A stretch of DNA of 64,000 bases from Patescibacteria group bacterium (GTDB lineage Bacteria > Patescibacteriota > Patescibacteriia > Patescibacteriales > WJLG01). Numbering within the stretch: the first letter of the stretch is position 1; every line of letters starts with the position of its first letter. The stretch is taken from contig JAQTUZ010000004.1 in NCBI GenBank assembly GCA_028707065.1, positions 6,656-70,655 on the forward strand, written 5' to 3'. Both the position numbers and the translations under genes were made by a program. Positions 1 through 64,000 of this stretch are shown here, one piece after another. Below the pieces are notes generated by a model that had not been told where the DNA came from, searched no databases, and saw only the letters and a program-made list of their open reading frames with translations.

Positions 1-572
1 CGAGCCTGGCGAAAGCCGATAAGCCTTATAGTTTTTATAAAAATTTTACCGTGGGCGCCTGGTGCGGCAGCGGCGATCGGCGCCGTTTGGAAATACTTTT
101 GCAGTCGGCCAAGGCTTGCGTTAATCTTATTCCTAATTTCCGACTGGTGGTTATCGGCCAGGATACCTCGAGCGGAAATCTTAATTGGCTGATCAAGAAA
201 TTAGGGCTCGAGCGGCGAGTTTGGCTGGTGGGCGAACAAAAAAATCTGATCCAATGGTTTGCTGATCTGGATTTGTACGTTGTTTTGGCGGAAAATCCCG
301 GCTTGAATGATTTGGAGAGAGCGTTGATGGCCGCCTCCCGCGGCTTGCCCTTGCTCGGTTTTCCGACCAGGAATTTAACTGATATTATCATTGAGGGCCA
401 AAACGGTTTTATCTGCGAGGATGACCGCGCCGAAGCGCTCGCCCAAAAAATAATCGCGATTGAAGCAGACGAGCGGGCGCGGAAAAAAATGGGCGCCAAC
501 GGCCAGCAGCTGGTTTACCGGAATTTTGATAGGCAAAAACAACTTCAGCGGTTGAGAGAAATAATAGGTTAA
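1..572 (+). CDS. glycosyltransferase, C-terminal part (5' end lies outside the window)
   Basis: Frame 3 is open from the left edge to the stop at 570-572. The translation (…LPLLGFPTRNLTDIIIEGQNGFICEDD…) resembles the C-terminal half of GT-B/GT4-type glycosyltransferases. Confidence 0.6.
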   Translation, partial: SLAKADKPYSFYKNFTVGAWCGSGDRRRLEILLQSAKACVNLIPNFRLVVIGQDTSSGNLNWLIKKLGLERRVWLVGEQKNLIQWFADLDLYVVLAENPGLNDLERALMAASRGLPLLGFPTRNLTDIIIEGQNGFICEDDRAEALAQKIIAIEADERARKKMGANGQQLVYRNFDRQKQLQRLREIIG

Positions 573-717
573 AAAATAATCCGAACTTACGAAATATCCG
601 AATACTACGAACATTTTAACGAAAAGTTGTTCGGTTCGCAGAGTTCGTAGTATTCGGATATTTTGTAGGTTCGGATTGTGTGTTAGGCTTGTTATCATTA
701 ATAAAGCATTGATTATT

Positions 718-1659
718 ATGAAGTATAAAATAACCAAAGAAAACGCCGGACTACGCTTGGATTTGTTTTTAGTCCAAAAAACCAAAAAAACCCGCGGGCA
801 AGTTCAAAATTTAATCGGCGCGGGGCAAGTTTTGGTTAATGGAAAAGTTTTGAGCAATCATTACGCGTTAAAAGAAGGAGAAGTCGTTGAAATTAGAAAA
901 TTAGAAAATTTGAAAATTAGTAAAGATAAAAAAGAGGATCATTTGAAGCCCGAGATCGTTTTTGCCAATGATGAATTCATCGTGGTGAATAAGCCGGCCG
1001 GATTGATCGTCCATGGCGCGCCGCACATCAAGGGGCCGACGCTGGCCGATTGGCTGGTAAAAAAATATCCCGAACTTAAAAAAGTCGGGGAGGATAAAAC
1101 CCGTCCGGGCATCATGCATCGCCTGGATAAGGACGTCAGCGGCTTGTTGGTGATCGCGCGAACCAATAAATCTTTTGCCAATCTGAAAAAACAATTTCAA
1201 AAACGCGAAGTGGAAAAAGAATATACGGCGCTGGTTTATGGCGCGGTGGCCAAAGAGAATGATAAAATAAATTTTTCGCTGAAGCGCGCCGCCGGCGGAT
1301 ACCGGCAGGCGGCCGTTCCCGCCCGTTACGACTTTAAACAAAACTTTTCGGAATTGCGGGAAGCTTTTACCGAATTCCAAGTTTTGCGCCGCTTCGTCAA
1401 TTACACAATGCTGGCGGTAAAAATAAAAAGCGGGCGCAAGCATCAGATTCGCGTCCACCTTTTCGCTTATGGTTATCCGTTGGTGGGAGATAATTTATAT
1501 AGCACCAAGAAAACCCGCGAGCTGAACCGGAAAAATAATCTGGGCCGGATTTTTTTGGCGGCGAGCAAATTATCTTTCGCGGATCTGGCCGGAAAAAAGC
1601 ATTCTTTCCGCATCGGGTTGCCGCCGGAATTGGCCAGTTTTTTGCCGGGCATCAAATAG
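718..1659 (+). CDS. rluD: RluA/RluD-family 23S rRNA pseudouridine synthase
   Basis: N-terminal S4-like segment (GLRLDLFL…GQVLVNGK) and catalytic motif HRLDKDVSGLLVIA, followed by KHQIRVH. ATG at 718 is preferred over the upstream alternative start at 676. Confidence 0.9.
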   Translation: MKYKITKENAGLRLDLFLVQKTKKTRGQVQNLIGAGQVLVNGKVLSNHYALKEGEVVEIRKLENLKISKDKKEDHLKPEIVFANDEFIVVNKPAGLIVHGAPHIKGPTLADWLVKKYPELKKVGEDKTRPGIMHRLDKDVSGLLVIARTNKSFANLKKQFQKREVEKEYTALVYGAVAKENDKINFSLKRAAGGYRQAAVPARYDFKQNFSELREAFTEFQVLRRFVNYTMLAVKIKSGRKHQIRVHLFAYGYPLVGDNLYSTKKTRELNRKNNLGRIFLAASKLSFADLAGKKHSFRIGLPPELASFLPGIK

Positions 1660-1669
1660 CTTCCCCCTT

Positions 1670-1930
1670 TTATCGGAAAGGATCGGTAACGGAACTTGAC
1701 AGAGATGAGCTGGAAGTTTTTTGGTCGATATTTTCAACGAGTTTATCGAATTTGTTGACATCTACGGCTTGGGCGGCCATATTTTTTTGCAAGGCGAAAA
1801 CCGTTTGCGAGCCGGTTAGAGCGGGGTAAAAATCATTTTGCGCAAAGGAAAAAATGTAAACACCGGCGCCGAGCACGGCGCCGAGCAACAGAACTTTTAC
1901 ATAAGGTCTGATTTTTTTTGCGGAAATCAT
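1670..1930 (-). CDS. small single-pass membrane protein, last gene of the pilus cluster
   Basis: 86-aa ORF 16 nt downstream of pilO on the same strand, with an N-terminal TM helix (VKVLLLGAVLGAGVYIF). No recognisable family. Confidence 0.45.
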   Translation of the reverse strand: MISAKKIRPYVKVLLLGAVLGAGVYIFSFAQNDFYPALTGSQTVFALQKNMAAQAVDVNKFDKLVENIDQKTSSSSLSSSVTDPFR

Positions 1931-1945
1931 ATTTTTTTTCAGGTT

Positions 1946-2530
1946 TTATTGACCTTGCCAGTAGGTGAAGGCGGAAATTTGCGCCGCCAAAATTTTCTGC
2001 GGCGTGCTGGTCTCGGTCTTGATTGGCAGTTCCGAACCGATCGCGGTTATTTGCAGCGAATTTATATTGATGTATTTTTTAAGCGTTTCCAGATCGGTGA
2101 CAAAACCGATCAAACCGCTGAAGTTGCCGCTCACGTCGAGCCGCAAGGGGATCTGACTGTAAAATTTTCCCAAAGGAGTTTCCGCCCCCAGCTTGGCCTT
2201 TTCCGTCACTTTGTTTTTTTCGGCTGCCGCCTCCAATGAAGTTACAAAGGACAAAGAATCGCTTTTGCTGATAAAAATTTGTTCGATCTCTCCTATCCGG
2301 GGCGCGACGGCCTTGATATCGTCCTTTATTTTTTTTAAATTTTGCCCTTGCGCGTAATCTCTTTCCGCCGCGAGTCTTTGATTTTGCATTTGGACCTTGG
2401 TTGTTTCGACATTATTTACGGCCGGAATGATCAGCCAATAAAATAAAGCAAAGGCGGCGGCCAGAAAAGCGAGGACGCTCAAAGCGATTTTACTCGGATA
2501 AGTCAGGCGGGTTAAGATATTATTATTCAT
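1946..2530 (-). CDS. pilO: type IV pilus assembly protein PilO-like
   Basis: N-terminal TM helix, coiled-coil and C-terminal alpha/beta region, directly after pilN. ATG at 2528-2530 sits one nt from the pilN stop (2532-2534). I trimmed the ORF track's longer start. Confidence 0.6.
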   Translation of the reverse strand: MNNNILTRLTYPSKIALSVLAFLAAAFALFYWLIIPAVNNVETTKVQMQNQRLAAERDYAQGQNLKKIKDDIKAVAPRIGEIEQIFISKSDSLSFVTSLEAAAEKNKVTEKAKLGAETPLGKFYSQIPLRLDVSGNFSGLIGFVTDLETLKKYININSLQITAIGSELPIKTETSTPQKILAAQISAFTYWQGQ

Positions 2531-2531
2531 A

Positions 2532-3077
2532 TTAGTCGGAAGTAATTTTAAAGGCATCAAATTCCATGTCAATATCAAAATCAATTTTATTTTGGCTGAA
2601 TTTTTCTTCCAGCGGGACGTTGACGTTCTTGAGCCACGGCGCGTCTTTCAGGTTTTTTTCCAAATTAAGCAGATCGTCTCTGGTCATGGCCAACCCCCTC
2701 AGCTTAATGGTTTTCGCGTCCGAATCGATGTTTAAAAAAGACAAAGAAATATTATCCGGCATTAAAGCGGCGAGATGGCGGAGAATCCGCGCGTAGGAAA
2801 GATGGCTGTTTTCGATCTGGGCCACGGCCGCCATTTTTTCGTTTAATTCCCTGGCTTTGACATTGTAATCGGCGCTCGAAGCGTTGATCAATTTGGCCGT
2901 TTCCTGGCTTGATTGATAGATATTGGCAGAAAGCATTTTTTCCGCCGCAAAAACAATTACTCCCACGAGGATGGCGAGGATAAGCAAAATACTCTCTGCT
3001 TTGAGTAAGAGAAAATATAGCCGTTGATATTTAATTGTCTGTTTTGCTTCTTCAGCAAGCAAATTTAATCGAAGCAT
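2532..3077 (-). CDS. pilN: type IV pilus assembly protein PilN-like (fimbrial assembly)
   Basis: Characteristic N-terminus MLRLNLLAEE…, then a TM helix and a periplasmic domain. Lies between pilM and pilO. Confidence 0.65.
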   Translation of the reverse strand: MLRLNLLAEEAKQTIKYQRLYFLLLKAESILLILAILVGVIVFAAEKMLSANIYQSSQETAKLINASSADYNVKARELNEKMAAVAQIENSHLSYARILRHLAALMPDNISLSFLNIDSDAKTIKLRGLAMTRDDLLNLEKNLKDAPWLKNVNVPLEEKFSQNKIDFDIDMEFDAFKITSD

Positions 3078-3203
3078 ATTTAAGTTGGGGCAGTTTAAAT
3101 GTTTCCCTCCGCCCGTTTGCCAAAAGGTTGCGAGGGTCGGCGTCCGCCGGCGGGCGGATCATTCCGCGGCACGCGGGAACGCAAAATATTGCGTTCCTAC
3201 CAA

Positions 3204-4370
3204 TCATTCGTCAATAAAGATTCCGCGCAAGGCCAGGCCGATGGCCGTGGCATAGCAGAGGCTGACATCATGAGAAATTTTGATGGTTTTGCTTTCCTTG
3301 GCCTTGGTTTTTTTATTTTGTTCTTCGTCGAGAAAATCGGTGTTCAAACCGAAAGAGCGGTTAAATTGGCCAAAAAAATTTTTTTTGTTTCCCAGGAAAT
3401 TAACCAGGACATCGCCTCTGATCGTATTGATGCCGGTTTCCTTCCGGATCAGCTTGTCCAGATCTTTGATGTTGGCGCCGCCGCCGCATAAGATGATCTT
3501 TTCGATCGGCCCCCAGGCGGAAAAATGATGATTGAAAAAAGCCAGCGCTTCCGTGCATTTATCTTTCAGATCATCGGCCAGGTCGTCGATGATTTTTTTT
3601 GCCTCCGTTTCTTCGCTGTTATTTACCAGGCCGTAAAGGATTTTGACTTTTTCCGCCTGGGCATGATCGATCTCCAGCGCGGCGGCTATTTTTTGGGTTA
3701 TGGCTTCGCCGGAGATCGGCAGATTCACCGAGAAAAGAATGGTGTTTTTTGAATAAAAAGTGAGGCTGGCGTCAGTGGCGCCGATATCGACGATCGCACT
3801 ATTTTTATTAGCCGCGCCGCGGTAAGCCGGATTTTCCGATGACAAAAGACAGCGGCAAACGGAAATCGGTTCGGTTTCCACGACCGAGGCCAGAAGACGG
3901 CATTCTTTGAGCAATTCCTGATGGTCGTTGACTAATTTTTTGGGAGCGGCGCCGATCAAGACGAGATTCGAATGTCCGGAGTCGCCGATGATCTGCCAGT
4001 CGAATAACAAGTCGTCGATCGGCAGCGGAACGTGTTTTTCCAGCTCGCTCTTGACGGCCTTGTTTTTGTCCGAGCTTTGTTTGTCGATTTCCACGATTTT
4101 GAGAAAAGTTTTTCCTTCCGGCAGGCAAATTGCCGCCTCGCGGCCGGTAACTTTCCCCCACTCGGGATGAGCGACCAATTTTCTGATCGATTTAGCCAGC
4201 TCTTTCTGGTTGATGATCTCTCCGTTCGCCAAAAGACCCGGCGGAAGATCGATCTTTCCCAGGGCTTGGATTTTAATTTTTTTCCCCGTTTTTTTCAGCT
4301 GGACTAATTTTATCGATAAGTCGGAAATGTCCAGGCCGATCGGACTGGCGAAACCGCTAAGAAGTGACAT
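3204..4370 (-). CDS. pilM: type IV pilus assembly protein PilM (actin-like ATPase fold)
   Basis: 388 aa with PilM-type N-terminus (IGLDISDLSIKLVQLKK…) and later VDIGATDASL / ILCGGGANI phosphate-binding-like motifs. Confidence 0.8.
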   Translation of the reverse strand: MSLLSGFASPIGLDISDLSIKLVQLKKTGKKIKIQALGKIDLPPGLLANGEIINQKELAKSIRKLVAHPEWGKVTGREAAICLPEGKTFLKIVEIDKQSSDKNKAVKSELEKHVPLPIDDLLFDWQIIGDSGHSNLVLIGAAPKKLVNDHQELLKECRLLASVVETEPISVCRCLLSSENPAYRGAANKNSAIVDIGATDASLTFYSKNTILFSVNLPISGEAITQKIAAALEIDHAQAEKVKILYGLVNNSEETEAKKIIDDLADDLKDKCTEALAFFNHHFSAWGPIEKIILCGGGANIKDLDKLIRKETGINTIRGDVLVNFLGNKKNFFGQFNRSFGLNTDFLDEEQNKKTKAKESKTIKISHDVSLCYATAIGLALRGIFIDE

Positions 4371-4601
4371 AAAAGTTTTTTACGACAACTAATTTTAAAA
4401 ATCCAAAATTTAAAGCACGAAATCCAAAACAAGCACAAAATTTAAATAACAAAAAATTTAAACTTTCTTAATTTTAGATTTTGAGCTTTTAAATTTGTTT
4501 TGAATTTTGGATTCTGAGTTTTGGATTTAAAGAGTACACAGCATTTATGATTTCTTTGACCCGTTAAAATTATAGCACAAAAATTCGGTCAGAGGGGATA
4601 T

Positions 4602-6047
4602 TTATCGCACTTCCTGCCAGGAAAGGATGGTGTATTGGTCGGAGGTTTGAGGAAAGCTGGGCGGCGGCGAGTACAATAAGTGTTCGTCATAATTGATATT
4701 TCTGATCTGATAGCCGGTGCCGCCGACGTAGGCAAAACCATAGCGCAGGCTGGAAGCGATCATGCCATTGAGGGTTAAGGTCGATTTGATAGCGTCGGAA
4801 CCGCAGTAGCTTGAGCCGTTAGCGTAATAATAGCGGCCGGCGCGCCCGGTTTCGGCGACTAGCGCGGCGTCAATGGTTAAAATATTCTGGCTATACAATC
4901 CGACATTGATATTATTTTGGGCGATCAGCGAAATGACATCGCGTCCGTCATCGTTGGTGTAGCGCAGATTATTATTGATGGTAATGCTTTTTCGCGTGGC
5001 AGGGTCGTCGGGGAAAGCCGCCGCGGCAATGGTTACCCGGGCGGTATTGATCTGCCCCTCGACAAAAACATTATCCTCCAAAAAGATTATACCGTTGCCG
5101 GGGAAAGGATAGTTGCCCAAAAGAGTCTGCGTATTGACGCTCCAAGTGCCCCAGCCGGCTTGGTAGTTTCCGGCGTTAGTGCAGTTGCTTGACGGCGAGG
5201 CTTTGAGGACGGTGACTTGATAGAGGTCGAAGGTGTCATTGGTTTTTAAGATCAGATTATAACCCATGGCGCCGGAACCGGCGCGATAAAAACCATTGGC
5301 GACGGCGTCGGTTTTCATCTGCGCCAGATCAGCGGTCAGTCCGGTAAAGTCCACCGCTGGCACGGGAAATTGCCGGCCGGCCACAAAGACATCGGGTCGA
5401 TTGGGGACGGAAGCGGGGGGCACTGGATCGTACGAGCCGTGATGAGTGTAGACGCCGAACTCGTTTGATTTTATGTCAGAGTCATTATCGTAATACTGGG
5501 TCAGGGCGCTGGTGACCAGATTATAGGCGATGCCGTCGAAATGGATGCCTTTATTGGAACTGATCGGGCCCTGGACTATCGTGCCCTCGCCAAAGCGCAT
5601 ATTATCATTGGCGACGACGGCGAATTTGGCCAGCGAAGGCTTGGCCATTTTAGTTTCGATCACTCTTGAACCATGAAAATCACTGATAGTTTTTCCCGTC
5701 GAACGAACCGTGACAATGCTCGAGCCGATCAGCGGCGGCGTGATAGCCAGAGAAAAACTGCCGACCAGACCCCCGGCTTTATTATAAAATTGATGGACAT
5801 AAGGCCCTGGTCCGGCCGTGCCGTCTTGATAATCGGTCGGGGCGTGCGCCAAATGCCAGCGATAATATTCGCTGCCTGATTCGGCGATTTGAAAAGCCGC
5901 TTCGCGCTTCACCGCTTGTTGCGCCGCGCGCAGATTGATCATGGCCCAGCTGACGATTCCGCCCATGATGATCATGGCGATCGTCCCGAAAACGAGCACC
6001 AGCGGCAAGGTTATACCGTCTTGGTTATTGATTATTTTTAGCCTCAT
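4602..6047 (-). CDS. PilX-N-like large pilus-associated protein
   Basis: N-terminus MRLKIINNQDGITLPLVLVFGTIAMIIMGGIV…QIAESG resembles the PilX N-terminal hydrophobic segment. No G|FTLxE prepilin site. Large beta-rich C-terminal region. ATG at 6047 is preferred over TTG at 6068. Confidence 0.55.
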   Translation of the reverse strand: MRLKIINNQDGITLPLVLVFGTIAMIIMGGIVSWAMINLRAAQQAVKREAAFQIAESGSEYYRWHLAHAPTDYQDGTAGPGPYVHQFYNKAGGLVGSFSLAITPPLIGSSIVTVRSTGKTISDFHGSRVIETKMAKPSLAKFAVVANDNMRFGEGTIVQGPISSNKGIHFDGIAYNLVTSALTQYYDNDSDIKSNEFGVYTHHGSYDPVPPASVPNRPDVFVAGRQFPVPAVDFTGLTADLAQMKTDAVANGFYRAGSGAMGYNLILKTNDTFDLYQVTVLKASPSSNCTNAGNYQAGWGTWSVNTQTLLGNYPFPGNGIIFLEDNVFVEGQINTARVTIAAAAFPDDPATRKSITINNNLRYTNDDGRDVISLIAQNNINVGLYSQNILTIDAALVAETGRAGRYYYANGSSYCGSDAIKSTLTLNGMIASSLRYGFAYVGGTGYQIRNINYDEHLLYSPPPSFPQTSDQYTILSWQEVR

Positions 6048-6219
6048 AATATGATGCGAATACAACAAATTTTACGCGAATACAGCGAATAGATTTAACG
6101 AATTTTTTGGAGTAATTCGATAAGTAATTTGTAGTATTCGCGTCCGTTATTACTAATTCGTATGAGCCGCATTCGTAGTGCGGCGGACAAATCCGTAGTA
6201 TTCGTATTATGCGCCCAGC

Positions 6220-6843
6220 TTATAAATTATCCTTCAAATTCCTGATCGAGACTTGCGTGGAAAATCCCATCGCGGCCGGCGGCTGACTTGGATCATGATC
6301 GATCAGCACGTTTATTTTGATCAGCCGCACGGCGGAAATATTTATCGGCAGTGTCAGCGGAGCGGTCGTTCCGTCATAGGAGCTGTCATAGTAAGAAAAG
6401 ATCGGCGTTGCCGCCGGATTGACCACGTCGTTGATCAGGGCGGATGTTTTTTCATTGGCCGGATTATAAATCGGCGGATTGCCGGTCGGCTCGATGACCC
6501 CGATCCTTAAAATTTTGCCGCTCAAAAAATAGCGGATTTTTTCTTTTAAGCCGTCACGGTCGACATCCGAATAAAAAGAGAAATAAGTCGAGCTGGCGGT
6601 ATCAATAGTGTAGGCGCCGGCAGCCGATGGCGAAGCGCTGCGGATGTTAGCCAGCATCGAAGTAAAAGCGGCTCGAACTTCCATTTGGGCGTTAAGATTG
6701 CCGGTCAAAGCGTCGTTAGTTTTGATCGTATCGTTATATAAAGTTAAAGATCCCTGCAGGAGTATTAAAAAAATAAACATCGCGGCGAGCGTTTCCGCCA
6801 GCGTAAAGCCGGAAGATGATTTAATCGGCGGAAATCTGAACAT
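6220..6843 (-). CDS. prepilin-type N-terminal cleavage/methylation domain pseudopilin
   Basis: Class III signal MFRFPPIKSSSG|FTLAETLAAMFIFLILL, with Glu at +5. Confidence 0.75.
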   Translation of the reverse strand: MFRFPPIKSSSGFTLAETLAAMFIFLILLQGSLTLYNDTIKTNDALTGNLNAQMEVRAAFTSMLANIRSASPSAAGAYTIDTASSTYFSFYSDVDRDGLKEKIRYFLSGKILRIGVIEPTGNPPIYNPANEKTSALINDVVNPAATPIFSYYDSSYDGTTAPLTLPINISAVRLIKINVLIDHDPSQPPAAMGFSTQVSIRNLKDNL

Positions 6844-6864
6844 AAATATTTAAATTTTTTTGCC

Positions 6865-8664
6865 TTAATGGGGCATTAAAATGACTTGGTGCTGCTGCCA
6901 GGACGAGGAAGCGGTAATCGTTTCATGGCTGGGATCGAAACCCAATTTGGAAACATCCAGGGTATAATCAGCGTCGGTTAAGCCGTCAAATAGCACTTGT
7001 CCCGACGGCACGCAGAGCGAAGAAAAAGTAAAATCGACTTCGCCGACGTTGGGCGTGAAAGTCGAACTGGCAGTGGCCAGATAAATTTTGTAGCGGAAAT
7101 AGCGCTTGTTATTATTAATGGCGCTGATATTGGTGTCAGTGGCCGTGTAATAAGTTGAAGCGGTGCCGTCCGGCCCCTTAAAGTCCCAGGTTAAATTGTC
7201 ATTATTGGTGGCGAGCTGCAAGCGGACGCTCGAAGTGCCGGCGCTCTCCGGCTGATCGGTCGGTGAAAATTCCAGCTGATAAAAATTGCTGACCGAACCG
7301 GTATCGAACGTCGAAGAAGTCAGATCTCCGGCCGCGGCAAATAAGCCGGCATTGTTTTTTAATTTTATTTCTCCGGCCGGGTCAGCCGTTTCAATATTGC
7401 CGTCGGAGCTGGAATAAGAAGTTTGGTCGATAAAATTTTCCTGGCCCGAGCCGCCCGACCAATCAGACTGCCGCAAGAATCCCCGCCCGGTGATCAATTG
7501 TTTGGTCGAAGTTCCCAAAGACAATTCCACGGTGGCGCCGGAAAGCGGCTGGGTTGTGCCTCCTTGTTTGACGCTGACCAAAATACTATTGGGATTTTTG
7601 GGAGTGGCGACGATTTTTACCTCCTGGGTGCTGCCGGGCGCGAGCGAGAGAGGAATCGGGGAGATCGAACCGGCCAAATCGCGGGTAGTATCGGTGAAAG
7701 TCAGGGTGTAGGTGTCCCACTCGAGATCGTTGATGATTTTTAATCCGGTCCCGTCGGTGGTAAAATCATTTTGATATTTTAAAACATCGGGAGAGCCGAT
7801 CAGTTTGCTCCCCCGCAAATTAAAGGCGATATTGGCTACTGGCGCGCAAGTTTGAGTGACGCTTTCAATGTTAAGCGTCGCGACTCGGTCGATCATAAAA
7901 CTGGTTTGTGTTACTTGCTGGGTGAGGACGGTCGCGTCCGGCATCGTCGGACTGGGATTAGTGGAAGAGCCCATCGGATAGGTCCGGTCTTGCGAATAGC
8001 CGCTTTTGCTGACGAAGATTTTATAGACGTTGGCGCCCGGCGGCACGTCGACGATCGTGAGAATGCCGTCGTTGTTGGTGACATCATTGATTATTCTCGG
8101 CGGCTCGGCCTCGTTGTTTTCGATGTGGACTTCAGCTTCCGGCACCGGCTGGCCGTTGGCGTCAAAAACGCGGACAAAAAGCGCGCCGTTGGTGGTGGAA
8201 TTTTCCAAATTTTTCGGGGCGATGTATTCGGTGTAAATCTGCGCCGGAAAGCGGGAATTGCCGGGCACGGAAATTTTCAGTTCCATCCGCTTATAGTCGG
8301 CCGGCGAAGTATCATTCGGAGTGCCGCCGATGGTTCCGTCGAACGGATCATCAATATTGCTTATGAATGTTTCTACCAGAAAATTAAAATTATCGCGCGC
8401 GATATTTTGCAGGGGCGGTATTTTTCCGAGCGGGATGCCGCTCAACAGGCCGACATCGGCATAAGGCAGGTTGTGGGCGATTTCGAATTGCTCATTGGCT
8501 AACGCGGCGGAGGAGACGAGCATTCTTGATGTTTCAACCAAGCGGGCCGCCATTTCAAACGCCCCGTAAATACCTACGGTGAAAAGCAAAAAAACCGCCA
8601 GGCCCACGATACCTTCGATCAGAGTAAAACCGGCGGCGCTTGATTTTAGTTTGGGTTTTTTCAT
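6865..8664 (-). CDS. giant (600 aa) prepilin-type pseudopilin with carboxypeptidase-regulatory-like beta-sandwich region
   Basis: Start MKKPKLKSSAAG|FTLIEGIVGLAVFLLF at 8664. The 767-aa ORF-track call runs 504 nt further into pilC and was trimmed. An internal segment (FVRVFDANGQPVPEAEVHIEN…GILTIVDVPPGANVYKIFVSKSGY) looks CarboxypepD_reg-like. Confidence 0.7.
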   Translation of the reverse strand: MKKPKLKSSAAGFTLIEGIVGLAVFLLFTVGIYGAFEMAARLVETSRMLVSSAALANEQFEIAHNLPYADVGLLSGIPLGKIPPLQNIARDNFNFLVETFISNIDDPFDGTIGGTPNDTSPADYKRMELKISVPGNSRFPAQIYTEYIAPKNLENSTTNGALFVRVFDANGQPVPEAEVHIENNEAEPPRIINDVTNNDGILTIVDVPPGANVYKIFVSKSGYSQDRTYPMGSSTNPSPTMPDATVLTQQVTQTSFMIDRVATLNIESVTQTCAPVANIAFNLRGSKLIGSPDVLKYQNDFTTDGTGLKIINDLEWDTYTLTFTDTTRDLAGSISPIPLSLAPGSTQEVKIVATPKNPNSILVSVKQGGTTQPLSGATVELSLGTSTKQLITGRGFLRQSDWSGGSGQENFIDQTSYSSSDGNIETADPAGEIKLKNNAGLFAAAGDLTSSTFDTGSVSNFYQLEFSPTDQPESAGTSSVRLQLATNNDNLTWDFKGPDGTASTYYTATDTNISAINNNKRYFRYKIYLATASSTFTPNVGEVDFTFSSLCVPSGQVLFDGLTDADYTLDVSKLGFDPSHETITASSSWQQHQVILMPH

Positions 8665-8666
8665 AA

Positions 8667-9812
8667 CTAGATCACTGACGTCAGAGAATACATCGGCATA
8701 ATGATGGCCACGGCGATCGCTCCGACGCCAAGGCCTAAAAGCAAAATCAAAACCGGTTCGATGATCGAAGGAAGATTTTGCATGGTTTGATCGACTTCGC
8801 CCTCGTAGAATTCCGCCAGGTCGGCCAAAATATTGCTCACCTCGCCGGTTTGTTCGCCGACCGTGATCATTTGCGTGACCATGGGCGGGAAAAAACGCGG
8901 ATAATTCTTGATGATCTCGTTGATCTGCCCGCCTTTTTTTATTTGTTCGCTGATTTCCAGTATCACCCGGCGGTAATGATGATTGGAGACGACGTTGGCG
9001 GTGATGCGGAAGGCATTGACGATCATCACGTCGGTTTTTAAAAGAGAGCCGGCCGTGCGCGAGAAGCGGGCCAGATTGATTTTTTTGGTGATCGGCCCGA
9101 TGATCGGCAGCCGCAAAATGATTCCCTGAAAAAAATATTGGCCTTTTTCCGTGCGGAGTACGGCCCAAATCGCGAAGATCAGGACCAGCGCGCCGGCCAG
9201 GGACAATAACCAGTTATTGGCCAAAAAATTGCTGGTGTCGATCAGTATTCTGGTTAACAGCGGCAGCGGAACATTGCTTTCGGTAAAAACCGAAGTTATT
9301 TTGGGAATGACGAAAATCATCATGAAAATTCCGATGCCGATCATCGCCATGACCACGATCAGCGGATAGGTCATCGCCCCCTTGATCCGCGAAGTCAGTT
9401 CGTACTGTTTTTTGGTTTGCAAATGAAGCTGGGCGAGCACCTCTTCCAATTTGCCCGAAACTTCTCCGGAACCGATCATATTGATAAAAAGTTCGTTAAA
9501 AACCCGGGGATACATTTTCATGCTTTCGCTCAAGCTCGAGCCTTGCTCCAGTTTCAGGGCGACCTGTTTGATGATCCGGGAAAAGTTTTTGCTTTCGGTC
9601 TGCTCGGCCAAGGTGCGGAAAGAAGCCAGCACCGGAATGCCGGCCTTGATCATTACCGAAAGATTTTGGATGAAGACCAGTTTTTCCCGGATACTGACGC
9701 CCTGCAAATCGAACCATAAGTCTCCCAAGGTCCGGGAAAAAGATTTTTTTTCTTCGGCGGTTTGACCCAAATTCTGCGGGTTTATTTTTTTGTCGGGCTT
9801 GAATAAAGACAT
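8667..9812 (-). CDS. pilC: type IV pilus platform protein PilC (GspF family)
   Basis: 381 aa with two GspF-type repeats, three TM segments and a typical C-terminus (…PVLILLLGLGVGAIAVAIIMPMYSL). Confidence 0.9.
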   Translation of the reverse strand: MSLFKPDKKINPQNLGQTAEEKKSFSRTLGDLWFDLQGVSIREKLVFIQNLSVMIKAGIPVLASFRTLAEQTESKNFSRIIKQVALKLEQGSSLSESMKMYPRVFNELFINMIGSGEVSGKLEEVLAQLHLQTKKQYELTSRIKGAMTYPLIVVMAMIGIGIFMMIFVIPKITSVFTESNVPLPLLTRILIDTSNFLANNWLLSLAGALVLIFAIWAVLRTEKGQYFFQGIILRLPIIGPITKKINLARFSRTAGSLLKTDVMIVNAFRITANVVSNHHYRRVILEISEQIKKGGQINEIIKNYPRFFPPMVTQMITVGEQTGEVSNILADLAEFYEGEVDQTMQNLPSIIEPVLILLLGLGVGAIAVAIIMPMYSLTSVI

Positions 9813-9898
9813 CGAAAGATAAGTAAAAAATAAAAAACCAAAAGTAAAAAATTAATTCTAAATAATTTTTTGTTTTTTGTTTTTTACTTTTTGTTTTA

Positions 9899-11635
9899 TT
9901 ATTCTTGCGTTACTCTCATCACTTCTTCCAGGTTGGTCAGGCCGCTGACCGCTTTGATAAAACCGTCTTCCACCAGGCTGAGCATACCTTGTTTTTCCAC
10001 CTGTTTTTTCAATTCGGCGGTGTCGATCGTGTTGGTGATGAGTTCGGCCATTTCCGGAGTCATTTCCAGGGTTTCGTAAACGCCGATCCGGCCCTTGTAG
10101 CCGGAATTGTTGCAACGATTGCAACCTTGGCCGCGATAAAAGGTGATTGATTCCAGGCTGTCTTTAGTGCTGATGTTTTTTCCCCTTTCCAGCCGGGCCA
10201 GGATGTCGGTGATATTCAATTGTTTTTCAATGTCTTCGATGGCTTTATGGGAAAGGTGAAAAGGCTGTTTGCAGTAAGGGCAGACTTTTCTGACCAGGCG
10301 CTGGGCGATGATCAGGTTGGTCGTCGAAGCGATCAAAAACGAAGCAATGCCCATTTGCGCCAGGCGCGGCAAAGTCGTTACGGCATCATTGGTGTGCAAG
10401 GTGGACAAAAGCAAATGGCCGGTCATGGCGGCGTTCACCGAAATCTTGGCGGTTTCTTCATCGCGGATCTCGCCGACCATGATAATATTGGGGTCTTGGC
10501 GCAAGAGCGATCTTAAGCCGGCCTCGAAACCAAAACCGATCTTGGGATTGATCTGGGATTGATTAATATGCGGGATGCGGTACTCGATCGGGTCCTCGAT
10601 GGTGGCGATATTTACCTTGGGCGTGTTCAGTACGCTTAAGATCGTATAAAGCGTAGTTGTTTTTCCCGAACCGGTCGGGCCGGTGACGATGATCATGCCG
10701 TGCGGCTTGGTAATATTTCTTTTGACGATTTCCAGCGAGCCGGACAAAAAGCCGAGATTTTCCAAGCTAAGCGCCTGGGCTTTTTCATCCAATAATCTGA
10801 TCACGATCTTTTCGCCGTCAAAAGTGGGGATGATCGAGACGCGGCAAGAGACGCGGTATTTATCGGTGTAAATCTTAAAGCGTCCGTCTTGCGGCAAGCG
10901 GTGTTCATCGACTTTCAGGCTGGAAAGGATTTTTATTCTGGCGACAATGCCGGGCTGGACGTTTTTGCCCAGCGTCATCACATTATATAGTATGCCGTCG
11001 ATGCGGTAGCGGACGATCACGTCGTTTTCTTCCGGTTCGATATGGATGTCCGAAGCGTCTTTGAACATTCCGTATTCCAAAAGATCGTTGACGATGCGGA
11101 CGATCGGCAGATTGGCGGCGATTTTTTCCAGTTCTTCCGGCCGGTTGATCTCCATGCCCTCGCCTTCTTTTTTGGGCTCGCAAAAATTTTTGATCTCGGC
11201 ATTGATGGTTTCGCGATATTGTTTCAGCCCTTCTTTGATGCTTTCCGGAGTCGTCAAATAGACTTCAATTTCATAACCGGTTTTTTTTCTTAAAAAATCA
11301 AAAATTTCCAGATTTTCCGGATCGAGCACGGCGATCTTCAAGACATTGCCCGCCATAGTAAAGGCGATCAGATCGTGGGCGACCGCGATCGGCTCCGGAA
11401 CATTGAGCAGGGCATCTTTTTGGATGGTCTGTTCTTTCAAATTGACGAACGGCACTTTGAAATATTTGGCGGTTTCTTTGGCCAGATCTTCCGGAGCGAT
11501 GATTTTTTTCTCCGCCAGCAGGTCTTCGATCTTTTTGTCGTTTTCCGCGGCTTCGCGGGACAATTTATCAAAGTCCTCCTCGCTGATGATTTTGGCGCCG
11601 GTCAGAATATTTTTTAATTGTTGCTCGTTAAACAT
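9899..11635 (-). CDS. pilB: type IV pilus assembly ATPase PilB (GspE family)
   Basis: N-terminal MshEN/T2SSE_N-like domain, Walker A GPTGSGKTTT, Walker B IIMVGEIRD, His box GHLLLSTLHTNDA and a tetracysteine motif (CPYC…CNRC). SD AAGGGGG lies upstream of the ATG. Confidence 0.9.
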   Translation of the reverse strand: MFNEQQLKNILTGAKIISEEDFDKLSREAAENDKKIEDLLAEKKIIAPEDLAKETAKYFKVPFVNLKEQTIQKDALLNVPEPIAVAHDLIAFTMAGNVLKIAVLDPENLEIFDFLRKKTGYEIEVYLTTPESIKEGLKQYRETINAEIKNFCEPKKEGEGMEINRPEELEKIAANLPIVRIVNDLLEYGMFKDASDIHIEPEENDVIVRYRIDGILYNVMTLGKNVQPGIVARIKILSSLKVDEHRLPQDGRFKIYTDKYRVSCRVSIIPTFDGEKIVIRLLDEKAQALSLENLGFLSGSLEIVKRNITKPHGMIIVTGPTGSGKTTTLYTILSVLNTPKVNIATIEDPIEYRIPHINQSQINPKIGFGFEAGLRSLLRQDPNIIMVGEIRDEETAKISVNAAMTGHLLLSTLHTNDAVTTLPRLAQMGIASFLIASTTNLIIAQRLVRKVCPYCKQPFHLSHKAIEDIEKQLNITDILARLERGKNISTKDSLESITFYRGQGCNRCNNSGYKGRIGVYETLEMTPEMAELITNTIDTAELKKQVEKQGMLSLVEDGFIKAVSGLTNLEEVMRVTQE

Positions 11636-11665
11636 ACATTAGACCCCCTTTTAATTATTTCTATT

Positions 11666-11674
11666 ATTATAACA
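11666..11674 (-). promoter_or_regulatory. extended -10 promoter element (TGTTATAAT) for the pilB operon
   Basis: The minus strand reads …TATATGTTATAATAATAG… about 30 nt upstream of the SD/ATG of pilB. There is no good -35, consistent with a TGn-type promoter. Confidence 0.5.
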
Positions 11675-11700
11675 TATAATGCGACTTTTGGAGAATTTCA

Positions 11701-11738
11701 TAACACGTAACACGTAACACGTAACACGTAACACGTAA
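11701..11738. repeat. tandem heptanucleotide repeat (TAACACG)x5
   Basis: Five perfect consecutive heptads, read directly. They lie in the divergent pilB / HD-gene control region, immediately upstream of the putative pilB promoter. Confidence 0.95.
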
Positions 11739-11803
11739 AAATAGTTTTTTCTGTTATGATAAAAAGAAGGAAAATTGATTTTGTCAAATTATTTTTTCAG
11801 CAC

Positions 11804-11834
11804 CGTTACGTGTTATGTGCTATGTGTTATGTAA
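11804..11834. repeat. inverted, degenerate copies of the heptad (CGTTACGTGTTATGTGCTATGTGTTATG)
   Basis: Reverse-complement-related to 11701-11738. The two could pair as a long interrupted hairpin. A third patch lies at 13304-13332. Confidence 0.8.
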
Positions 11835-11856
11835 TAAAGGTGATAAAATAAATAAC

Positions 11857-12447
11857 ATGAAATACAATTACGCCAAAATAATTCAAGAAGTAAAAAGGTT
11901 GGTCAAGGCGGCCAATGATTCGCCGCGCAATAAATACAGCGCTTCGGTTTGGAAATACCATTTGGAGCTGGTCGCCAAGTACGGTTTGGCGTTGGCCAAG
12001 AAACTAAAAGCTGATGCCGAAGTGGTGGAGTTGGCAGCTTATTTGCACGATTACGCTTCTTTGCTCAATGTCAAAAACGCCGCCCAGCACCATCTGGCCG
12101 GAGCGAATTTGGCCGGAAATATTTTGCGAGATTTGGGGTTGCCCGAAGCCAAGATCAGGGCGGTCAAAAAATGCATTTTTTCCCATCGCGGCAGTGTCAA
12201 GATAAGAAAGCAGACCTTGGAAGCCAAGATCATCGCTTCAGCCGACGCCATGTCCCATTTTTATTATCTGCCGGATATGTTTTATCTCGCTTACGGCGTT
12301 CATAAATTCAAAACCGACGAAGGCGCGGCCTGGCTTAAGGCGAAGTTGCAAAGGAGCTGGGATAAAATAGTTTTGCCCGAGGCGCGGGTGATGATCAGAA
12401 AGGACCGGAAGTTATTTTTTGAAGTTTTGGACCAGGTATTAAAATAA
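11857..12447 (+). CDS. HD-domain phosphohydrolase
   Basis: H…HD signature (AAYLHDYASL) with downstream His and Asp residues (FSHRGS, SADAMSH). ATG at 11857 is preferred because the upstream ATG lies inside the heptad repeat patch. Confidence 0.7.
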   Translation: MKYNYAKIIQEVKRLVKAANDSPRNKYSASVWKYHLELVAKYGLALAKKLKADAEVVELAAYLHDYASLLNVKNAAQHHLAGANLAGNILRDLGLPEAKIRAVKKCIFSHRGSVKIRKQTLEAKIIASADAMSHFYYLPDMFYLAYGVHKFKTDEGAAWLKAKLQRSWDKIVLPEARVMIRKDRKLFFEVLDQVLK

Positions 12448-12504
12448 CCAATATTCAAAATAATAAATAAACAGTTTGATATCTGAATTTTCGCCAATAA
12501 ATGG

Positions 12505-12714
12505 TATTCAACCGCAGGTCAAGACCCGCCCCCCTATCTTTTCTGTTGGGTGTCCCCGCCACAAGTGGACGAGATCTTTATCGGCGCTCGCTCGGAAATA
12601 ATCCCCGCGAGGCGCGGGATCATTTCACTCACTCGCTTGATAAGCAAGGTTATCGGCGCTCGCTCGGAAATAATCCCCGCGAGGCGCGGGATCATTTCAC
12701 TCACTCGCTTGATA
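12505..12714 (-). repeat. copy 1 of a ~136-nt structured intergenic element (reverse orientation, with an internal duplication)
   Basis: The reverse complement aligns along its length with 44223-44358 and 62522-62657: TATCAAGCG…GAAAT(A/G)ATCCCGC-loop-GCGG(G/A)GATTATTTC…AGAAAAGAT…TTGA(A)TACC. Confidence 0.85.
12579..12714. repeat. perfect 64-nt direct repeat x2 (period 72 nt)
   Basis: TATCGGCGCTCGCTCGGAAATAATCCCCGCGAGGCGCGGGATCATTTCACTCACTCGCTTGATA occurs at 12579-12642 and 12651-12714, separated by AGCAAGGT. Confidence 0.95.
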
Positions 12715-12747
12715 ATAAAAAAAGACCGGTCGCGAGATCGGTCTTTT
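12715..12747. terminator. bidirectional intrinsic terminator-like hairpin
   Basis: A-run, AGACCG-N10-CGGTCT, then T-run. Confidence 0.6.
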
Positions 12748-12960
12748 GCCTGCTTATTGGCCGGCAGTAATAGTTTTTTGATAAGTAGATAGTTTTACTC
12801 GTTTCTTGCCCGGACGATTTTTCGCGCTAGCGGAGCTAGCCGTTTTTATAAACGGCGCATTATCTTTTTGTGGCCGCTGATTGTTATGGCAGAAATTCGG
12901 GTATCAGTCATCGGGCCTCCGTGAGGAAAAGGTTAAAATCCATCAATGGCGCGGGGAAAA

Positions 12961-13248
12961 TTAAAAATTTTCGACTGCTCGCAGTTTCCGGATCAATGAC
13001 CTTTTCAGTTTCATCAATCTTGAGTCCTTGGCCGAGATGCGGGTAACAAAGTTTCCGGAGACAAAATCATTTTTAGGGAAAACGCCGCCTTTTGACGCGC
13101 CTTCCGGCCGCAAAAGCTTAGTTGAGTATAAGCCGAGCTTCTTGTCTTCACCGGCGATCTTTACAAAAGCGCCGGTGAGCGTGATGAAACAGCTTCCTTT
13201 TCTGATAGGCACAAGCTTCTCCTTTGTTGATGGTGGAAAAAGGTGCAT
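12961..13248 (-). CDS. hypothetical protein (doubtful)
   Basis: 95-aa ORF with a protein-like, beta-rich composition, but no SD before the ATG and no recognisable family. Confidence 0.25.
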   Translation of the reverse strand: MHLFPPSTKEKLVPIRKGSCFITLTGAFVKIAGEDKKLGLYSTKLLRPEGASKGGVFPKNDFVSGNFVTRISAKDSRLMKLKRSLIRKLRAVENF

Positions 13249-13342
13249 TTTTGCTGACTAATCAAATTAACACAAATTAATAAAAAAAGCAAGCCACGAT
13301 CGCACAACACATAACTCGTAACACGTAACATGTTTCCTCTGC

Positions 13343-13433
13343 GCCATGCGGCAGTCCCCTAATCGGGAGACTGCCGCATGGCAAGGGAGTAAGAGGTCGC
13401 AAGTCCCCTGATCGGGAGACTGCCGCATGGCAA
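13343..13433. repeat. two direct copies of a hairpin element (CCATGCGGCAGTC-CCCT(A/G)ATCGGGA-GACTGCCGCATGG)
   Basis: Copy 1 (13343-13384) has perfect 13-bp arms. Copy 2 (13402-13433) keeps the loop and right arm, but its left arm is degenerate. Confidence 0.85.
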
Positions 13434-13485
13434 AGAACAGGTTACTTAGTGACAAAAATTATTAATTTTGTTAAAATATTTTTGT

Positions 13486-13566
13486 ATGAAAAATCAAGGA
13501 GGGAAAATATTTTTGATCTTGGGCGTTTTGCTATGTCCGGGATTTTTTATTGGCTTTGGCAAATAA
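13486..13566 (+). pseudogene. relic duplicate of the 5' end (signal peptide) of the LTD-protein gene
   Basis: ATGAAAAATCAAGGAGGGAAAATATTTTTGATCTTGGGCGTTTTGCTATGTCCGGGATTTTTT nearly matches 14084-14146. The copy reads MKNQGGKIFLILGVLLCPGFFIGFGK and then stops. Confidence 0.7.
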
Positions 13567-13595
13567 AAAACCCGCCAGTGAAATGTCCTGGCGGG
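13564..13595 (-). terminator. intrinsic terminator of the 87-aa membrane protein gene
   Basis: On the minus strand: CCCGCCAG-N9-CTGGCGGG followed by TTTTTTT. Confidence 0.8.
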
Positions 13596-13621
13596 ATAAT
13601 GACTCGTCCATGATCTGCAGC

Positions 13622-13885
13622 TTACGCCCAGGCCATGATTCCTCCTATTACAATGAGGATAAGCCCGAGATTTCTGAAGAACGTTCCTTGCAGCCAGATC
13701 GGAGCGCCACGACCGTCCTTTACTGTGTTCCGGGAAAGGATCCACCAGCCGGCAACTACCAAGCAAACGCCGAAGAAACCGGTACCCAGGTTGGGATTAT
13801 TCTTGTGCTTGTCGCTTATGCAGGAACAGAGAATGCAACTGAAAGCGCATAAAGTACACAGGAATGAAGAAATGTAAAAACGCAT
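13622..13885 (-). CDS. small Cys-rich membrane protein
   Basis: 87 aa with 2-3 hydrophobic helices, SD AAGGGGG 6 nt upstream of the ATG, and its own terminator. Confidence 0.55.
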   Translation of the reverse strand: MRFYISSFLCTLCAFSCILCSCISDKHKNNPNLGTGFFGVCLVVAGWWILSRNTVKDGRGAPIWLQGTFFRNLGLILIVIGGIMAWA

Positions 13886-14083
13886 AAGAGCCCCCTTGTT
13901 TGTTGTGGTGATTTTTTTTGGCCTTTATCAGATTATCATCTGATAAACGTTGATTTACCAGTGGATTTTTCAAAGATCTCTTTTGACATCCTATCTAATC
14001 ATAAGCCGGCATTTTTGTCAATATCGGCAAATCGGCGTTGCTGCCGGAAAAAAGTTAAATAATTCGGTAAAAAATTACTGGCT

Positions 14084-16867
14084 ATGAAAAATTGGGGAGG
14101 AAAAATATTTTTGATCTTGGGCGTTTTGCTATGCTCGGGATTTTTTGTTACGCAAAAATGCCAGGCGGCTTCGGCCGGTGACGTTGTAATCAGCGAGATC
14201 GCTTGGATGGGAACGTTAAATAGTGCTAATGATGAATGGCTGGAATTGGCGAATAAGACGGATCAAGACATAATAATTGAAGGCTGGACTATAACTTTCG
14301 GCACCAGCACGCCGAAAAAAATTGAAAAATGCAAAATTAATCAGCCTTGCGCCATCCCGGCCGGAGGATTTTTTCTGCTGGAGCGCACCGACGATACCAG
14401 CGCCCCGCCGCCGGCTGATTTGATTTATACCGGCGCTTTGAATGATAATGGTGAAATTTTGGAATTAAAAAATGATTCGGGCGTCACGGTCGACCGGCTT
14501 GACGCCTCGGCAAAATGGCCGGCCGGAAATAAAGATTTAAGATCAACCATGGAACGAGCGGCTGATAATTCTTGGTGCGATAGCCAATCGCCCGGCGGGA
14601 CGCCGAAAGCGGCAAATGATTGCGCGGGCGGAAGTTCGGCGCCGGAAACGCCCGAGCCGCCGCCAGCGGAAAGCGGCGGAAGTTCAGTGCCGGTTTATCG
14701 CTACGGCGACGTGCTGATCAACGAATTCGTCAGCGATCCGGCCGCGGGAGAAAACGAATGGGTGGAATTGTATAATCCGAGCGGCGGGGAAATATCGCTT
14801 GAGGGCTGGACGATCGCCGACGGTTCGGGCGCGGAAACTGCGCTGTCCGGCGGTTTTGATGAAACTGATTATTATTTTTTCGTCGCGGAAAAATTCAAGG
14901 GCGCTTTAAATAACGACGGTGATGAAATTAATTTATACAGCGATACCCATAATTTGATCGATAAGGTTATTTATGGAAAGTTCGGCGCCTTGCCGGCGAA
15001 TAATGCTCCGGCGCCGGGAAAAGGCGAGTCAGCAGCTTTAAAAACCGACGGACAAGAAGCTGTTTTTGATAAAGATAGTTACGCGGTCACTGATTCTCCG
15101 ACCAAGGGCAAAAGCAATATTATTTCCTCGCCGGTTGAAGAAAACAATGATGATACGGCGGCCGCCGGCGCTGAAACCGCCGGCAAAATAATGATCACGG
15201 AAATTTTTCCCAATCCGATCGGCTCGGACCGGGAAGGGGAATTCATCGAACTTCATAACGCAACCGATCAGGCGATTGATCTGGCCGGCTGGCGGATTGA
15301 AATTGAAGGCGGAAAAATTTTTGAGTTTGGCAGATTTTTCAATCCCACCCGGACGCTCTCCGCCGGAGAATACTTTGCGCTTTTTCGGGCGGCCAGCAAT
15401 TTGATCTTGGACAATAACGGCGGGAAGATCCGCTTGTTCGCGCCGGGCAAGAGCAAGGCCGCGCAATTATTGGAATATGGCCCGGCCGGCGAAGGTTTGA
15501 GTTTTGCTGATACGGAAAATATCAATTTAAAGAACGCGGCCAGCTCGACCAAGAATTTTTTGCGCAATTCTTTGCTGCTTAACCGCTGGGTTTGGAGCGA
15601 TTTGCCCACGCCGGGCGCGCCCAATCAGATCAGAACCGCCAATCACGCGCCGAAAATAAGTTTTTCAACGCCGGATAAAATTATCACCGGCGCGCCGATG
15701 GTTTTTGACGCTTCTGATTCTTTTGATGAAAACGGCGACACAATCTCTTTTGTTTGGGATTTTGGCGATGGCGCGCGATTGAATCTGGAAACACCGGCGC
15801 ACGTCTTCATGCGGCCGGGAAATTACCCGGTAAAATTGACAGCCAGCGACGGGCAAAATTTTTCCACGCTGGAAAAAATCATCAAAGTCACGGGCGCTTC
15901 TTTTGGCAATGCGGCGGTGCTGGGAGAAAAAATCGCGGCCAATAATATTCCGATTGAGTTGAAAAATAATTTGCCTGCTAAAAAAATAAGCCCTAAGCCG
16001 AGCGCGGTCGCGGCCACGACGGCGAGCAAGAATAATTCAGCGGTGAAAGTCGCGGTTGCTACGCCAACAATTAAACCAAGCGCGCCTGGAACCGCGATAG
16101 ATAAAATAAAGCTGGGCGCGGCTTGGAAAATTTCCGGAACCGTCATTGTCTTGCCCGGGATTTTCGGCGTCCAATATTTTTATATAATAAATAATTCCCC
16201 TCTCGGGATCACCGCCGAGGCGGGACAGGGGGGTGGCGACGCCCCTGGCGGAGACGGGGTGGGTCAGCCGGCGGTGAAAATTTATAATTATTACAAAGAT
16301 TTTCCCGCTTTAGCGATCGGCGACATTGTCGAAGTAAACGGCGTGATCGGCGGGTCAGAAGCTGATAAATATTTAAAAACTAAAAGCAAGGCCAATATAA
16401 AAATTTCGAGCCATGGCGATCCGCCCGTTCCGGAAAAAATAAATGCCGCCGGATTTAAAGAAGAAAATTTGGGAAAATTCGTGCAAGCCGAGGGCGAAGT
16501 CGAGTCGCGAAGCGCTCAAGAGATGAAACTTTTCGACGGCCAGGGCGATATCAATTTATATTTCAAAAGCAACGCCAAGATCGACGTTAAAAATATTCCG
16601 GCCGGAGCCAAAATCACGGCTATCGGTTTATTAAGCAAAGTTTCCGGCGGCCTAGCCATTTTACCCCGCAATCAAGCTGATTTGATTTTAGCCACGACGA
16701 CTGAAGACGCAACCGGCCAAGTTCTTGGCGCGGCCACCGGCTCCTCGGCCTGGACTTTGCCTGCCCGCTCGAATAATTCTCAGCTTCTTTTATATATCTT
16801 GATCGCTGCCGGCGGAGTAATCATTATTTTAGCCATTGTACTTTTAAAAAAATATTTAGCCAGATAA
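14084..16867 (+). CDS. surface protein with three lamin-tail (LTD) domains, a PKD domain, an OB-fold-like region and a C-terminal TM anchor
   Basis: Signal peptide. LTD-type segments: VVISEIAWMG…NDEWLELAN, VLINEFVSDPAAGENEWVELYNPSG, IMITEIFPNPIGSDREGEFIELHN. PKD segment: FDASDSFDENGDTISFVWDFGDG…YPVKLTASDG. C-terminal helix: LLLYILIAAGGVIIILAIVLL. Confidence 0.8.
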   Translation: MKNWGGKIFLILGVLLCSGFFVTQKCQAASAGDVVISEIAWMGTLNSANDEWLELANKTDQDIIIEGWTITFGTSTPKKIEKCKINQPCAIPAGGFFLLERTDDTSAPPPADLIYTGALNDNGEILELKNDSGVTVDRLDASAKWPAGNKDLRSTMERAADNSWCDSQSPGGTPKAANDCAGGSSAPETPEPPPAESGGSSVPVYRYGDVLINEFVSDPAAGENEWVELYNPSGGEISLEGWTIADGSGAETALSGGFDETDYYFFVAEKFKGALNNDGDEINLYSDTHNLIDKVIYGKFGALPANNAPAPGKGESAALKTDGQEAVFDKDSYAVTDSPTKGKSNIISSPVEENNDDTAAAGAETAGKIMITEIFPNPIGSDREGEFIELHNATDQAIDLAGWRIEIEGGKIFEFGRFFNPTRTLSAGEYFALFRAASNLILDNNGGKIRLFAPGKSKAAQLLEYGPAGEGLSFADTENINLKNAASSTKNFLRNSLLLNRWVWSDLPTPGAPNQIRTANHAPKISFSTPDKIITGAPMVFDASDSFDENGDTISFVWDFGDGARLNLETPAHVFMRPGNYPVKLTASDGQNFSTLEKIIKVTGASFGNAAVLGEKIAANNIPIELKNNLPAKKISPKPSAVAATTASKNNSAVKVAVATPTIKPSAPGTAIDKIKLGAAWKISGTVIVLPGIFGVQYFYIINNSPLGITAEAGQGGGDAPGGDGVGQPAVKIYNYYKDFPALAIGDIVEVNGVIGGSEADKYLKTKSKANIKISSHGDPPVPEKINAAGFKEENLGKFVQAEGEVESRSAQEMKLFDGQGDINLYFKSNAKIDVKNIPAGAKITAIGLLSKVSGGLAILPRNQADLILATTTEDATGQVLGAATGSSAWTLPARSNNSQLLLYILIAAGGVIIILAIVLLKKYLAR

Positions 16868-16962
16868 ACGGCAGAATTTCCGGCGGCAGCCATAGGTTTA
16901 TTAAGAAAGGAAATTCGGGCAAAGCTTGCAATTTTCGGCAAAAAGTATAAAGATAAAAACAT

Positions 16963-17415
16963 ATGATCAACGGCGTAGTTATCAAAGAAGTGAAAAAAAA
17001 TATCGACGAGCGCGGCTGGCTGGCCGAAGTTTTTCGCCATGATGAAACGAATTTTCAGGAAGCGATGTGTTATGTGAGCTTAACCAAGCCCGGCGTGATC
17101 CGCGGCCCGCATGAACACGTGCAACAGGCCGATTGTTTCGTTTTTCTCGGTCCGGGCGCGTTTGCCTTGCATCTTTGGGACCGCCGCCCCGGATCAGCGA
17201 CGGCCGGCGAATATTTGAAAGTCGTGGTCGGTGAAGACAATCCATCTTTGGTTATCATTCCGCCGGGAGTGGTGCACGGCTACCAATGTATTTCCAAGCA
17301 ACCCGCCTGGTGTTTGAATTTTCCGGACAAATTGTACGGCGGCGAGGGGAAAAAAGAAGAAGTTGACGAGATCCGCTGGGAAAAAGATCCAAACTCGCCT
17401 TACAAGATTGAATAA
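16963..17415 (+). CDS. rfbC: dTDP-4-dehydrorhamnose 3,5-epimerase-like cupin
   Basis: DERGWLAEVFR…IRGPHEH…IIPPGVVHGYQ matches the RmlC-type pattern. At 150 aa it is short, so a related sugar epimerase or isomerase is possible. Confidence 0.65.
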   Translation: MINGVVIKEVKKNIDERGWLAEVFRHDETNFQEAMCYVSLTKPGVIRGPHEHVQQADCFVFLGPGAFALHLWDRRPGSATAGEYLKVVVGEDNPSLVIIPPGVVHGYQCISKQPAWCLNFPDKLYGGEGKKEEVDEIRWEKDPNSPYKIE

Positions 17416-17434
17416 AATGTTATTTTGAACTTCT

Positions 17435-17604
17435 TTTGTCATCCTGAGCCTCTGGCGAAGGATCTATTTTGAATTAGATTGGGATATAGTTGAAAAATTT
17501 TTTATGATAATCGTTGGTGATTAAGGCAATTGCTCAAAATTTATATCTCGTGTATCGGCGTATTGCGATAATAGATCCTTCGCGCGGCGCTCAGGATGAC
17601 AAAA
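17435..17604. repeat. MITE-like element: 35-bp terminal inverted repeats (TTTTGTCATCCTGAGC-N6-CGAAGGATCTATT) around ~100 bp
   Basis: The left arm (17435-17468) and right arm (17570-17604) are reverse complements except for the central 6 nt. The element lies between convergent rmlC and rmlD. Confidence 0.8.
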
Positions 17605-17617
17605 TACAAAAATCGTC

Positions 17618-18487
17618 TTAAGAGACGATTTTTTTGATATATTCTTTTAAAGCTTCCTGATAGCTTCGTAGCGGCGGCAGTTTGGTGTTGAGGAGAACGG
17701 ATTGAGCCGGGCGCCGGGCCGGCCGGGGAAATTCATTGCCGGTAACCGGCATGACTTTTTTTTCAACGCCGGCAATCTTAAAGAGTTCGAGGCAAGCTTC
17801 ATACCAGGTGGCCGGATTGCTGTTAATAATATGGTAGATGCCAAAAGGTTTTTTTTCTTCCAATAATTTTTTCGTCGCTTTCGCCAAATCAGGCGTATAA
17901 GTGAAACAGCTTTTTTCTTCATCAACCGCTTTAACCCTGTCATTTTTTTCGGCCGCTTTGAGCATCAGATCAAAAAAGCTGGGCTTGGCCGAAACAGACG
18001 GCCCCTGCGGGCCGAAAAGCTTGGAAGTTCTGATCAAATAATGGCGCGGTCCGTCTGAACTTGTCATGAGCTCCTCTTCGCCCAATAATTTACTGATTCC
18101 GTAATTATTGATCGGAGCGGGAAGGGCGGCCTCGTCATAACCGTCTCGATTTACGCCGTCAAAAACATAATCGGTCGAATAATGGACGATCGTGGCGTTG
18201 ATCTTGGCCGCGGCTTGCGTTAAAAAGCCGACCGCCTCGCCGTTGATTTTTTTAGCCAGCGCAAATTCATTATCGTCGGCTTCGCATTTGTCCACGGCAT
18301 TGTAAGCGGCGGCATTGATGATGAACTGCGGCTCGAGGCCGATAATTTTTTCAATCAAGCTTTCGCCATCGGCGATATCAATATCTTCTTTATCCCAACT
18401 GATCACTTCCGCTTCATTCGCTTCAGCGAAGACAGCGGCTAATTGCGCCCCCAAATTTCCTTTGGCTCCTAAAATTAATATTTTCAT
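17618..18487 (-). CDS. rfbD: dTDP-4-dehydrorhamnose reductase
   Basis: N-terminal Rossmann motif MKILILGAKGNLG, catalytic YGISK, and overall RmlD-like length and sequence. Confidence 0.85.
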   Translation of the reverse strand: MKILILGAKGNLGAQLAAVFAEANEAEVISWDKEDIDIADGESLIEKIIGLEPQFIINAAAYNAVDKCEADDNEFALAKKINGEAVGFLTQAAAKINATIVHYSTDYVFDGVNRDGYDEAALPAPINNYGISKLLGEEELMTSSDGPRHYLIRTSKLFGPQGPSVSAKPSFFDLMLKAAEKNDRVKAVDEEKSCFTYTPDLAKATKKLLEEKKPFGIYHIINSNPATWYEACLELFKIAGVEKKVMPVTGNEFPRPARRPAQSVLLNTKLPPLRSYQEALKEYIKKIVS

Positions 18488-18626
18488 AGCTTATTGCATT
18501 AATTTAGCACAAAAGAAAGAAAAGTTAAATGTGACCTAACCGGCGCTGCAGGCACGAAGATTTAGCCGGAGTAAAAAAATCCCCATTCATTAAAACGAAT
18601 GGGGATTGATTGAATAACATTTTTAT

Positions 18627-19196
18627 TTACTTGCCAAGAAGGTGGAATGCTACGTCGCCCTTGAGGACCAGGCCTATCATTTTTGTCCAGGAGAACAGGT
18701 TTAATCCTCCGTTTGGGCAAGAGTAAGTGTAAAAGGAATCGTTCTTGTTTGTCATGCACTGGACATATTGATCGACGCTTACAAATTCCCAGGCGGAGAT
18801 ATCGGGATTATACCGATATCTAACCTGCCAAAGGTTTCGAGAAACAATTCTCCCGTTAGAAATTCTCTGCAAATAAGCAATAACGTGAACATGTGCTTCC
18901 GCCACTACCCTGTCAGTAACATACAAGATATCGACCGCAGAAGAAAAGTCTTTCGCTTTCTCAAAGTTAGCAGTGGACTTCTGATAGCTGCGATTTTCTC
19001 CGCAGCCGGGAAAACTTTTAACTTTGACGAAATACCATTTTAAATAATAACCGGGGTTATTATTTTTTTTACTGTTAAAGATATTGCTGATTTCTTGGGC
19101 AAGGTCTTGTAAGGGAGTGTTTTCCTGACCAAGGACCGGGCTGCTCATAGCGCCGAGCAGGGCGACAACAACGATAGTTCGTAATGAATAAAACAT
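18627..19196 (-). CDS. secreted hypothetical protein
   Basis: Signal peptide (…VVVALLGAMSSPVLGQE) and SD GAGGGA. No family recognised. Confidence 0.55.
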   Translation of the reverse strand: MFYSLRTIVVVALLGAMSSPVLGQENTPLQDLAQEISNIFNSKKNNNPGYYLKWYFVKVKSFPGCGENRSYQKSTANFEKAKDFSSAVDILYVTDRVVAEAHVHVIAYLQRISNGRIVSRNLWQVRYRYNPDISAWEFVSVDQYVQCMTNKNDSFYTYSCPNGGLNLFSWTKMIGLVLKGDVAFHLLGK

Positions 19197-19511
19197 AAGT
19201 CCCTCGTCTGTTTAAGGTTTCAGTTATTCTGCTGATAAACGATGGATATAACCCATTTTTAATGAACATTTTAAAATCATTTTAATATAGGATAATATTA
19301 GTTTTTTGTCAATAGTATAATATTGGCAATGCCTACGCGCGTCACCTTTTATTTTTGTTACCGTCTTTTATCGGATGATTCTGGCGTAGTCAAAAATCAC
19401 CTTTTTTTAATGTTTTTTCTGTGATATCATAAAGATAACAAGGGGGATAAACTATCCCCAATTTTGAATATAAAATTTTTTACTTATTACTTTTTACTTC
19501 TTACTTTTTCT

Positions 19512-22148
19512 ATGGCTCGCCGCAAAAAATTCAAAAATCCGCTTGATTATCTGGAGATTCCCGATGTGGAGATCAGCGCCGAAACCAAAACCAGCCTTTT
19601 TATCCTGTTGATTCTGCTCGTGGCCGTGCTTTGCCTGTTGGGCTTGTTCGATCTGGCCGGCGCGGTGGGCAAATATCTGGCCCGGGGCGAGGAGCTGGCT
19701 TTCGGCTGGGGCAAATGGCTTTTTCCGCTCTTGCTGATTTGGTGGAGCTTCCTCTTATATAAGAAGGACCGCCGCTACTTCCGCGGCGCGGGAATTTTGG
19801 GAATTTTTTTGGCTTTTATCACCTTGCAGGCTTTTCTGCAAATTTTTATTCCCTTAAGCGAATGGAATGATTCGATCAAGACCGGCATCGGCGGCGGTTA
19901 TGTCGGCTTATTTCTCGCTTCGTCATTTATTAAGATTTTGGGATTCTGGGGCGGGCTGGTCGTGCTGGTCGCTTTGATGATCGTCGCCGGCTTGCTGATC
20001 TTTAACACGTCGCTTTTGAAATTGATCGGCGGGGAAAGCATTTTTGCCAAAACCGCTCATCCGTTCCGCGCCTTGTTCGGCCGCTTGTTCGGCGGCGAGG
20101 ATCGGGAAGAAGAAATTGAAGAAGAGGAGGAAACCGAGAAAGAAGAAAAGGCCCAAGAAAGCTTGTTTACCAAAAAAAGCATTGTCGAAGAAGAAGGGGA
20201 GGCTGGAGCCGAGGAGACGGTGGAAGAAAAAAACGAAGAAGAAGCCGATGATGAATTAGCCGACAAAGAGGAACAGCCGGTTCGCCGGATGACCGAAAGG
20301 GAAATTTGGAAAACCAATCGCGTCAAGATTGATCTGCCGATCGAATTGTTAGACAGTAATAATAGCAAGCCGACTTCCGGCGATATCAAGAATAATTCTT
20401 TGATCATCCAGCGCACGCTGGAAAATTTCGGCATTCCGGTGGGCATGGGCGAAACGCAGATCGGCCCGACCATCACCCAATATACTTTCCGGCCGGCCGA
20501 GGGGGTCAAGCTTTCTAAGATCACCACTTTAAGCAATGACTTGGCCTTGGCTTTATCGGCGCATCCGATCAGGATCGAGGCGCCGATCCCGGGCAAGCCG
20601 CTAGTTGGAGTGGAAGTTCCCAATAAGACCAAAGCGATCGTCGGCTTGAAAGAAATTTTGGAATCCAGCGAATTCAAAGCGAGAAAAAATAATTTGACGA
20701 TTGCGATAGGCAAGGACGTGGCCGGAGCGGCTTGGTGCTATGACATCAACCGCATGCCGCATTTGCTCGTCGCCGGCGCCACCAACTCGGGAAAATCCGT
20801 CTGCTTGAATTCGATCGTGGTTTCGCTTTTGTATCAAAACAATCCGGAAGATCTGCGTTTTATCATGGTTGATCCCAAGCGCGTCGAACTTACCGTCTAT
20901 GACGGCATCCCGCATCTGTTGACCCCGGTCATTACCAATGTGCCGAAAACGATCAATGCTTTGCGCTGGTGTTTGAATGAAATGGACCGCCGTTTCGAGG
21001 TTTTGCAAAATTTTAAAAAGAGAAATATCCAGGCTTATAACGCGACCGCCCGAGAAAAAATGCCCTATATCGTTTTTATTGTCGATGAGTTGGCTGATCT
21101 GATGGTGGCGGCCGGCCGCGACATTGAGGCGAGCGTGATCCGCCTGGCGCAGATGGCCCGCGCGGTCGGCATTCATCTGGTGCTCGCCACGCAGCGGCCG
21201 AGCGTTGACGTGATCACCGGTTTGATCAAGGCCAATATGCCCGCCCGCATCGCTTTCTCGGTCGCTTCCAGCATTGATTCCAAAACGATCTTGGACGGCA
21301 TGGGCGCGGAAAAACTTTTGGGCAAGGGCGATATGCTCTTCCAGACTCCGGAAATTTCCAAACCGAAAAGATTGCAGGGCGCCTATGTTTCTGATAATGA
21401 AATCAAACGGATCGTCGATTATATCAAAGACAAGGGCGGTGATTTTGAATATGTCGAAGGCGTGACGGAAAAGCAAGCCGTGCACGGCATCGCTTCGGTC
21501 GGCATCGACGGCCAGACCGGCGATGAAGATGAATTATTGGCCGAAGCTCGGGAGTTGATCATCAGATCGGGCAAGGCCTCGGCTTCGATGCTGCAGCGCC
21601 GCCTTTCAGTCGGTTATGCCCGTGCGGCCAGATTGCTGGATGAGTTGGAAGAAGCCGGGATCGTCGGTCCGTCCAATGGCGCCAAACCGCGGGAGATTAT
21701 GATCAGCCAATCGCAATTTGAAGAAATGGAAGATCAGCCGACCGCCGGAGTCGGGTTGCACGATCGCGCCAAAACCAAAATGCCGGAAAATTTCTTGGGT
21801 GAAGATAATAGCCTGGGCGAAGCGCCGGACGATGACGCGACAGTTTTTGCCGGTGAGGAGGAAGAAGTAGAAGATGAGGATGATGAATCGGAAGAATCCT
21901 CCTTCGCTAAAGCTTCGGAGGATGAAGAAGCTGCGCCAGAAGAGAAAGAAGAAACCAAAGAAGAGGTTGACGAGCCGGACTTGTCCGCCGAAGCTGCGTC
22001 AGACGCAGCGGAGGTGGATTTTGAAGTCCCGGCCGAGTCCGAGGAGAAAAAATCATCTGCGCCGAAAGCTGAAAAAATAATCGATTTAAGAAAAGACAAA
22101 AAATCCGTAGCAGACATCGAGGATGATGGGATGTTTTTTTCCCGCTAA
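19512..22148 (+). CDS. ftsK: DNA translocase FtsK/SpoIIIE with a long acidic C-terminal tail
   Basis: N-terminal TM helices, an acidic linker, a motor domain (Walker A GATNSGKS, Walker B VFIVDELADL) and a gamma winged helix (SASMLQRRLSVGYARAARLLDELEEAGIVGP). ATG at 19512 is preferred over TTG at 19464. Confidence 0.9.
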   Translation: MARRKKFKNPLDYLEIPDVEISAETKTSLFILLILLVAVLCLLGLFDLAGAVGKYLARGEELAFGWGKWLFPLLLIWWSFLLYKKDRRYFRGAGILGIFLAFITLQAFLQIFIPLSEWNDSIKTGIGGGYVGLFLASSFIKILGFWGGLVVLVALMIVAGLLIFNTSLLKLIGGESIFAKTAHPFRALFGRLFGGEDREEEIEEEEETEKEEKAQESLFTKKSIVEEEGEAGAEETVEEKNEEEADDELADKEEQPVRRMTEREIWKTNRVKIDLPIELLDSNNSKPTSGDIKNNSLIIQRTLENFGIPVGMGETQIGPTITQYTFRPAEGVKLSKITTLSNDLALALSAHPIRIEAPIPGKPLVGVEVPNKTKAIVGLKEILESSEFKARKNNLTIAIGKDVAGAAWCYDINRMPHLLVAGATNSGKSVCLNSIVVSLLYQNNPEDLRFIMVDPKRVELTVYDGIPHLLTPVITNVPKTINALRWCLNEMDRRFEVLQNFKKRNIQAYNATAREKMPYIVFIVDELADLMVAAGRDIEASVIRLAQMARAVGIHLVLATQRPSVDVITGLIKANMPARIAFSVASSIDSKTILDGMGAEKLLGKGDMLFQTPEISKPKRLQGAYVSDNEIKRIVDYIKDKGGDFEYVEGVTEKQAVHGIASVGIDGQTGDEDELLAEARELIIRSGKASASMLQRRLSVGYARAARLLDELEEAGIVGPSNGAKPREIMISQSQFEEMEDQPTAGVGLHDRAKTKMPENFLGEDNSLGEAPDDDATVFAGEEEEVEDEDDESEESSFAKASEDEEAAPEEKEETKEEVDEPDLSAEAASDAAEVDFEVPAESEEKKSSAPKAEKIIDLRKDKKSVADIEDDGMFFSR

Positions 22149-22254
22149 AAGGCCAATTGATAAGTTTTGGGGAATTGTTGACAGATAATCAAAAAAGTGC
22201 TATTTTATAAAGAATAACTATTTTTTCGACCTCTTTAAAAATATTTTAAATTAT

Positions 22255-22578
22255 ATGAATACAAAAGATGATATAACTGAAGCGGGGCTTTCCGAGCCGG
22301 AAGCGGCGGCCATGATCCGCGGGCGCAAGCTTGGATTTTTAGTAGCCGCATCGACTTTACCCGATGAGGTTAAAGACGAATTGGCGGTTTTGACCGAGGA
22401 GATGACCGAAGAACAGCAAAACAAACTTTTGGATATCTTTGAAGCGAAATATCTGGACGAGCAAACCGAAGACGCGGAGAAAAAATTAACCGAGGAAATC
22501 GAAGCTTTAGTAAAAAAATATCAAGCCGAGGACGAAGCGCTGGCTAAAAGTTTAGCCGCCGCCATCGGCCGAATATAA
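22255..22578 (+). CDS. small acidic hypothetical protein
   Basis: 107 aa, Glu/Ala-rich and helical. Its stop lies 2 nt before the start of the 1362-aa ORF, suggesting translational coupling. Confidence 0.5.
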   Translation: MNTKDDITEAGLSEPEAAAMIRGRKLGFLVAASTLPDEVKDELAVLTEEMTEEQQNKLLDIFEAKYLDEQTEDAEKKLTEEIEALVKKYQAEDEALAKSLAAAIGRI

Positions 22579-22580
22579 AT

Positions 22581-25500
22581 ATGCCAAATATTGAAGCAGA
22601 AATCGGAGCGGCAGTTGAGAAAATCGAATCGCTTCCCAGCGTTGAGAAAAAAAGAGGCGACTTGCCCCAGGGAAAAGATTTGTCGCGAAAGATCGATAAT
22701 CTGGTCAAGGAAGTCGAGTCTTTGCCGAACAAAGAAAGGCTTGACGCCGACTTGGCGTCAAAAAAAGAAGAAGCCTGGATGCCGGCAGTCGGGAAAAGCG
22801 TTTTTGTCAAAAGAACCGACGGCGAAATTGACGGGGGCTGGGAAGTTTCCCGAGTTGAAAACGGCATTGCTTATCTTTTGAAGCCCGATGCGAATAATCC
22901 GGGAAGAACTTTCAGAAAGAGCGGTCCGGTGGAAGAATTGGAAAGATTGAATGAAAAGGGAAAAATAGATTTTTCGCAAGCGGAAAATTTTTCTGATTTG
23001 TATAAATTGATTAATTATAACGGTCCGGTGAGGGGATCCAGCCGGGAATATTCTCCTGACAGATTGCAAAAGATAATTGAAGATGTAAAAAGCAAGAAAG
23101 TCGGTTTGGAAATGGTTACGCAGACGGGAAATTTGCGCCAAGCCGTGACTAAGCTTTTGGAAAAAGAGCCGGACGCGGAAATGAAAACTCTGGACGAGCG
23201 GATCATGGGCAGCCGCAGTTTTGCCGATTTGCGCGAGGTTATTGGCACATCACAATTATCCTATAAAAAGCAGGTTCTCGCGGCGCTTAATCAGACCGAA
23301 GCGGTCGTTAAGGAATCTTTGGCGAAGGGAAAAAATTTTCAAACTCTTTCCCCTGATTTTGTTAAATCAATTCCCGAAACTCACGGCTTATCCCGCAAGA
23401 TCAGACAAATCGCTTCCGATTTTTTCGCTTCAGCCAATGGCGAGACCCGCTCCGGGAAAGAAAAATTAATCAGTGAAAAATCAAAAATTGTTTTTCCGCC
23501 CGAAGCGGTTAAAGCCGCCAAGCCTGAACCGGCCGCGGGAAAGAGCCCGGCTGAACTGGTTGCCGGGATGGACAAGGAAATCGAAGAGTTAGATAAAAAA
23601 ATGGCCGCTCCCGATGCCGGTATGAGCAATTGGGAAGTCGGCGAGCGGTATTTGGCCAAGCATCCGGTTTCGCCGTTCGGCCGCCGGCCGGAAAGAATAG
23701 AAAAAGAACCTTATGATCCGGCAATTGAAGAATATAAAGCTTCTAACAAATTGGTCGGCGATAGCGGAGCAAAAAAGTCGCGCCGGGAATATGATCCGGT
23801 TGACGGCATTATCAGGCGTTTGGATGAACTGACTAAAAGTGAAGACATTCACGATCGGGTGGAAGCCGCTCGGATTTTGAGGGAGATGACTCCGGAGCAG
23901 ACGGCGAAGCTTCCGGAAAAGATGCCGCCCGAATTAATCAGAAGATTGATGAAGATCGAGGCGCCGGGATTTGGCCGCCGGCCGGAAAGAAAAGAAAAAG
24001 ATTTTCCCGTCGCCGATGAACGCGCTCGTGAAAGGGGAAAAATATTTAAAGTGGAGAATGGCAAGCGAAAAATAATAAAGTCGCGCCGGGAATATGATCC
24101 CGATGCTCCGCGGGTTTCACCGCCGGATGAAAAAGGCGCGCCAGAACCAGCGGGGGCGGAGCCCCGGCAAAGGGACAATCCGAACAATCTTCCGCGGGAA
24201 GAATTGGATAATTTGCGCCGTTTCGGCCCGAGCAAGGCTGAAGCTTTCGGGCGCGAGGTGGAGGAAAAAATTTTTGGCGGAGAAAGGAAAAATAAGAACG
24301 AAAGTTTTCATAAAAAATTCAAGAATCTCCTGGCTGACCATCCGATCGCTACCCAGATTTTTAAGACCGGGGCTGCTTCGGTTGCTTCGATTTTGGGCGT
24401 CAAATCTTTTTATGACGTGCCGGCTTATTTTACCCAGCGCTATGCCGTGCGCGGCAATATTTTCGGCATCGGCCACGGCAAAAATTTAGCCGATTCGGTC
24501 GAGGAATTGGTCGCTGCCAACAAAGCGTCCAAAGAAAAAAGGCGCGGTGAAAAGCCGGCGAAAAAAGAAGGGTCAACTGAAAAAAGCGCGGTTGATCAGG
24601 CGATCGATGATCTGAACAAGCGCCTGGCCAAGACCAAAGAGGGCACGACCAAAGGTTCCGAGCAAAGAAAGATGTTAGCTGAACTCCTTAAGGCTAATCG
24701 CAACAAGGAACAACAGACCAAGGAAGAAAGGCGCAAAGAGTTGGAAAATATTCTGGATAATTATACCAATACTAAGGTTTCCGGCATTCAGGCGGCTCGC
24801 GAGGCGCTCAACACCGCTTGTATGGCTACCGGCGCGATTTCCCTGCGCGGCGTCACTTATGGCGGCTTGGCTTTTTTTGAGAAACGGGAAGAGATGCGTC
24901 ATCAGGCCCAAGGCGAGGCGAACAGAAAGGGCACGGAAGCCAAAGCCGAATATGTCAGCCTCGAACAAGTCTTTATCCGCGGTCTAAAAGAAACTTATAA
25001 CGGCATTACGCTTCAAACCGGACGGAATAAAAAAGAAAAATCCATTGCCGCCATCAAGTCCTTCGGGTCGATCGCCCGTTTTGCCGGCATCGCCTTTGGC
25101 ATGGGTACGGGCGGCCATGCCTATCACGGGGATTTGGAAAAAGTCATCAATGCTTTTGAAGGTAAAGTTAATTTTTCGGACATTGGCCATAATTTTATCC
25201 ATAATGCCGAACGATACTTAAAGTTGATGCCCAATCTGGTAAATTCAATGCCGCATCTTCCCGGAGCGGCCCTTGGCGCCGAAGCCAGCCATCAATTTTC
25301 GTCTGCTCCGGCCGATTCGGCGGCGGGAAAACTACCTTCGATGGTAACGCCGGAAGGAGCGCCGGCGGCCGTTGAGCCGATTCCGGAAATTCAGTATCAG
25401 GGAGGCAATAGCATTTGGAATGAATTGAAACAGCAGCTAGCGGCGCGGTATGGGAAGGATTTTGACGGCTTGAGCGAAGCGGCTAAAAATGAATCAATCA

Positions 25501-26669
25501 ATATTTTAGCCAATCGGATCACCGGCAATCCGGCGGCTTTCGGCCTGCCGACTGATGTCGACTTCACTAAATTAACCAAGGCCGATTTGGAAAAAATTCC
25601 CTGGAATAATTTTTTTGGCAACGAAGAAACTCCGGCAGCCGCCGTTCATAATTTGGGAAAAACTTTGGCCGAGCCGGGCGAAAATTTAAAACATTTTGGC
25701 GGCGGAGCGGGAAGAGAATGGACGCCGGAGGAAAGTCAGCATAATGCCGAGAATTTTTTTGAAAGTAAGGCGATAAGCGATGAGCTGGCCAAAATGTCGG
25801 AAAGAGCCCGTCATCTTAACGATGGAACTCTGGGACAAATAGAAAAGCAGAAGTTTTACGATGAGTTTGAGCGGCTGCGCAGCTCGGTTAAAAATCTGAC
25901 CAACGGAACTTTGTTTTTTGATCCGAGCGGCGATTGGAATATAAAAATGCCCAACAACGAAATAATGAATGTTTTTCATGCCCAGGGGCCGCTGGCGATA
26001 AATATTGAAAAAGGCGCCGGAATGGGCAGCGGAATGGTAACGGCCGAGGAATATTTGCCGCCCGATAAATCCCCTCTGGTTGGACTGACTGCCGATGAAG
26101 CGGAGCGTTTGGAAATAAAAATTCCGGCTCCGGATATGTCGGATGAAATGGCGGTCGCGGCTGCCGGCCCTGCGCCCGAGGCTCCGGAGTTTCACCGGCC
26201 AAGTTTGGGCTATCAAAATGCGCCGGCTCCGCATGAGACCGACGTGTCCGGTCATGAGGAAGCCGAGCCTTTGGCGCCGAGCGCGGTAGGCGCGATCGAG
26301 CCTACGATTGATTGGCAGCACCCCGCAAAAATAACAGGCTCATTTGATGATGTCGCGGCGGCCAAGCGGATGATCGCTCATCAGGGCAAGAATCTTGATT
26401 TGCGGAAGGTCACCTCTATTTCTCCCGAAGTCCTGGAAATTTTGGCAGGCAAAAAAAATGGCGCGATAATCTTGACCGGGCTTTATCCGGAAAATATCCC
26501 GCCTGAATTGGCTGAAAAAACTTTTCAGGCCCTGACCGAAGTCCAGCCGCGCGGCGGAGTGGCGATGAACGATGAGATGATCAAGTGGATGGAAAAGAAC
26601 GCGCCGGTTAATGAGGCTTGGCTGCCGCCCGATGAAAATCTGGAGGTTACCGCGGCTCCCAATCCTTGA
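22581..26669 (+). CDS. giant (1362 aa) hypothetical protein with internal repeats
   Basis: Uninterrupted ORF with a repeated ~100-aa module: FGRRPER(I/K)EK… then KSRREYDP, twice. Gly/Ala-rich hydrophobic stretches occur mid-protein. No family recognised. Confidence 0.7.
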   Translation: MPNIEAEIGAAVEKIESLPSVEKKRGDLPQGKDLSRKIDNLVKEVESLPNKERLDADLASKKEEAWMPAVGKSVFVKRTDGEIDGGWEVSRVENGIAYLLKPDANNPGRTFRKSGPVEELERLNEKGKIDFSQAENFSDLYKLINYNGPVRGSSREYSPDRLQKIIEDVKSKKVGLEMVTQTGNLRQAVTKLLEKEPDAEMKTLDERIMGSRSFADLREVIGTSQLSYKKQVLAALNQTEAVVKESLAKGKNFQTLSPDFVKSIPETHGLSRKIRQIASDFFASANGETRSGKEKLISEKSKIVFPPEAVKAAKPEPAAGKSPAELVAGMDKEIEELDKKMAAPDAGMSNWEVGERYLAKHPVSPFGRRPERIEKEPYDPAIEEYKASNKLVGDSGAKKSRREYDPVDGIIRRLDELTKSEDIHDRVEAARILREMTPEQTAKLPEKMPPELIRRLMKIEAPGFGRRPERKEKDFPVADERARERGKIFKVENGKRKIIKSRREYDPDAPRVSPPDEKGAPEPAGAEPRQRDNPNNLPREELDNLRRFGPSKAEAFGREVEEKIFGGERKNKNESFHKKFKNLLADHPIATQIFKTGAASVASILGVKSFYDVPAYFTQRYAVRGNIFGIGHGKNLADSVEELVAANKASKEKRRGEKPAKKEGSTEKSAVDQAIDDLNKRLAKTKEGTTKGSEQRKMLAELLKANRNKEQQTKEERRKELENILDNYTNTKVSGIQAAREALNTACMATGAISLRGVTYGGLAFFEKREEMRHQAQGEANRKGTEAKAEYVSLEQVFIRGLKETYNGITLQTGRNKKEKSIAAIKSFGSIARFAGIAFGMGTGGHAYHGDLEKVINAFEGKVNFSDIGHNFIHNAERYLKLMPNLVNSMPHLPGAALGAEASHQFSSAPADSAAGKLPSMVTPEGAPAAVEPIPEIQYQGGNSIWNELKQQLAARYGKDFDGLSEAAKNESINILANRITGNPAAFGLPTDVDFTKLTKADLEKIPWNNFFGNEETPAAAVHNLGKTLAEPGENLKHFGGGAGREWTPEESQHNAENFFESKAISDELAKMSERARHLNDGTLGQIEKQKFYDEFERLRSSVKNLTNGTLFFDPSGDWNIKMPNNEIMNVFHAQGPLAINIEKGAGMGSGMVTAEEYLPPDKSPLVGLTADEAERLEIKIPAPDMSDEMAVAAAGPAPEAPEFHRPSLGYQNAPAPHETDVSGHEEAEPLAPSAVGAIEPTIDWQHPAKITGSFDDVAAAKRMIAHQGKNLDLRKVTSISPEVLEILAGKKNGAIILTGLYPENIPPELAEKTFQALTEVQPRGGVAMNDEMIKWMEKNAPVNEAWLPPDENLEVTAAPNP

Positions 26670-26691
26670 TAGTTATAAATATTTTGCAAAT

Positions 26692-26722
26692 AAAAAAGGC
26701 GGCTCGAGCGAGTCGCCTTTTT
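26692..26722. terminator. bidirectional intrinsic terminator
   Basis: AAAAAA-GGCGGCTC-GAGC-GAGTCGCC-TTTTT between convergent genes. Confidence 0.8.
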
Positions 26723-26725
26723 GGT

Positions 26726-27169
26726 TTATCGTTGTTTTGGCGCCAATCGCCAGTAGCTTCGGGGATGGTTGATCAGGAAGTCGATATCATCCCTGGTTAC
26801 CTTGCGGGGCGGAATGAATTTTTGATTATCCAATTCCGTGGCCTCCAATTCCATCAAATTGAATTCCAGCAGCGTGCCTAAACAGCTGTCGTTGATGGCG
26901 GAGAGCAAGAACAGGCTGTCCGTGAAAATCATTTTCTGGCCGTTGGGAAGGCTGATAGCCACCTCGATATTCTTGTAATGAAAGCTGGAATCATAAAAAT
27001 AGGGCAGTTTGATCTCCGTGAATTTTCCGTTCCCGTAAAAAGTAGCGGACTTGATCGAAAAACAGATGGCATCGCCGATCAGTTGCTCGGCCGGTTCACA
27101 GCCGGCTGATTCGGCCGCAACAACAGCGAGCGGCCAGCAAAAGAGCCAGCAAAAGAGGAATAATTTCAT
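26726..27169 (-). CDS. small secreted protein, paralog 1 of 3
   Basis: Signal peptide, beta-rich body and a C-terminal …DIDFLINHPRSYWRLAPKQR shared in pattern with the two neighbours. Confidence 0.6.
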   Translation of the reverse strand: MKLFLFCWLFCWPLAVVAAESAGCEPAEQLIGDAICFSIKSATFYGNGKFTEIKLPYFYDSSFHYKNIEVAISLPNGQKMIFTDSLFLLSAINDSCLGTLLEFNLMELEATELDNQKFIPPRKVTRDDIDFLINHPRSYWRLAPKQR

Positions 27170-27295
27170 AATACCCTTCTTTCCGTAATGTAAAGAGCTT
27201 CAAAAATCCTTCCCGCCATCTTTTCACATTTTTTAAAAAAAATCAAGCCCATGAAAAATATAATTCGGATTATCTAAATTCGTAGCATTCGCTGT

Positions 27296-27325
27296 AAAAA
27301 AGGCGGCTCTATTGAGTCGCCTTTT
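27296..27325 (-). terminator. intrinsic terminator (near-copy of 26692-26722)
   Basis: GGCGGCTC-TATT-GAGTCGCC flanked by A- and T-runs. Confidence 0.75.
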
Positions 27326-27345
27326 ATTTGCTCATTTGATGTTGT

Positions 27346-27753
27346 TTATTTCTTCTTCGGAAGGTGCAGCCGCCAATTTGAAGCCGTCTTTTTAAAATTT
27401 GCGGCCTCGGCGGGTGTGATTTTTCCGTTATTCTGGGTTCCCAGTCTTTTGCTGGCTTCATTGGAATATTCGGCCACTAATCGATAAAGATCGATAATTA
27501 CGTCTGTCCCGCCGGTGGCGCTGGCCAGCAGGCGGAAAGTTGTGTCATGGATAGTGATGACCTTGGTCCCGTTGGCGATGTCCACCAACAGTTCGCCGTT
27601 CTGGAACGCCTTCGGTATCGTGTCCAGCGAAACGATCCACATAATTGAATCGTTGTTAAAGGGGAGAGCTTTCTTCGGAGAGAGATAAATTGTGTTATTC
27701 GCATTGGCGATGGCGCAGGCGGCAAAGACGATGCCTGCTAACAGTTTGAACAT
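27346..27753 (-). CDS. small secreted protein, paralog 2 of 3
   Basis: Signal peptide MFKLLAGIVFAACAIANA, SD AAGGAGG, and C-terminus …AANFKKTASNWRLHLPKKK. Confidence 0.6.
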   Translation of the reverse strand: MFKLLAGIVFAACAIANANNTIYLSPKKALPFNNDSIMWIVSLDTIPKAFQNGELLVDIANGTKVITIHDTTFRLLASATGGTDVIIDLYRLVAEYSNEASKRLGTQNNGKITPAEAANFKKTASNWRLHLPKKK

Positions 27754-27783
27754 GGGTCCTCCTTGAGAGATTGTTTAAAGATT

Positions 27784-27807
27784 AAAGGCGACTGGTTAGC
27801 CGCCTTT
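27784..27807 (-). terminator. terminator-like hairpin
   Basis: AAAGGCG-N10-CGCCTTT immediately downstream of paralog 3. Confidence 0.55.
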
Positions 27808-27823
27808 GTTACCGAGAGTGGGC

Positions 27824-28240
27824 TTAGCTTTCCAGCCGCCAGTTTTTCCCGTTCGCGAGAAGATCATTGATATCCTCTTTGGAAAATATCTGTTCGGAAA
27901 AACTTGCGTCCTTCTGCAGTTGCGACCAGTTTCTCAATAGTCCGGTCAGGGAGAAGAAAATAACCGTTGTCGGATATTTATCCCCTTCGATTTTTGCAAT
28001 CGTTCTGACTTTGACGGTTACGCCCTCGTAATCGACGGCGACTTTTACACTGTCGCTGTAGAATTTTGTCCCCTGGATTTCGGCCCGGATTCCAATCTGG
28101 CCTTTAAGTTGAATGAAGCTGTAATAAGCTTTGAATCCGTAAAAATACATCTTCGAATCTGACATGGAAAATGCACTTTCCTCGGCCGACACAATTGATA
28201 CAACTGAAACCAGCAGCGAAAGCAGGCAAATCCGGAACAT
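27824..28240 (-). CDS. small secreted protein, paralog 3 of 3
   Basis: Signal peptide MFRICLLSLLVSVVSIVSAEE, SD AGGAGG, and C-terminus …DINDLLANGKNWRLES. Confidence 0.6.
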   Translation of the reverse strand: MFRICLLSLLVSVVSIVSAEESAFSMSDSKMYFYGFKAYYSFIQLKGQIGIRAEIQGTKFYSDSVKVAVDYEGVTVKVRTIAKIEGDKYPTTVIFFSLTGLLRNWSQLQKDASFSEQIFSKEDINDLLANGKNWRLES

Positions 28241-28347
28241 AAAGCCTCCTGTAAAAATGGTTTATATGGGTTATTTAGGTTGTTTTTAATGTTCATTCTC
28301 GTACTTTTATAATAGCATATTTTATATAAATTGTCAATAAGAGCTGA

Positions 28348-28375
28348 TTGACACTAATGGCCGATTTGCTATACT
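28348..28375 (+). promoter_or_regulatory. consensus sigma-70 promoter (TTGACA-N16-TGcTATACT)
   Basis: Read directly. It lies ~175 nt upstream of the MBL hydrolase gene. Confidence 0.6.
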
Positions 28376-28440
28376 TATTATAGGCAAAATGGGTGCCTAT
28401 TTTTCAATTTTTAGGTTGATTTTACTAATAAATTTTGGGA

Positions 28441-28535
28441 TGTAATACTAATCCACGAATACATACTAATCTGACGAATATTTTTTCAACAAGCATTCGT
28501 TATATTAGTATGTATTCGTATTTATTAGTATTACA
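28441..28535. repeat. ~95-bp AT-rich imperfect palindrome, copy A (words AATAC/TACTAAT/CGAATAC)
   Basis: TGTAATACTAATCCACGAATACATACTAAT… pairs with …ATTAGTATGTATTCGTATTTATTAGTATTACA. About 90% identical to copy B. Confidence 0.9.
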
Positions 28536-28549
28536 TTTAAAATAATATT

Positions 28550-29200
28550 ATGATGATAAGTTATTTAGGACAATCGTGTTTCAAACTTCAGGACAAGCTC
28601 GGACCGGAAGGCGTGACCTTGGTCACCGATCCGTTTGATAAAGAGCTGGGTTTAAAAGTCCCGAATTTTGAAGCTGATATCGTAACCGTGAGCCATCAGC
28701 ATCACAATCATAATAATGCCGCGGCTTTGCGCGGCAATCCTTTTATCATCGACACGCCCGGAGAATATGATATTAAAAACGTCATGGTGCAGGGCATTAA
28801 AACCTGGCATGATGCCAAGGGCGGCGCCGAGCGCGGCGAGAATATTGTTTATCGGATTGAGATGGATGATTTGACCATCGTGCACTTGGGCGACCTCGGC
28901 CATATATTAACCGATGAACAATTGGAACAGTTGGACGACGTCGATATTTTGTTTATTCCGGTCGGCGGAAAAGTTACGTTGGATGCCAAAGCGGCCGTGG
29001 AAGTTATCGGCCAGCTTGAACCGCGGATCGTCATTCCGATGCATTATAAATTATCCGGCGCCAAGGCCGATCTTGATGCAGTGGAAAAATTCATCAAAGA
29101 ACTGGGAGTCCAGCCCCGCAAGGAAGAAAAATTGAAAGTCGCCAAGAAAGATCTGCCGGTTGAGGGGATGGAGCTTGTTGTTTTGGATGTGATAATGTAA
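28550..29200 (+). CDS. metal-dependent hydrolase, MBL fold (UPF0173-like)
   Basis: MISYLGQSCFKLQ…, HQHHNH-type metal motif (VTVSHQHHNHNN), …IVHLGDLGH…, 216 aa. Confidence 0.8.
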   Translation: MMISYLGQSCFKLQDKLGPEGVTLVTDPFDKELGLKVPNFEADIVTVSHQHHNHNNAAALRGNPFIIDTPGEYDIKNVMVQGIKTWHDAKGGAERGENIVYRIEMDDLTIVHLGDLGHILTDEQLEQLDDVDILFIPVGGKVTLDAKAAVEVIGQLEPRIVIPMHYKLSGAKADLDAVEKFIKELGVQPRKEEKLKVAKKDLPVEGMELVVLDVIM

Positions 29201-29288
29201 TACTAATCCACGAATACATACTAATTTCGAATATGTTTTTAGCAAGAATTCGTCATATTAGTATGTATTCGTATTCATTAGTATTACA
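29196..29288. repeat. ~93-bp AT-rich imperfect palindrome, copy B
   Basis: Starts within the stop codon of the MBL gene, in the same orientation as copy A. Confidence 0.9.
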
Positions 29289-29318
29289 TTTAAAAAGTAA
29301 ATAAAAGAACAATCATTT

Positions 29319-29651
29319 ATGTCAGTGGAGGAAAAAAAATCAACCCCGCCGGCTTCTTCGCCGAAAGAAGAGCGGGATAAGCATAACGCGCTCTTGGCCG
29401 GAGTTATTTTTTTCATGCTGCTGATTATTATTTTGTGGGCGATGAATTTGAATTTGGTTTTTAAGAGCGCTTCCCCGAAGCCAAACGATCTGGCCAATAT
29501 CAATCAGTTAAGCCGGGATTTTAAAAAGGCTTTCAATCAGGTGGGAGCAAAAATCACTGAGTTGAAGAATATCGACTCTGCCGAGCTGCAAAAATACGCG
29601 GCGCAATTTTCAGCCTCCAGCTCCCTGGCCACCACTACGATTAAAAAATAG
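29319..29651 (+). CDS. single-pass membrane hypothetical protein
   Basis: 110 aa with one TM helix (LLAGVIFFMLLIIILWAM). No family recognised. Confidence 0.45.
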   Translation: MSVEEKKSTPPASSPKEERDKHNALLAGVIFFMLLIIILWAMNLNLVFKSASPKPNDLANINQLSRDFKKAFNQVGAKITELKNIDSAELQKYAAQFSASSSLATTTIKK

Positions 29652-29677
29652 ATTTTTACTTTTTAATTATTTAGGAT

Positions 29678-32443
29678 ATGCCGAAAAACAAGAAACCCGC
29701 GAAATTATCTTCCGTCCGCCCTGGGCGGACTACGGCGGACAAGCCCGCCTCCGCCAAGGCTACGGCGGACAAGGGCGGAAAAAAGCATAAAGTCGAGAGA
29801 AAAGAGGAGAAAGAAAAGAAAGTGGATAAAAAATCCATAGCTATTCCTGTTGGCGAAGTTGCGGCCGATAAAGCGGAGAAGAAGCAGCCTAAGCTGGAAA
29901 ATCCCGTTTCCGCCAAGGCTATGGGGGACAAGCCGGAGGACAAGGGCGAGATGGTCGGGCTGCAGCCTAAATCCGGCATGGGACAATCACGGACCATGTA
30001 TGGCTTGGTGCAAACCCAGCCGATCGTCGAAGAAATGAGCCGGTCATATTTGGATTACGCGATGAGCGTAATTGTTTCGCGCGCCTTGCCTGACGTCCGC
30101 GACGGCTTGAAACCGGTGCACCGCAAGATTTTATACGCGATGTGGGATATCGGCTTGCGCGCCGGCGGTAAATTTAGAAAATCAGCTACGGTCGTCGGCG
30201 AGGTCTTGGGCAAATATCATCCGCACGGCGACAGCGCCGCTTATGAATCGATGGTCCGCATGGCGCAGGATTTTTCCATGCGCTATCCGCTCGTCAAAGG
30301 CCAGGGAAACTTCGGTTCGATGGACGGCGATTCGGCCGCGGCCATGCGTTATACCGAAGCCAAGCTCTCGGCGATTTCCGAGGAGATGCTTTTTGATATT
30401 GATAAAAATACTGTTGATTTCATACCGACTTATGATGGTTCGCATCTTGAGCCGAGCGTTCTGCCATCCAAATTACCCAATCTTTTATTGAACGGCACCA
30501 TGGGCATCGCCGTCGGCATGTCCACGGAAATCCCGCCGCATAATTTGCGCGAACTTTCCGACGCCATCGCTTATCTGATCGAAAAACCGGATGCGACAGT
30601 CGAAGATCTCTGCCAATTCGTCAAAGGCCCGGATTTCCCGACCGGCGGAATTATTTATAATCAGAAAGATATCGAATCGGCTTACGGGACGGGCAAAGGC
30701 GGGATCGTGATGCGCGGCGTGGCCGAGATCGAAGAAATGAAAGGCGACAAATTTCAGATCGTCATTTCCGAAATACCCTATCAGGTTAATAAGGCGACTT
30801 TAGTGGAAAAGATCGCCGAGTTAGTGACAGAGAAAAAGATCGATGGCATCCGCGATTTGCGCGACGAATCCGACCGCGAGAAAAGCGTGCGCATCGTGAT
30901 TGAATTAAAGAAAGATGCTTATCCGAAAAAAGTTTTGAACGCCTTGTTCAAGATGACCGCCCTGCAATCAACCTTTCATGTCAATATGCTCGCCTTGGTC
31001 GACGGCATCCAGCCCAAGGTTTTGAATTTGAAATCGATTTTGGAAGAATATATCAAGCATCGCGAAGTGGTGGTCAGGCGCCGGACGCAATATGATCTGG
31101 ATAAAGCCAAGGATCGCGCCCATATTTTGGAAGGCTTGGTGATCGCTTTGGAAAATATCGATGCCGTCATCAAGACGATCAAAGCTTCCCGCGACAAGGA
31201 TGACGCGAAAATAAATCTGATCAAGAAATTCAAGCTGACCGAACGGCAGGCGATCGCCATTTTGGAAATGAAACTCCAGCAATTGGCCAATCTGGAAAGA
31301 TTGCGCGTCGAGGAAGAACTGAAAGAAAAGAAAAAATTGATCGCCGAATTGGAAGCGATCTTAAGATCAAAAACTAAAATATTAAGCATCGTCAAAACGG
31401 AATTGAAAGAATTGGCTGATAAATACGGCGATGAGCGCCGCACCCAAGTCGTCGCCCGCGGCGTTAAGGATTTTAGCATTGAAGATCTGGTGCCGAACGA
31501 AGAGGCGATCGTGATGATGACCCGCGATGGCTATATCAAGCGCCTGCCGCCTGATACGTTCAAACAGCAGGAACGCGGCGGCAAAGGCGTGATCGGCTTA
31601 TCGACCAAGGAAGAAGATACGGTGGAATTCATGTTCACCACCATGACTCATACTGATCTGCTATTTTTTACTACCAAGGGGCGTGTTTTCCAATTAAAGG
31701 CTTATGAGATTCCCGTGGCCTCTAGAACGGCCAAGGGCACGCCGATCGTTAACTTCCTTCAATTATTGTCCGAAGAAAAAATAACTTCCACTTTGCCTTT
31801 GGACAAGATCGTCGGCGCGGAATATTTATTCTTTGCCACCGAGCAAGGCTTGGTGAAAAAAGTCAAGCTGGAAGCTTTTGCCAATGTCCGCCGCTCCGGA
31901 TTGATCGCCATTAAAATAAAAGGCGAAGATAAATTGATCTGGGCCAAGCCGACTTCTGGCACTGACGATATCCAATTGATCACTTCCGAAGGCCAGTCGA
32001 TCCGTTTTGCCGAAGATGATGTTAGAGAAATGGGCCGCAATGCCGCTGGCGTCCGCGGCATCCGCCTCAAGGGCAAGGATGTGATGGTCGGCATGGGCGT
32101 AATTTCCACTGATAAAGAAAGAGTGAAAAAATATCAATTGATCAGCATTATGGCCAACGGTTTTGGCAAGCGCTCGCCGCTTTCTCTCTATAAAGTTCAG
32201 GGCCGCGGCGGTTCAGGCATCCGCACCGCGCATGTCACTGACAAGACCGGCAAATTAACCAACGCTTTCGTAGTCAATGCCGAAACTATGGCTGACCGCG
32301 ACCTCATTATTATTTCTGAAAAAGGCCAGGTGATCCGTCTGCCGTTCAAGCAGGTTAACGAACTCGGCCGCGACACCCAGGGCGTCCGGGTGATGCGCTT
32401 CAAGGAAGAGGGCGACAAGGTCGCCTGCGTAACCTGGGCCTAG
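29678..32443 (+). CDS. gyrA: DNA gyrase subunit A (start ambiguous; possible ~100-aa Lys/Ala-rich N-terminal extension)
   Basis: [33 protein letters not shown], the active-site region AAMRYTE, and C-terminal beta-pinwheel repeats. Alternative in-frame ATGs at 29951, 29978 and 29996 would give a canonical N-terminus. Confidence 0.95.
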
Positions 32444-32517
32444 CCCCCCTCCTTTCGAAGGAGGACCCCCCTCCTTTTCAAGGAGGGGTTTGGGGGTGGT
32501 TCTGGGGGTGGTTCTGC
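32444..32517. repeat. GC-rich palindromic element, intergenic reference copy (two hairpins plus a GGGGGTGGTTCT x2 tail)
   Basis: CCCCCCTCCTTTCGAAGGAGG, then CCCCCCTCCTTTTCAAGGAGGGG, then TTTGGGGGTGGTTCTGGGGGTGGTTCTGC directly after the gyrA stop. Confidence 0.9.
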
Positions 32518-32567
32518 GGGGAGGGCGGGGGCGATTTCAGATTTACGATTTTCGATTTTTTTGTTTT

Positions 32568-32601
32568 GGCAGAATCTCCTCTCGGGGGATTCTGCCCTTT
32601 T
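32568..32601 (+). terminator. intrinsic terminator downstream of gyrA
   Basis: GGCAGAATC-N11-GATTCTGCC followed by CTTTT. Confidence 0.7.
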
Positions 32602-32664
32602 GTCCGGCGTGCTCATAAGTATTTTAAACAGTATAATATAATTGAATAAAACATAAAATAAATT

Positions 32665-33003
32665 ATGAATTCGATCTTGGGCGCGTTTTTGATCGGTATC
32701 GGGTTGAGCGTGATAACGGTTTTTGCCGATGCCTTGATAAAACATGCCTCGCTGCAAAATGCTTTTTCCGGGTGGCGAACGCTGATTTTGGGCGCGATTA
32801 TCTATGGCTTAACCGCTTTCGGCTGGTTTTTTACCATGCGGAAAATAAAACTTTCCACGCTCGGAGTTTTATACGCGGTTAGTTGCGTCATTTTGCTGAC
32901 TTTAATAAGTATGTTTTATTTTAAAGAAAGAATATCTCCTTGGGAAATTAGCGCTATAATTTTGGCGATTTTTTCTCTGATCATCCTTTTCCGTTTTGCT
33001 TAA
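32665..33003 (+). CDS. 4-TM small transporter (SMR/EamA-half, ArnE/F-like)
   Basis: 112 aa with four predicted TM helices and the general pattern of SMR-like small membrane transporters. Confidence 0.55.
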   Translation: MNSILGAFLIGIGLSVITVFADALIKHASLQNAFSGWRTLILGAIIYGLTAFGWFFTMRKIKLSTLGVLYAVSCVILLTLISMFYFKERISPWEISAIILAIFSLIILFRFA

Positions 33004-33015
33004 ATTTTTTCAAAA

Positions 33016-33047
33016 TAAAAAAGGGCGGAATTGTTTCCGTCCTTTTT
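33016..33047. terminator. bidirectional terminator between convergent genes
   Basis: A-run, GGGCGGAA-TTGT-TTCCGTCC (one mismatch), then T-run. Confidence 0.65.
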
Positions 33048-33052
33048 GTAAT

Positions 33053-33943
33053 TTAAAGTTTTTCCTGTCCTAGAACCATCGCCTCTATTTCTCTTTTTTT
33101 CTTTTCATTACGCCGGCCGATTTCTTTCCCTAATAAGGAAAGTATGATCGCGGCTCCGATCGCCAAAAGGTAAACGAATCCGTTAAGCCGGGAAGAATAA
33201 AGGATGGCAAAAAAGCTCACAACTACGCCCCACCAGAAAAGAGAGTTATAGAATAAGGTCTTTACTTTGGCATCGACGCAGGATTGTTCCCCTTTTCCCG
33301 ATAAGCAGAAGATTAAAATGCCGGTAGCTGTTAATCCCAGGGCGGCGGCAATCGCCGCTCCTCGCCAGGGAATGTCCAGAACCGGCTGGCCGAATCCCAG
33401 CCAGCCAAGGTAGATAAGGTAGATCATGACGAATAAACCCGCGGAAATTATCAGTAAACTCGAATAGTTCAAAATCTGGGGTGGGAGCAATTTGGCGACG
33501 CGCAAGAAAATTATCAAGACCAGCAAGGCGAGAAAGATCAAACCGATCCGCCCCTGGTAATTGGGAAAAATTTTTTCTTCCGGTTTGACGTGCCGGGGAT
33601 AGATTTTTATCTCGCCATCCATCCCTTCAAGCTGGACTCCGGGTCCTTGCCGGACAATGTCAGTTCTGGCGATGACGCGGGCAAGATCAATACCCCAAAA
33701 TCCCGCCGGGTCATAGACCGTGTCGAACAGAGCGACGCTTCCGGTCGATAATACTTTTTTGATCAGCGCGGAATCAATATCGATCGCGGTAATTATGTCT
33801 TGGTGGCCGTCATAGTAAAGGTGATATTTACCCGGGCCGGTTGGGACAAGCAAAATTCCGTTTTTTTCCGGCGCGGCTGAACCGAAAACTATTGCCGCCG
33901 CCAAAACGGTGATAATCAGAAAACTTCGCGATAAAATAATCAT
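33053..33943 (-). CDS. membrane protein (N-terminal exo-domain plus ~5 TM helices)
   Basis: 296-aa ORF with a signal/anchor, a ~130-aa soluble region, then multiple hydrophobic helices. No family recognised. Confidence 0.55.
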   Translation of the reverse strand: MIILSRSFLIITVLAAAIVFGSAAPEKNGILLVPTGPGKYHLYYDGHQDIITAIDIDSALIKKVLSTGSVALFDTVYDPAGFWGIDLARVIARTDIVRQGPGVQLEGMDGEIKIYPRHVKPEEKIFPNYQGRIGLIFLALLVLIIFLRVAKLLPPQILNYSSLLIISAGLFVMIYLIYLGWLGFGQPVLDIPWRGAAIAAALGLTATGILIFCLSGKGEQSCVDAKVKTLFYNSLFWWGVVVSFFAILYSSRLNGFVYLLAIGAAIILSLLGKEIGRRNEKKKREIEAMVLGQEKL

Positions 33944-34129
33944 GGCCCAACTCCTTTCGTTTAGTGGAGGTTGTTAAAAGAACATTTCGTTCAATATTAC
34001 GATTTCTTCAATCTTCTGTCAATCTCGGGACTTTGAGTTTTAAAAATGATATAATCAATATTAAGCAGCAAGGATATTTTTTCGTTGCGCGACAATGTAA
34101 CAATTTAGCAATCTAATAATATATTTTTT

Positions 34130-35080
34130 ATGAAACATTTTTTAATTTTCGGAGGAGCTTTTTTATTGATTTTAATTTTAGCGGTAGGCACTGTCAGGTT
34201 TCTTTCCGGGCCGGAGGATACTTGGCTTTGTCAGAACGGCGCTTGGGTCAAACATGGTGTTCCGGCCAATCTTCCGACTGGCATCTGTTTGTCAAAGGAA
34301 ACCGGCGGTGTGGTCCAAACCAGCACGACGACCGCGCCTAATCTGCCGACCGCCGATAATGTGGCCGCGGAAATAACCATCAGTTCCCCCGCTTCGAACG
34401 GGATCGTTTCCAGCCCGCTCTCGATTGCCGGCGAGGCCAGGGGAAATTGGTATTTTGAAGCTGTTTTTCCGATCAAATTGATCGGCGAAAACGGCCAGGT
34501 GATCGCCCAAGGGCAGGCAACCGCCCAAGCGGATTGGATGAGTCCGGACTTTGTGCCGTTTAAGGCCGAGCTGAAATTCGATCCGGGAACTTCGACGATC
34601 GGCATGCTGGTTTTTGCCAATGATAACCCGAGCGGGTTGCCGCAGAATGAAAAACAATTCGGCGTTCCAATCCGTTTCAGTAACGTCCAAAAAATTCCCG
34701 TCAAGATATATTTTGGCAATACGCAGCTGGACAGCGGCTCAACCGATTGCAGCCTGGTTTATCCGGTTGAACGTTTGATCACCAAAACTCCGGCCGTGGC
34801 CCGCACCGCTTTGGAGCAACTGCTGTCGGGAACTAACAGCGCGGAAAAAATCCAGGGATATTTTTCTTCGATCAACCCGGGAGTAAGCATCAATTCGATC
34901 ACCATCGAGAACGGCACGGCTAAAGTTGATTTTGACGCCGAAATGCAAAAGCAGCTGGGCGGTTCTTGCCGTGTCACCGGCATCCGTTCCCAAATCACCC
35001 AAACCCTGGAACAGTTTCCCACCGTCAAGGAGGTGATAATTTCCGTTGACGGCAACGTCGAAGAAGCGTTGCAGCCGTAG
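34130..35080 (+). CDS. secreted protein with Gmad2 Ig-like and GerMN-like domains
   Basis: ITISSPASNGIVSSPLSIAGEARGNWYFEAVFPIKLIGENGQVIAQG… is Gmad2-like. VKIYFGN…CSLVYPVERLI…ALEQLLSG… is GerMN-like. Confidence 0.65.
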   Translation: MKHFLIFGGAFLLILILAVGTVRFLSGPEDTWLCQNGAWVKHGVPANLPTGICLSKETGGVVQTSTTTAPNLPTADNVAAEITISSPASNGIVSSPLSIAGEARGNWYFEAVFPIKLIGENGQVIAQGQATAQADWMSPDFVPFKAELKFDPGTSTIGMLVFANDNPSGLPQNEKQFGVPIRFSNVQKIPVKIYFGNTQLDSGSTDCSLVYPVERLITKTPAVARTALEQLLSGTNSAEKIQGYFSSINPGVSINSITIENGTAKVDFDAEMQKQLGGSCRVTGIRSQITQTLEQFPTVKEVIISVDGNVEEALQP

Positions 35081-35112
35081 TCGCGTCTTTCAAGAATTTT
35101 AGAAATCAGCTT

Positions 35113-35143
35113 AACCGGCGGATTGATTAATCGGCCGGTTTTT
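35113..35143 (+). terminator. intrinsic terminator
   Basis: AACCGGC-N14-GCCGGTT followed by TTT. Confidence 0.6.
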
Positions 35144-35662
35144 ATATTGATTACTTTTTCGTTTTGTGGTAATATCGTGGGCAAAAGAGATATACTTAAT
35201 TTTTTGACTATTTTTAGCTAAATTATTAATTATATTTCGGCGCGATCTTTGACAATTTTTTTCTAACATTGCCAATAATATTGACTTAAATAATCATCCT
35301 AAAAAAGGAGAGAGAAGTATAAGCCAAGAGTAAAGTTGAAGTCAGCTTGGTGCGTTTTTTCATCCTCTTACCATTTTCGGTTAACGAGGATTTTCTGACA
35401 GACGGCTGTCAGCGCGGTTGCGTATGTTTCACCTAAATTTTTCGGAGGAATGAAAAAGAGATAAACAGATGATTTGCCGCTTTCAATGGTTGAGTCTTGG
35501 TCGCCGGTCGGCATCAGGACAAGGGAGGCGGCCCTCACCTTAAACCCGGGACTTTTCCCAATTCGGGACGGTTCTTCGAACCGTTGTTTTCCGGCAGATA
35601 TTTTCGGACGGTTGTTATTTGAATTGTTTTTTACCTTAACTGAAATTTCCTTGGAGGCAATT

Positions 35663-37678
35663 ATGTTCCGCTTTATTCATCCAGTAATCGTTTGGCTCTG
35701 GTTGTTGTTAATGGTAAATGTCTCTTTCGGACAGGCGGCCTGGGTTACTTTAAGCCCTTCGCCCACCGCGGCTAATTTATCTGATGTTGTCTGGGGCGAT
35801 TCGCAGTTCGTGGCCGTGGGAAGCGATGGAACAGTACTTACTTCATCCGATGGCGCAAAGTGGTCGGTTCGTTTGGCAAAGACTTCGGGTCTTTTGAACA
35901 AAGTCATCTGGACGGGGAAACAGTATGTGGCGGTCGGTTCGGCCGGCGTGATCGTGACGTCGGAGAACGGAATCAATTGGACGGCGCGAGTTTCCAATTC
36001 AGCCCGAGATCTCCTCTCTGTTGCCTGGACCGGCAGCAAGCTGGTGGTCGTGGGGTCATTAGGAACAGTGCTTACTTCGCCCGATGGTATTGCCTGGACC
36101 GCGCAGCCTTTGGCCTGCAATCAATGCTATTTGCGCAGCGTCGTTTGGACCGGCGCGCAACTGGTAGCAGGCGGTTATTCGACGACTGGTACGGGCAGTT
36201 CGCTAATTCTGACTTCGCCGGACGGGACAGCCTGGACCGCGCATTCAGCCGGCGCGATCACGATCATTAATGATCTTGCTTGGACCGGCAGCAGACTGGT
36301 GGCGGTAGGATATTTTGGGCTGACGACATCGCCGGATGCGATTGTTTGGACCCTTAATTCGAGTGTGACTTACGGGTTAAACAAAGTTGTCTGGACCGGC
36401 AGCCAGTTGGTAGCCGTGGGAATAAGAAGCCAGTATCAAAATAGTATTTTTACTTCGCCGGATGGATTGGCCTGGACTTACCGCCCCACCGATAATATGG
36501 AAAGCCTGTTCGGCGTAGCGAGTAACGGCAAAACGCTGGTAGCAGTCGGAATAGTCGGAACGATCCTTAGTTCCGGCGATGGCATCAGTTGGGTCGCCCG
36601 ATCAACGGGCATTGCCCGCGATTTGGCCGACGTGGCCTGGAGCGGGCACCTGCTGGCGGCGGTAGGCCGGGACAATATGATCGCGACTTCGGTTAACGGT
36701 ACTGTTTGGACGCCGCGCTCTTGCGGATTTATGCAGAGTTTTCACTCGATCATCTGGGCCGACACCCAATTCGTGGCTTCCAGCGATAATTATACGGTAA
36801 CGTCGGCTGACGGCGTGAATTGGCGGCTCCGAACCAGGGATGGAAACGGATTTTCGGCCATGGTTTACGCGAACAAACGAATCATCGGAGCGGGGATCAA
36901 AGGCATAATCAAGACCTCGCCGGATGGCCAAGTTTGGACGCCTTGCACTTCGAACGTGACCGTGGATTTGCGCGGGATAGTTTCCAATGGTCAGCGGCTG
37001 GTGGTTGTCGGCGACAGCGGGGTTGTTTTGACTTCGACTGACGGCAATGTTTGGCAAAAACAAATCCCCGATTCGTTGATCGATCTCTGGACCGTTGCCT
37101 GGGGCGGAGGAAAATTCATTGCCGCCGGCGCCAGTGACACGGTTTTGGTATCGCCAGACGGCGCGGTTTGGTCGGCGCATGCTACCGGTATGGGCGGTTT
37201 CTATGAAATCGTTTGGACCGGCCGGCAATTTGTCGCGCAAAATAACGGCGAAATCTTTTCTTCGTCCGACGGGGTAAATTGGTCAAAACGCACTTCGGGC
37301 ATCAGGGGGAGCGCGCTAGTCTGGCAAGCCAACACGCTGGTGCTGGTCGGGGCAAGCGGCGAGATCAAAATTTCTCCCGAAGACATTGTGGCCGTGGAAG
37401 ATTCCCGGCCGGTTCTTTCGGCAAGATCGACTCGCGCGTTGTCGGTCAGCTTGTCTGATCGCCAATTGTTCATTTCTTACGTTGTGGAACGGCCAGCCGC
37501 GCTGTCGATCGGTTTGGTTGATTTGAGCGGCCGCAGGATTTTTTCCGCGGTAGATAAATCCAACCAGGCCGGGACGCGGTCGATCCGAGTGCCCTTACAC
37601 AATCTGGCTGCCGGCGCCTATTATCTAATTCTCAAGTCCGAATCGGCTCGAGAGTGCCGGATGGTAGTCATAGAGTAA
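35663..37678 (+). CDS. secreted multi-bladed propeller-repeat protein (BNR/Ycf48-like repeats) with a C-terminal T9SS-type/FlgD-Ig-like beta-sandwich
   Basis: SD GGAGG and ATG at 35663. Signal peptide MFRFIHPVIVWLWLLLMVNVSFGQA. About 15 repeats of the pattern W…V(A/V)W(T/G)G…(F/L)V(A/V)VG..G.(I/V)LTS.DG..W. The tail is …AGAYYLILKSESARECRMVVIE. Confidence 0.7.
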   Translation: MFRFIHPVIVWLWLLLMVNVSFGQAAWVTLSPSPTAANLSDVVWGDSQFVAVGSDGTVLTSSDGAKWSVRLAKTSGLLNKVIWTGKQYVAVGSAGVIVTSENGINWTARVSNSARDLLSVAWTGSKLVVVGSLGTVLTSPDGIAWTAQPLACNQCYLRSVVWTGAQLVAGGYSTTGTGSSLILTSPDGTAWTAHSAGAITIINDLAWTGSRLVAVGYFGLTTSPDAIVWTLNSSVTYGLNKVVWTGSQLVAVGIRSQYQNSIFTSPDGLAWTYRPTDNMESLFGVASNGKTLVAVGIVGTILSSGDGISWVARSTGIARDLADVAWSGHLLAAVGRDNMIATSVNGTVWTPRSCGFMQSFHSIIWADTQFVASSDNYTVTSADGVNWRLRTRDGNGFSAMVYANKRIIGAGIKGIIKTSPDGQVWTPCTSNVTVDLRGIVSNGQRLVVVGDSGVVLTSTDGNVWQKQIPDSLIDLWTVAWGGGKFIAAGASDTVLVSPDGAVWSAHATGMGGFYEIVWTGRQFVAQNNGEIFSSSDGVNWSKRTSGIRGSALVWQANTLVLVGASGEIKISPEDIVAVEDSRPVLSARSTRALSVSLSDRQLFISYVVERPAALSIGLVDLSGRRIFSAVDKSNQAGTRSIRVPLHNLAAGAYYLILKSESARECRMVVIE

Positions 37679-37702
37679 AGTCCAACCGTTCTTTGACTTG
37701 AT

Positions 37703-37730
37703 AAAGCCTGGAAAATCTTCCAGGCTTTTT
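37703..37730 (+). terminator. intrinsic terminator
   Basis: AAAGCCTGGAA-AATC-TTCCAGGCTTT followed by TT. Confidence 0.85.
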
Positions 37731-37873
37731 ATATCCTTGACTTTTCAGTGTTTCTAAGTTAGTATGATAAAAGCTAATAAAAATCGTTCAAAAGTCAATT
37801 TTTATCGGCTTATTTAGTTAAATAATTTATTAATTAGTCAGACTATATTGTTTGTCTATTTATTTTTTTAAAA

Positions 37874-38323
37874 ATGTTAGTTATTAGATTAGCCAGGATC
37901 GGCACCAAAAATAAGCCGAATTATCGAATTATCATCACTGAAAAAGGCCGGGACAATTACGGCAATGTTTTAGAAAATTTGGGCACTTATAACACTTCGA
38001 CCAAAGCTTTGAAATTGGAAGAAGCCAAAGTTAAGGCTTGGATCTCCAAAGGCGCGCAATTATCCGCGACTTTGAATAATCTCTTTATTGATAAAGGAAT
38101 TATTAAGGGTGAAAAAATGAAATCCCGCCGGATGAATACGGAAAAATTAGTGAAAGCGCGCGCTGACAAGGATGTCGCAGCTAAAAAGAAAATTGAAGAC
38201 GATAAAGCTGCCGCCGAGGCTGCCAAGGCTGCTGAAATTGCCGCCAAGGAAGCTGAAGCCGCTGCTAAGGCCGAAGCCGCTGCCGCTCCGGTTGTTGAAA
38301 ATCCAGTTGCCGAAGTAAAGTAA
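37874..38323 (+). CDS. rpsP: 30S ribosomal protein S16 with an Ala/Lys/Glu-rich C-terminal extension
   Basis: MLVIRLARIGTKNKPNYRIIITEK… is the canonical S16 N-terminus. Confidence 0.9.
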   Translation: MLVIRLARIGTKNKPNYRIIITEKGRDNYGNVLENLGTYNTSTKALKLEEAKVKAWISKGAQLSATLNNLFIDKGIIKGEKMKSRRMNTEKLVKARADKDVAAKKKIEDDKAAAEAAKAAEIAAKEAEAAAKAEAAAAPVVENPVAEVK

Positions 38324-38412
38324 TCCGAAGTTAATAAAATAACGATATTTTTTATGTCAAATCCTACTGATGAAAATGGTTAAGATAGTTAGGCTAATAT
38401 TAGCTTTTACTA

Positions 38413-38440
38413 TTGACAAATTTAGCCAGTGTGCTATAAT
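38413..38440 (+). promoter_or_regulatory. consensus sigma-70 promoter (TTGACA-N16-TGcTATAAT)
   Basis: Read directly. It lies ~105 nt upstream of the KH-domain gene. Confidence 0.7.
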
Positions 38441-38544
38441 TTATTCAGAATGTAATTAGTCCTGTCGAATGACGGGGTTAATATAAAATTAATGAAATCT
38501 TGCGAATAAGGTTTAAGCTTTATTCGGTGAGAAGAAACACTACT

Positions 38545-38871
38545 ATGGCAGACCAAGACAAGGCGTTCTTAGAAATGATTGTCAAGTCCATCGTGGGCAA
38601 GCCAGACGCTGTCCAAGTTGACCGCACAGTCGACGAAATGGGAGTCCTCTTAACTCTCAAGGTTGATCCGACCGACATGGGTTATGTCATCGGCCGCAAG
38701 GGCCAGACCGCTCAAGCGATCAGAACTCTCTTGAAGATTGTTGGCGCGAAGAACAACGCCAGAGTCAACTTGAAGATCTTTGATCCGGAAGGCGGCAACC
38801 GCCCGCGCCGGATGGAATCTTCTTCCTCTTCCGAGGTTGATACCTCCGCTGTCGATGATTTGAAGATCTAA
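38545..38871 (+). CDS. KH-domain RNA-binding protein (YlqC/UPF0109-like)
   Basis: …MGVLLTLKVDPTDMGYVIGRKGQTAQAIRTLLK… contains the GxxG KH motif. Its position after rpsP is conserved. Confidence 0.85.
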   Translation: MADQDKAFLEMIVKSIVGKPDAVQVDRTVDEMGVLLTLKVDPTDMGYVIGRKGQTAQAIRTLLKIVGAKNNARVNLKIFDPEGGNRPRRMESSSSSEVDTSAVDDLKI

Positions 38872-38882
38872 ACCAAAAAACA

Positions 38883-38930
38883 CTTCAAATAATTGCAAAA
38901 CCGCTCCAGACTGGGGCGGTTTTGTTTTAT
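38883..38930 (+). terminator. intrinsic terminator; left copy of a ~48-bp direct repeat
   Basis: CTTCAAATAATTGCAAAACCGCTCC-AGACT-GGGGCGGTTTTGTTTT. The same sequence, with compensatory stem changes, occurs at 42107-42156. Confidence 0.85.
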
Positions 38931-39054
38931 GCAAGCGCTCAGTTTTTTTGTGGTACAAGGTAATAGATGTTATAATATTAGTACATTTTTCAGTTAAGCG
39001 CATAATGCGCGCCAGATGGGCAAATTAATTACGTAATGTTTGACATTCTTCAGG

Positions 39055-42000
39055 ATGTTAAAAAATAAAATACGCCACAATTTTTTATTTAAAAGTTTAG
39101 CGCTGAAATTATTTTTTTTGGCAGCCGTTTTTTTATTGCTGGTATCGAATGCTCAAGCAGATGATCCGCCAACCGAAATCTACCAAGTTTATGCGACGCC
39201 GGCATCCGCTACATCCGCTCTAATTACTTGGAACCTTCAGAACGATAACACAGGTGTCGATCACTATGAAATTAGCCGGGGATTGTGCGGTAATGACAGC
39301 TTGACTTTACTTGAAACCGTAGGGAGTACCACGACCTCTTATGTTGATTCGGATAGAGCTAATACCGTTTGTTACATTTATGGCGTCGTTGTTGTTGATG
39401 AGCTGGCGCATTCTGGTTCTATTTGGCACCGAGCCAGCCTGACTATGCCAGCCGGACCAAGTTTAAAGAAACCGATTTACGTTGATCAGACGTGGGGCGG
39501 AACCGATGGCCAGCCGTATACCGGCACTCCCGGAGTGGGCGTGGGTTATCACACGCTACAAGCCGCGGTTGATAACATAATCCCCGGCGATACGATTTAT
39601 TTGCGCGGCGGAGTGCATCAGGAATTAACAAACCTTCCTAGTAATCGGAACGGGTCATCTTGGAATGACGGCGAATTTAATACCATCACCTCCTATCCCG
39701 GGGAGTGGGCGATATTAGACGGCGGGAATAATGTTAACGCCAACTATAAATATGTTATTGGAGTTAATTTTGGCACCGGTTATCTGGCCTATTGGAAAAT
39801 TGAGCGGCTGGAAGTTCGTAATGGCTCAACTGCCGACGGCACCGGCGCGCACGGTCTTTCTTTAACTGGAATATTCAGCGTTCGTTATTGCTACATTCAT
39901 GACAATGTGGCGACTTCATACGATAATTACGCCGGGCTTTATGGAGCTCATTGGACTGACGCTATTGTTGAATATAATGTTTTTAAGAATAATGGCTGCC
40001 CTACTCAGGGGAATAGTACCCATATGGGGCAATATACCGATTATAACGCTACCAATATTTCCAATAATGGTTTTGTCGACCTGGGAATAGCAAGGCACGA
40101 TACGCGGAACGAAATTCGCTACAATCTATTTTTAGGAGGCAGTAATCATGGCTATAAGGAAAAAATGGATCAATATTTTTCATCGCGCTCTGTTTGGCAG
40201 GATGCCGATTTCAAGACCTATGGTAATAATATCCATCACAATGTTTTTCTGAATTTGGACGGTAGTGCTATTGTGGCGGATCAGGATTACACCCAAATAC
40301 ATAACAATATTATTGCCAATAGCGGCGGCGGCATCGTTCTCGGTGATGATCCGTTGCGCAAGCCCGTGGTATACAATAATACCATTGTAAATACTGCGGG
40401 TGATGCGATGACCTTCCTCAACAGCCCGGGAAGTTCCCATCTGCCTCTCCTAAATCCTTATTATGGCTATGCCTTCAATAATATTGCGGACGGTGATGAA
40501 GTTTCTGGGGCGAATTGGACTTCGGAAGAGTATACGGTCTGGGCCACCACAACAAACCCAAGCAAAATGTATTTTAAAAATAATTATTCCTACCGGCCAG
40601 TTTCCAACGGTAATGATCCGGCAGGTACCTATATGTTTTGGGCGGGTCCCTATAATGTTTGTCCCGGAGTCGCTTGTCGCTATACCATTGCTCGCTATAA
40701 ATCCGAGATCGATCCTTCTGCTACCAATTGGATGAACGCTTACGATGCCGGCAATCTTCTCTATCGGGGTGTGGCTGGCACGGACTTGTATCGGACAGTG
40801 GGAACACATAGTTTGGGTGATGGTTTAACTATTGCTAATGGCGGAATCGGCGGTACGCACCCATATCTGGACGGCGTTGGCGTAGACGGCCGCGGAGTGG
40901 CCGTACCGTTGGTTACTATTCCGTCATACGTTGGCGCCACCAATCCCAACGATGACGCTTGGGTCGCGGGAGTCCTTGGTCTGGAAGCAACCTCCACTTT
41001 AATGGCCGCTTCTTCCAACGATCCGGGTTGGATTGAAGGTGCTGGGCCTGATATCACCGCTCCGTCCATTCCAACCGGTTTAACCGCGACCGCGATTTCT
41101 TCTTCGCGAATCAATTTATTTTGGACTGCATCCGCTGACGCTGTCGGCGTTTCCGGCTACCGCGTCTATCGCAATAGCATCCAGATCGCCACTTCCACCG
41201 GTACCAGTTATTCCAGCACCGGACTCTCCGCCTCCACTCAATATTCCTATACCGTTTCCGCCTTTGACGCGGCGCGCAATTTCAGCGCGCAAAGTTCCGC
41301 GGTTTCCGCCACCACCCAAGCCGCTCCCGTAGTCGCGCCGCCGTCAGGCGGGGGCTCTTCCGGCGGAGGAAGTTCCGGCGGCAGCGTTACTCCGGTCGTT
41401 CCGCCTGTCGTTTCTCCGGTAGCCACTTCCACCGGCCAAACCCCGGAGCCGGAAACCACTCCGCCCGCGGCCGCCAATCAAGAAAATCAAACCTCTGTTT
41501 CCGCTCCGGCCACATTGTCCGGCGCCTCCTCGGCCACGGTCAATCAAGTCACGGCCGCCGAAGCCGCGATTATCAGTTCCCGAACCACCTATGTTAATTT
41601 TTCCACCGGTTCCAAAATCTCCTACGACAAACTGATGGCGCAAATATCCGTCCCGGTAACTAACGAACAAAAAGCAATTGTCGCTAATTTCATCCAATCC
41701 GGCACTCCGACCACGCTAGTCTTGGGGGCGGGCGAGCGGGCCGGTTCGATCAATTCCTTCCGCTCCGCCTTTACCCGTTTGCCGGCTTCAACTCTGGACT
41801 GGCAGGACGTGATCAAGATCGGCAACGGCCGCTGGACAACGCAAAGAAGCGCCACGGCCGAAGCCAAAGCGAAAATCAGTTTCAAAAAAATCTATCTCCG
41901 CGAGCCGAATATGGCCAATGCCAAAGACAATGCCGCCGTTACGGTCATGGCCTACGGCCTGCGGCCGGCGCAAAGAAATATGAATAGCGAAAAAGCCGCG

Positions 42001-42096
42001 ATCAATTCCTTCAAATATATTTTCCACAAAATTCCGGTGTCGGCGGCGGACTGGGATATAGTCCGAGCAATTGCATATAGCGGCGCCAAAAGATAA
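39055..42096 (+). CDS. secreted right-handed beta-helix protein with Fn3 domains and a Gly/Ser/Pro linker
   Basis: Signal peptide. Fn3-like segments: ATSALITWNLQ…YEISRG and LTATAISSSRINLFWTASADAVGVSGYRVYRN…YSYTVSAFD. Parallel beta-helix-like repeats: NN(I/V)…N… (HHNVFLN, IHNNIIANSGGGIVLG, YNNTIVN). Confidence 0.7.
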   Translation: MLKNKIRHNFLFKSLALKLFFLAAVFLLLVSNAQADDPPTEIYQVYATPASATSALITWNLQNDNTGVDHYEISRGLCGNDSLTLLETVGSTTTSYVDSDRANTVCYIYGVVVVDELAHSGSIWHRASLTMPAGPSLKKPIYVDQTWGGTDGQPYTGTPGVGVGYHTLQAAVDNIIPGDTIYLRGGVHQELTNLPSNRNGSSWNDGEFNTITSYPGEWAILDGGNNVNANYKYVIGVNFGTGYLAYWKIERLEVRNGSTADGTGAHGLSLTGIFSVRYCYIHDNVATSYDNYAGLYGAHWTDAIVEYNVFKNNGCPTQGNSTHMGQYTDYNATNISNNGFVDLGIARHDTRNEIRYNLFLGGSNHGYKEKMDQYFSSRSVWQDADFKTYGNNIHHNVFLNLDGSAIVADQDYTQIHNNIIANSGGGIVLGDDPLRKPVVYNNTIVNTAGDAMTFLNSPGSSHLPLLNPYYGYAFNNIADGDEVSGANWTSEEYTVWATTTNPSKMYFKNNYSYRPVSNGNDPAGTYMFWAGPYNVCPGVACRYTIARYKSEIDPSATNWMNAYDAGNLLYRGVAGTDLYRTVGTHSLGDGLTIANGGIGGTHPYLDGVGVDGRGVAVPLVTIPSYVGATNPNDDAWVAGVLGLEATSTLMAASSNDPGWIEGAGPDITAPSIPTGLTATAISSSRINLFWTASADAVGVSGYRVYRNSIQIATSTGTSYSSTGLSASTQYSYTVSAFDAARNFSAQSSAVSATTQAAPVVAPPSGGGSSGGGSSGGSVTPVVPPVVSPVATSTGQTPEPETTPPAAANQENQTSVSAPATLSGASSATVNQVTAAEAAIISSRTTYVNFSTGSKISYDKLMAQISVPVTNEQKAIVANFIQSGTPTTLVLGAGERAGSINSFRSAFTRLPASTLDWQDVIKIGNGRWTTQRSATAEAKAKISFKKIYLREPNMANAKDNAAVTVMAYGLRPAQRNMNSEKAAINSFKYIFHKIPVSAADWDIVRAIAYSGAKR

Positions 42097-42106
42097 ATTT
42101 AAGCAG

Positions 42107-42156
42107 CTTCAAATAATTGCAAAACCACTCTTTAAACGGGGGTGGTTTTGTTTTAA
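42107..42156 (+). terminator. intrinsic terminator; right copy of the ~48-bp direct repeat
   Basis: CTTCAAATAATTGCAAAACCACTC-TTTAAAC-GGGGGTGGTTTTGTTTT. Confidence 0.85.
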
Positions 42157-42390
42157 TGTATTATGTATAAAGTATAATGTATGAATAATTTTGTTTTTCA
42201 CATCATACATAATACATTATACTTTATACAAAAAGCTTGTTCCGAGGCGATGCTTTATTAATGTGGTTCTTGTTTTCCTGGCAGCTACCCATTTGCCCCG
42301 GTTTTGTGCTATAATATGAAAAGATAAATCTTTTCAATTAAATAAATCTTGTTTGGGCTCTACAAGGAGGACAAACAAGAGACATATTTT

Positions 42391-43404
42391 ATGTTCCTCT
42401 ATCGCGACATCTTAAAAAAATCTTTGGCCATCACCTGGACGCATAAGAATTTATGGTTCCTCGGCATTTTCGCCGGCCTGATCGGCGGCGTCAGCCAGTA
42501 CACCATGTCGATCAGCCAGTCTGCCGAAGATTGGACCTCGACCATTTTTTCCTCCTTGGCCATTTTTTTCGGACAGACGGCTAACGGAAACGCCTTTTCC
42601 AACTTGATCATGCTTTTCAAAGGCGCTCCGGTTTTCGCCACCATTTTCACCGCTTTTATTTTGATTGTTTTTGTCGTCACCTTATTTGTTATCTGGCTGG
42701 CGGTCGTTTCTCAAGCCGGCTTGGTCAATAATGGGGCGGCGATCATTAAAAGCAATAATAAAAAAGAAGGCCTGCCGATCCGGGACGGGCTGGATAAAGG
42801 GATTAAGAAGTTTTGGCCGGTATTCGGTTTTGATCTGATCGGCGCCGCCCTGACCTGTTTCTTCGCCGCTTTGGTCGGTTCGCCTTTGGTATTTTTGACC
42901 GCCGGGTCGGATGTGCGGGTTTTTCTGCTTTATGTCTTGCTCTTCATCGTCTTGATTCCGTTGTCCCTGATAATTTCTTTCATTGTTAAATACGCGGTTA
43001 ATTTTTCCATCATCAAAGAACGCAAATTCGTCGATTCTTTTATCGACGCTTGCCGCCTTTTCAGCAAGTACTGGCTGGTTTCCATTGAAATGGCCCTGAT
43101 CCTTTTTATGATCGACTTCCTTTTTGTTTTTGTTTTGGCCTTGGTGGTTCTGGTGCTGGCCATTCCTTATATTTTCGTGACGAGAATTTTGTCTTTGACT
43201 TTCTTGGCGGTGATCGGGGTGGATCCTATTTCCTCGATCGCGCTGACCGCCGGATTATTTCTCGCGCTGATTCTCGTTGTTTTGGGCAGCGCGGTCATTA
43301 CCGTCTTCAAGACCATGGCCTGGACCGACATCTTCATCAATCTGGTTGACAAAAAAGGCGGCCTGGCCAAATTGGAAAGAATGGCGGCGGGACTCAAGAA
43401 GTAA
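42391..43404 (+). CDS. polytopic membrane protein
   Basis: ~338 aa with at least 6 hydrophobic helices. No family recognised. Confidence 0.6.
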   Translation: MFLYRDILKKSLAITWTHKNLWFLGIFAGLIGGVSQYTMSISQSAEDWTSTIFSSLAIFFGQTANGNAFSNLIMLFKGAPVFATIFTAFILIVFVVTLFVIWLAVVSQAGLVNNGAAIIKSNNKKEGLPIRDGLDKGIKKFWPVFGFDLIGAALTCFFAALVGSPLVFLTAGSDVRVFLLYVLLFIVLIPLSLIISFIVKYAVNFSIIKERKFVDSFIDACRLFSKYWLVSIEMALILFMIDFLFVFVLALVVLVLAIPYIFVTRILSLTFLAVIGVDPISSIALTAGLFLALILVVLGSAVITVFKTMAWTDIFINLVDKKGGLAKLERMAAGLKK

Positions 43405-43433
43405 AAAGTTAAAAGTAAAAAGTAATAAAATAC

Positions 43434-43462
43434 AAAAGCAAGCTTCTTTGAAGCTTGTTTTT
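43434..43462 (+). terminator. intrinsic terminator
   Basis: CAAGCTTC-TTT-GAAGCTTG followed by TTTTT. Confidence 0.8.
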
Positions 43463-43587
43463 GCTATATATAAAATAAAGACACATTGACAGATTATAAA
43501 TTGTATGCTATTGTAACAGCATCTTAAATAGGTTGTACGTTCAAAATAGTTAAAACAAAACACAAACTTTTTAGAAGGGAGCTATCC

Positions 43588-44121
43588 ATGAAAAAGATAG
43601 CAGTTTTAATGGTTTTGACAGCGATGTTTTTTGCGGGATGCGGGAATAAAGTCGCCGGACCTGAGGTTCCGCAATATTCCGCCGTCGTCAATTACGACCT
43701 TTCTCTTACCGAGATGATCGCCGACGGGGAATACGACGGTACTGATAATATCGGTGCCGATAATTTTTCCATAGAAGGAAAAGGGCAGGTTAAGGTCGAT
43801 TTTATTCTCGTTCTCGCTAGCCACAGTATTCTAATGGATACGATACGAGAAACCATTCCAATGGACACCGTGCTCAAAGAGCTTGATTACCAAGGATTAC
43901 GGCCGGCAACGATTGCGGAGCTTCTATCTTTTGGAGCTAAATATCCCGATGAGCAGCGGAAGTATCCTATCGTTGCCCTTGGCTCGGTTGGCTTAGACCC
44001 TGACGGCGGCAGCGTGGTGGCGGTTCTTTGCAAAGTTTATGCCGGGGGGCGCGAGTTGAAATTGTATTACGTTGATGGGGGTTGGTTTGTTAACTACCGT
44101 TACCTAGCCGTGCGCAAGTAA
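43588..44121 (+). CDS. lipoprotein, function unknown
   Basis: Lipobox MKKIAVLMVLTAMFFAGC and SD GAAGGGAG. Confidence 0.6.
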   Translation: MKKIAVLMVLTAMFFAGCGNKVAGPEVPQYSAVVNYDLSLTEMIADGEYDGTDNIGADNFSIEGKGQVKVDFILVLASHSILMDTIRETIPMDTVLKELDYQGLRPATIAELLSFGAKYPDEQRKYPIVALGSVGLDPDGGSVVAVLCKVYAGGRELKLYYVDGGWFVNYRYLAVRK

Positions 44122-44168
44122 ACGCTTGGGCGATTGGATGCTTAATCCTTTTTGCCCTTTATCTCTTT

Positions 44169-44221
44169 GTCCGTTTCAATCACTGTGTTGCAAAACATGG
44201 TGGTCGAAACGGACTTTTTTA
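44169..44221 (+). terminator. intrinsic terminator (long loop)
   Basis: GTCCGTTTC-N28-GAAACGGAC followed by TTTTTT. Confidence 0.6.
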
Positions 44222-44222
44222 T

Positions 44223-44358
44223 TATCAAGCGAAGCGAGTGAAATAATTCCGCTACGGCGGAGATTATTTCCGAGCGAGCGATGATAAATACCTCGTCCGC
44301 TGGTGGCGAGGATACCTTTTAGAAAAGATGGGGCGAGTGCCTGCCCCGCGATTGAATA
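44223..44358 (+). repeat. copy 2 of the ~136-nt structured intergenic element
   Basis: TATCAAGCGAAGCGAGTGAAATAATTCCGC-TAC-GGCGGAGATTATTTCCGAGCGAGCGATGATAAATACCTCGTCC…GGCGAGGATACCTTTTAGAAAAGATGGGGC…GCCCCGCGATTGAATA. Confidence 0.85.
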
Positions 44359-44496
44359 CCATTTATTATTACAATTAAGAAATTGATTTAATTGGCAAAA
44401 AACAAGGGGTAAGATATAATATATAACAAAGAACAGGGAACAAAGAGCAATGCGTTAATAATTATTTTATACTCTTTGATTTATGTTCTTTGATCA

Positions 44497-47400
44497 ATGA
44501 TTTTTATGGCTACTTCTAAATCAATCGAAGAATTGATCAAGTCTTCCCGGGGTGAACCAATGGCTGATGAGTCAGCCGAAGCTAAATTCGCCAAAAAAGA
44601 AGAGGAGATAAAGATCAAGGAAATGGAACGCCAGACCGGCGAGCGGGCCGCCGCCGCGGGGTTGCCTTACATTGATCTTTTCGGTTTTCCCATCAGTCCG
44701 GAGGCGATCGCGCTGATTCCCGAGGCTGACGCGGCCAGATTGAAAATCGTTTGTTTTTTTTATGACGGCAATAACGCCCGGATCGCGGTGATGGATCCGT
44801 CCTTGCCGGAAATCGGACCGATCGCCGAAGCGATCGCCCATGATTACCACGTCAAAGTGGCGTTTTATATGATCTCCTCGCACAGTTTTGACTATGCCTT
44901 GAAAATATACCAGACACTCCCCAAGATCATCCGCCAGACCAGAGGAGTTGATATTACCGAAGAAGAATTGGAAAAATTCAAAACTTATATCGAAGACTAT
45001 CGGAGCTTGGCGCAAAAGATCAACGAGGTCAACACCACCGATGTCATCACCCTGATTTTGGCTACCGCTTTAAAGATGGATTCAAGCGATCTGCACATCG
45101 AGGCGGAAGAAAAAGGCATCGCCGTCCGAGTCCGCGTCGACGGCGTTTTGTACGAGGCGGCAATGATCGAAAAAGAAAAATGGAAGCAGATCATTTCCCG
45201 CTTGAAACTTTTAGCCAAGGTCAAGATCAACATCACCGATAAGCCGCAGGACGGGCGCTTCACTATTTTTTTAACCAAGGAAAAAATCGAAGTCAGGGTT
45301 TCCTTTCTGCCCACCAATTACGGCGAGAGTGTGGTCGTTCGCTTATTGCGGCCGGGTTCGATAAGTTTGGGTTTTGAAAAATTGGGTTTGCGCCCCAAGG
45401 CCTGGGAAATTTTGGAACGGGAGATCAATAAGCCGAACGGCTTGGTCCTTGCCACCGGTCCGACCGGTTCGGGAAAAACCACCACGCTGTACGCGATTTT
45501 GCGGAAGATCAACAAGCCGGGAATGAAAATAATCACCTTGGAAGACCCGATCGAATATCAGCTGGAAGGGATCAACCAAAGCCAGATTGATCCTTCCAAA
45601 GGTTATACTTTCGCGAGCGGCCTAAGGTCGATCTTGCGCCAGGACCCGGACGTGATCATGGTCGGCGAGATCCGCGATCTGGAAACGGGGGAAACGGCGA
45701 TCCAGGCCGCGCTGACCGGCCATCTGGTTTTAAGCACTTTGCATACCAACGACGCCGCCGGCGTACTGCCCCGTTTGATCGATCTGGGCGTCAAGCCGTA
45801 TTTTATGACGCCGTCGATCAACTGCATTGTCGGCCAGCGTTTGGTCAGGCACCTTTGCCCCCAATGCCGGGTTGAGCATATTCTTAATGAAGAAGAAAAA
45901 CAAAAACTGGAAAAAATACTCGCGGTGGTTTCGCCTAAATCCGGAGAAGACGTGCCCACGGTCTTGCCGAAAATTTATCAGGCCGGCGCCGGCTGCAAAG
46001 CTTGCAATGGCATCGGCTATAAAGGCCGTCTCGGCATTTACGAACTTTTTACCATGACCGAGAGCATCAAAGAATTGGCGACGCAAAACGCTCCGGCGTT
46101 CAAATTGCTGGAGCAGGCGATCGAGGATGGCATGCTGACCATGCTGCAGGATGGCGTGTTTAAAGTTATGGACGGACTGACTTCCTTGGATGAAGTTTAT
46201 CGCGTCATCGGCAAAACCGATTATGTCGACGCCTTGTATGATATCGTCATCTCCAAAACTTTCGGCCATGGCATCAAAGTCACCGAAGCGGATATTGCCC
46301 GCAGCGAAGAGATCGCGGCCGACCCGGCCACGATGAATGCCAAAGCCGGCCGCATTCCTTCCAGTGAACTTCTTAATCTGGTTATGGCTTTGGCTCTCAA
46401 AGATGATGCCGGTGATGTCCATATTGAACCGACCGAAGGCGACGTCAAGATCAGATTCAGGATTGACGGCATTTTGCATGATATCTTGACTTTGTCCAAA
46501 GAGCATTATTTGCCGCTTTTGTCGCAAGTGAAAATTTCCGCCGGCTTTCCGACCAATGTCAAAAAGGCTACCTGGGACGGGCGCTTCGGCATATTCTTGA
46601 AAGACAAGAAGATCGATTGCCGCATTTCCATCATTTCCGGCGGCTATGGCGAAACGGTCGTGGTCCGCGTTTTGTCTTCCCAGGCGGAAAGCTTGGATCT
46701 GGAAAAATTAGGCATGCGGCCTTACGCTTTGGATCCGGTCAAGCGCTCGATGTCCAAAACCAAGGGTGTGATCATCAATACCGGTCCGACCGGTTCGGGA
46801 AAAACTACCACGCTTTACGCTATTTTAAACGCCTTGAATAAATCAGACGTGAAAATTATTACTGTCGAAGATCCGATCGAGTATCATCTTCCCGGCGTGA
46901 TGCAGACCCAGATCGACCCGGAACAAGGCTATACTTTCGCCGCGGCCATGCGTTCGCTCTTGCGCCAGAATCCCAACATTATGATGATCGGCGAAATCCG
47001 CGACGAGGAAACGGCCAAGATCGCGATTGAAGCATCGCTCACCGGCCACTTGGTCTTATCAACCATCCACGCCAACACGGCCGCCACCGCCATTTCCCGT
47101 TTTGCCGGCTTGGGCGTGGGCGCGCAAATGCTGGCTTCGGCGGTCGAATGCACGATCGGCCAGCGCCTGGTCCGTAAAAATTGCCAATTCTGCAAAGCGG
47201 AAGTGAAATTATCCGACGAGCAAATGAAAGAAGTAAAAACGATCCTTGATTCCATCAGTCCGCTGGCAAAAATAAAAATCCCCAAAATTTTGAAGTTTTA
47301 TCAAGGGAAGGGCTGCGCCAAATGCAATAACTTGGGCTACAAAGGGCGCTTGGGTATTTATGAAACGATTGAGATGATCCCGGAAATGCAGCGCAAGATC

Positions 47401-47538
47401 CAGGAAACCAACGTGACCGCTTTTGATATCGAGCAAGAGGCGATCAAATACGGCACGGTGACGATGATGCAAGACGGCATTTTGAAAGCTTTGGACGGGG
47501 AGACGAGCGTGGAGGAAGTGTTCCGGGTGGTAAAATAA
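44497..47538 (+). CDS. tandem-duplicated GspE/PilB-family secretion ATPase (two complete ATPase modules in one polypeptide)
   Basis: MshEN-like N-domain, then module 1 (Walker A GPTGSGKTTT at nt 45457, VIMVGEIRD, GHLVLSTLHTNDA, CPQC…CKAC). A ~45-aa linker leads to module 2 (Walker A at nt 46783, IMMIGEIRD, GHLVLSTIHANTA, CQFC…CAKC). Confidence 0.85.
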   Translation: MIFMATSKSIEELIKSSRGEPMADESAEAKFAKKEEEIKIKEMERQTGERAAAAGLPYIDLFGFPISPEAIALIPEADAARLKIVCFFYDGNNARIAVMDPSLPEIGPIAEAIAHDYHVKVAFYMISSHSFDYALKIYQTLPKIIRQTRGVDITEEELEKFKTYIEDYRSLAQKINEVNTTDVITLILATALKMDSSDLHIEAEEKGIAVRVRVDGVLYEAAMIEKEKWKQIISRLKLLAKVKINITDKPQDGRFTIFLTKEKIEVRVSFLPTNYGESVVVRLLRPGSISLGFEKLGLRPKAWEILEREINKPNGLVLATGPTGSGKTTTLYAILRKINKPGMKIITLEDPIEYQLEGINQSQIDPSKGYTFASGLRSILRQDPDVIMVGEIRDLETGETAIQAALTGHLVLSTLHTNDAAGVLPRLIDLGVKPYFMTPSINCIVGQRLVRHLCPQCRVEHILNEEEKQKLEKILAVVSPKSGEDVPTVLPKIYQAGAGCKACNGIGYKGRLGIYELFTMTESIKELATQNAPAFKLLEQAIEDGMLTMLQDGVFKVMDGLTSLDEVYRVIGKTDYVDALYDIVISKTFGHGIKVTEADIARSEEIAADPATMNAKAGRIPSSELLNLVMALALKDDAGDVHIEPTEGDVKIRFRIDGILHDILTLSKEHYLPLLSQVKISAGFPTNVKKATWDGRFGIFLKDKKIDCRISIISGGYGETVVVRVLSSQAESLDLEKLGMRPYALDPVKRSMSKTKGVIINTGPTGSGKTTTLYAILNALNKSDVKIITVEDPIEYHLPGVMQTQIDPEQGYTFAAAMRSLLRQNPNIMMIGEIRDEETAKIAIEASLTGHLVLSTIHANTAATAISRFAGLGVGAQMLASAVECTIGQRLVRKNCQFCKAEVKLSDEQMKEVKTILDSISPLAKIKIPKILKFYQGKGCAKCNNLGYKGRLGIYETIEMIPEMQRKIQETNVTAFDIEQEAIKYGTVTMMQDGILKALDGETSVEEVFRVVK

Positions 47539-47653
47539 TTATTTAATTTTTGCAATTTTTAATTTTTAAATAATTTTTAAACAACTAATTTTTAAGGCTT
47601 AAAAATTAAGGCTTATTTAAAAATTACAAAATTAAAAATTTAAAAAACTGAAC

Positions 47654-48229
47654 ATGTTAAATAAGAAGTTCATCGAGAAGCTCAAGGGGGATTATCAAAA
47701 GTCGCAGTCGGAAAGACGGCAGATCATTTCTATTTCCAATGAAATCCTGCATGATTCGAAAAAGACGATTTTCGCCCTGCATCGCGGAGAAATAAAACAG
47801 GCCGAGGAAACTTTCAAAGCGATCGAGGAATCGCTGGCGCGGATGGAAAAGAATTTCGGCTTTAACCGCAACGAGGACGAGGGTTCTTATAAAGCGGCGG
47901 TTGAAGAATATGTCGAAGCCAAGATGTTTTATTATTATCTGTCCGGCCAAAAGATCGACAAAATTTCCGAAGTCAATCTGGATTATGACAGCTATATCGG
48001 CGGCATCTGCGATTTCACCGGCGAGATGGTCCGCTACGCCACTAACCAGGCGGCGGCGGGAAATTTCGAGAAAGTCGCGGAAGTGAAAGAAGCGATCAAT
48101 CTGGTGATCGGCGAACTGATCGATTTTGATCTGGGCGGCTATCTGCGGACCAAGTATGACCAGTGCCGGTCTAATTTAAGGAAGATCGAAGAAATGGCTT
48201 ATGAGGTGAAATTAAAAACTGGCAAATAA
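47654..48229 (+). CDS. translin-family protein
   Basis: …DYDSYIGGICDFTGEMVRYATNQAAAGNFE…LRTKYDQCRSNLRKIEEMAYEV matches the conserved translin C-terminal pattern (Y..G..D.tGE..R……LR.KyD…….E…Y). Confidence 0.65.
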   Translation: MLNKKFIEKLKGDYQKSQSERRQIISISNEILHDSKKTIFALHRGEIKQAEETFKAIEESLARMEKNFGFNRNEDEGSYKAAVEEYVEAKMFYYYLSGQKIDKISEVNLDYDSYIGGICDFTGEMVRYATNQAAAGNFEKVAEVKEAINLVIGELIDFDLGGYLRTKYDQCRSNLRKIEEMAYEVKLKTGK

Positions 48230-48246
48230 AGTTTGGAAAATAGCAA

Positions 48247-48276
48247 AAGCGCGGGTTGGACCCGCGTTTTTTGTTT
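48247..48276 (+). terminator. intrinsic terminator
   Basis: CGCGGGT-TGG-ACCCGCG followed by TTTTTTG. Confidence 0.85.
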
Positions 48277-48367
48277 TCAGTGACTGGTTGACTGGCAACT
48301 ATTATTTTGTTAAGCTGCAGGGTCGGTTAGTCCTTTGCGAAATAAACTTTAGCAGAAAGGAAGTTGC

Positions 48368-49573
48368 ATGAAAAAGGAAACGTCAGTCAATCTATACCAG
48401 GAATTGGGAGTTGATTCGGGAAAAAGAATCGTGCGTAAAGTCTTCAAGAGGCTCGTCCGGAATGAATTTCCCGGCGCGTTCTGCAATATCGTGGCTGATC
48501 CGATGGTGCCGGGCTGGGTGATGACCCAACATGGCGATGGCGATGGCAGCAAGATCGTGCCCCGGATAATCCATTATTTGGAAACCGGCAAGCCCGAAAT
48601 CATCAAGGGCTCGGTCGATGACGGGATGACGATGAATTACGCGGATGTGGCCGCGGCTGGTTTCGTCTATGGCTATTCGGTGATTACGGACACGATAAAT
48701 TTCGGTCTTCCGAAAAAACTGAAAGAAATCGTGATGACCCAGATGGCGGCGCGAATCGCCGAATTGATCGATTTCTACGCCAAGCATGGTATCAACTTGA
48801 TTTATTTTTTGGGCGGCGAAACGGCCGATCTGCCCAATCAGGTCTGTTCCGCCGTGTTTGATGTCACGGTCAATGCGCACATGCCCAGAGAAAAAGTCAT
48901 TGCCGGAAACGTCAAACCGGGTGATGTTATTTACGGTTTGGCCAGCGGCGGCAAAGCGCGGGGGGAAAAGGTGGAAAGTTCCTGGTTGATGTCGAACGGT
49001 TTGACCCTGGCATCTTCCTGCCTGCTGCACCGATCATATAACAAAAAACACCGCGATATCTTGCGCAATCCTTTTTGGTTCAAGGGTCGCTATCGGATCG
49101 GCGACGTTCCGGCTGGGCTGGGTTGCGAAGTGAACGAGGCGCTGCTGGCGCCAACCAGACAATGGGTGATCTTCATCCGTAAATTTCTGGATTATCTGGA
49201 TCATGAGGGCATTGGAAAAATGCTTCATGGTATCAGCGTTAACACCGGCGGCGGAGCCACGAAAATTCTTCATGTGGGCGAAGGCGGTATCCGCTACGTT
49301 AAAGAAATGCCGACCCCGGGGCCGATCTTCCAACTCATTCATGAGGAATCCGGCCAGAACTGGCGCAATATGTTCGAGACTTTCAATTGCGGAGTCGGGC
49401 TTGACGTTGTCGGCAAAGATGATCCGCGATTTCAACGGGCCATCAGCCAAGTAGCCGCGAACTGCGAAATCGAGCTTTATCGGCTCGGCCAATGCGAAGC
49501 CAAGGAAGGGGAGAATGACGTCATCTTGAAAACTCCTTATGGGACGTTCGACGACTATACGAAGAAGAAGTAA
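48368..49573 (+). CDS. purM: PurM-like (AIR synthase family) protein, divergent
   Basis: Matches to E. coli PurM blocks recalled from memory: GGETADLP (GGETAEMP), LLAPTRQWV (LLAPTRIYV), NTGGG (LTGGG), MFETFNCGVGL (MYRTFNCGVGM). The GTDGVGTK block is altered to HGDGDGSK. Confidence 0.65.
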   Translation: MKKETSVNLYQELGVDSGKRIVRKVFKRLVRNEFPGAFCNIVADPMVPGWVMTQHGDGDGSKIVPRIIHYLETGKPEIIKGSVDDGMTMNYADVAAAGFVYGYSVITDTINFGLPKKLKEIVMTQMAARIAELIDFYAKHGINLIYFLGGETADLPNQVCSAVFDVTVNAHMPREKVIAGNVKPGDVIYGLASGGKARGEKVESSWLMSNGLTLASSCLLHRSYNKKHRDILRNPFWFKGRYRIGDVPAGLGCEVNEALLAPTRQWVIFIRKFLDYLDHEGIGKMLHGISVNTGGGATKILHVGEGGIRYVKEMPTPGPIFQLIHEESGQNWRNMFETFNCGVGLDVVGKDDPRFQRAISQVAANCEIELYRLGQCEAKEGENDVILKTPYGTFDDYTKKK

Positions 49574-49594
49574 ACCAAAAGGACCAAGGGTAAG

Positions 49595-49625
49595 CGGGTA
49601 AGGCACAAGCCATACCCGTTTTTTT
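49595..49625 (+). terminator. intrinsic terminator
   Basis: CGGGTA-N12-TACCCG followed by TTTTTTT. Confidence 0.7.
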
Positions 49626-49652
49626 GTTGCCGAACAAGCAGTTTGTCTAAGC

Positions 49653-49685
49653 AAAAAAAATGAGGACCGTTTAAGAAAGGTCCTC
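49653..49685 (-). terminator. intrinsic terminator of the 115-aa gene
   Basis: On the minus strand: GAGGACC-N10-GGTCCTC followed by ATTTTTTTT. Confidence 0.75.
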
Positions 49686-49717
49686 GGCAACGCGAGCGTT
49701 GCGATGGTTTTGATGTT

Positions 49718-50065
49718 TCAGACAAAACGTTTTTTTCTGAATTCGGTAAAATACTTCCTGAACTCCCTTTGCTTATCATACCCCCGTAAATTCGGTTTCT
49801 GGTCCGGTTTGGGCCAGTTACTTTTTTCGATGTCCTTGCGGTCATCGGTTTTATTTTCCGGATTTTCCGGAATAGTTTGCGAAGCGGGGTTGGTGGAATC
49901 TTTGAGGTTGGGGGAATTTTGGGTGTTGGGGGCAGAGAGAGTATTTGTCGGTTGATAAGGAGCTTGTTTGGTTTGATTGGATTGAGCGTTGGTGATGAAA
50001 AAGAGAGCAGAGATGAAAAGGACGAGAAGAATGGGGGAGATTGGGATCGTTTTCATAGGTGCCAC
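49718..50065 (-). CDS. secreted/anchored low-complexity (Pro/Asn/Gln/Lys-rich) protein
   Basis: SD AAAGGTGG and N-terminal hydrophobic helix. No family recognised. Confidence 0.4.
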   Translation of the reverse strand: MAPMKTIPISPILLVLFISALFFITNAQSNQTKQAPYQPTNTLSAPNTQNSPNLKDSTNPASQTIPENPENKTDDRKDIEKSNWPKPDQKPNLRGYDKQREFRKYFTEFRKKRFV

Positions 50066-50333
50066 CTTTGTTTGGTGTGTTTTTGGTGTTGGTGAAGAAA
50101 AAATATTAGCCCTTGCGGGCGCCCGTCAGGGCTACTTTCTGCTTTGAAATTACCACCAAGCCGATTGTTTGTCAAGGGGCGGTTTTGGGCGTCTTTATAT
50201 CCCAAAAAGGCAAAAAAATAACCCTCCTTGATAGGGGGGGGCTGTTTGTTGAAATTTATAAAAAGATAATTTTTGGACAAATTGAAAGGGGACTGTTGAA
50301 TCAGTCCCCCTCGTGATCGTTTTTTGAGGTCAA

Positions 50334-50744
50334 TCACCAACCTATGACAACAGACGTCGTTGTCGTTTGTGCTTGCTGCGCGTTCTTGCTGGCGAGTTCT
50401 TCCAGCATCAGGCTCTGGATCCTTTCGTCGACGCTGATTTTTTTGCTATAAACCCATTCGTTAATGGTAACCAGATTGTTCGGAAAGAGCGTTTCGACTG
50501 AACTCCTGCTCATCCTGGGGAGGGGGGTGGATGCGATTCGCAAGTTCCTCGCCGCGATGTAATCGTCGCCGGCTTTTTCGATTGTCGCGATTTCGGCATC
50601 CGATATTTTGGGTGCCGGCAGCGTGCAGGTGTCCGTCATCGACGAGTACCCCACCTGGGACGTTGAATTTTCCTGGGCGCTGGCGCTGAAGGAAAGGGCG
50701 AGACTGGCGATGAGGGCGGCAACTGCGATTGTGATACGGAACAT
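50334..50744 (-). CDS. secreted hypothetical protein
   Basis: Signal peptide MFRITIAVAALIASLALSFSASAQE. A hairpin (GGGGACTG…CAGTCCCC) lies downstream. Confidence 0.5.
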   Translation of the reverse strand: MFRITIAVAALIASLALSFSASAQENSTSQVGYSSMTDTCTLPAPKISDAEIATIEKAGDDYIAARNLRIASTPLPRMSRSSVETLFPNNLVTINEWVYSKKISVDERIQSLMLEELASKNAQQAQTTTTSVVIGW

Positions 50745-51002
50745 GGCGTACTCCTTTGTGGATTGTGATGCCCTATTTTTGTAGGGCTGGTGTATGGGTT
50801 TGTTTAAATAACATTCTGTTTTATTCTCGATGACTATATCATAGCATAAATATAAAATTATGTCAAGAGTTTTGGCAAGAAAAAAGATGAAAAAATGGCA
50901 TTTATTATTTAAAATTAGCTAAGTAATTGTTAATGGCTGGCTAATATTAAATAAGAAACGTTATATCAATATTGTCAATTTTACTGGTTATTTAACATTA
51001 TA

Positions 51003-51074
51003 TTAGCGTCGCAGTCCGCGGCGGCTTGTCCCGAGTTTGCCGAGGGAAGACTGCGACGAGGCTAATATTTTTTT
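51003..51074 (+). promoter_or_regulatory. long terminator-like hairpin with T-run in the leader of the sigma-factor operon
   Basis: TTAGC-GTCGCAGTC…(32-nt loop)…GACTGCGAC-GA-GGCTAA followed by TATTTTTTT, ~60 nt before the preferred sigma-factor ATG. No upstream plus-strand gene is present for it to terminate. Confidence 0.45.
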
Positions 51075-51135
51075 AAAAAGAACAATCTCTGATATAATGA
51101 AGGTAATAAGTTACTCTCAGTTGCGTTATAACTTT

Positions 51136-51720
51136 ATGGCATCAACCGAAGCGTTTTTAGAAAATGAAGCCGAGCTCGTGGAAAAAGCCAAGGTCGATGA
51201 CCAGGCTTTTAGTATTCTTTACCAGCATTATTTTCCCAAGATTTACGGCTACGTGCAGAAGCGCGTCTCGGGCCGGGAAACGGCGGAAGATATTGTCTCG
51301 CAAGTTTTTTTAAAGGCTTTCGGCCATCGGCAAAAATATCAGAGCCGCGGTTTTAGTTTTGGCGCCTGGCTTTACCGCATCGCCACCAACGCCTTGACTG
51401 ATCATTATCGCCGCCAAGGCTCTCATCTCGAAGAAGCGATCACTGACGATTCGGCGCGCGAGCCGGCGGGCGAAAATTTAACCGAAGAATTGATCCAAAA
51501 AAGCGATCGGCAAGCGATCGAAAAAGTGCTTAACAAGATGCCCGAACGCTACCGGCAAGCCGTCTATCTGCGCTATTTCGCGGAAATGGAAATTTTCGAG
51601 ATCGCTGAAACTCTGCAGCTTCCCAAAACGCATGTTTCGGTGATCTTGCATCGCGCCCTGGATTGCTTCCGCCAAAAGGCGGACAAAGCCGGAATAAAAT
51701 TTTATCTGATAATTTTTTAA
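51136..51720 (+). CDS. sigma-70 family (ECF-type) RNA polymerase sigma factor
   Basis: Region 2 (FSILYQHYFPKIYGYVQKRV…AEDIVSQVFLKAF…WLYRIATNALTDHYRR) and region 4 (RYRQAVYLRYFAEMEIFEIAETLQLPKTHVSVILHRAL). The start could instead be 51097. Confidence 0.85.
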   Translation: MASTEAFLENEAELVEKAKVDDQAFSILYQHYFPKIYGYVQKRVSGRETAEDIVSQVFLKAFGHRQKYQSRGFSFGAWLYRIATNALTDHYRRQGSHLEEAITDDSAREPAGENLTEELIQKSDRQAIEKVLNKMPERYRQAVYLRYFAEMEIFEIAETLQLPKTHVSVILHRALDCFRQKADKAGIKFYLIIF

Positions 51721-51723
51721 TAT

Positions 51724-54700
51724 ATGGAACAAGAATTAAATCCAAACCAAGGCCAAGACCTGGCTGGGCGTAATAAAGAGGATGAGGCAGCGTTATTAAA
51801 GGCAGAGGAAAAAATTAAAAACCTCGCTTTTAAAGACGAACCCGCTACGCCGGATTTCCAGGAAAATTTGCAAAATCGGATTTTGGCGGCGCGCCATCGT
51901 CATTTTTCTATGTCCGAATTTTTAAACAAGCTCGCCAAAGGATTGATTTTTATGTTTGACACCAAGGCTTTTGTCCCGGCCGTGGCCGTTTTTTTGATCA
52001 TTGCCGTCGGCTTGAGCCTGACCATGCCCTGGCTGCCGCGGCAAGCGGGCGTTAATAATCCCTGGGGGAAGATCTCCCAATTGGTTATCAACCCGGCCTA
52101 CGCGCAGGATAATTTTTCCGCCGAGGCGACCATTTCCGACAGCTTGGGCGTTGGCGCCGATACGGCTTTTATCATTAAAAGCAAAGAGGCGATTGACGAG
52201 CAAACTCTGCGGGCGAACATAACTTTACAACCGACGACCGAATTTTCCTTAACCAAGATCGATGATCATACTTATCAAGTAATTCCGGCGCAAGCTTTGG
52301 CGGCCAAGAAAGTTTATAGCTTGAAGATCGCCAGCGCTTATGTCGATCAAAGCGGCGCCACCGTCGAGCGCGATTATTCCTGGGCCTTCCAGGTCAAAGA
52401 TATTTTTAAGGTTTTGAATTCGATCCCGGGCAATCAGGCCAATGGCGTGCCGTTGGATGCCGGAATTGAAGTGACTTTTTCCAACGAAAACTTCAGCAAT
52501 TACGAACAAGCGTTCAAGATCGAGCCGGCCATTGCCGGGCGTTTTGAGATTCACAAGCGCACTTTGGTTTTTGTGCCCAAAGCTTTGGAGGCGGGGATGA
52601 TCTATACCGTGACCATCAATAAAGATTTGCTGAAAGTTACGGGGAGCGAAGCCAAGCTCGCGGAAAATTATGTCATTCAATTTGAAACCGATCCGGCCGG
52701 AAAAAAACGCGGCGAGTATTCCGAATTCAATTTCCAAAATAATTTTAACGAGATCTATACCGAACGCGCGCCGGCGCTGGCTGTCAATCTATACAACATC
52801 AAACAGGAAACTTTTGCCGTCGAAGTTTACGCATTTTCCGGCGCGGACGGATTTATTGCCGCCCTGGAAAAGTCGCAAAAAATTCCCTATTGGGCGCAGT
52901 ACAATCGCGCTGTCTACAATACCGACGTTTCCGCCTTGACTAAAGTTTCCTCGTTTTCCATTCCTTTGTCGCCTTTTGGCTACAACAAATACTTGGTGTT
53001 TCCCGACAAGATCGCCAAGGGTTTTTATGTCGTTCAGGTCAATATCAACGGCGTTTATCTTCAGACATTTATGGAGGTTTCCGATTTGACCAATTATACG
53101 ACCGTGACTGATACCAATACTTTGGTTTGGCTCAACAATATCAAAACCAAAGGACCGGCGGCCGGGGCGAAGGTAAAAATTATCGGCACGGACAAGCAGA
53201 CGGTTACCGGAAGCGACGGAACGGCCGTGATGCCGACCAGCTGGCTGTCTGCCGGCACCACCAGCGACCGCACTTACTTGCTGATCGACGCGGGAGAAAA
53301 AACGATCGTGCCGATCAATTTCAATTATCAAAACACCGCGCCAACGGGCGTCATGCCTTTGAGCGCCGCTTCTAAATTCTGGTATTATTTTTATACCGAT
53401 CGGATGACTTACCAGCCGGGCGACACGGTCAGCTATTGGGGCTTTGTCAAACCACGGGAAGGAGTGAAAAGCTCTTCGACGGTCACGATCAAATTATTCG
53501 GCTGGCAAAGTTATTACGATTATTACAATGACCCGGTGCCGCTCTTGCAAACCGCGGCGCAGCTTGATCCTAACTTTACTTTTACCGGCAAGATCGATCT
53601 GGGGCGTTTATCCGCCGGGTATTATTATTTGGAATATTTTATCGGCGACCAGATGATCGGCAGCCGCGGTTTGAACATCGAGAACTATGTCAAACCGGCT
53701 TATAAAGTGGAGGCGAACGCCGACCAGCACGCGGTTTTTGCGGGGCAGACCCAGTCGATCGCGGTCAAGGCCAGCTTTTTCGAAGGCACGCCGGTTCCTA
53801 ATCTGGCTTTAACTGACCCGAACGATAACGGGCAATTAAAAACCAACGCTTTGGGCGAAGCGATCAAAACTTTTAAGGTCGATCCGGTTTCCGGCGACTA
53901 CGGCAGCAACTGCAATTATTTTTATCCGGTCGCGTCCGAGGAAGCCGATATTTCCGCCAGCGCTTGCTACACTGTTTTCAATTATAGCGTCGTCCCCAAG
54001 GGGGAACTGGTGAAAACGGACGGAGCCGATCAGGCGAAATTGCAATTAAACGTGAAAAAGGTGGATATCGCCAAAGCCAACGTGGTCGGGGCGACCGAAG
54101 ATCAATTCTTGCACGAAGCCGCTCCGGGCATGCCCGTAACCGTTTCGGTCACGGAAATTTCTTATCAGGCCGTTTCCACCGGACAGTATTATGATTTCTT
54201 CAATAAGATCGTGCGTAATACCTATCGCTACAATGAGATCAGAAATAATATCGCCTCGGCCAAGGGCAAAACCGATTCGGCCGGCCAATACCAGTATTCA
54301 TTTCCGATCAAGCCGAAAAACAGTTATGAAGTCAATGTCACGATCAAGGATGTTAACGGCCAGGATATCAATGAGCGATATTATATCTATTACAGCCAGT
54401 ATAATTTTGACGATCAAAGCGATTATTATAATTTGGGATTCAAAGATCAGAAGAAAACGGATTTTTCCTTGGGCGAACAGGTGCAGATCCAATATAAGAA
54501 TAAGGATCAGCTCTTGCCTGTTGCCCCCGGCCATTATCTTTTCTATCGCCTGTTCAAAGGATTGGTGGATTATCAGATCGGCGGCAGCGCGGAATATAAT
54601 TTCAATTTTACCGACCGCTTCTTGCCCGGCGTGTACGTGATGGGAGTTTATTTTGACGGTGAAACTTACCATCGGCCGGGAAGTTACGGTTATTGGGAGT

Positions 54701-57297
54701 CATATTCCCCCGGGCTGTATGTGCCTTTCAAGCAAACCGACCGGGAATTAAAAGTCGAGGTGACGCCGGATAAAGACAAATATCAGCCGGGAGGCGAGGT
54801 GAAGTTGGCTGTCAAAGTTACCGACAAATCCGGCAAGCCCGTGGCGGCGAGCGTCAATCTTAATCTGGTTGACGAGTCTTATTACGCGATCTATCCGGAA
54901 AACGTCGATGCCCTGGGAGGATTATACGGCAATCGGGTCGAGGACGGCGAGTTAGTGACTTATATTTCCAATCCGGCGCCGGCGCTTGGCGCCGAAGTCG
55001 CGGAAAGGGGCGGCTGTTTTCTCGCGGGCACCAAAATAACCATGGCCGACCGGTCGCTTAAAAATATCGAAGATGTTAAAATCGGCGACGAGGTGCTTAC
55101 CTTTACCAATGAAACGGCGCGGAGTTTGGTGGCGGGAAAAGTAACCAAGACCTATGTCCACGAAGTCGGCGAGTATTTGATCATTAATGATAAATTAAAA
55201 ATCACTCCGATCCACCGCGTTTTCTTGAACGGCCAATGGCGGATGATCGGCGAAGCCAAGGTCGGCGACTGGCTTTTGGACGAGCAAGGCGAAAAAGTTA
55301 AGATTGCCAAGATCGAGGACCGCCGCGGTCTGTTCAAAGTTTATAATCTGACGATCGAGCCTTATCATACTTTTTTTGCCGAAGGTTTTTATGTCCATAA
55401 TGATAAAGGCGGCGGCGTGCGTTCGCTGTTCGTGGATACGGCCGTGTTTATGAACGTCAACACCGGCGCTGATGGCGCGGCAATCGCCGCCTTCAAGCTG
55501 CCGGATAATATCACTTCCTGGCGCGTGACCGCGCAAGCTTTAAGCGGCGATCTTTACGCCGGCGACAAGGTCATCAATCTCAAATCGTCTCTGCCGGCCT
55601 TCGTCAACACCACTTTCGCCAAAGAATATTTAACGGTCGATAAGCCGATCGTAAAAGTGCGGGCTTTCGGCGACGCGCTGCGCGATAATGATCCGGTGCA
55701 ATTCAAAATGGACGCGCCGACTTTGAATTTTTCGAGCACGACCGTCGGCCAGGCCTTTGTTGCTTCCTATTTTAAGCTCCCGCCATTGGCGATCGGCGAG
55801 CACTCGATCACCACGGCGATCAAAGCCGGCGGCAACCAGGACGCGGTTTTGGAAAAAGTGAAGGTGCTCGATACTCGTTTTAAAGAAACCAAAACCCAGT
55901 TCTATGAATTATCGCCGGGCCTTAAAGCGGCCGGGGCGCCCGATGGCCAGACTAATTTGATTTTCAGCGACAAAAACCAAGGCCGATTCTACGGCCAGCT
56001 TTCCTATTGTTTCTTTTGTTCGGGCGGCGATCGGGTCGATCAAAAATTGGCCCGGGTCGTATCGGCCGATCTCTTGAAGAAATATTTCGGCGAAGAACCC
56101 TTTAACCCGGAAACTTTTAACGGGGCGATGTATCAAACCGATGACGGCGGCGTCGCTTTGCTGCCCTATGCTTCTTCGGATTTTGAATTGTCAGCCAAGG
56201 TCGCTTTTGTCGCCGGAGATTATTTCGATAAGACCCGGCTGACCAATTATTTTTACAAGATTTTGACGGCCGATGATTCGACCCGCGAACAAGTCGGGGT
56301 TTCTCTTTTCGCCTTGAGCGGTTTGGGCGAACCGATCTTGTCGCCGGCGGAAAATTTCGCCGCGCTGCCCGATCTCACCGCTAAGGAAAAATTGTATATC
56401 GGCATTGCCCTGAATCATTTGGGCGACGCGGAAACGGCGCGCGCTATCTATTCGGCGGTAATAAAAGACAAAGGAGAAAAATTAGATCCTTATCTGCGGG
56501 TCAAAGTTTCGGATTCCAACGATGAGATTTTGGCGGCGACCTCGCTGGCGGCGATCTTGGCGGGCGGGCTCTTAATTCCCGATCATGAACAATTATGGAA
56601 TTACGCGGAAAGTAATTATACCCGGAATATCTCGATTGATCTGGAAAAGCTGGCCTATGTTTCCGAAACTTTGCCCAAACTTACTCCGGGCGAAGTATCC
56701 TTTACCATCAATCTGCCCGGAAGAAAAATCGACAAAACTCTCTCGCGCGGCGAAAGTTTCCGCCTGAAAATCGAACCGGCTGATCTGGGAGTGATTTCAT
56801 TCTCCAATATCAAAGGCCAGGTCGGCTTGACCAGTTCTTACCAGGCGCGCGAAGCCAATATCGCGCCTCGTGATGATTCTTATGTTTCCTTGCGGAGAGA
56901 ATACTATGTCAACGGCGTTAAGACCAATACCTTCAAAGAAAGCGACTTGGTGGAGATCAGGATGTACCCGTCCTTCAAACCCGGCGCCTTAAATTATGGT
57001 TATCAAATTACCGATCTGCTCCCTTCCGGGTTGAGCGTGATGACCAATCTTTATTCGCGCGGCATGAATTACTCCTGCAGCAATTATTATCCTTACGAAG
57101 TTAACGGGCAGACGGTTAAGTTCTCGATCTGGAAGGACTGGAATAAAGGTTCATATTGCCATACGGATTATTTCAGTTATTTCGCCCGCGTCGTTAATCC
57201 GGGCGAATACCGGGCCGAATCGGCCGTGATCCAGTCGTTCGAGGCAAGCACCGTCAAGAATTATTCCGGCGCGAATACGGTGTTGATCGAAAAATAA
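51724..57297 (+). CDS. membrane-anchored alpha-2-macroglobulin-like protein (1857 aa) with an inserted Hint domain
   Basis: Starts 4 nt after the sigma-factor stop. N-terminal ~80 aa, then a TM helix (AFVPAVAVFLIIAVGLSLTM). MG-type domains (FYTDRMTYQPGDTVSYWGFV; VEVTPDKDKYQPGGEVKLAVKVTDKSGKPVAASVNLNLVDESYYAI). A2M block (VRSLFVDTAVFMNV…FKLPDNITSWRVTAQA). I saw no CxEQ thioester motif. Confidence 0.8.
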   Translation: MEQELNPNQGQDLAGRNKEDEAALLKAEEKIKNLAFKDEPATPDFQENLQNRILAARHRHFSMSEFLNKLAKGLIFMFDTKAFVPAVAVFLIIAVGLSLTMPWLPRQAGVNNPWGKISQLVINPAYAQDNFSAEATISDSLGVGADTAFIIKSKEAIDEQTLRANITLQPTTEFSLTKIDDHTYQVIPAQALAAKKVYSLKIASAYVDQSGATVERDYSWAFQVKDIFKVLNSIPGNQANGVPLDAGIEVTFSNENFSNYEQAFKIEPAIAGRFEIHKRTLVFVPKALEAGMIYTVTINKDLLKVTGSEAKLAENYVIQFETDPAGKKRGEYSEFNFQNNFNEIYTERAPALAVNLYNIKQETFAVEVYAFSGADGFIAALEKSQKIPYWAQYNRAVYNTDVSALTKVSSFSIPLSPFGYNKYLVFPDKIAKGFYVVQVNINGVYLQTFMEVSDLTNYTTVTDTNTLVWLNNIKTKGPAAGAKVKIIGTDKQTVTGSDGTAVMPTSWLSAGTTSDRTYLLIDAGEKTIVPINFNYQNTAPTGVMPLSAASKFWYYFYTDRMTYQPGDTVSYWGFVKPREGVKSSSTVTIKLFGWQSYYDYYNDPVPLLQTAAQLDPNFTFTGKIDLGRLSAGYYYLEYFIGDQMIGSRGLNIENYVKPAYKVEANADQHAVFAGQTQSIAVKASFFEGTPVPNLALTDPNDNGQLKTNALGEAIKTFKVDPVSGDYGSNCNYFYPVASEEADISASACYTVFNYSVVPKGELVKTDGADQAKLQLNVKKVDIAKANVVGATEDQFLHEAAPGMPVTVSVTEISYQAVSTGQYYDFFNKIVRNTYRYNEIRNNIASAKGKTDSAGQYQYSFPIKPKNSYEVNVTIKDVNGQDINERYYIYYSQYNFDDQSDYYNLGFKDQKKTDFSLGEQVQIQYKNKDQLLPVAPGHYLFYRLFKGLVDYQIGGSAEYNFNFTDRFLPGVYVMGVYFDGETYHRPGSYGYWESYSPGLYVPFKQTDRELKVEVTPDKDKYQPGGEVKLAVKVTDKSGKPVAASVNLNLVDESYYAIYPENVDALGGLYGNRVEDGELVTYISNPAPALGAEVAERGGCFLAGTKITMADRSLKNIEDVKIGDEVLTFTNETARSLVAGKVTKTYVHEVGEYLIINDKLKITPIHRVFLNGQWRMIGEAKVGDWLLDEQGEKVKIAKIEDRRGLFKVYNLTIEPYHTFFAEGFYVHNDKGGGVRSLFVDTAVFMNVNTGADGAAIAAFKLPDNITSWRVTAQALSGDLYAGDKVINLKSSLPAFVNTTFAKEYLTVDKPIVKVRAFGDALRDNDPVQFKMDAPTLNFSSTTVGQAFVASYFKLPPLAIGEHSITTAIKAGGNQDAVLEKVKVLDTRFKETKTQFYELSPGLKAAGAPDGQTNLIFSDKNQGRFYGQLSYCFFCSGGDRVDQKLARVVSADLLKKYFGEEPFNPETFNGAMYQTDDGGVALLPYASSDFELSAKVAFVAGDYFDKTRLTNYFYKILTADDSTREQVGVSLFALSGLGEPILSPAENFAALPDLTAKEKLYIGIALNHLGDAETARAIYSAVIKDKGEKLDPYLRVKVSDSNDEILAATSLAAILAGGLLIPDHEQLWNYAESNYTRNISIDLEKLAYVSETLPKLTPGEVSFTINLPGRKIDKTLSRGESFRLKIEPADLGVISFSNIKGQVGLTSSYQAREANIAPRDDSYVSLRREYYVNGVKTNTFKESDLVEIRMYPSFKPGALNYGYQITDLLPSGLSVMTNLYSRGMNYSCSNYYPYEVNGQTVKFSIWKDWNKGSYCHTDYFSYFARVVNPGEYRAESAVIQSFEASTVKNYSGANTVLIEK
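55015..55401 (+). other. Hint / bacterial-intein-like (BIL) domain, 129 aa, no endonuclease
   Basis: CFLAGTKI (block A), ITPIH (block B TxxH), VYNLTIEPYHTFFAEG (block F), FYVHN (block G). The next residue is Asp. Confidence 0.8.
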
Positions 57298-57307
57298 ATC
57301 TTATCTT

Positions 57308-59266
57308 ATGGCGGGAAGAAGGATCATCATTTTAATTTTTGTTTTAGGCGCATCGGCGGTCATCTTGGCCGCCGGTGCGTTTGTATTGGAGAAAAAGAAT
57401 TTTTCCGCGGAAAAGGCGATCAGCCCGGATCGGCCGGCTAATGAAGCGGTGAATGAATCGGCGCATATTTTTCCTTATGATCGTAATCTTTTCAATTCAG
57501 CCATCAGTAAAAATTATCTTGAGCGAATGGCGACGAGCGGGCCGGTCATTGCCGGCCTGGTGCCGCATCATGAGTTGGCCGGGGATCTGGCCGCGGAATT
57601 TTTTTCCTCGCTGGCGCAAAAACAAAAAGTTAATAATTTCATTGTCATCGGACCCTTGCACTCGGATCAAGCGGTCGGCCCCGCGGTAAGCGGGCGGTTT
57701 ATCTGGGATGCCGGGTTTGGCCAGGTGGAAAATAATTATGAAATACTGGACGATCTGGTCGCGGCTCATTTGGTGGTTTATGACGAGAATGCGGTGCGGA
57801 GCGAGCACGCTCTTTATAATATGGCGCCGTTCATCGCCCATTATTTTCCGGAGGCGAAGATCGCGCCGATCGCCTTGACTTCGCGTAATTCTCCGGAACA
57901 ATGTTTCGCTTTGGCTCAGGCTCTGCAGAAATATCTGGCCCAAGGGGATACGGTGCTGGTCGCCTCGATCGATTTTTCCCATTATCTTCCGGCTGATCAA
58001 ACTCCGGCCAAAAATTTGCGAATGATCGAGTTGATAAAAAATAAGGATTACCAGACGATTGCCGGCCTGGCCAATGATTATTTGGATTCGCCCCCTTCGC
58101 TTATCACCTTGCTTAAGGCCGCTGATCTGTCGGATGCCGGCGTTAATATTTTAGCTTCGACCAATTCCGGAGAAATTACCGGGACGCCGGTTCTTTCTTC
58201 AACCAGCTATATCAGCGCCTTTTTTGCCGTCCCCCTCCTTTCAAATGAGTCTGTCCCCGCGAAGGCGGGGAAGGGGTCTGGGCCCGTCTCGGTTTTACCT
58301 ACAGCGTCCAGTAGTCCCTTGAAGCTGCTTTTTTTCGGCGACATTATGCTTGATCGCCAGGTCGGCGAAAAGATCAAGGCTTCGGGAAGCTTGGACTGGA
58401 TCTTCAAGGGCTTGAATTCGACCGGAATTTTTCAAGGCAATGATATTGTTTCCGCCAATCTGGAAGGCGCGGCCACTGATAATGGCGCGCATTATCCGCC
58501 GGCCTTGGTTTTTGATTTTGCTTTCGCGCCCAAGCTGGTCGGAGAGCTCGCGAAATATAATTTTAATTATTTTAATCTGGCCAATAATCATTTAGCCGAT
58601 CAGGGCAAAAATGGTATAATAGAGACAGAGAAAAATCTTACTGATCTGGGTTTTGTTTTTGCCGGCTGCCAGGATCGCCAAGTCGGCGACTGCACGGCCA
58701 AAATTGTGGAGAAAAGCGGCCGCCAGATCGGGTTGATCGGCGCGAGCATGGTTTATGGCGCGCTTGATGAAAACCGCCTGATCGCCGAAGTAAAAAAGCT
58801 GGCCAGTTCCACCGATTTAGTGGCGGTGCAAATACATTGGGGAACGGAATACAAGCACGAGGCGGCGGCCAACCAAACCGTTTTGGCGCGCAAATTGATC
58901 GATGCCGGCGCTGATATCATCATCGGCCATCATCCGCATGTGGTCGGCGGGGTGGAACTATATAAAAATAAGCCGATTTTTTATTCGCTGGGGAATTTCG
59001 TTTTTGATCAGTATTTTTCTCTTGATACGCAGGAAGAGTTGGGAGTGAGGATAGCCGTAACCACCCCCAAACCCCTCCTTGGAAAGGAGGGGGGCGAGGG
59101 GAAAAATTTCCAGATCGATCTTTTGCCGATCAAATCGGAAGCCGGACGCTTGCGCCTGATGAATAACGCGGAGAAAGATAAATTTTTGACCAAGCTGGCG
59201 GGCTGGTCGATCGGCGATAAAAATTTTTTGTCGGAAGTCGGAGCGGGTAAAATAGTTATTGAATAA
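57308..59266 (+). CDS. fusion protein: Memo-like (AmmeMemoRadiSam B-type) N-domain plus CapA/PGA_cap metallophosphatase C-domain
   Basis: N-terminal TM helix. Memo-like blocks are GLVPHHELAG and ASIDFSHYLP. CapA-like blocks are LLFFGDIMLDR, ANLEGA, NLANNHLADQG, GHHPHVVGG and YSLGNFVFDQ. Confidence 0.7.
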   Translation: MAGRRIIILIFVLGASAVILAAGAFVLEKKNFSAEKAISPDRPANEAVNESAHIFPYDRNLFNSAISKNYLERMATSGPVIAGLVPHHELAGDLAAEFFSSLAQKQKVNNFIVIGPLHSDQAVGPAVSGRFIWDAGFGQVENNYEILDDLVAAHLVVYDENAVRSEHALYNMAPFIAHYFPEAKIAPIALTSRNSPEQCFALAQALQKYLAQGDTVLVASIDFSHYLPADQTPAKNLRMIELIKNKDYQTIAGLANDYLDSPPSLITLLKAADLSDAGVNILASTNSGEITGTPVLSSTSYISAFFAVPLLSNESVPAKAGKGSGPVSVLPTASSSPLKLLFFGDIMLDRQVGEKIKASGSLDWIFKGLNSTGIFQGNDIVSANLEGAATDNGAHYPPALVFDFAFAPKLVGELAKYNFNYFNLANNHLADQGKNGIIETEKNLTDLGFVFAGCQDRQVGDCTAKIVEKSGRQIGLIGASMVYGALDENRLIAEVKKLASSTDLVAVQIHWGTEYKHEAAANQTVLARKLIDAGADIIIGHHPHVVGGVELYKNKPIFYSLGNFVFDQYFSLDTQEELGVRIAVTTPKPLLGKEGGEGKNFQIDLLPIKSEAGRLRLMNNAEKDKFLTKLAGWSIGDKNFLSEVGAGKIVIE

Positions 59267-59293
59267 ACAATAAAAGTTAATTTAAATATCAAG

Positions 59294-59860
59294 ATGAAAT
59301 TTTTTGAACCAAAAAGCCGGGGGGCGAATTTATTCCGCGATCTGGCGATTATTCTTTTTAGCATCATTATTACGATTTTGTTGATAAAAACCGGCGTCCT
59401 GAACACTTTATTGGCCGGAACTCAACAGGTAAAAATATTAGGAAGTTTTATCGCGGGAATGTTTTTTACTTCCATCTTCACGACCGCGCCGGCAACGATA
59501 ACTTTGGCGGAGCTCGCCCGCTCCAATTCTATTTGGCAGGTGGCGATTTTCGGGGGGATAGGGGCGACGATCGGGGATTTGGTTATTTTTCAATTTCTTA
59601 AAAATGAATTGGTCGAAGATTTTTCCGGCTTGGTTAAGAAGTACGGTTCGAAAAGAGTTATCGCGATCTTCCACCTGAAATTTTTGCGCTGGTTTTTTGC
59701 TTTTTTGGGAGCGCTGGTGATCGCCTCGCCCTTGCCCGATGAATTAGGGCTGGCAATGATGGGGGTGTCTAAGGTCAAAACCCGGGTCTTTATTCCTCTG
59801 TCTTTCGCGCTTAATACCTTGGGAATTTTGATTATCGGCCTGATCGCCAAATCATTATGA
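59294..59860 (+). CDS. membrane protein (4-5 TM helices)
   Basis: 188 aa and hydrophobic. Overlaps the next gene by 4 nt (ATGA). Confidence 0.55.
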   Translation: MKFFEPKSRGANLFRDLAIILFSIIITILLIKTGVLNTLLAGTQQVKILGSFIAGMFFTSIFTTAPATITLAELARSNSIWQVAIFGGIGATIGDLVIFQFLKNELVEDFSGLVKKYGSKRVIAIFHLKFLRWFFAFLGALVIASPLPDELGLAMMGVSKVKTRVFIPLSFALNTLGILIIGLIAKSL

Positions 59861-61005
59861 AAATATCCAAGAATTACTTTATGGCCGTGGCGGTTTTGGT
59901 CGGCGCGATTACCGGCGCCGGAGTTTTTGCCATGCCTTTTGTTTTGACTCATTCCGGTCTTTGGCCGTTTGTTTTTTGGTTTCCCATTTTGGTCGCGGTC
60001 CAATGCCTGATCCATCTTCTTTTTGCCAAAGTCATTTTGTCCACCAAGGGCTTGCACCGCGTTCCCGGCTACACGGAAATTTATGCCGGAAAGAATTGGA
60101 AAAAAATTGTTTCGATTTTTGCCGTAATCGGCGGCTGGGGCACGATCCTGGCCTATATAATTTTGGGCGGCGTCTTTTTTAATCAGTTTTTTTCCCCGCT
60201 GATCGGGGGCAGCCTTTTCACTAATTCGCTCATTTTTTTCGCCTTGGAAACTGTGGTGGTCATTGCCGGATTAAAGACGATCGCGGGATCGGAAATGATT
60301 TTTTCCTTTTTACTCCTTATTTTATTCGTGGTGCTGTCGGTCAAATGCTTCGGCCGGTTTGATCTGAGCAATTTTACGGCGGTCAATTGGGAGGATTTTT
60401 TTCTCCCTTATGGCGTGATTTTTTTCGCGATTGGCGGCGATGCGGCCATTCCGGAAGTGGTAAAACTTTTGGATAAGGAAAAGGAAAAAATAAAAAGCGC
60501 GATCTTGTGGGGGACGATCTTGCCCGCGGTTATGATGTTTATTTTTGTGATCGCCACGGTCGGGGCAATGGGCGCGTTGACTACCGCAGACGCTTTGTCT
60601 GGATTGAACAAATTTTTCGGCAATGGCTTTGTTTCCATCTCCCTGCTTTTCGGCTTAATTTGCATTGCCACTTCGTTCTGGGTATTTGCCCAAGCGGTGC
60701 GGGAAATATTCTGGTGGGACTTTAAGATCAATAAGTATTGGTCGCTGGTTTTAGCCGTCGGCGTTCCGCTGGCATTTTTTATTTTCGGCTTTACTAATTT
60801 GACGACAGTCGTTTCTCTTTCCGGCGCGATCACCAGCGGCGTTTTAGGAATTATTCTGATTTCTCTGACCGCGGCCGTGGACCGTGAGGGGCAAAAAAAA
60901 TCGCCCATCGCCATTAAAACTTCCCGGCCGTTGGCGATCGTTTTGTATTCTCTTTTCATTGTCGGGTTTTTGACCGAGCTGTGGACGATAATTTTTAAAT
61001 TATGA
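59857..61005 (+). CDS. amino-acid permease-like transporter (~11 TM helices)
   Basis: The N-terminus …AVAVLVGAITGAGVFAMPFV… is typical of amino acid/aromatic amino acid permease families. 382 aa and polytopic. Confidence 0.65.
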   Translation: MKISKNYFMAVAVLVGAITGAGVFAMPFVLTHSGLWPFVFWFPILVAVQCLIHLLFAKVILSTKGLHRVPGYTEIYAGKNWKKIVSIFAVIGGWGTILAYIILGGVFFNQFFSPLIGGSLFTNSLIFFALETVVVIAGLKTIAGSEMIFSFLLLILFVVLSVKCFGRFDLSNFTAVNWEDFFLPYGVIFFAIGGDAAIPEVVKLLDKEKEKIKSAILWGTILPAVMMFIFVIATVGAMGALTTADALSGLNKFFGNGFVSISLLFGLICIATSFWVFAQAVREIFWWDFKINKYWSLVLAVGVPLAFFIFGFTNLTTVVSLSGAITSGVLGIILISLTAAVDREGQKKSPIAIKTSRPLAIVLYSLFIVGFLTELWTIIFKL

Positions 61006-61571
61006 AAATCGCGGTAATTTCCGATCTTCACGATAATCTGGTCAACTTGAGAAAATGTCTCTCTTGGTGCGGGCAAAATAATATCGAGAAGCTGATCTGC
61101 TGCGGCGACGTGACCAACGCGGAGACGCTGGGAATTCTTTCCCGGGAATTTAAGGGAGAAATTTTTTTAGTCCGCGGCAATTTGGAGATCTACCAAGAAG
61201 AAGAAATCGAGCCTTATAAAAATTATACTTATGGCGGGCGGCTTGCCGGCCATAGCCTTGGCGACGGCCGGACGGCGATTTGGGAGATTGATGGAAAAAA
61301 AGTCGGCGTCTGCCATGAACCTTTTTTTATCAATCAAGTTTTAGCAAAAGCAAAATCCCCCCTCCTTTCTAAGGAGGGGTCTGGGGGTGGTTCTGCAAAG
61401 GCGGCGGACATCGTCTTTTACGGCCATACTCATAAGCCCTGGATCGAAGAAAAAGACCATGTTCAAATAGTGAATCCGGGAACTTTGGGCGGAGTCTTCA
61501 CTCAGCCGACTTTTGCTGCTTGGGATACCGTGAGTGGTAAACTGGAATTAAAATTGCTGAATAATCTCTAA
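61002..61571 (+). CDS. YfcE/MJ0936-type metallophosphoesterase
   Basis: MKIAVISDLHDN, CCGDV, VRGNLE and FYGHTHKP motifs. Carries a 14-aa insertion encoded by the GC-rich palindromic element. Confidence 0.8.
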   Translation: MKIAVISDLHDNLVNLRKCLSWCGQNNIEKLICCGDVTNAETLGILSREFKGEIFLVRGNLEIYQEEEIEPYKNYTYGGRLAGHSLGDGRTAIWEIDGKKVGVCHEPFFINQVLAKAKSPLLSKEGSGGGSAKAADIVFYGHTHKPWIEEKDHVQIVNPGTLGGVFTQPTFAAWDTVSGKLELKLLNNL

Positions 61572-61596
61572 TTTAAACTCCAAAATCTTCACTTAA

Positions 61597-62382
61597 ATGA
61601 ATATTGATCGGCAAATTAAACAAATCGCGATCAACGCGGCCAAACAGGCCGGTAAGGCTTTGAGCGCGGAATATTTCCGCTTCAATCGGGCCGACGTCCA
61701 GATGAAATCGCGCTTTGAAATTTTGACCCGGGCGGATCTTTTGAGCGAGGAAATTATTTTAAAAGAGATCAGGCGTAATTTTCCGCATCACCATATTTTG
61801 TCCGAAGAAACCGGCGATAATAAAGCGGTGTCGGATTATTTTTGGATCATTGATCCTTTGGACGGAACCACTAATTTTTTCATGCGCGATCCAATGTGGT
61901 CGATCTCGATTGCCTTGGCTTATCAAGGCGAATTGATCTTGGGGATTGTTTACGCGCCGATCTTGGGTGAATTTTATCTGGCCGAAAAGGGTGAGGGCGC
62001 AACCTTGAATGGTCGATCAATAAAAGTTTCCGATATCAGTAAAAATCAGGTAGTTAATTTGTTTTGTCATGGTCATAATGATCCGGCCATAAAAAAGGCC
62101 GTGAAATATTATACCTATCAGAAAATTCATGGTTTTGATTCTCGGCAGATAGGATCGGCCGCGCTGGAATTGGCTTATACTGCCGGAGGCCGGGTTGAAT
62201 CGATCTCGATTCCGGGCGCTGATCTTTATGACGTGGCTGCCGGCGTGCTTTTGGTCAAAGAAGCGGGCGGAAAAGTGACTGATTTGAAAAATAAGGAATG
62301 GACAATTGCCAGTCAGGACATGGTCGCTTCTAATGGCAAGGTCCATCAGGATGTTTTGGGTGTTTTTAAGAAAATCAGCTAA
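61597..62382 (+). CDS. suhB: inositol monophosphatase family protein
   Basis: ILSEETG…, WIIDPLDGTTNF, and the C-terminal WD-like block (…DVAAGVLLVKEAGG). Confidence 0.85.
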   Translation: MNIDRQIKQIAINAAKQAGKALSAEYFRFNRADVQMKSRFEILTRADLLSEEIILKEIRRNFPHHHILSEETGDNKAVSDYFWIIDPLDGTTNFFMRDPMWSISIALAYQGELILGIVYAPILGEFYLAEKGEGATLNGRSIKVSDISKNQVVNLFCHGHNDPAIKKAVKYYTYQKIHGFDSRQIGSAALELAYTAGGRVESISIPGADLYDVAAGVLLVKEAGGKVTDLKNKEWTIASQDMVASNGKVHQDVLGVFKKIS

Positions 62383-62396
62383 AGACCTTAAGGCTC

Positions 62397-62425
62397 TTGA
62401 CAGCTTTTTTGATTTGTAATATAAC
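62397..62425 (+). promoter_or_regulatory. sigma-70-like promoter (TTGACA-N17-TATAAC)
   Basis: Read directly, 15 nt after the suhB-like stop. Confidence 0.5.
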
Positions 62426-62429
62426 ACAA

Positions 62430-62522
62430 TTAAGTGGGTGAATTCCCTGTTTAATGGTGTTAGTCGAAGCAGTATGGGCTTTGCTCGAACGAAGCAATCG
62501 TTTTGGCAAAGCCCTTTTTTTT
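62430..62522 (+). ncRNA. candidate ~90-nt small RNA (promoter-to-terminator unit without an ORF)
   Basis: Bounded by the promoter at 62397-62425 and the terminator GGGCTTTGC-N21-GCAAAGCCC-TTTTTTTT (62476-62522). The loop contains CGAAGCAATCG, as does the terminator at 62854-62903. Confidence 0.35.
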
Positions 62523-62657
62523 ATCAAGCGAAGCGAGCGAAATAATCCCGCGACAGCGGAGATTATTTCCGAGCGAGCGATGATAAATACTTCGTCCGGC
62601 GGCACGCGAGGATACCTTTCAGAAAAGATGGGTGCGGGGATTGCCTTGCGCTTGATA
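62522..62657 (+). repeat. copy 3 of the ~136-nt structured intergenic element
   Basis: Terminal inverted repeat TATCAAGCG…CGCTTGATA. Internal hairpins are GAAATAATCCCGC-GACA-GCGGAGATTATTTC, CTTCGTCC…GCGAGG and GCGGGG-ATTG-CCTTGC. Confidence 0.85.
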
Positions 62658-62752
62658 CCATTCGTTTGTTATAATTATCTTGGTTCATTCAGCCCCTTTT
62701 CTGGCATGAAAAGGGATATCCGCATTTCAACCCCTTTAAAGAGAGGTGAATT

Positions 62753-62830
62753 ATGCTTCACTTTACCATCGGCCAAAACATTGGCCCTCCGGCGATCATA
62801 GTCGCCAAAAAAACAGCGCGCATCAAATAA
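62753..62830 (+). CDS. possible 25-aa micropeptide (MLHFTIGQNIGPPAIIVAKKTARIK)
   Basis: Strong SD AGAGAGGTG 4-5 nt upstream of the ATG, followed by its own terminator. Too short to support further. Confidence 0.25.
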   Translation: MLHFTIGQNIGPPAIIVAKKTARIK

Positions 62831-62853
62831 GAAAAAAGTGCGTGGTGTTGGTC

Positions 62854-62903
62854 GGGTTCTGGCTAAGCGAAGCAATCGCTTGGACAGAACCCCCTATTTT
62901 TTT
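62854..62903 (+). terminator. intrinsic terminator
   Basis: GGGTTCTG-N23-CAGAACCC followed by CTATTTTTTT. Confidence 0.8.
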
Positions 62904-62909
62904 ACACGC

Positions 62910-62937
62910 TTGATCGGTGGAAAAAAATTGCTACAAT
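62910..62937 (+). promoter_or_regulatory. sigma-70 promoter (TTGATC-N16-TGcTACAAT)
   Basis: Read directly. It drives a ~300-nt unit holding only two tiny overlapping ORFs (17 and 15 codons, ATGA overlap). Confidence 0.55.
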
Positions 62938-63219
62938 TATATTCTGTTCCTTTGCTCATTATTATTTAAATTTATCTAAATATTATCCCCTGTAAAAAGG
63001 GGAGTTGGCAATAAACCTTCCACTTTCAAAAATAGAAAGGACAACCGTCTATGATTGTATCGATCAGCACGTCACAAGCGGCCGCCAAAACGCAAACCGC
63101 ATGAAGAAGCCGGCGTTACCAATGAAAGGGGAAAAAGATGAGGCATAAACACCCTCTGCCAAGGGATTCTCCCTAGGAAAATAGTGTCGGAATATATCCG
63201 ATAGTTAGGGCAAATTCGG

Positions 63220-63254
63220 CGGAAGCAAGACTAAGGTCTTCGCTTCCGTTTTTT
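63220..63254 (+). terminator. intrinsic terminator
   Basis: CGGAAGCAAGAC-TAAG-GTCTTCGCTTCCG followed by TTTTTT. Confidence 0.8.
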
Positions 63255-63265
63255 AAAATGTGGTA

Positions 63266-63294
63266 TTGACAAATTTTATAGAATGTGATAATGT
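63266..63294 (+). promoter_or_regulatory. consensus sigma-70 promoter (TTGACA-N17-TGaTAATGT)
   Basis: Read directly, 12 nt after the preceding terminator. Confidence 0.65.
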
Positions 63295-63334
63295 TAAAAT
63301 ACGAACGTTGAAAAGATTATAGCCGGTTTTAGAG

Positions 63335-63363
63335 CCACTGGGAAGGCGTCCCAATGGTTTTTT
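63335..63363 (+). terminator. early hairpin plus T-run (attenuator-like) ~40 nt after the predicted transcription start
   Basis: CCACTGGGA-AGGCG-TCCCAATGG (one C/A mismatch) followed by TTTTTT. Confidence 0.5.
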
Positions 63364-63885
63364 GTTCCACCTTAACTATCCCAACCCAGCGCGGGTGCCG
63401 GATAATAGAAAGAGAAAGCATACATTCGCCGCCTGTTTTCATTGTTTCGGTAAACACATTTTCTCAACACGGGCCACGGACCTACTGTGGACACAGGAAG
63501 CAGTGGGGCCAGTTCTGTACCGGCAGGAACTAAAATACTTGTCCGGACATTGTTGCCTGCACTCCCCATCGGGACCCCGCACGGGCGGTAAACCGAGGCT
63601 CCAGGCAACGCGATGCGCAATCGACAATCGCCGCCACCAACGACATCATTTCCTGCGGCGACGCGCAAAACCTCGTTCCTTTAATGCGCGCTACGTTCTG
63701 TCGATATGAAGAACGAGCAATTCCAACCACGAAATCCAATCCCGGGCTAACGTGACATTGGCCCAAAGGAAAGGGACATCATGCGAAGAAAATTCGCCTA
63801 TGAAAGTCGAGCAGCGCCGCAGGCACTGACATCCTGAATCTTCAGGGGCAGCAACCTGCAAGGCTGACTGTCTACGATAGCATAC

Positions 63886-63922
63886 GGGAGCGAGATTGAT
63901 CTAATCAACTCGCTCCTTTTTT
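63886..63922 (+). terminator. intrinsic terminator
   Basis: GGAGCGAG(A)TTGAT-CTA-ATCAACTCGCTCC followed by TTTTTT. Confidence 0.85.
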
Positions 63923-64000
63923 AATATCCAATATCAAATAATAAATATCAAAAAAATATTATAATATTTAAATATTTTTTAATATATCGGTTATTTGATA

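Follow-up and report, generated by a model that had tools for sequence, protein, structure and literature searches.

The window analysed here, a stretch of 64,000 nt from an uncultivated bacterium of the Patescibacteria (candidate phyla radiation, CPR), ends in an ORF-poor island of 1.6 kb (positions 62383-64000), whose left neighbour is a suhB-like inositol-monophosphatase gene. Since synteny with relatives places uvrA on its right, the island is most likely the spacer that separates the suhB-like gene from uvrA, which would converge towards that gene from immediately beyond the end of the window. The preliminary description of this DNA had recognized no convincing protein gene up to the window end, with which Pfam searches, protein searches and the analysis of codon periodicity agree; genetic code 11 reads the rest of the window normally. 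The promoters, terminators and mini-ORFs that had been listed instead were all found in their places. Judged by its sequence, the island appears to be a real, partly conserved set of small genes that known families do not match. A second ORF-poor stretch lies elsewhere in the window (12448-14083).

Four promoters (P1-P4) and four terminators (T1-T4) on the + strand divide the island into four units. P1, P3 and P4 have hexamers near TTGACA/TATAAT at a spacing of 16-18 nt, as is characteristic of the sigma-70 type. The pattern TTGACA-N16-18-TAnnnT occurs at 11 sites in 64 kb versus 1.9 +/- 1.5 in shuffled sequences, so that the promoter consensus of this genome is a sharp one, and P4 matches it; a promoter scan found 9 sites versus 4.9 +/- 2.4 expected by chance, and a simple terminator scan 9 versus 3.1 +/- 2.0. 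The hexamers are kept while the spacer varies in eight lineages for P1, five for P2 and four for P4. T1 (62476-62522; -24.6 kcal/mol, z -5.4), T2 (62854-62903; -26.4 kcal/mol, z -6.1), T3 (63218-63254; -19.9 kcal/mol, z -5.3) and T4 (63886-63922; -19.3 kcal/mol, z -6.6) have the form of intrinsic terminators, that is a stable G+C-rich hairpin followed by a U-run on the transcribed strand, with folds of -19 to -26 kcal/mol (z -5.3 to -6.6) and 5-8 U each, and all four are oriented as their promoters. Judged by promoter quality, the units may be highly expressed, as the preliminary description supposed.

P1 (TTGACA-N17-TATAAC, 62398-62426) stands directly after the stop codon of the suhB-like gene, with its -35 box at 62398-62403, a spacer of 17 nt and its -10 box at 62421-62426. 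From a predicted start at 62433, unit 1 would give rise to a small RNA of about 90 nt ending at T1 (62433-62522), which would have its own promoter and share its terminator with the upstream gene, in the manner of a 3'-end small RNA. The P1 hexamers are found with differing spacers in eight lineages (the window and the related loci L002, L005, L006, L021, L022, L029 and L032), the -35 box overlapping the last codons of the upstream gene in L029. Moreover, P1 and T1 recur whether a suhB or a phosphoesterase gene stands upstream, and T1 is kept in the relatives despite changes in its stem. The 5' motif (T)TGGTTGTTCTCT is common to six relatives (L021 and L022 with a variant form) and is absent from the window copy and from L032. 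A search for targets of the conserved 5' stretches of units 1 and 4 in the DNA compared here returned only self-matches.

Unit 2 (62682-62903) is a predicted small mRNA of about 220 nt consisting of a 5' hairpin (62694-62715), the Shine-Dalgarno (SD) sequence GAGAGGTGA (62740-62748), an ORF of 25 codons (62753-62830) that starts about 5 nt further downstream, and T2; the ORF and terminator correspond to what had been proposed for this unit from the beginning. In four lineages the pairing of the 5' hairpin is preserved through changes on both sides. An SD sequence, an ATG and an ORF of 23-38 codons, kept in frame, are present in six lineages, where the purine-rich SD precedes the ATG by 4-8 nt and has a GGAG core in four relatives, the form GAGAGGTGA in the window and AAAGGGG in L030. 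The motif G-x-x-x-GPPA occurs in four of the six lineages, L005, which has an in-frame indel, keeping only S-P-P-A; outside this motif the peptide, MLHFTIGQNIGPPAIIVAKKTARIK in the window, is poorly conserved. Differences by codon position (33/30/47) show a third-position excess, which is a modest signal, and the majority of the changes replace the amino acid; the ORF also contains two hairpins, which could likewise account for its conservation. The in-frame conservation nevertheless favours a micropeptide or a translated leader, and we assume that the ORF would be translated into one or the other. The peptide matched no Pfam or NCBIfam model, and the exact mini-ORF peptides are not in the protein collection, with the exception of the 38-residue version of L030. 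A type I toxin was considered and rejected, since Gly-Pro-Pro lies in the middle of the only hydrophobic stretch and the homologues are more polar. Units 1 and 2 appear to be paralogues, because the sequence at their 5' start and the terminator hairpin are common to both; T1 and T2 share the apical sequence CGAAGCAATCG.

The promoter of unit 2 has been rebuilt in the window. In the relatives it reads TTGGCA-N17-TGnTATAAT (or TATGAT or TACGAT), the -35 box being located in the 3' arm of T1, and the counterpart in L030 reads TTGCAA-N17-TATAAT. In the window, TTGGCA is present at 62503-62508 and an intergenic repeat of about 150 nt with inverted ends (62515-62667, + strand), inserted in the T-run of T1, separates it from the extended -10 box TGtTATAAT (TATAAT at 62670-62675), so that P2 (62646-62675) would now use as a substitute -35 box TTGCGC, which is the end of the repeat. 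The preliminary description had assigned this sequence, as a 136-nt element, to unit 2; it is an insertion into P2, because relatives (L002, L005, L006) have empty sites and copies exist elsewhere in the window and in other CPR genomes. Its ends are TATCAAGCG at 62522-62530 and the reverse complement CGCTTGATA at 62649-62657; the end word TATCAAGCG occurs six times in the window versus 0.56 expected, five of the six in copies of the element. The window holds three such loci, the further ones being 44216-44367 and 12496-12723, the latter with a duplicated hairpin module. Copies about 82% identical are present in a Ca. Falkowbacteria MAG (L023, L024), others in L029, and half a copy in Berkelbacteria (L025); the contig L001, which carries the same suhB, stops inside the repeat, and the contig with this suhB is present in run SRR22315508. 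Its fold is supported by z -3.3 and six compensatory pairs. The borders of an insertion within a T-run cannot be fixed to the base, which bears on any target-site duplication. A coding or leader function of the element was discarded, since the frames differ between copies.

The promoter of unit 3, P3 (TTGATC-N16-TGcTACAAT, 62910-62937), lies within a stretch of about 54 nt (62904-62958) that only the window has and that L002 lacks in the alignment. Its core is a paralogue of the P2 core: the motif TAYAATTAT..TTnnGTTC occurs in the window only at 62670 and 62932, barring three unrelated matches. The following non-coding stretch of about 300 nt (62944-63254), which ends at T3, is about 68% identical to L002, the sole relative sharing it, with only three compensatory pairs, and is absent from L005, L006, L029, L030 and L032. 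A 17-codon ORF (63052-63105) behind GAAAGGA differs from its L002 counterpart by a 3-nt indel, and the two peptides are unrelated. The promoter, terminator and two overlapping mini-ORFs described for this unit exist, but the mini-ORFs are not conserved as peptides and the unit is shared with L002 only. Comparison lends little support to its promoter and body, and unit 3 might be a younger, lineage-restricted unit whose promoter is a duplicated copy of that of unit 2.

The last and longest unit is driven by P4 (TTGACA-N17-TGaTAATGT, 63266-63294; -35 box at 63266-63271), which stands in the same form and at the same place next to uvrA in L029 (TAATAT), L030 (TAGGAT) and L032 (TAAGCT). Unit 4 (63301-63922) is a predicted A/C-rich, U-poor non-coding RNA of about 620 nt that contains a conserved 5' leader hairpin with a U-run (63331-63364; -14.2 kcal/mol, z -2.5), a conserved core of about 95 nt (63515-63610) including CATTGTTGCCTGCAC ... 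GCGGTAAACCGAGG, a conserved block composed of AAGGAAAGGGACATC, an ATG and a hairpin (63766-63800), and T4. A homologue is located at the matching position in the distant genome L029 (13045-13858), to which the leader is 75%, the core 83% and the SD block 72% identical, compared with 45-51% for the rest of the unit and 60-66% for the neighbouring coding DNA. In L030 and L032 a last unit likewise occupies this place; its promoter is of the P4 form, its body is A/C-rich, and it has an SD-ATG motif as well as a terminator. These bodies could not be aligned to unit 4, the shared motifs being 8-mers at chance level only. Unit 4 is missing in L002, L005, L006 and L028 and is therefore dispensable. 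In L002 its absence has sharp borders in T-runs; of P4 only GTATTGACA is retained, the -35 box falling in flanking DNA that L002 also keeps. The retained -35 box, with the rest gone, indicates that L002 probably lost the unit by deletion. Within its first 65 nt or so, the conserved stem-loop and U-run would terminate a part or the majority of the transcripts, yielding a short RNA, and those that escape would run about 560 nt further, through the core, to T4; the leader may thus act as an attenuator, and the unit might have a regulatory role. The coordinates, the early hairpin with its T-run and the higher GC content (53-59% versus about 45%) given for unit 4 in the preliminary description are correct, but the term structured applies only weakly (z about 0 for 150-nt windows across the core and -2.2 for the whole core).

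Unit 4 is taken to be non-coding because it lacks codon periodicity, has a 2-nt indel in the core and has no protein relatives. GC by phase is 0.55/0.52/0.54, versus about 0.50/0.35/0.49 in the neighbouring genes, and is flat in all three longer copies (window, L029, L030). Its six-frame translation matched none of 5.8 billion proteins, and no ORF of the island had a significant Pfam match (best E 0.069, far below the cut-off). A known RNA such as RNase P, tmRNA, a riboswitch or one of the large non-coding RNAs was likewise rejected: the Rfam search suggested for this region, carried out with Rfam 15 at the gathering threshold, gave 0 matches in the window, L002, L029, L030 and L032, the hits of permissive scans (E up to 10) of the island, the unit 4 core and the L029 island all remained at chance level and far below the threshold, and ARAGORN detected no tRNA or tmRNA. 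No copy of unit 4 was found in phage or plasmid records, an exact 24-mer was not found in viral or GTDB genome contigs, a weak negative because this 24-mer spans a variable loop, blastn and tblastx against the collected loci yielded no further copy, and a covariance model of the core matched only the two known copies.

Beyond unit 4 the window end cuts an AT-rich palindromic element (63917-64000), which matches its own reverse complement and is 95% identical to L002 11479-11562; in the relatives it is flanked by unit 4 and the terminator of uvrA. L029 and L030 carry it at this position; in Falkowbacteria (L024) it occurs elsewhere. At the more distant loci L010-L020 (SuhB 29-63% identical) no similarity to the island was detected, nor was the island found when the sequence downstream of suhB was read in seven of them, and a suhB-based metagenome scan gained no further close relative. 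The conservation of the island is confined to a narrow clade, in which units 1, 2 and 4 recur.

We consider it probable that the spacer contains several small units that lie one after another on the + strand and are transcribed independently, each from a strong promoter of the sigma-70 type (TTGACA, 17 nt, extended -10) to an intrinsic terminator; of these, unit 1 would specify an RNA of about 90 nt, unit 2 an mRNA for a micropeptide or leader, unit 4 a non-coding RNA, and unit 3 would be a younger addition. Units 1 and 2 could instead be a single regulated unit, in which transcription starts at P1, T1 serves as an attenuator, read-through carries the ORF, and a leader peptide pausing at G-P-P-A controls read-through of T2. 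This arrangement, which we regard as unlikely, would be in line with the tandem order of the two units and their common 5' and terminator sequences, with the Pro-Pro motif as the best conserved part of the peptide, and with L029, where P2 has no clear -10 box and unit 2 would need read-through of T1. However, an extended -10 box TGnTA(T/C)(A/G)AT follows T1 in the window, L002, L005 and L006, in the last three with TTGGCA exactly 17 nt upstream in the T1 3' arm, L030 has a different pair of boxes, and L022 and L032 carry unit 1 without unit 2. Moreover, the stop codon is located 24-27 nt before T2, beyond the contact of a terminating ribosome with the stem, an alternative antiterminator pairing was not found, and the sequence after T2 differs by lineage and has its own promoter. 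Little probability is also given to the view that the spacer is mostly non-functional, a dumping ground for repeats, duplicated promoter and terminator fragments and decayed DNA whose signals have no useful products. Its content varies among close relatives, with lengths from 97 nt (L028) to 2.3 kb (L030), at least three kinds of repeats have landed in it, unit 3 exists in two lineages only, unit 4 has been lost in L002, and most of the unit 4 body cannot be aligned even to its L029 homologue. Neutral debris would not, however, be expected to contain hexamers, terminators, a 5' hairpin, an SD-ATG and three unit 4 blocks that are better conserved than neighbouring coding DNA; the four terminators also point in the direction of their promoters. 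Because parts of units 1, 2 and 4 are kept where the DNA of neighbouring genes is only 60-66% identical, we interpret them as small genes; the earlier suggestion of small RNAs or micropeptides rather than junk is upheld for these three units and finds little support for unit 3.

Two further explanations concern unit 4. Instead of an RNA gene, it could be DNA that is mobile or of foreign origin, or what is left of a decayed gene, a piece of about 645 nt inserted beside the AT-rich palindrome, and its absence from the closest relative, L002, with sharp borders, its GC content 8-14 points above the genome, long stop-free stretches in several frames and the lack of another copy anywhere searched would be compatible with such an origin. 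Yet the L029 homologue occupies the same position with promoter, leader, core and terminator conserved, the -35 box left in L002 points to deletion there, unit 4 has no inverted ends or clear target duplication, and neither codon periodicity (window, L029, L030) nor protein relatives were found, which makes this origin quite improbable. An insertion unique to the window, as first inferred from L002, is overturned by the same L029 homologue and L002 remnant, and a hidden or decayed protein gene was dismissed for want of a significant Pfam match, of relatives in any frame and of periodicity. That a protein gene was missed through another start, frame or genetic code we hold to be most improbable, even though unit 4 contains overlapping ORFs of 115, 98 and 78 codons and a 150-codon ORF has been called by JGI in the L029 homologue: the latter is a singleton, the one Pfam match remained below threshold, the 2-nt indel in the best conserved block, seen in an alignment of two sequences only (window and L029), breaks any frame, and code 11 fits the rest of the window.

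As a tentative and rather bold proposal, unit 4 might be the first seen member of a new family of regulatory RNAs in Patescibacteria, long (0.3-0.9 kb), A/C-rich and U-poor, which would be transcribed from a consensus promoter next to uvrA, partitioned by a stem-loop and U-run into a form of about 65 nt and a long form, and provided with a core of about 95 nt more constrained than neighbouring genes. Together with the paralogous pair of units 1 and 2 (a small RNA and a GPPA micropeptide), it could then be one of the first CPR regulatory RNA loci supported by comparative genomics. To our knowledge, the small RNAs and micropeptides of the candidate phyla radiation, whose organisms are uncultivated, are almost entirely uncharacterized, and standard RNA-family models detect nothing here, as the lack of any Rfam match in 64 kb illustrates. 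The locus offers coordinates and conserved signals for the interpretation of metatranscriptomes, namely three small genes whose starts and ends are predicted. It also teaches caution: as long as unit 4 was compared with the closest relative only, it resembled a unique insertion, and it took a more distant genome to reveal that it is ancestral and constrained.

TIGR arrays of TIGR-Tas systems are common in CPR genomes and consist of units of about 36 nt, with two alternating repeats of 8-12 nt and spacers of about 9 nt, that occur 5-15 times next to a Nop-domain (Tas) gene (PMC12045711). Unit 4 resembles them in being non-coding, a few hundred nt long, driven by a promoter and closed by a rho-independent terminator, in a Patescibacteria genome. 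It was nevertheless rejected as such an array, since the best lags of its autocorrelation are 78, 112 and 71, none near 36, and it has no alternating 8-12-nt repeats; Tandem Repeats Finder detected no repeat in it, and there is no Nop-domain gene beside the island, whose neighbours are the inositol-monophosphatase gene and, by synteny, uvrA. A broader likeness exists to OLE, GOLLD, ROOL, HEARO and raiA, large non-coding RNAs of bacteria, represented in Rfam, whose functions are known in part or not at all: with a length of hundreds of nt, unit 4 exceeds its genome in GC content, lacks an ORF, and has its own promoter and terminator and a conserved core. It differs from them in its lack of an Rfam match, its weak fold, its very narrow distribution, its A/C-rich, U-poor composition and a body most of which evolves freely.

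Small RNA genes of the DapZ/MicL type in enterobacteria occupy the 3' end of a coding gene; they have a promoter of their own and use the terminator of the mRNA. Unit 1 is similar in the position of its promoter, which adjoins or overlaps the end of the preceding coding sequence, its short predicted transcript, its shared intrinsic terminator and, in most relatives, the order of a conserved 5' stretch, a variable hairpin and the terminator; in contrast, it has no sequence relation to these genes and no known chaperone or target, and the 5' motif is missing in the window copy. Unit 2 recalls small-ORF genes for leader or arrest peptides, of the trpL/pheL leader type or containing Pro-Pro, in its ORF of 23-38 codons, strong SD, structured 5' leader and closely following terminator, and Pro-Pro is among its best conserved residues. 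It differs in that no regulated gene follows downstream, the distance from its stop codon to T2 is too great for classic attenuation, and its peptide fits none of the Pfam or NCBIfam models. The inserted repeat, for which no matching transposase was seen, belongs beside MITEs, the BOX elements of pneumococci and REP/BIME sequences, which are miniature inverted-repeat or modular intergenic repeats. Like these, it is non-coding and intergenic, has inverted ends of about 9 nt, several copies per genome and empty sites in relatives, and its hairpin module can be repeated in tandem (2-3 times). It is set apart by its invariant internal loops of tandem G-A mismatches, by its identity of 78-86% across distantly related CPR lineages and by its position, always directly after a terminator T-run and in the orientation of the terminator, and at P2 it shows how a terminator-seeking element can separate the two boxes of a promoter and itself provide a new -35 box.

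The ORF-poor island behind the suhB-like gene (62383-64000) appears to be a modular, fast-changing row of small transcription units predicted on the plus strand. Each promoter (P1, P3 and P4), terminator (T1-T4) and mini-ORF listed for it in the preliminary description was found at its position. T1-T4 are strong hairpins with U-runs (-19 to -26 kcal/mol; z against shuffled sequences -5.3 to -6.6). P1 and P4 carry a perfect TTGACA, a 17-nt spacing and a TAnnnN/T box, and P3 is TTGATC-16-TGcTACAAT. The window contains 11 sites of the form TTGACA-N16-18-TAnnnT, where 1.9 are expected; most are TTGACA-N14-TGnTAnnnT ahead of genes. This points to a sharp promoter consensus in this genome, to which P4 conforms. 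The absence of a protein gene was also borne out: island ORFs had no significant Pfam match, the concatenated six-frame translation of unit 4 had 0 matches among 5.8 billion proteins, and GC by codon phase in unit 4 was flat (0.55/0.52/0.54, versus about 0.50/0.35/0.49 in neighbouring genes). ARAGORN detected no tRNA or tmRNA in the 64-kb window. In the Rfam comparison proposed in the preliminary description, no family reached its gathering score anywhere in the window, and a permissive scan of the island (E up to 10) gave chance matches only.

The gene ending at 62382 belongs to the inositol-monophosphatase family (PF00459 match); its best NCBIfam matches are HisN/SuhB-type models, with scores below the cut-offs. 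In three loci fetched from other genomes (L002, L005, L006; SuhB 82-83% identical), suhB is followed by a 0.4-0.85 kb spacer and a converging uvrA, and the window closes with 84 bases that share 95% identity with an L002 stretch ending ~65 nt before the uvrA stop codon. Hence, judged by the synteny of relatives, the island is most likely the convergent suhB-uvrA spacer, with uvrA just past the window end. A protein identical to the window SuhB-like protein is recorded from a 90-kb contig of a "Patescibacteria group bacterium" MAG, a contig absent among the UvrA relatives listed. Loci with SuhB 29-63% identical had no similarity to the island, nor was it found in the seven of them read downstream of suhB.

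Which genes lie between the phosphoesterase gene and unit 1 differs from lineage to lineage (L002 7623-10786; spacers of L028, L029, L030 and L032): suhB is present in part of the clade only, a P-type ATPase gene is added in L002, and L028 has a 97-nt spacer wholly devoid of the island. The window Trp/Tyr-permease-family protein (59857-61005) shares only 49-54% identity with its counterparts in six relatives. Among themselves these reach 76-81%, and the flanking phosphoesterase, Memo/PGA_cap and SuhB proteins share 70-83% identity between window and L002; this suggests replacement of the permease-family gene by a divergent copy.

Conservation and synteny in related lineages held for units 1, 2 and 4, which probably go back to the ancestor of the clade and evolve under constraint, but not for unit 3, which among the relatives was seen in L002 only. 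The P1 module of unit 1 (62433-62522) directly follows the suhB stop in six suhB-bearing lineages (window, L021, L022, L002, L005, L006) as TTGAC(A/G/T), 17 nt, TAT(A/T/C)(A/T)(A/T/C), with a long terminator hairpin 60-90 nt downstream. Its hexamers are kept while spacer sequences differ, the signature of a working promoter, as P1 is predicted to be. In L029 and L032, which lack suhB, the P1-terminator module directly follows the phosphoesterase gene, whose final codons form the -35 box in L029. Six relatives have in common a 5' motif, (T)TGGTTGTTCTCT, ahead of a variable hairpin and the terminator; the motif is missing from the window copy and L032. This layout would be that of a small RNA gene using the terminator of the upstream mRNA.

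In L002, L005 and L006, the -35 box of P2 is a TTGGCA within the 3' arm of T1, followed exactly 17 nt on by TGnTATAAT, TATGAT or TACGAT and then by the start sequence TTGGTTCC or TCTGTTCC. A 5' hairpin, in which pairing is maintained despite changes on both sides, precedes a GGAG-type Shine-Dalgarno, an ATG and an ORF of 23-29 codons. The predicted peptides of unit 2 (62682-62903) are MLHFTIGQNIGPPAIIVAKKTARIK in the window, MRQFTIGQNIGPPAILIAQSSAR in L002, MFHLTYGLTLGPPASLSAMPRRKIG in L006, MLLFDSGQQHGPPASVFTKRDPTEEKDGH in L029 and, with an in-frame deletion, MTTLHSPPALISAKIDKNPNAKKAAIAV in L005; L030 has a more distant version of 38 residues, the only one annotated in the protein collection. 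Differences by codon position (33/30/47) point to a modest coding signal, and two hairpins inside the mini-ORF could be a further source of conservation. Since units 1 and 2 have a common start sequence and T1 and T2 a common apical sequence (CGAAGCAATCG, exact at only these two window places), the two units are probably paralogues.

The "136-nt element", previously taken as part of unit 2, is instead a ~150-nt repeat (62515-62667) whose insertion separates the -35 box of P2 from the -10 box, falling exactly between the two and leaving the -10 box TGtTATAAT 18 nt from a TTGCGC at the repeat's end. Further copies lie at 44216-44367 and at 12496-12723, where the hairpin module is duplicated (two identical 66-nt copies, 72 nt apart, at 12578-12715); each window copy directly follows a terminator T-run in the orientation of the terminator. 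The repeat was also found in a Candidatus Falkowbacteria MAG (L023, L024; about 82% identity), and in L029 (about 79%; three hairpin modules, 19612-19764), and a Berkelbacteria MAG has half a copy. The ends of the repeat are inverted (TATCAAGCG and CGCTTGATA), the apical stem shows compensatory changes, and there is an invariant helix of GCGAGC opposite GCGAGC, read from the sequence and matched by the computed fold: two Watson-Crick pairs, then two G-A mismatches, then two further Watson-Crick pairs, the whole being repeated. Such alternation looks like a protein-binding motif. The repeat is best described as MITE- or BOX-like, and its reading as a mini-ORF leader was rejected.

Unit 3 (62944-63254) is the least supported. 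It aligns with L002 only (about 68% identity) and is absent from L005, L006, L029, L030 and L032; P3 lies within a 54-nt stretch missing from L002, and its core TGCTACAATTATATTCTGTTCC is a copy of the P2 core. Both unit and promoter are probably recent. The two overlapping mini-ORFs are present, but their peptides are not kept: the 17-codon ORF behind GAAAGGA and the 18-codon ORF of L002 differ by a 3-nt indel and encode unrelated peptides, and a 1-nt indel breaks the second frame. Only three compensatory pairs were counted.

Compared with L002 alone, 63279-63923 appeared as a unique 645-nt insertion without inverted ends, and before UvrA-based loci were added no relative of unit 4 (63301-63922) was found anywhere. 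A window-only insertion was overturned by a counterpart in L029, found via loci fetched through UvrA relatives, and by a promoter remnant in L002, which retains GTATTGACA directly before the AT-rich palindrome and so probably lost unit 4 by deletion. The L029 counterpart has the same orientation and position, between the unit 2 terminator and the palindrome adjoining uvrA, with promoter TTGACA-N17-TGaTAATAT, the common leader CGAACnTTGAAAAG ... CCAYYGGGAAGGnnTCCCAATGG-TTTTTTGTTC, a body of ~700 nt and a terminator. Promoter and leader are 75% identical, the core (63515-63610) 83%, the block AAGGAAAGG(G/A)ACATC-ATG-GCGAA..TTCGC 72% and the remainder 45-51%, against 66% and 60% for the DNA of the phosphoesterase and permease genes, which shows how distant window and L029 are; the core comparison involves these two sequences only, and a 2-nt indel within it excludes a reading frame. 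At the same place, the last units of L030 and L032 have the promoter form TTGACA-N11-TTGTGATAnnnT, A/C-rich, U-poor bodies of 270-800 nt that could not be aligned with unit 4, GGAGGAACA-ATG near the 3' end and a terminator, followed in L030 by the palindrome.

Of the "GC-richer structured" character ascribed to unit 4, the higher GC is borne out, the structure only in weakened form. Local structure around the core was predicted alike from window and L029 independently, with core folds at z -2.2 and -1.2, respectively, and 150-nt windows over it were no more stable than shuffles. Unit 4 is thus read as a predicted RNA gene, conserved, non-coding and weakly structured, with a few constrained modules. 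Its leader hairpin with U-run would plausibly act as an attenuator or end a ~65-nt RNA; upstream of this hairpin, neither alternative pairing nor aptamer-sized sequence was found.

Repeats are superimposed on these spacers: the ~150-nt element, the AT-rich palindrome and, directly after suhB in L021 (SuhB 86% identical to the window's), a different element of ~165 nt (1141-1305, between the stop codon and P1) with long inverted ends AACCCATCTCAAAAAATA ... TATTTTTTGAGATGGGTT. In four lineages (window 63917-64000, cut by the window end; L002 11479-11580; L029 12945-13050; L030 12975-13070) the ~100-nt palindrome (arms AATATCCAATATCAAATAATAAATATC) separates the last small unit from the uvrA terminator, and it is also present at an unrelated site of the Falkowbacteria MAG (L024 2086-2165); window and L002 copies are 95% identical, their flanks about 68%. 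A GC-rich ~36-nt palindromic repeat, CCCCCCTCCTTnnAAGGAGGGGTnTGGGGGTGGTT, occurs inside coding sequence at 61357-61392, 59059-59094 and 32466-32501, and also at 32439-32464. It contributes ~17 in-frame residues (SPLLSKEGSGGGSAKAA) to the phosphoesterase, which has different in-frame insertions in the same two loops in L028, L029 and L030 and none in L002, L005 and L032; the pattern recalls palindromic elements whose insertions into genes are in frame. A second ORF-poor stretch (12448-14083) contains two small minus-strand ORFs (87 and 95 codons) with SD sites, paired palindromes (13338-13436) and CGTAACA-type short repeats; a 67-nt direct repeat lies at 13485 and 14083.

The island belongs to no described RNA family. 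TIGR arrays are common in the phylum of this organism (PMC12045711), and unit 4 was tested as one and excluded; it resembles orphan large ncRNAs in layout only. Unit 2 differs from type I toxins, a reading that was rejected, and is like small-ORF genes or leader peptides, without a regulated gene downstream. Unit 1 resembles the promoter-bearing 3'-end small RNAs.

Follow-up and report, generated by a model that had tools for sequence, protein, structure and literature searches.

Structured repeats in the window

The locus raises the question of whether a structured repeat found three times in a 64,000-nucleotide stretch of patescibacterial DNA (the whole of which is called the window here) represents a small structured RNA or a mobile element. 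An earlier note, which had set out these two options, placed copies at three loci, and all three were present at those positions and aligned end to end (copies A, B and C; Table 1). The copies share (T)TATCAAGCG as their start and CG(C/A/G)TTGA(A)TACC towards their end, with the true ends of the elements lying slightly outside the boundaries drawn at that time and with conservation in the window copies continuing beyond them to ACCATTTATT. Hairpins 1, 2 and 3 and the conserved AGAAAAGAT stretch were likewise all present. Each window element measures ~150 nt, except for a duplication in copy C, where a 72-nt unit stands in tandem (12578-12643 and 12650-12715, minus strand, 100% identical); this duplication explains the 210-nt span previously given for that copy. 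The copies share the 19-mer GATTATTTCCGAGCGAGCG, which occurs four times in the window against 0.06 occurrences expected by chance, the fourth arising because copy C, with its hairpin 1 tandemly duplicated, carries two. A covariance model run on the window detected exactly four hairpins, namely those of copies A, B and C and the duplicate in C, and nothing else above noise. Folding of the three copies as RNA in the given strand was more stable than that of shuffled sequence (z = -3.6, -3.5 and -1.6), and the opposite strand folded more weakly than the given one (z = -0.85, -2.6 and -0.3).

Table 1 Positions of the three repeat copies, their parts and the neighbouring terminators and promoters in the window.
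Feature	Position	Strand	Remarks
Copy A, complete long-type element	62520..62666	+	Covariance model score 67.6 bits; begins with the TTTAT that ends the terminator T-run and extends to ...CTTGATACCATTCGTT
Copy A, module 1	62521..62586	+	Outer stem TTATCA/TGATAA; two GCGAGCG arms (G-C pairs and tandem G·A); inner stem GAAATAATCCCGC/GCGGAGATTATTTC
Copy A, hairpin 2 (CTTCGTCCGGCGGCACGCGAGG)	62590..62611	+	Pair 85-102: UA 4, CG 3, UG 1
Copy A, small helix ACC.../...GGT	62614..62633	+	Conserved AGAAAAGAT in the loop
Copy A, hairpin 3 GCGGGG-ATTG-CCTTGC	62634..62649	+	In the family consensus the stem carries a CTTG loop
Copy A, 3' end	62652..62666	+	TTGATACC motif and degenerate terminal repeat ATTCGTT (ATTTATT in copies B and C)
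Copy B, complete long-type element	44218..44367	+	Covariance model score 64.2 bits; TTTATT at 44218-44223 and 44362-44367
Copy C, long-type element with module 1 tandemly doubled	12496..12719	-	Covariance model scores 68.9 and 57.9 bits; TTTATT at 12714-12719 and 12496-12501
Copy C, pair of identical 66-nt module-1 units	12578..12715	-	Start-to-start period 72 nt
Intrinsic terminator GGGCTTTGC...GCAAAGCCC with T8	62474..62522	+	Copy A is inserted at its T-tract; lies at the end of a small transcription unit that is conserved; read by eye
Hairpin GTCCGTTTC...GAAACGGAC with T6, directly 5' of copy B	44169..44220	+	Terminator-like with a long loop; read by eye
Bidirectional terminator GACCGATCTCGCGACCGGTC with T7	12717..12747	-	T-tract ends in TTTATT, where copy C starts; homologous terminator in L146-L150
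-35 hexamer TTGGCA	62503..62508	+	Promoter intact in relatives (17-nt spacer to TATAAT)
Orphaned -10 hexamer TATAAT	62670..62675	+	Same promoter as TTGGCA at 62503..62508
Promoter of the fused double PilB ATPase gene, TTGGCA-17-TATAAT	44392..44420	+	Conserved in relatives; intact downstream of copy B

Relatives in genomes and metagenomes

Scanning one genome per species for the exact 19-mer returned two full copies in a Candidatus Falkowbacteria MAG and, in a Berkelbacteria MAG, one copy that has the first hairpin in common and a different sequence after it. A looser pattern applied to metagenome contigs (TCAAGCG, 25-55 nt, TTCCGAGCGAGCG) matched at least 120 loci, and the genuine relatives amounted to ~85 distinct ones among the matches listed, the remainder being chance matches in GC-rich coding sequence. 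With the covariance model R1, at least 103 copies were found in 88 sources, with up to three per locus (loci are designated by L numbers), and 12 of the 103 do not fit the retrieval pattern. The hosts of the element are Patescibacteria, as indicated by the Falkowbacteria and Berkelbacteria MAGs and by the names of the sources, and a GC-rich subfamily (L053) has a Lactamase_B_3-gyrA gene order that matches that of the window. By synteny and source names, the window itself falls in a Patescibacteria MAG near Falkowbacteria. The elements come in two size classes, of ~85-90 nt and ~140-175 nt, the window copies being of the long form, and the module 1 described below is doubled in copy C and in L013, L027 and L035. 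A Logan contig from the same genome (L001) breaks off within copy A, as expected for an assembly running into a repeat.

The earlier note had proposed a comparison with Rfam, and at gathering thresholds the window gave 0 matches to Rfam 15. At E-values up to 10 the region 62450-62750 gave three chance matches, none of them on the body of the element, and searches at permissive E-values beside copies A and C returned nothing relevant. In the literature on CPR structured RNAs, on REP and MITE sequences in Patescibacteria or Parcubacteria, and on tandem-GA repeats, no description of the family was found. A BLAST search of the element against 72,556 plasmids returned nothing but one chance AT-rich match. 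A phage origin was also considered and rejected, the 12 matches of the retrieval pattern in viral contigs all being chance occurrences in GC-rich coding sequence. The family appears to be undescribed and widespread in CPR metagenomes, and in kind it joins the known structured interspersed repeats.

Structure and covariation of the two modules

The core common to family members is a ~66-nt hairpin, module 1, laid out as TTATTATC-AAGCGAGCGAGn-variable stem-loop-CGAGCGAGCGCAG-GATAA. Its outer stem (consensus ATTATC/GATAAT) and an inner stem of free sequence flank two purine arms, AAGCGAGCGAG and CGAGCGAGCG, both of which carry GCGAGCGAG. The arms read in the same direction and have no Watson-Crick pairing in register, and a shift of one position yields the succession G-C, C-G, G·A, A·G, G-C, C-G, G·A, A·G, G-C, in which G-C pairs, also predicted by ViennaRNA, alternate with tandem G·A mismatches. 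The arrangement 5'-CGAG-3'/3'-GAGC-5' is a classic stable context for sheared tandem G·A pairs.

Compensatory stem changes, which had been claimed from the three window copies, are thin among those copies alone and overwhelming once the wider family is added. Over 82 sequences, 91.9% of cells were paired in the structure proposed for module 1; column shuffles gave 79.9%, and slid registers no more than 52%. The proposed structure had a covariation score of 0.289 (0.101 in shuffles), which 0 of 500 shuffles equalled. Pair 8-78 of the outer stem occurred as AU 51, UA 22, GC 8 and CG 1 times and was never unpaired, and entire subfamilies carry the outer-stem variants ATTTTC/GAAAAT, ATATTC/GAATAT, ATTGTC/GACAAC or ATCGTC/GACGAT. 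The inner stem, variable in sequence, covaries strongly as the outer stem does. Invariance of the purine arms in the retrieved set is partly a matter of ascertainment, because the search pattern fixed them; the arms are also retained in the 12 pattern-independent copies, in which G13-C72 is replaced by A-T in L008 (with its duplicate locus L011) and in L022, and C14-G71 by T-A in L105. These double changes within the G·A rod support the predicted continuous helix.

The closing stem of the element, proposed earlier as a terminal inverted repeat TATCAAGCG/CGNTTGATA, was not borne out, being perfect in two of nine subfamily members (copy A and L003) and otherwise showing uncompensated mismatches. 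The 5' end pairs with TGATAA/GATAA just 3' of hairpin 1 rather than with the 3' terminus, and this stem covaries across the family. Module 2 is a short hairpin, AAAGGGT-TTAAT-ACCCTTT, with a covarying stem. In the long form, two further hairpins, most of which have a CTTG loop with a closing G-C pair, sit in the loop of module 2 together with a small helix that has AGAAAAGA in its own loop, and this extra segment is flanked by the direct repeat (T)AATACC.

Three further readings of these sequences were rejected. The U·G excess at pair 19-67 (27 in one count; 30 versus 1 A·C in another), taken as a call of the strand, proved to be an artefact of the 3' arm fixed by the pattern, and on unconstrained pairs only, the excess of G-U over A-C was weak (37 versus 24). 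For a k-turn no membership is claimed, since in the consensus the G·A pairs are not beside a 3-nt bulge. Coding of a peptide was dismissed as well, the ATG in GAAATGAAA opening different frames among the copies and the stems varying in length.

Ends and target site

The element runs from 5'-TTATT to TTTATT-3'. In logos anchored at the 5' end, conservation sets in abruptly at TTATT(A/T)TC, the sequence upstream being merely T-rich, and those anchored at the 3' end show AAUACC(C)TTTATT followed by background composition; this 3' motif was present in 43 of 92 copies and in 6 of 83 control windows. TTTAT(T) is found at both ends of the element family-wide and once per empty site. Copies B and C have a perfect TTTATT at both ends, with right junctions that are not clean indels, and copy A is a clean indel at a T-run site, with degenerate repeats. 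One subfamily has TATAT at either end. A member of it, in L031, lies within a duplicated 5' half of a tRNA-Pro gene, and the single TATAT of the intact tRNA-Pro corresponds, in the interrupted copy, to a TATAT on either side of the element.

Presence and absence at orthologous sites

Copies A, B and C are all missing from the orthologous sites of close relatives, and the covariance model found no element in ~128 kb of these relatives' DNA. The empty sites each carry a single TTTATT, where the T-tract of a terminator ends. For site A, four relatives (L142-L145; inositol monophosphatase 82-86% identical) lack the element and have exact flanks, in which the terminator hairpin, the T-tract and a single TTTAT(T) are followed by TTTGyTAyrATTAT; copy A sits exactly between the two, and the junction reads ...TTTTAT(T)... 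in every relative. In L144, a 17-pair terminator overlaps a promoter, TTGGCA-17-TATAAT (1551-1579; 11/12 matches). Given this intact promoter and the clean insertion of copy A, the latter has moved the -35 hexamer ~160 nt away from the -10 hexamer. Copy A is a clean insertion splitting a conserved promoter, and a copy that parts -35 and -10 in this manner can, judging from the promoter sequence, change local expression. The idea that a promoter might point outward from the 3' end of copy A was rejected, TTGATA being just 12 nt from TATAAT, which is too short.

For site B, three relatives (L139-L141; fused PilB ATPase 88-92% identical) are without copy B and also without the 177-aa gene that precedes it, their empty site carrying TTTATT between the terminator and the promoter. 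For site C, five loci (L146-L150, of which L148-L150 are near-identical; HD protein 78-82% identical) are without copy C. Read on the element strand with a slash at the junction, the relatives have GGCCTTTTTTTATT/GATTATTT and the window has GGTCTTTTTTTATT/ATCAAGCG; the left junction is exact, and 46 additional nucleotides lie at the right one.

Elsewhere in the family, a copy in an operon spacer of L033 corresponds in L036 to just a 30-nt spacer with a ribosome-binding site, and L031 and L112 have copies around the same tRNA in differing places and orientations. Two other candidates were set aside: the comparison of L040 with L090 as an empty site, in which homology stops at the junction instead of resuming as in a clean indel, and L078, a fold-back assembly artefact. 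The sole orthologous pair with both sites filled (L028/L082) has elements identical at 86 of 88 positions, within flanking coding DNA that is ~87% identical; the two differences compare with ~11 expected at that divergence, with a chance of ~0.001 by a rough hand estimate. Such similarity is not what neutral decay would predict for a selfish copy, and this single case suggests constraint at the level of the host, gene conversion between copies or a hot spot that was used more than once.

Terminators, orientation and neighbouring genes

A simple terminator scan misses the long-loop terminators 5' of copies A and B, for which direct reading and the homologous hairpin of L144 were used. With a strict rule applied automatically, 11 of 95 copies were scored as abutting a terminator tail on the same strand, as compared with 2.9% in a matched control of random windows given the element's own first six bases, and inspection by eye places ~20 copies at terminator tails. 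The element occupies TTTATT sequences that lie either next to stop codons or where the T-tract of a terminator tails off. Where flanking open reading frames were called on both sides, their orientations relative to the element were (+,+) in 15 cases, (-,-) in 15, convergent in 14 and divergent in 4, and thus there is no sense bias, with convergent spacers in excess and divergent ones in deficit. In L022, three copies lie inside the S10/tuf ribosomal operon in antisense orientation. The reading frames of several antisense neighbours stop no more than ~20 nt from module 1, which places their stop codons in module 2, whose reverse complement (AATAAA) contains TAA. Orientation was unrelated to the sign of the local GC skew (21 versus 25), from which the direction of replication was inferred, and no GC-skew switch occurs across the window.

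No protein family recurs in more than 5 of the ~80 loci, among the matches listed, and without a recurrent downstream gene a riboswitch or leader was rejected. The genes bracketed by two copies are ordinary ones (EF-Tu, tuf; glutamate racemase, murI; a glycosyltransferase), and the notion of dedicated genes between paired copies was dropped, the bracketed genes being merely housekeeping. Pfam detected no transposase, integrase or reverse transcriptase in 30 window proteins and four further window genes (L001), nor did any of these recur near copies at ~80 loci, among the matches listed. No Y1_Tnp (RAYT) gene is present among the window proteins. L139 has an RVT_1 gene and no elements at the locus. 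As to its gene content in general, the window is rich in type IV pilus genes.

Features of an independent small-RNA gene were not found: the element starts in the T-tract of the upstream terminator, the sequence upstream is unconserved, and the element is absent from the syntenic sites of relatives. Because it abuts the upstream terminator, it has no room for a promoter of its own.

Interpretation

Between the two options of the earlier note, a MITE-like mobile element is supported by the polymorphism at all three sites and a small-RNA gene is not, because of that polymorphism, the lack of an Rfam match, the missing room for a promoter and the random orientation. The label of a simple MITE does not fit either, since clear terminal inverted repeats and a known partner transposase are lacking, the element is modular and one orthologous copy is slower to evolve than the DNA around it. 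We therefore regard copies A, B and C, with a probability of roughly two in three (0.68), as non-coding, non-autonomous mobile structured repeats of Patescibacteria, ~85-175 nt in size. Insertion would take place at TTTAT(T) and probably duplicate it. An enzyme encoded elsewhere may recognise the folded purine-rich strand, as single-stranded DNA or as RNA, through the G·A rod, and the survival of copies at terminator tails could reflect both the choice of target and selection against harmful insertions in very compact genomes. The folded intermediate would look RNA-like by its CTTG loops, its G·A pairs and its folding asymmetry. Against a dependence on transcription stand the random orientation of the copies, their want of a promoter and their position behind terminators. 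Since CPR genomes have ~1,000 genes and relatives differ in carriage of the element, a partner gene, if there is one, might come to light through a simple correlation of presence and absence.

The same RNA-like features could mean that the element works for its host, as a structured RNA module co-transcribed with its neighbours (a 3'-end stabiliser, a processing or termination signal, or a decoy for a protein) and perhaps spread by mobility. Strong covariation, tandem G·A pairs together with CTTG loops closed by G-C, the better folding of the sense strand than of the antisense strand, and a second hairpin that is followed by UUUAUU(U) in the manner of a weak terminator would all be expected of such a module, the L028/L082 copy is more conserved than the flanking coding DNA, and transcription is known for bcr1, BOX and ERIC, repeats of an analogous kind (PMC3184786). 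The placement of the copies speaks against it: half of those between co-directional genes are antisense (15 versus 15), ribosomal-protein operons included, and many sense copies lie just past an intrinsic terminator and so would be transcribed by read-through only. As the copies also lack a promoter of their own and any association with a gene, and as all three window copies are missing in close relatives, we consider this explanation unlikely.

Orientation independent of transcription and of GC skew, the intergenic location at gene 3' ends and an invariant motif flanking a palindrome are also compatible with a host site acting at the DNA level, that is, a cruciform or hairpin for a nucleoid protein, a topoisomerase or a replication protein (compare BIME/REP sequences binding gyrase and IHF), or a DNA-uptake signal in bacteria that scavenge DNA and are rich in pili, for which the wealth of type IV pilus genes in the window could be quoted. 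For uptake sequences, a density of tens per Mb (three copies in the 64-kb window) is low, a housekeeping role is awkward to reconcile with the absence of any copy from ~128 kb of sister genomes, and the conserved G·A mismatches and the G-C to A-T double changes in the rod require folding of a single strand and not recognition of a duplex, all of which makes a site of this kind very improbable. Mobility might instead proceed through RNA, with a SINE-like retroelement copied by a group II intron, a retron or another reverse transcriptase. RNA-type structural features and insertion exactly at terminator tails, as in class C group II introns, would agree with this, and reverse transcriptases do exist in related genomes (RVT_1 in L139). 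Yet the L139 locus has no elements, neither the window proteins scanned nor the recurring neighbours of the copies include a reverse transcriptase, and no intron or ribozyme domain was detected; with no 3' A-tail and no reliable sense transcription of the copies, we hold the RNA route to be quite improbable.

Comparison with known repeats

The behaviour of the CPR element seems closest, among those described, to that of bcr1. The bcr1 or group A bcr repeats of the Bacillus cereus group are ~155 bp, non-coding, interspersed and bounded by five-base TTTAT direct repeats; they form two stem-loops in which compensatory changes preserve the pairing, their distribution differs among close strains, and no transposase is known for them (PMC6199540, PMC6542083, PMC3184786). 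Some plasmids carry bcr1 (PMC6542083), and bcr1, BOX and ERIC repeats are transcribed (PMC3184786). The CPR element resembles bcr1 in its TTATT.../...TTTATT ends, in empty sites with one TTTAT(T), in covarying stem-loops and in a patchy distribution. The hosts differ (Bacillota versus Patescibacteria), the likeness is drawn from behaviour and not from sequence, and the targeting of terminator tails found for the CPR element has no counterpart in the descriptions of bcr1 that we found; nor did the literature yield a description of a G·A rod in bcr1. Because its hosts are Patescibacteria and not the Bacillus cereus group, the CPR element is an analogue of bcr1 and not a member. It is conceivable, if rather doubtful, that the G·A rod is a docking site for a CPR-wide enzyme or RNA-binding protein and that the element makes up, with bcr1, a distinct TTTAT-specific, folded-strand mobilisation system directed to terminator tails, or alternatively that the element has been co-opted by the host, at which the slow evolution of the L028/L082 copy hints.

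BOX and SPRITE repeats of Streptococcus pneumoniae are comparable in being modular, with a variable number of modules, and in having stable predicted structures. [quoted passage not shown] The CPR element differs from both in having no sequence similarity and in its ends and target, and BOX is presumed to owe its mobility to an IS transposase. Like REP/BIME/REPIN-RAYT and the IS200/IS605 hairpin elements, it forms extragenic hairpins at the 3' ends of genes, is flanked by a short T-rich target and would be recognised as a folded single strand and not by terminal inverted repeats. Its consensus is nevertheless without the GTAG/CGTC head, it is far longer than the 20-40 nt of REP, and it showed no strand bias against the local GC skew (21 versus 25) that served as a proxy for the direction of replication; the same pentamer at both of its ends suggests duplication of the target, which IS200/IS605 does not duplicate. 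The classical MITEs (Correia/NEMIS, RUP, ERIC) are alike in being small, non-coding and multi-copy, with presence/absence polymorphism and promoter effects such as that of copy A, whereas the CPR element lacks conserved terminal inverted repeats, its conserved part is a structured hairpin in the interior, and no full-length IS related to it was found. Class C bacterial group II introns are said, after work by Robart, Seo and Zimmerly in 2007, to insert right after the T-stretch of intrinsic terminators; the CPR element differs from them in having no ribozyme domains or reverse transcriptase and in being ~10-20 times smaller.

Significance

The genomes of CPR/Patescibacteria are tiny and usually described as poor in mobile DNA. 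The family indicates that a structured repeat keeps entering and leaving their short intergenic spacers and, as copy A exemplifies, can rewire promoters. In practical terms, metagenome assemblies break at the copies, and the element can pass for a candidate small RNA or riboswitch. Its G·A-rich hairpin is a well-defined candidate ligand for biochemistry, and its bcr1-like behaviour would provide a second, very gene-poor system in which to seek the mechanism of mobilisation.

Surroundings of copy A

Copy A of the mobile hairpin element is inserted at the terminator of a short transcription unit directly 3' of the inositol monophosphatase gene, in which a promoter-like TTGACA...TAATAT is followed by about 95 nt and a terminator hairpin. 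We consider this unit a candidate small RNA. The alignment of the copy A site with relatives (A7) showed that the unit is kept in five genomes, among which the terminator hairpin displays compensatory changes. The region downstream of copy A contains the conserved hairpin CCCCTTTTCTGGCATGAAAAGGG, which precedes a ribosome-binding site, GAGAGGTG, with a short reading frame behind it; according to the same alignment this frame is conserved in relative L142 and partly in L144. The promoter of this frame is the one that copy A splits between its -35 and -10 boxes.

Further downstream lies a GC-rich, non-coding block that is missing in L142, where the A7 alignment joins both flanks directly. An Rfam search of the block with E up to 1 returned no match, and its RNA fold z was -2.6 on the + strand and -1.25 on the - strand. 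The block could represent a large non-coding RNA or else a mobile, intron-like insert devoid of an ORF.

Other repeats and unusual genes in the window

A second repeat family in the window is a 36-nt palindrome, CCCCCCTCCTTTyyAAGGAGGGGTyTGGGGGTGGTT, the copy of which at 61357 sits within a metallophosphoesterase gene, in frame, and encodes the peptide SPLLSKEGSGGGSAKAA, resembling in this the in-frame Rickettsia palindromic elements. The orthologues in L142 and L143 are free of the palindrome, and that of relative L141 carries another insert at the same position.

Tandem heptamer-type CGTAACA(CG) repeats, together with an inverted copy of them, occupy the divergent spacer between a pilB-like ATPase gene and an HD-domain gene, possibly forming an operator array. 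The inverted repeat TTTTGTCATCCTGAGCCTCTGGCGAAGGATCTATT, 35 nt long and with 101 nt between its arms, resembles the widespread GTCATTCCGAGCGAAGCGAGGAATC-type repeats of loci L089 and L110, which were chance matches of the metagenome scan. Direct repeats of 68 and 46 nt, 85-91% identical and with internal palindromes, stand on either side of a Lactamase_B_3 gene.

Elsewhere in the window, a Translin-family gene comes after the gene for a fused double PilB/GspE ATPase, and relatives keep this pair; Translin is unusual in bacteria. Residues 1097-1226 of an alpha-2-macroglobulin-like protein form a HINT/intein-like domain (PT-HINT, Vint), which is also present in relative L139.

Coordinates of features in the window and in element-bearing loci
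Feature	Locus	Position	Remarks
CGTAACA(CG) repeats	window	11699-11835	D11, I21
35-nt inverted repeat	window	17434-17604	I14
68-nt and 46-nt direct repeats	window	28440-29295	D6, D20, I7
Lactamase_B_3 gene	window	28550-29200	
36-nt palindrome	window	32466-32501	
Fused double PilB/GspE ATPase	window	44497-47538	1013 aa, two T2SSE domains
Translin-family gene	window	47654-48229	
Alpha-2-macroglobulin-like protein	window	51724-57297	1857 aa
36-nt palindrome	window	59059-59094	reverse complement
36-nt palindrome	window	61357-61392	
Candidate small RNA	window	62397-62522	
Hairpin, ribosome-binding site, short frame	window	62700-62830	
Short reading frame	window	ATG at 62754	product MLHFTIGQNIGPPAIIVAKKTARIK
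TTGACA 5' of GC-rich block	window	~63265	
GC-rich block	window	63281-63916	~640 nt
Strong terminator at end of GC-rich block	window	63885-63925	
Element copies	L022	747-813, 4382-4448, 5724-5791	antisense, ribosomal S10/tuf operon spacers
Element tandem arrays and nested variants	L013	1188-1440 (-)	
	L027	276-485	
	L035	35-200	

Element copies in other loci

In three other loci the element forms tandem arrays and occurs in nested variants, and in L013 the G·A arm (purine arm of the core hairpin) of one unit carries an inserted CCCCGAAGGGGTCCTTTTGGGAC. The three antisense copies of L022 lie in the rplV/rpsS and rpsJ/tuf spacers and upstream of tuf; antisense insertion of the element inside essential operons is therefore tolerated.

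Follow-up and report, generated by a model that had tools for sequence, protein, structure and literature searches.

Stand-alone RNA genes of bacteria, among them the small RNAs (sRNAs), have their own promoter and intrinsic terminator, lie in intergenic DNA, are noncoding, and carry hairpin modules that are conserved above the neutral level over a narrow phylogenetic range. The plus-strand unit described here, at positions 63266-63922 of a 64,000-nt stretch of Patescibacteria DNA (the window, i.e., the whole stretch analysed), has the same features. It differs from typical sRNAs in being far longer (620 to 784 nt), in consisting mostly of unconstrained spacer, and in matching no Rfam 15 family. 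In length it is more like OLE, GOLLD, ROOL, raiA, and HEARO, which also measure several hundred nt, have no assigned function, and are in some cases accessory or patchily distributed. Those RNAs, however, are conserved and covarying over the greater part of the molecule, whereas approximately 35% of the unit is conserved, with no sequence or structure match to any of them. Transcription attenuators and terminator-gated leaders offer another parallel, in that a conserved hairpin and U-run lie approximately 35 to 65 nt after the start and precede a longer conserved transcript; unlike them, the unit has no identified antiterminator fold and no downstream protein gene, and the leader before its hairpin is just approximately 35 nt. 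Several strings of the unit (GGUAAACC.., ..CCCGGGCUAAC, and AUGAAAGUCG) resemble conserved regions of type A RNase P RNA, but only GCGGUAAACCGAGG is located within conserved sequence, as the 3' arm of a hairpin (H2, below).

Patescibacteria (CPR) have tiny genomes with very little noncoding DNA. To our knowledge, almost nothing is known about their regulatory RNAs, and in the literature on noncoding RNAs of this group, we found nothing on this unit. The gene content of the window is usual for the group (type IV pilus genes, FtsK, and gyrA), and the nearest species representative to its genome is a Candidatus Falkowbacteria MAG. A homologue of the unit is present on one related metagenome contig (L034; JGI Ga0643848_0000703), on the corresponding strand and at the same position. 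We consider the segment from approximately 63300 to 63920 on the plus strand to be, with a probability of roughly 60%, an independent gene for a noncoding RNA whose family is undescribed, carried by a few closely related Falkowbacteria-like Patescibacteria. The first-pass annotation had proposed an RNA of approximately 600 nt, structured and of unknown class. The noncoding, self-contained plus-strand unit without a described class holds up; structure along its whole length does not, with approximately two thirds of it unconstrained. Judged from the alignment, the unit is a transcript with conserved modules and not a 600-nt ornate fold. That 0.6 to 0.8 kb of noncoding DNA has a 105-nt core still approximately 90% identical while synonymous sites are saturated argues for a function worth the cost of carrying it. 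With a core model (R1) and defined 5' and 3' ends, the locus is a small, testable object.

Rfam 15 gave no match anywhere in the 64 kb at the gathering score and, at E<=10, noise alone in 62700-64000, in 63270-63930, and in the L034 homologue. ARAGORN, run at its default threshold with introns of up to 1000 nt allowed, found no tRNA or tmRNA in the window; at a lowered threshold, it listed two candidates with poor stems. RNase P RNA, tmRNA, 6S RNA, OLE, GOLLD, ROOL, HEARO, and group I and group II introns are therefore not supported; the Rfam comparison proposed at the outset covered RNase P, tmRNA, 6S, OLE, GOLLD, and ROOL. The large ornate RNAs, raiA included, can be set aside for lack of a match to their Rfam models. 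An ORF-less group II intron was likewise rejected, as the unit (whose ends are AUACGAAC... and ...CUCGCUCCUUUUUU) has no GUGYG 5' end and no domain V. The RNase P-like strings that the first-pass annotation pointed out do exist, and its reluctance to call the unit RNase P was justified: covariance-model searches up to E<=10 give no match, and the two strings that would have to pair as P4 come in the wrong order, the CR-V-like one (63728) preceding the CR-I-like one (63801), with neither kept in L034. The RNase P RNA gene is essential and single-copy. Within the parts of related contigs that were covered, the unit is deleted in L002 and absent from the L035, L038, L003, and L021 loci, and its being missing from close relatives makes it a poor fit to an essential RNA.

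Promoter, terminators, and surroundings

The last credible gene upstream of the unit encodes an inositol monophosphatase, and no credible ORF was found between it and the window end. The intervening 1.6-kb stretch is occupied by small transcription units, one after another on the plus strand, which all have their own promoter and intrinsic terminator; the unit studied here is the last of them before the window ends. The features of the locus are as follows:

61597-62382: inositol monophosphatase gene, last credible gene before the 1.6-kb stretch
63266-63294, plus strand: sigma-70-type promoter, with -35 TTGACA at 63266-63271 and extended -10 TG-A-TAATGT at 63286-63294, 17-nt spacer
63303-63367, plus strand: 5' domain, with an apical hairpin (63334-63343 with 63349-63358, loop AGGCG) and then T6 at 63358-63363
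63354-63533, plus strand: ORF1, 59-72 codons, open in both genomes; its start AUG, within the 5' hairpin, and its stop UAA (63531) are conserved
63368-63507, plus strand: variable spacer 1, 46-54% identity to L034, indels of 10, 12, 5, and 12 nt
63508-63612, plus strand: conserved core of 105 nt with hairpins H1 and H2, approximately 90% identical to L034
63628-63661, plus strand: hairpin H3, stem TCGCCG 63628-63633 with CGGCGA 63656-63661, variable 22-nt loop
63662-63765, plus strand: variable spacer 2, 46-62% identity, L034 insertions of 40, 12, and 11 nt
63766-63797, plus strand: conserved block AAGGAAAGGnACAUCAUG, Shine-Dalgarno-like with AUG at 63781, plus hairpin H4; runs of 9 and 12 nt conserved
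63781-63837, plus strand: ORF of 17-18 codons starting at AAGGAAAGGnACAUCAUG; MRRKFAYESRAAPQALTS in the window, MRMHFARNHRRAAASVW in L034
63887-63922, plus strand: intrinsic terminator, interrupted stem 63887-63916 followed by T6 at 63917-63922
63923-64000, no strand: AT-rich palindrome of approximately 100 bp, directly 3' of the unit and clipped by the window end; context, outside the RNA

The unit had been placed between a consensus promoter and a strong terminator. The terminator is as described, whereas the promoter, although present, was not listed by a generic promoter scan of the sequence, so that we regard it as near-consensus rather than consensus. Its -10 can also be read as TGT-GATAAT (63284-63292), with a 15-nt spacer. 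The geometry fits the host form TTGACA-N14-TGnTATNAT present elsewhere in the window; the layout is kept in L034 and in a further relative, L036, and the -35 part survives in a third, L002. From this promoter, transcription would start at approximately 63300. The unit was also said to be GC-richer than its flanks, which is correct (51.3% versus 36-42%); at 49.9% GC, however, the genes of the window are similar, so the unit is gene-like and not unusually GC-rich.

An early hairpin with a T-run, noticed before, is present (63334-63358, with T6 at 63358-63363). It resembles an intrinsic terminator, a G+C-rich hairpin followed by a U-run being found at 63334-63363 as it is at the 3' end of the unit. 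Hairpin and T-run together are 87% identical to L034 (alignment columns 41-80), and this conservation makes conditional read-through at the early hairpin plausible. A candidate closing helix, in which GAAC (63303-63306) would pair with GTTC (63364-63367) and GAAAA (63310-63314) with the T-run, is possible; it was predicted on the window/L034 alignment, and its pairs are invariant. L034 retains both terminators, the 3' one with a different stem sequence (GGGGCGG..CCGCCCC) and a T-run in the same place.

Downstream of the unit come the terminator, the palindrome, and then, as seen in relatives, a convergent uvrA. The palindrome is 95% identical to that of L002 and 91% identical to that of L034, and its inverted-repeat arms are present. 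In the window and its relatives, there is no same-strand protein gene 3' of the unit, and inside it there is just the ORF of 17-18 codons; lacking a protein gene to control, the unit is neither a leader nor a riboswitch of one.

Conserved modules, folding, and coding potential

As a neutral yardstick, we used the third codon positions of genes orthologous between the window and L034, which are 42-51% identical (57-76% and 77-87% at codon positions 1 and 2, respectively). Compared with L034, the unit is a mosaic. The core is approximately 90% identical in alignment A3 and consists of blocks of 72-92% identity in alignment A2; apart from the conserved modules, identity is 40-55%, and indels of 10, 12, 5, 12, 40, 12, 11, 44, and 9 nt separate the two sequences. 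Given that spacer identity is about that of third codon positions, the spacers evolve at the neutral rate, and in spacer 1 the sole detectable constraint is on an 8-nt block, CACGGGCC (A2 columns 198-205, about 63469-63476). The conserved blocks lie far above the neutral level, including at would-be third positions in any frame. The constrained share is about a third of the approximately 620 nt and comprises the 5' hairpin, the 105-nt core, two small hairpins, and the terminator. The comparison shows purifying selection at the nucleotide level on the blocks predicted to form hairpins. Conservation in relatives had been named as the test of the original proposal, and it is in hairpin-forming blocks that the L034 homologue is conserved.

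Within the core, H1 pairs 63520-63527 with 63538-63541 and 63543-63546 and has a CCGG/CCGG base and an invariant 10-nt loop, AACUAAAAUA. H2 is an irregular hairpin of three tiers (63553-63559/63602-63608, 63566-63572/63593-63598, and 63577-63580/63585-63588) and is both the MFE and the centroid fold of the window and L034 sequences when each is folded alone. Further 3', identity is high over AAGGAAAGGnACATCATGCGAA...TTCGC (63766-63797) and over the complementary blocks 63628-63633 and 63656-63661. The H3 stem is invariant while 10 of its 22 loop positions are substituted, and the H4 stem (GCGAA 63783-63787 with UUCGC 63793-63797) is invariant with 4 of 5 loop positions changed in L034. Four pairs of complementary segments had been listed from the sequence; all are present, and L034 conserves TCGCCG/CGGCGA and GCGAA/TTCGC but not CTCGTTC/GAACGAG or GCAGG/CCTGC. 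A long-range helix, CCUGCGGCG/CGCCGCAGG, and the long-range pairs given by RNAalifold were dropped for lack of demonstrable conservation.

Folding of the full unit gave a z-score of about -2.9 on the plus strand (none of 100 shuffles was as low) and -1.6 on the minus strand. Without the two terminators, z is -2.15, a value equalled by 6 of 28 random windows of the same genome, so that single-sequence folding is not demonstrably beyond that of the surroundings. The core as a whole takes a common fold in the two sequences, each folded by itself, and does so on the plus strand only: z is -2.6 and -2.8 there and -0.7 on the opposite strand. All seven substitutions in H2 fall in unpaired positions (hypergeometric probability about 7e-4 by our own calculation). 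Over the five hairpin spans, 3 of 108 paired columns are substituted versus 39 of 89 unpaired columns, a contrast with some circularity in it, since it was through their conserved complementary blocks that H3 and H4 were picked out. Two of the three changes in paired columns keep a G-U pair and the third shifts a mismatch; G-U pairs, and changes from A-U or G-C to G-U, work on the plus strand only. Between the two sequences, 55 of the 58 pairs in the proposed helices are invariant, two change on one side to G-U, and one departs only by an unpaired cell. Support for the helices comes from stems that are conserved around variable loops and not from covariation, which the first-pass annotation had proposed to look for: none of the 58 pairs of this two-sequence comparison has a double-sided compensatory change, and the stem of the 3' terminator alone differs on both sides between the window and L034.

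The view that no ORF of the unit is protein-like is confirmed by codon usage, with negative log-odds in all six frames, each below the 5th percentile of real genes. Mismatches between the window and L034 are distributed over the three phases as 77/88/81 in the whole unit and 6/6/5 in the core, i.e., with no 3-base periodicity; ORF1, which is the longest frame open in both genomes, has 28/27/20, and the 3' part has 15/23/22. Neither small ORF (63781 or 63354) has a coding substitution pattern, and most indels between the two units are not multiples of three. A 150-codon ORF called by JGI on L034 is a singleton hypothetical protein, and its counterpart in the window is the Arg/His/Cys-rich frame. 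Long open frames are common in this GC-rich stretch; one other than that of ORF1 is open for 128 codons in the window and 150 in L034. Pfam gave no match for ten frame pieces, and the ORFs of the window unit are not in a collection of 5.8 billion proteins. The six-frame translation had no match in that collection either, a weak test that missed the 150-aa protein of L034 itself. An exhaustive phmmer search with the most protein-like frame gave a single match, rejected as spurious and repeat-inflated. No degraded protein gene, the finding that would have told against the original proposal, has turned up in these translated and profile searches (Pfam and phmmer, with the six-frame search weak), and by the evidence of codon usage, substitution pattern, and these searches, the unit is neither a protein gene nor a recognisable pseudogene. 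Homology of its 5' part with a small-ORF unit of the same intergenic region (unit B; MFHL...) was unsupported by an nhmmer profile search.

Proposed mechanism and rival explanations

We propose that a host-type sigma-70 promoter starts transcription near 63300 and that a stem-loop and the U-run behind it, within the first approximately 65 nt, probably halt part of the transcripts to give a short form of approximately 65 nt. The remaining transcripts would read through into a long form of 620 nt (784 nt in L034), in which the same 5' bases could close as a 5' terminal stem (GAAC/GUUC plus GAAAA/UUUUU); such a stem in read-through transcripts is suggested by the conserved complementarity of GAAC...GUUC and GAAAA...UUUUU. 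The long form would bear the two-hairpin core of approximately 105 nt, the two small hairpins, and the purine-rich AUG block, separated by free spacers, and would stop at the strong 3' terminator. The functional parts are presumably the conserved modules, most likely serving as a binding platform for a protein or another RNA, with the core as the most plausible putative platform. At the level of sequence, it is shown that the unit is noncoding, that its predicted hairpins are strand-specific, and that its expression signals are intact and conserved.

The main rival to a noncoding RNA gene, in our view unlikely, is a messenger that encodes one or two tiny proteins and whose conserved RNA blocks serve translation control. 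The Shine-Dalgarno-like and AUG block is among the best conserved stretches. The ORF at 63781 has 18 codons in the window and 17 in L034, and by our own reading the two share M, R, F, A, R, and A when compared without gaps, with three synonymous differences. ORF1 has, in both genomes, an AUG, a GGGAAGG Shine-Dalgarno-like motif 7 nt upstream, and a UAA, the net indel between them being 39 nt, a multiple of three; and unit B in the same intergenic region has a clearly conserved ORF of 25 codons. However, substitutions show no codon-phase bias in either ORF region, the peptides are Arg/His/Cys-rich and unconserved except where the bases also form stems, and the middle of ORF1 is 46-54% identical in DNA with single indels of 10 and 5 nt. 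The frequency of long open frames in this stretch further weakens the case, and a small-ORF mRNA would leave the 90% conserved core unexplained, in which third positions are kept in every frame. We regard as improbable that the locus acts as DNA, either as nested inverted repeats bound by a protein or as a recombination hot-spot or cassette beside the palindrome, with the transcription signals incidental. DNA palindromes bound by proteins do show conserved complementary blocks with variable spacers; moreover, the unit adjoins the palindrome, which is 91-95% conserved, and what occupies the position varies among relatives. An element of this kind would not account for the strand-specific stability of the fold (z -2.6/-2.8 versus -0.7), for G-U pairs and changes to G-U that are mismatches on the other strand, or for a conserved promoter and two conserved terminators, all co-oriented. 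H2, with its irregular three tiers and asymmetric conserved internal loops, is unlike operator palindromes, and there are no terminal inverted repeats, second copy, or nearby recombinase gene.

We consider it very improbable that the unit is what is left of a decaying protein gene, or of foreign DNA once captured, and now lacks a function. Its GC content equals that of genes, its distribution is patchy with a loss in L002, and two thirds of it evolve neutrally, all as a remnant would have it; decay, however, would be even, whereas the blocks are 87-92% identical against a neutral 42-51%. The expression signals are intact and conserved, and no frame has protein similarity, although the six-frame part of that search is weak. 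It is hardly credible that the unit belongs to a known class in diverged or permuted form, whether as RNase P RNA, tmRNA, an OLE/GOLLD/ROOL-type large RNA, an ORF-less group II intron, or a tRNA gene interrupted by a group I intron. Besides the strings that recall RNase P, such a reading could draw on the tRNA genes that Patescibacteria hide behind group I introns, according to PMC13011429; yet neither the unit nor its homologue gave a match at the Rfam 15 gathering score or anything relevant at E<=10, ARAGORN identified no real tRNA or tmRNA, and the group II hallmarks are missing.

Taking the noncoding RNA gene as the preferred reading, a bolder form of it can be put forward, which we hold to be speculative and rather improbable. 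The unit would then be the founding example of a new class of Patescibacteria RNAs of large size (0.6-0.8 kb), whose near-invariant core would act in sensing or in recruiting a protein and be expressed only on read-through of the 5' terminator. The unit would reside in a cassette-like slot (from the conserved promoter to the palindrome of approximately 100 bp beside uvrA) where different RNA genes are swapped or lost among close relatives.

Distribution among relatives

Relatives were reached by anchoring on the neighbouring gene and then on uvrA, which lies convergently on the far side in relatives. The L034 homologue has unit B on one side and, on the other, the AT-rich palindrome found ahead of the uvrA terminator. 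L002 is the closest relative by the neighbouring gene (83% protein identity) and lacks 63278-63916: it aligns with the window up to 63277 and resumes from 63917. We considered reading this absence as an insertion into the window and dropped it, as L034 has the unit and L002 retains GGTATTGACAGATTT, the -35 region of the unit, joined to the palindrome via T-run microhomology. Retention of this -35 region argues that L002 lost the unit by deletion and not that the window gained it, and the TTTT(A/T) microhomology at the junction is better taken as a deletion scar.

L035 and L038 lack the unit at the locus as well, as do loci of the L003/L009/L021 type, where the intergenic region is much shorter; the L022 and L023 sequences stop before the locus. 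L036 has a different, gene-poor unit of approximately 0.9 kb at the same position, with the same promoter type. A covariance model of the core, run over 357 kb of related loci, gave no additional copy, and no second copy was found in the window. A MITE or IS-derived element was rejected on the same ground of a single copy (window plus 357 kb), together with the lack of terminal inverted repeats. Comparison by blastn with phage and plasmid collections gave no match to the unit, and pattern scans of viral contigs, core included, gave nothing or chance 17-mers.

The distribution of the unit is narrow and patchy, the two sequences being those of the window and of one of the relatives examined, both groundwater-type bacteria, and the unit is dispensable, being deleted or absent in close relatives. 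Its loss in these relatives suggests an accessory rather than a housekeeping role.

As regards the position itself, the window and L034 have the unit there, L036 has another unit, of approximately 0.9 kb, and in L002 the DNA is cleanly deleted. One further relative has an 840-nt gene-free gap after uvrA, which may hold another homologue.

Small transcription units upstream of the RNA unit

Two small plus-strand transcription units, A and B, lie between the inositol monophosphatase gene and the candidate noncoding RNA gene (the RNA unit, window 63266-63922, plus strand), and both are found in related genomes.

Unit A, short RNA: window 62397-62521; L002 10787-10905; L003 1430-1570; L021 2475-2600; L034 about 10215-10105 (minus strand)
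Unit B, small-ORF unit: window 62650-62900 (ORF 62753-62830); L002 10905-11148; L003 1560-1800; L034 about 10090-9870 (minus strand)

Unit A comprises a promoter and an RNA of approximately 90 nt whose 3' end is a conserved terminator (GGGCTTTGC...GCAAAGCCC); a 5' GGTTGTTCTCTTG is likewise conserved in most relatives. The unit resembles an sRNA, or an attenuator preceding unit B. In unit B, a 5' hairpin accompanies an ORF of 23-29 codons with a good Shine-Dalgarno sequence; this ORF is kept in relatives around a GPPA motif (MLHFTIGQNIGPPAIIVAKKTARIK, MRQFTIGQNIGPPAILIAQSSAR, MFHLTYGLTLGPPASLSAMPRRKIG, MLLFDSGQQHGPPASVFTKRDPTEEKDGH) and probably encodes a genuine micro-protein or leader peptide.

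An open frame and an alternative unit at the RNA-unit position

The following features lie within the RNA unit, at its position in a relative, or directly beside it.

Shared open reading frame: window 63354-63533; L034 9766-9548 (minus strand)
Different GC-rich unit of approximately 0.9 kb: L036 7060-8010 (minus strand)
AT-rich palindrome of approximately 100 bp: window 63923-64000 (truncated by the window end); L002 11479-11577; L034 8936-9037; L036 6971-7065

The frame is open in both the window and the L034 homologue, running from a conserved AUG in the 5' hairpin (window 63334-63358) to a conserved UAA in the loop of H1, the first hairpin of the conserved core, with GGGAAGG located 7 nt upstream of the AUG. 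Its length differs by a net 39 nt of indels (59 codons in the window, 72 in L034), and between the two there is no conservation of amino-acid sequence or of codon-phase pattern. The frame may have arisen by chance in GC-rich sequence, or it may be a leader for which only the act of translation matters.

In L036, the RNA-unit position, immediately before the AT-rich palindrome, is occupied by the GC-rich unit of approximately 0.9 kb, which has the same promoter type as the RNA unit and its own terminator. Its ORFs are exclusively Arg-rich and gave no Pfam match, and similarity to the window's RNA unit is not detectable.

The palindrome itself is located between the RNA-unit locus and the terminator of the convergent gene uvrA. 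It is 95% identical to that of L002 and 91% to that of L034, while identities of orthologous genes are far lower (64-78%), and it is retained even where the RNA unit has been deleted.

Dispersed repeats and other features of the window

Two repeat families and a second ORF-poor stretch were also observed.

Dispersed repeat of approximately 146 nt: window 62515-62660, 44216-44361, 12502-12643 (minus strand), 12650-12721 (minus strand)
Short GC-rich hairpin repeat: window 61357-61395, 32444-32504, 59059-59094 (minus strand); L002 4788-4832, 19157-19195
Second stretch of approximately 1.6 kb without an ORF of at least 120 codons: window 12447-14084

Copies of the 146-nt repeat include a palindrome (GAAATAATCCCGCG..CGCGGGATTATTTC) and are 76-86% identical to each other. 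Relatives lack the copy located between units A and B, and Logan contig L001 ends inside it. Several sites in the window's genome and in L002 carry the GC-rich hairpin repeat (CCCCCCTCCTT-TCTA-AGGAGGGG..GGGGGTGG); its copy at 61357-61395 lies inside a protein-coding Metallophos_2 ORF (61002-61571).

The 146-nt repeat is present twice in the ORF-poor stretch, which also has a strong hairpin pair (GTCCCCTnATCGGGAGACTGCCGCATGGCAA twice, 13330-13440), a promoter-like site (13449) and, possibly, an 87-codon membrane ORF (13622-13885, minus strand). Among the 28 random background windows of 522 nt used as folding controls, one was far more structured than the others (z = -6.8, folding energy versus shuffled sequence); it may overlap a repeat or hairpin region.

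Elsewhere, window 44497-47538 encodes a T2SSE ATPase of 1013 aa with two T2SSE stretches, suggesting an intein or fusion, and 51724-57297 encodes an alpha-2-macroglobulin-like protein of 1857 aa with a Hint/intein-like domain at residues ~1097-1226.
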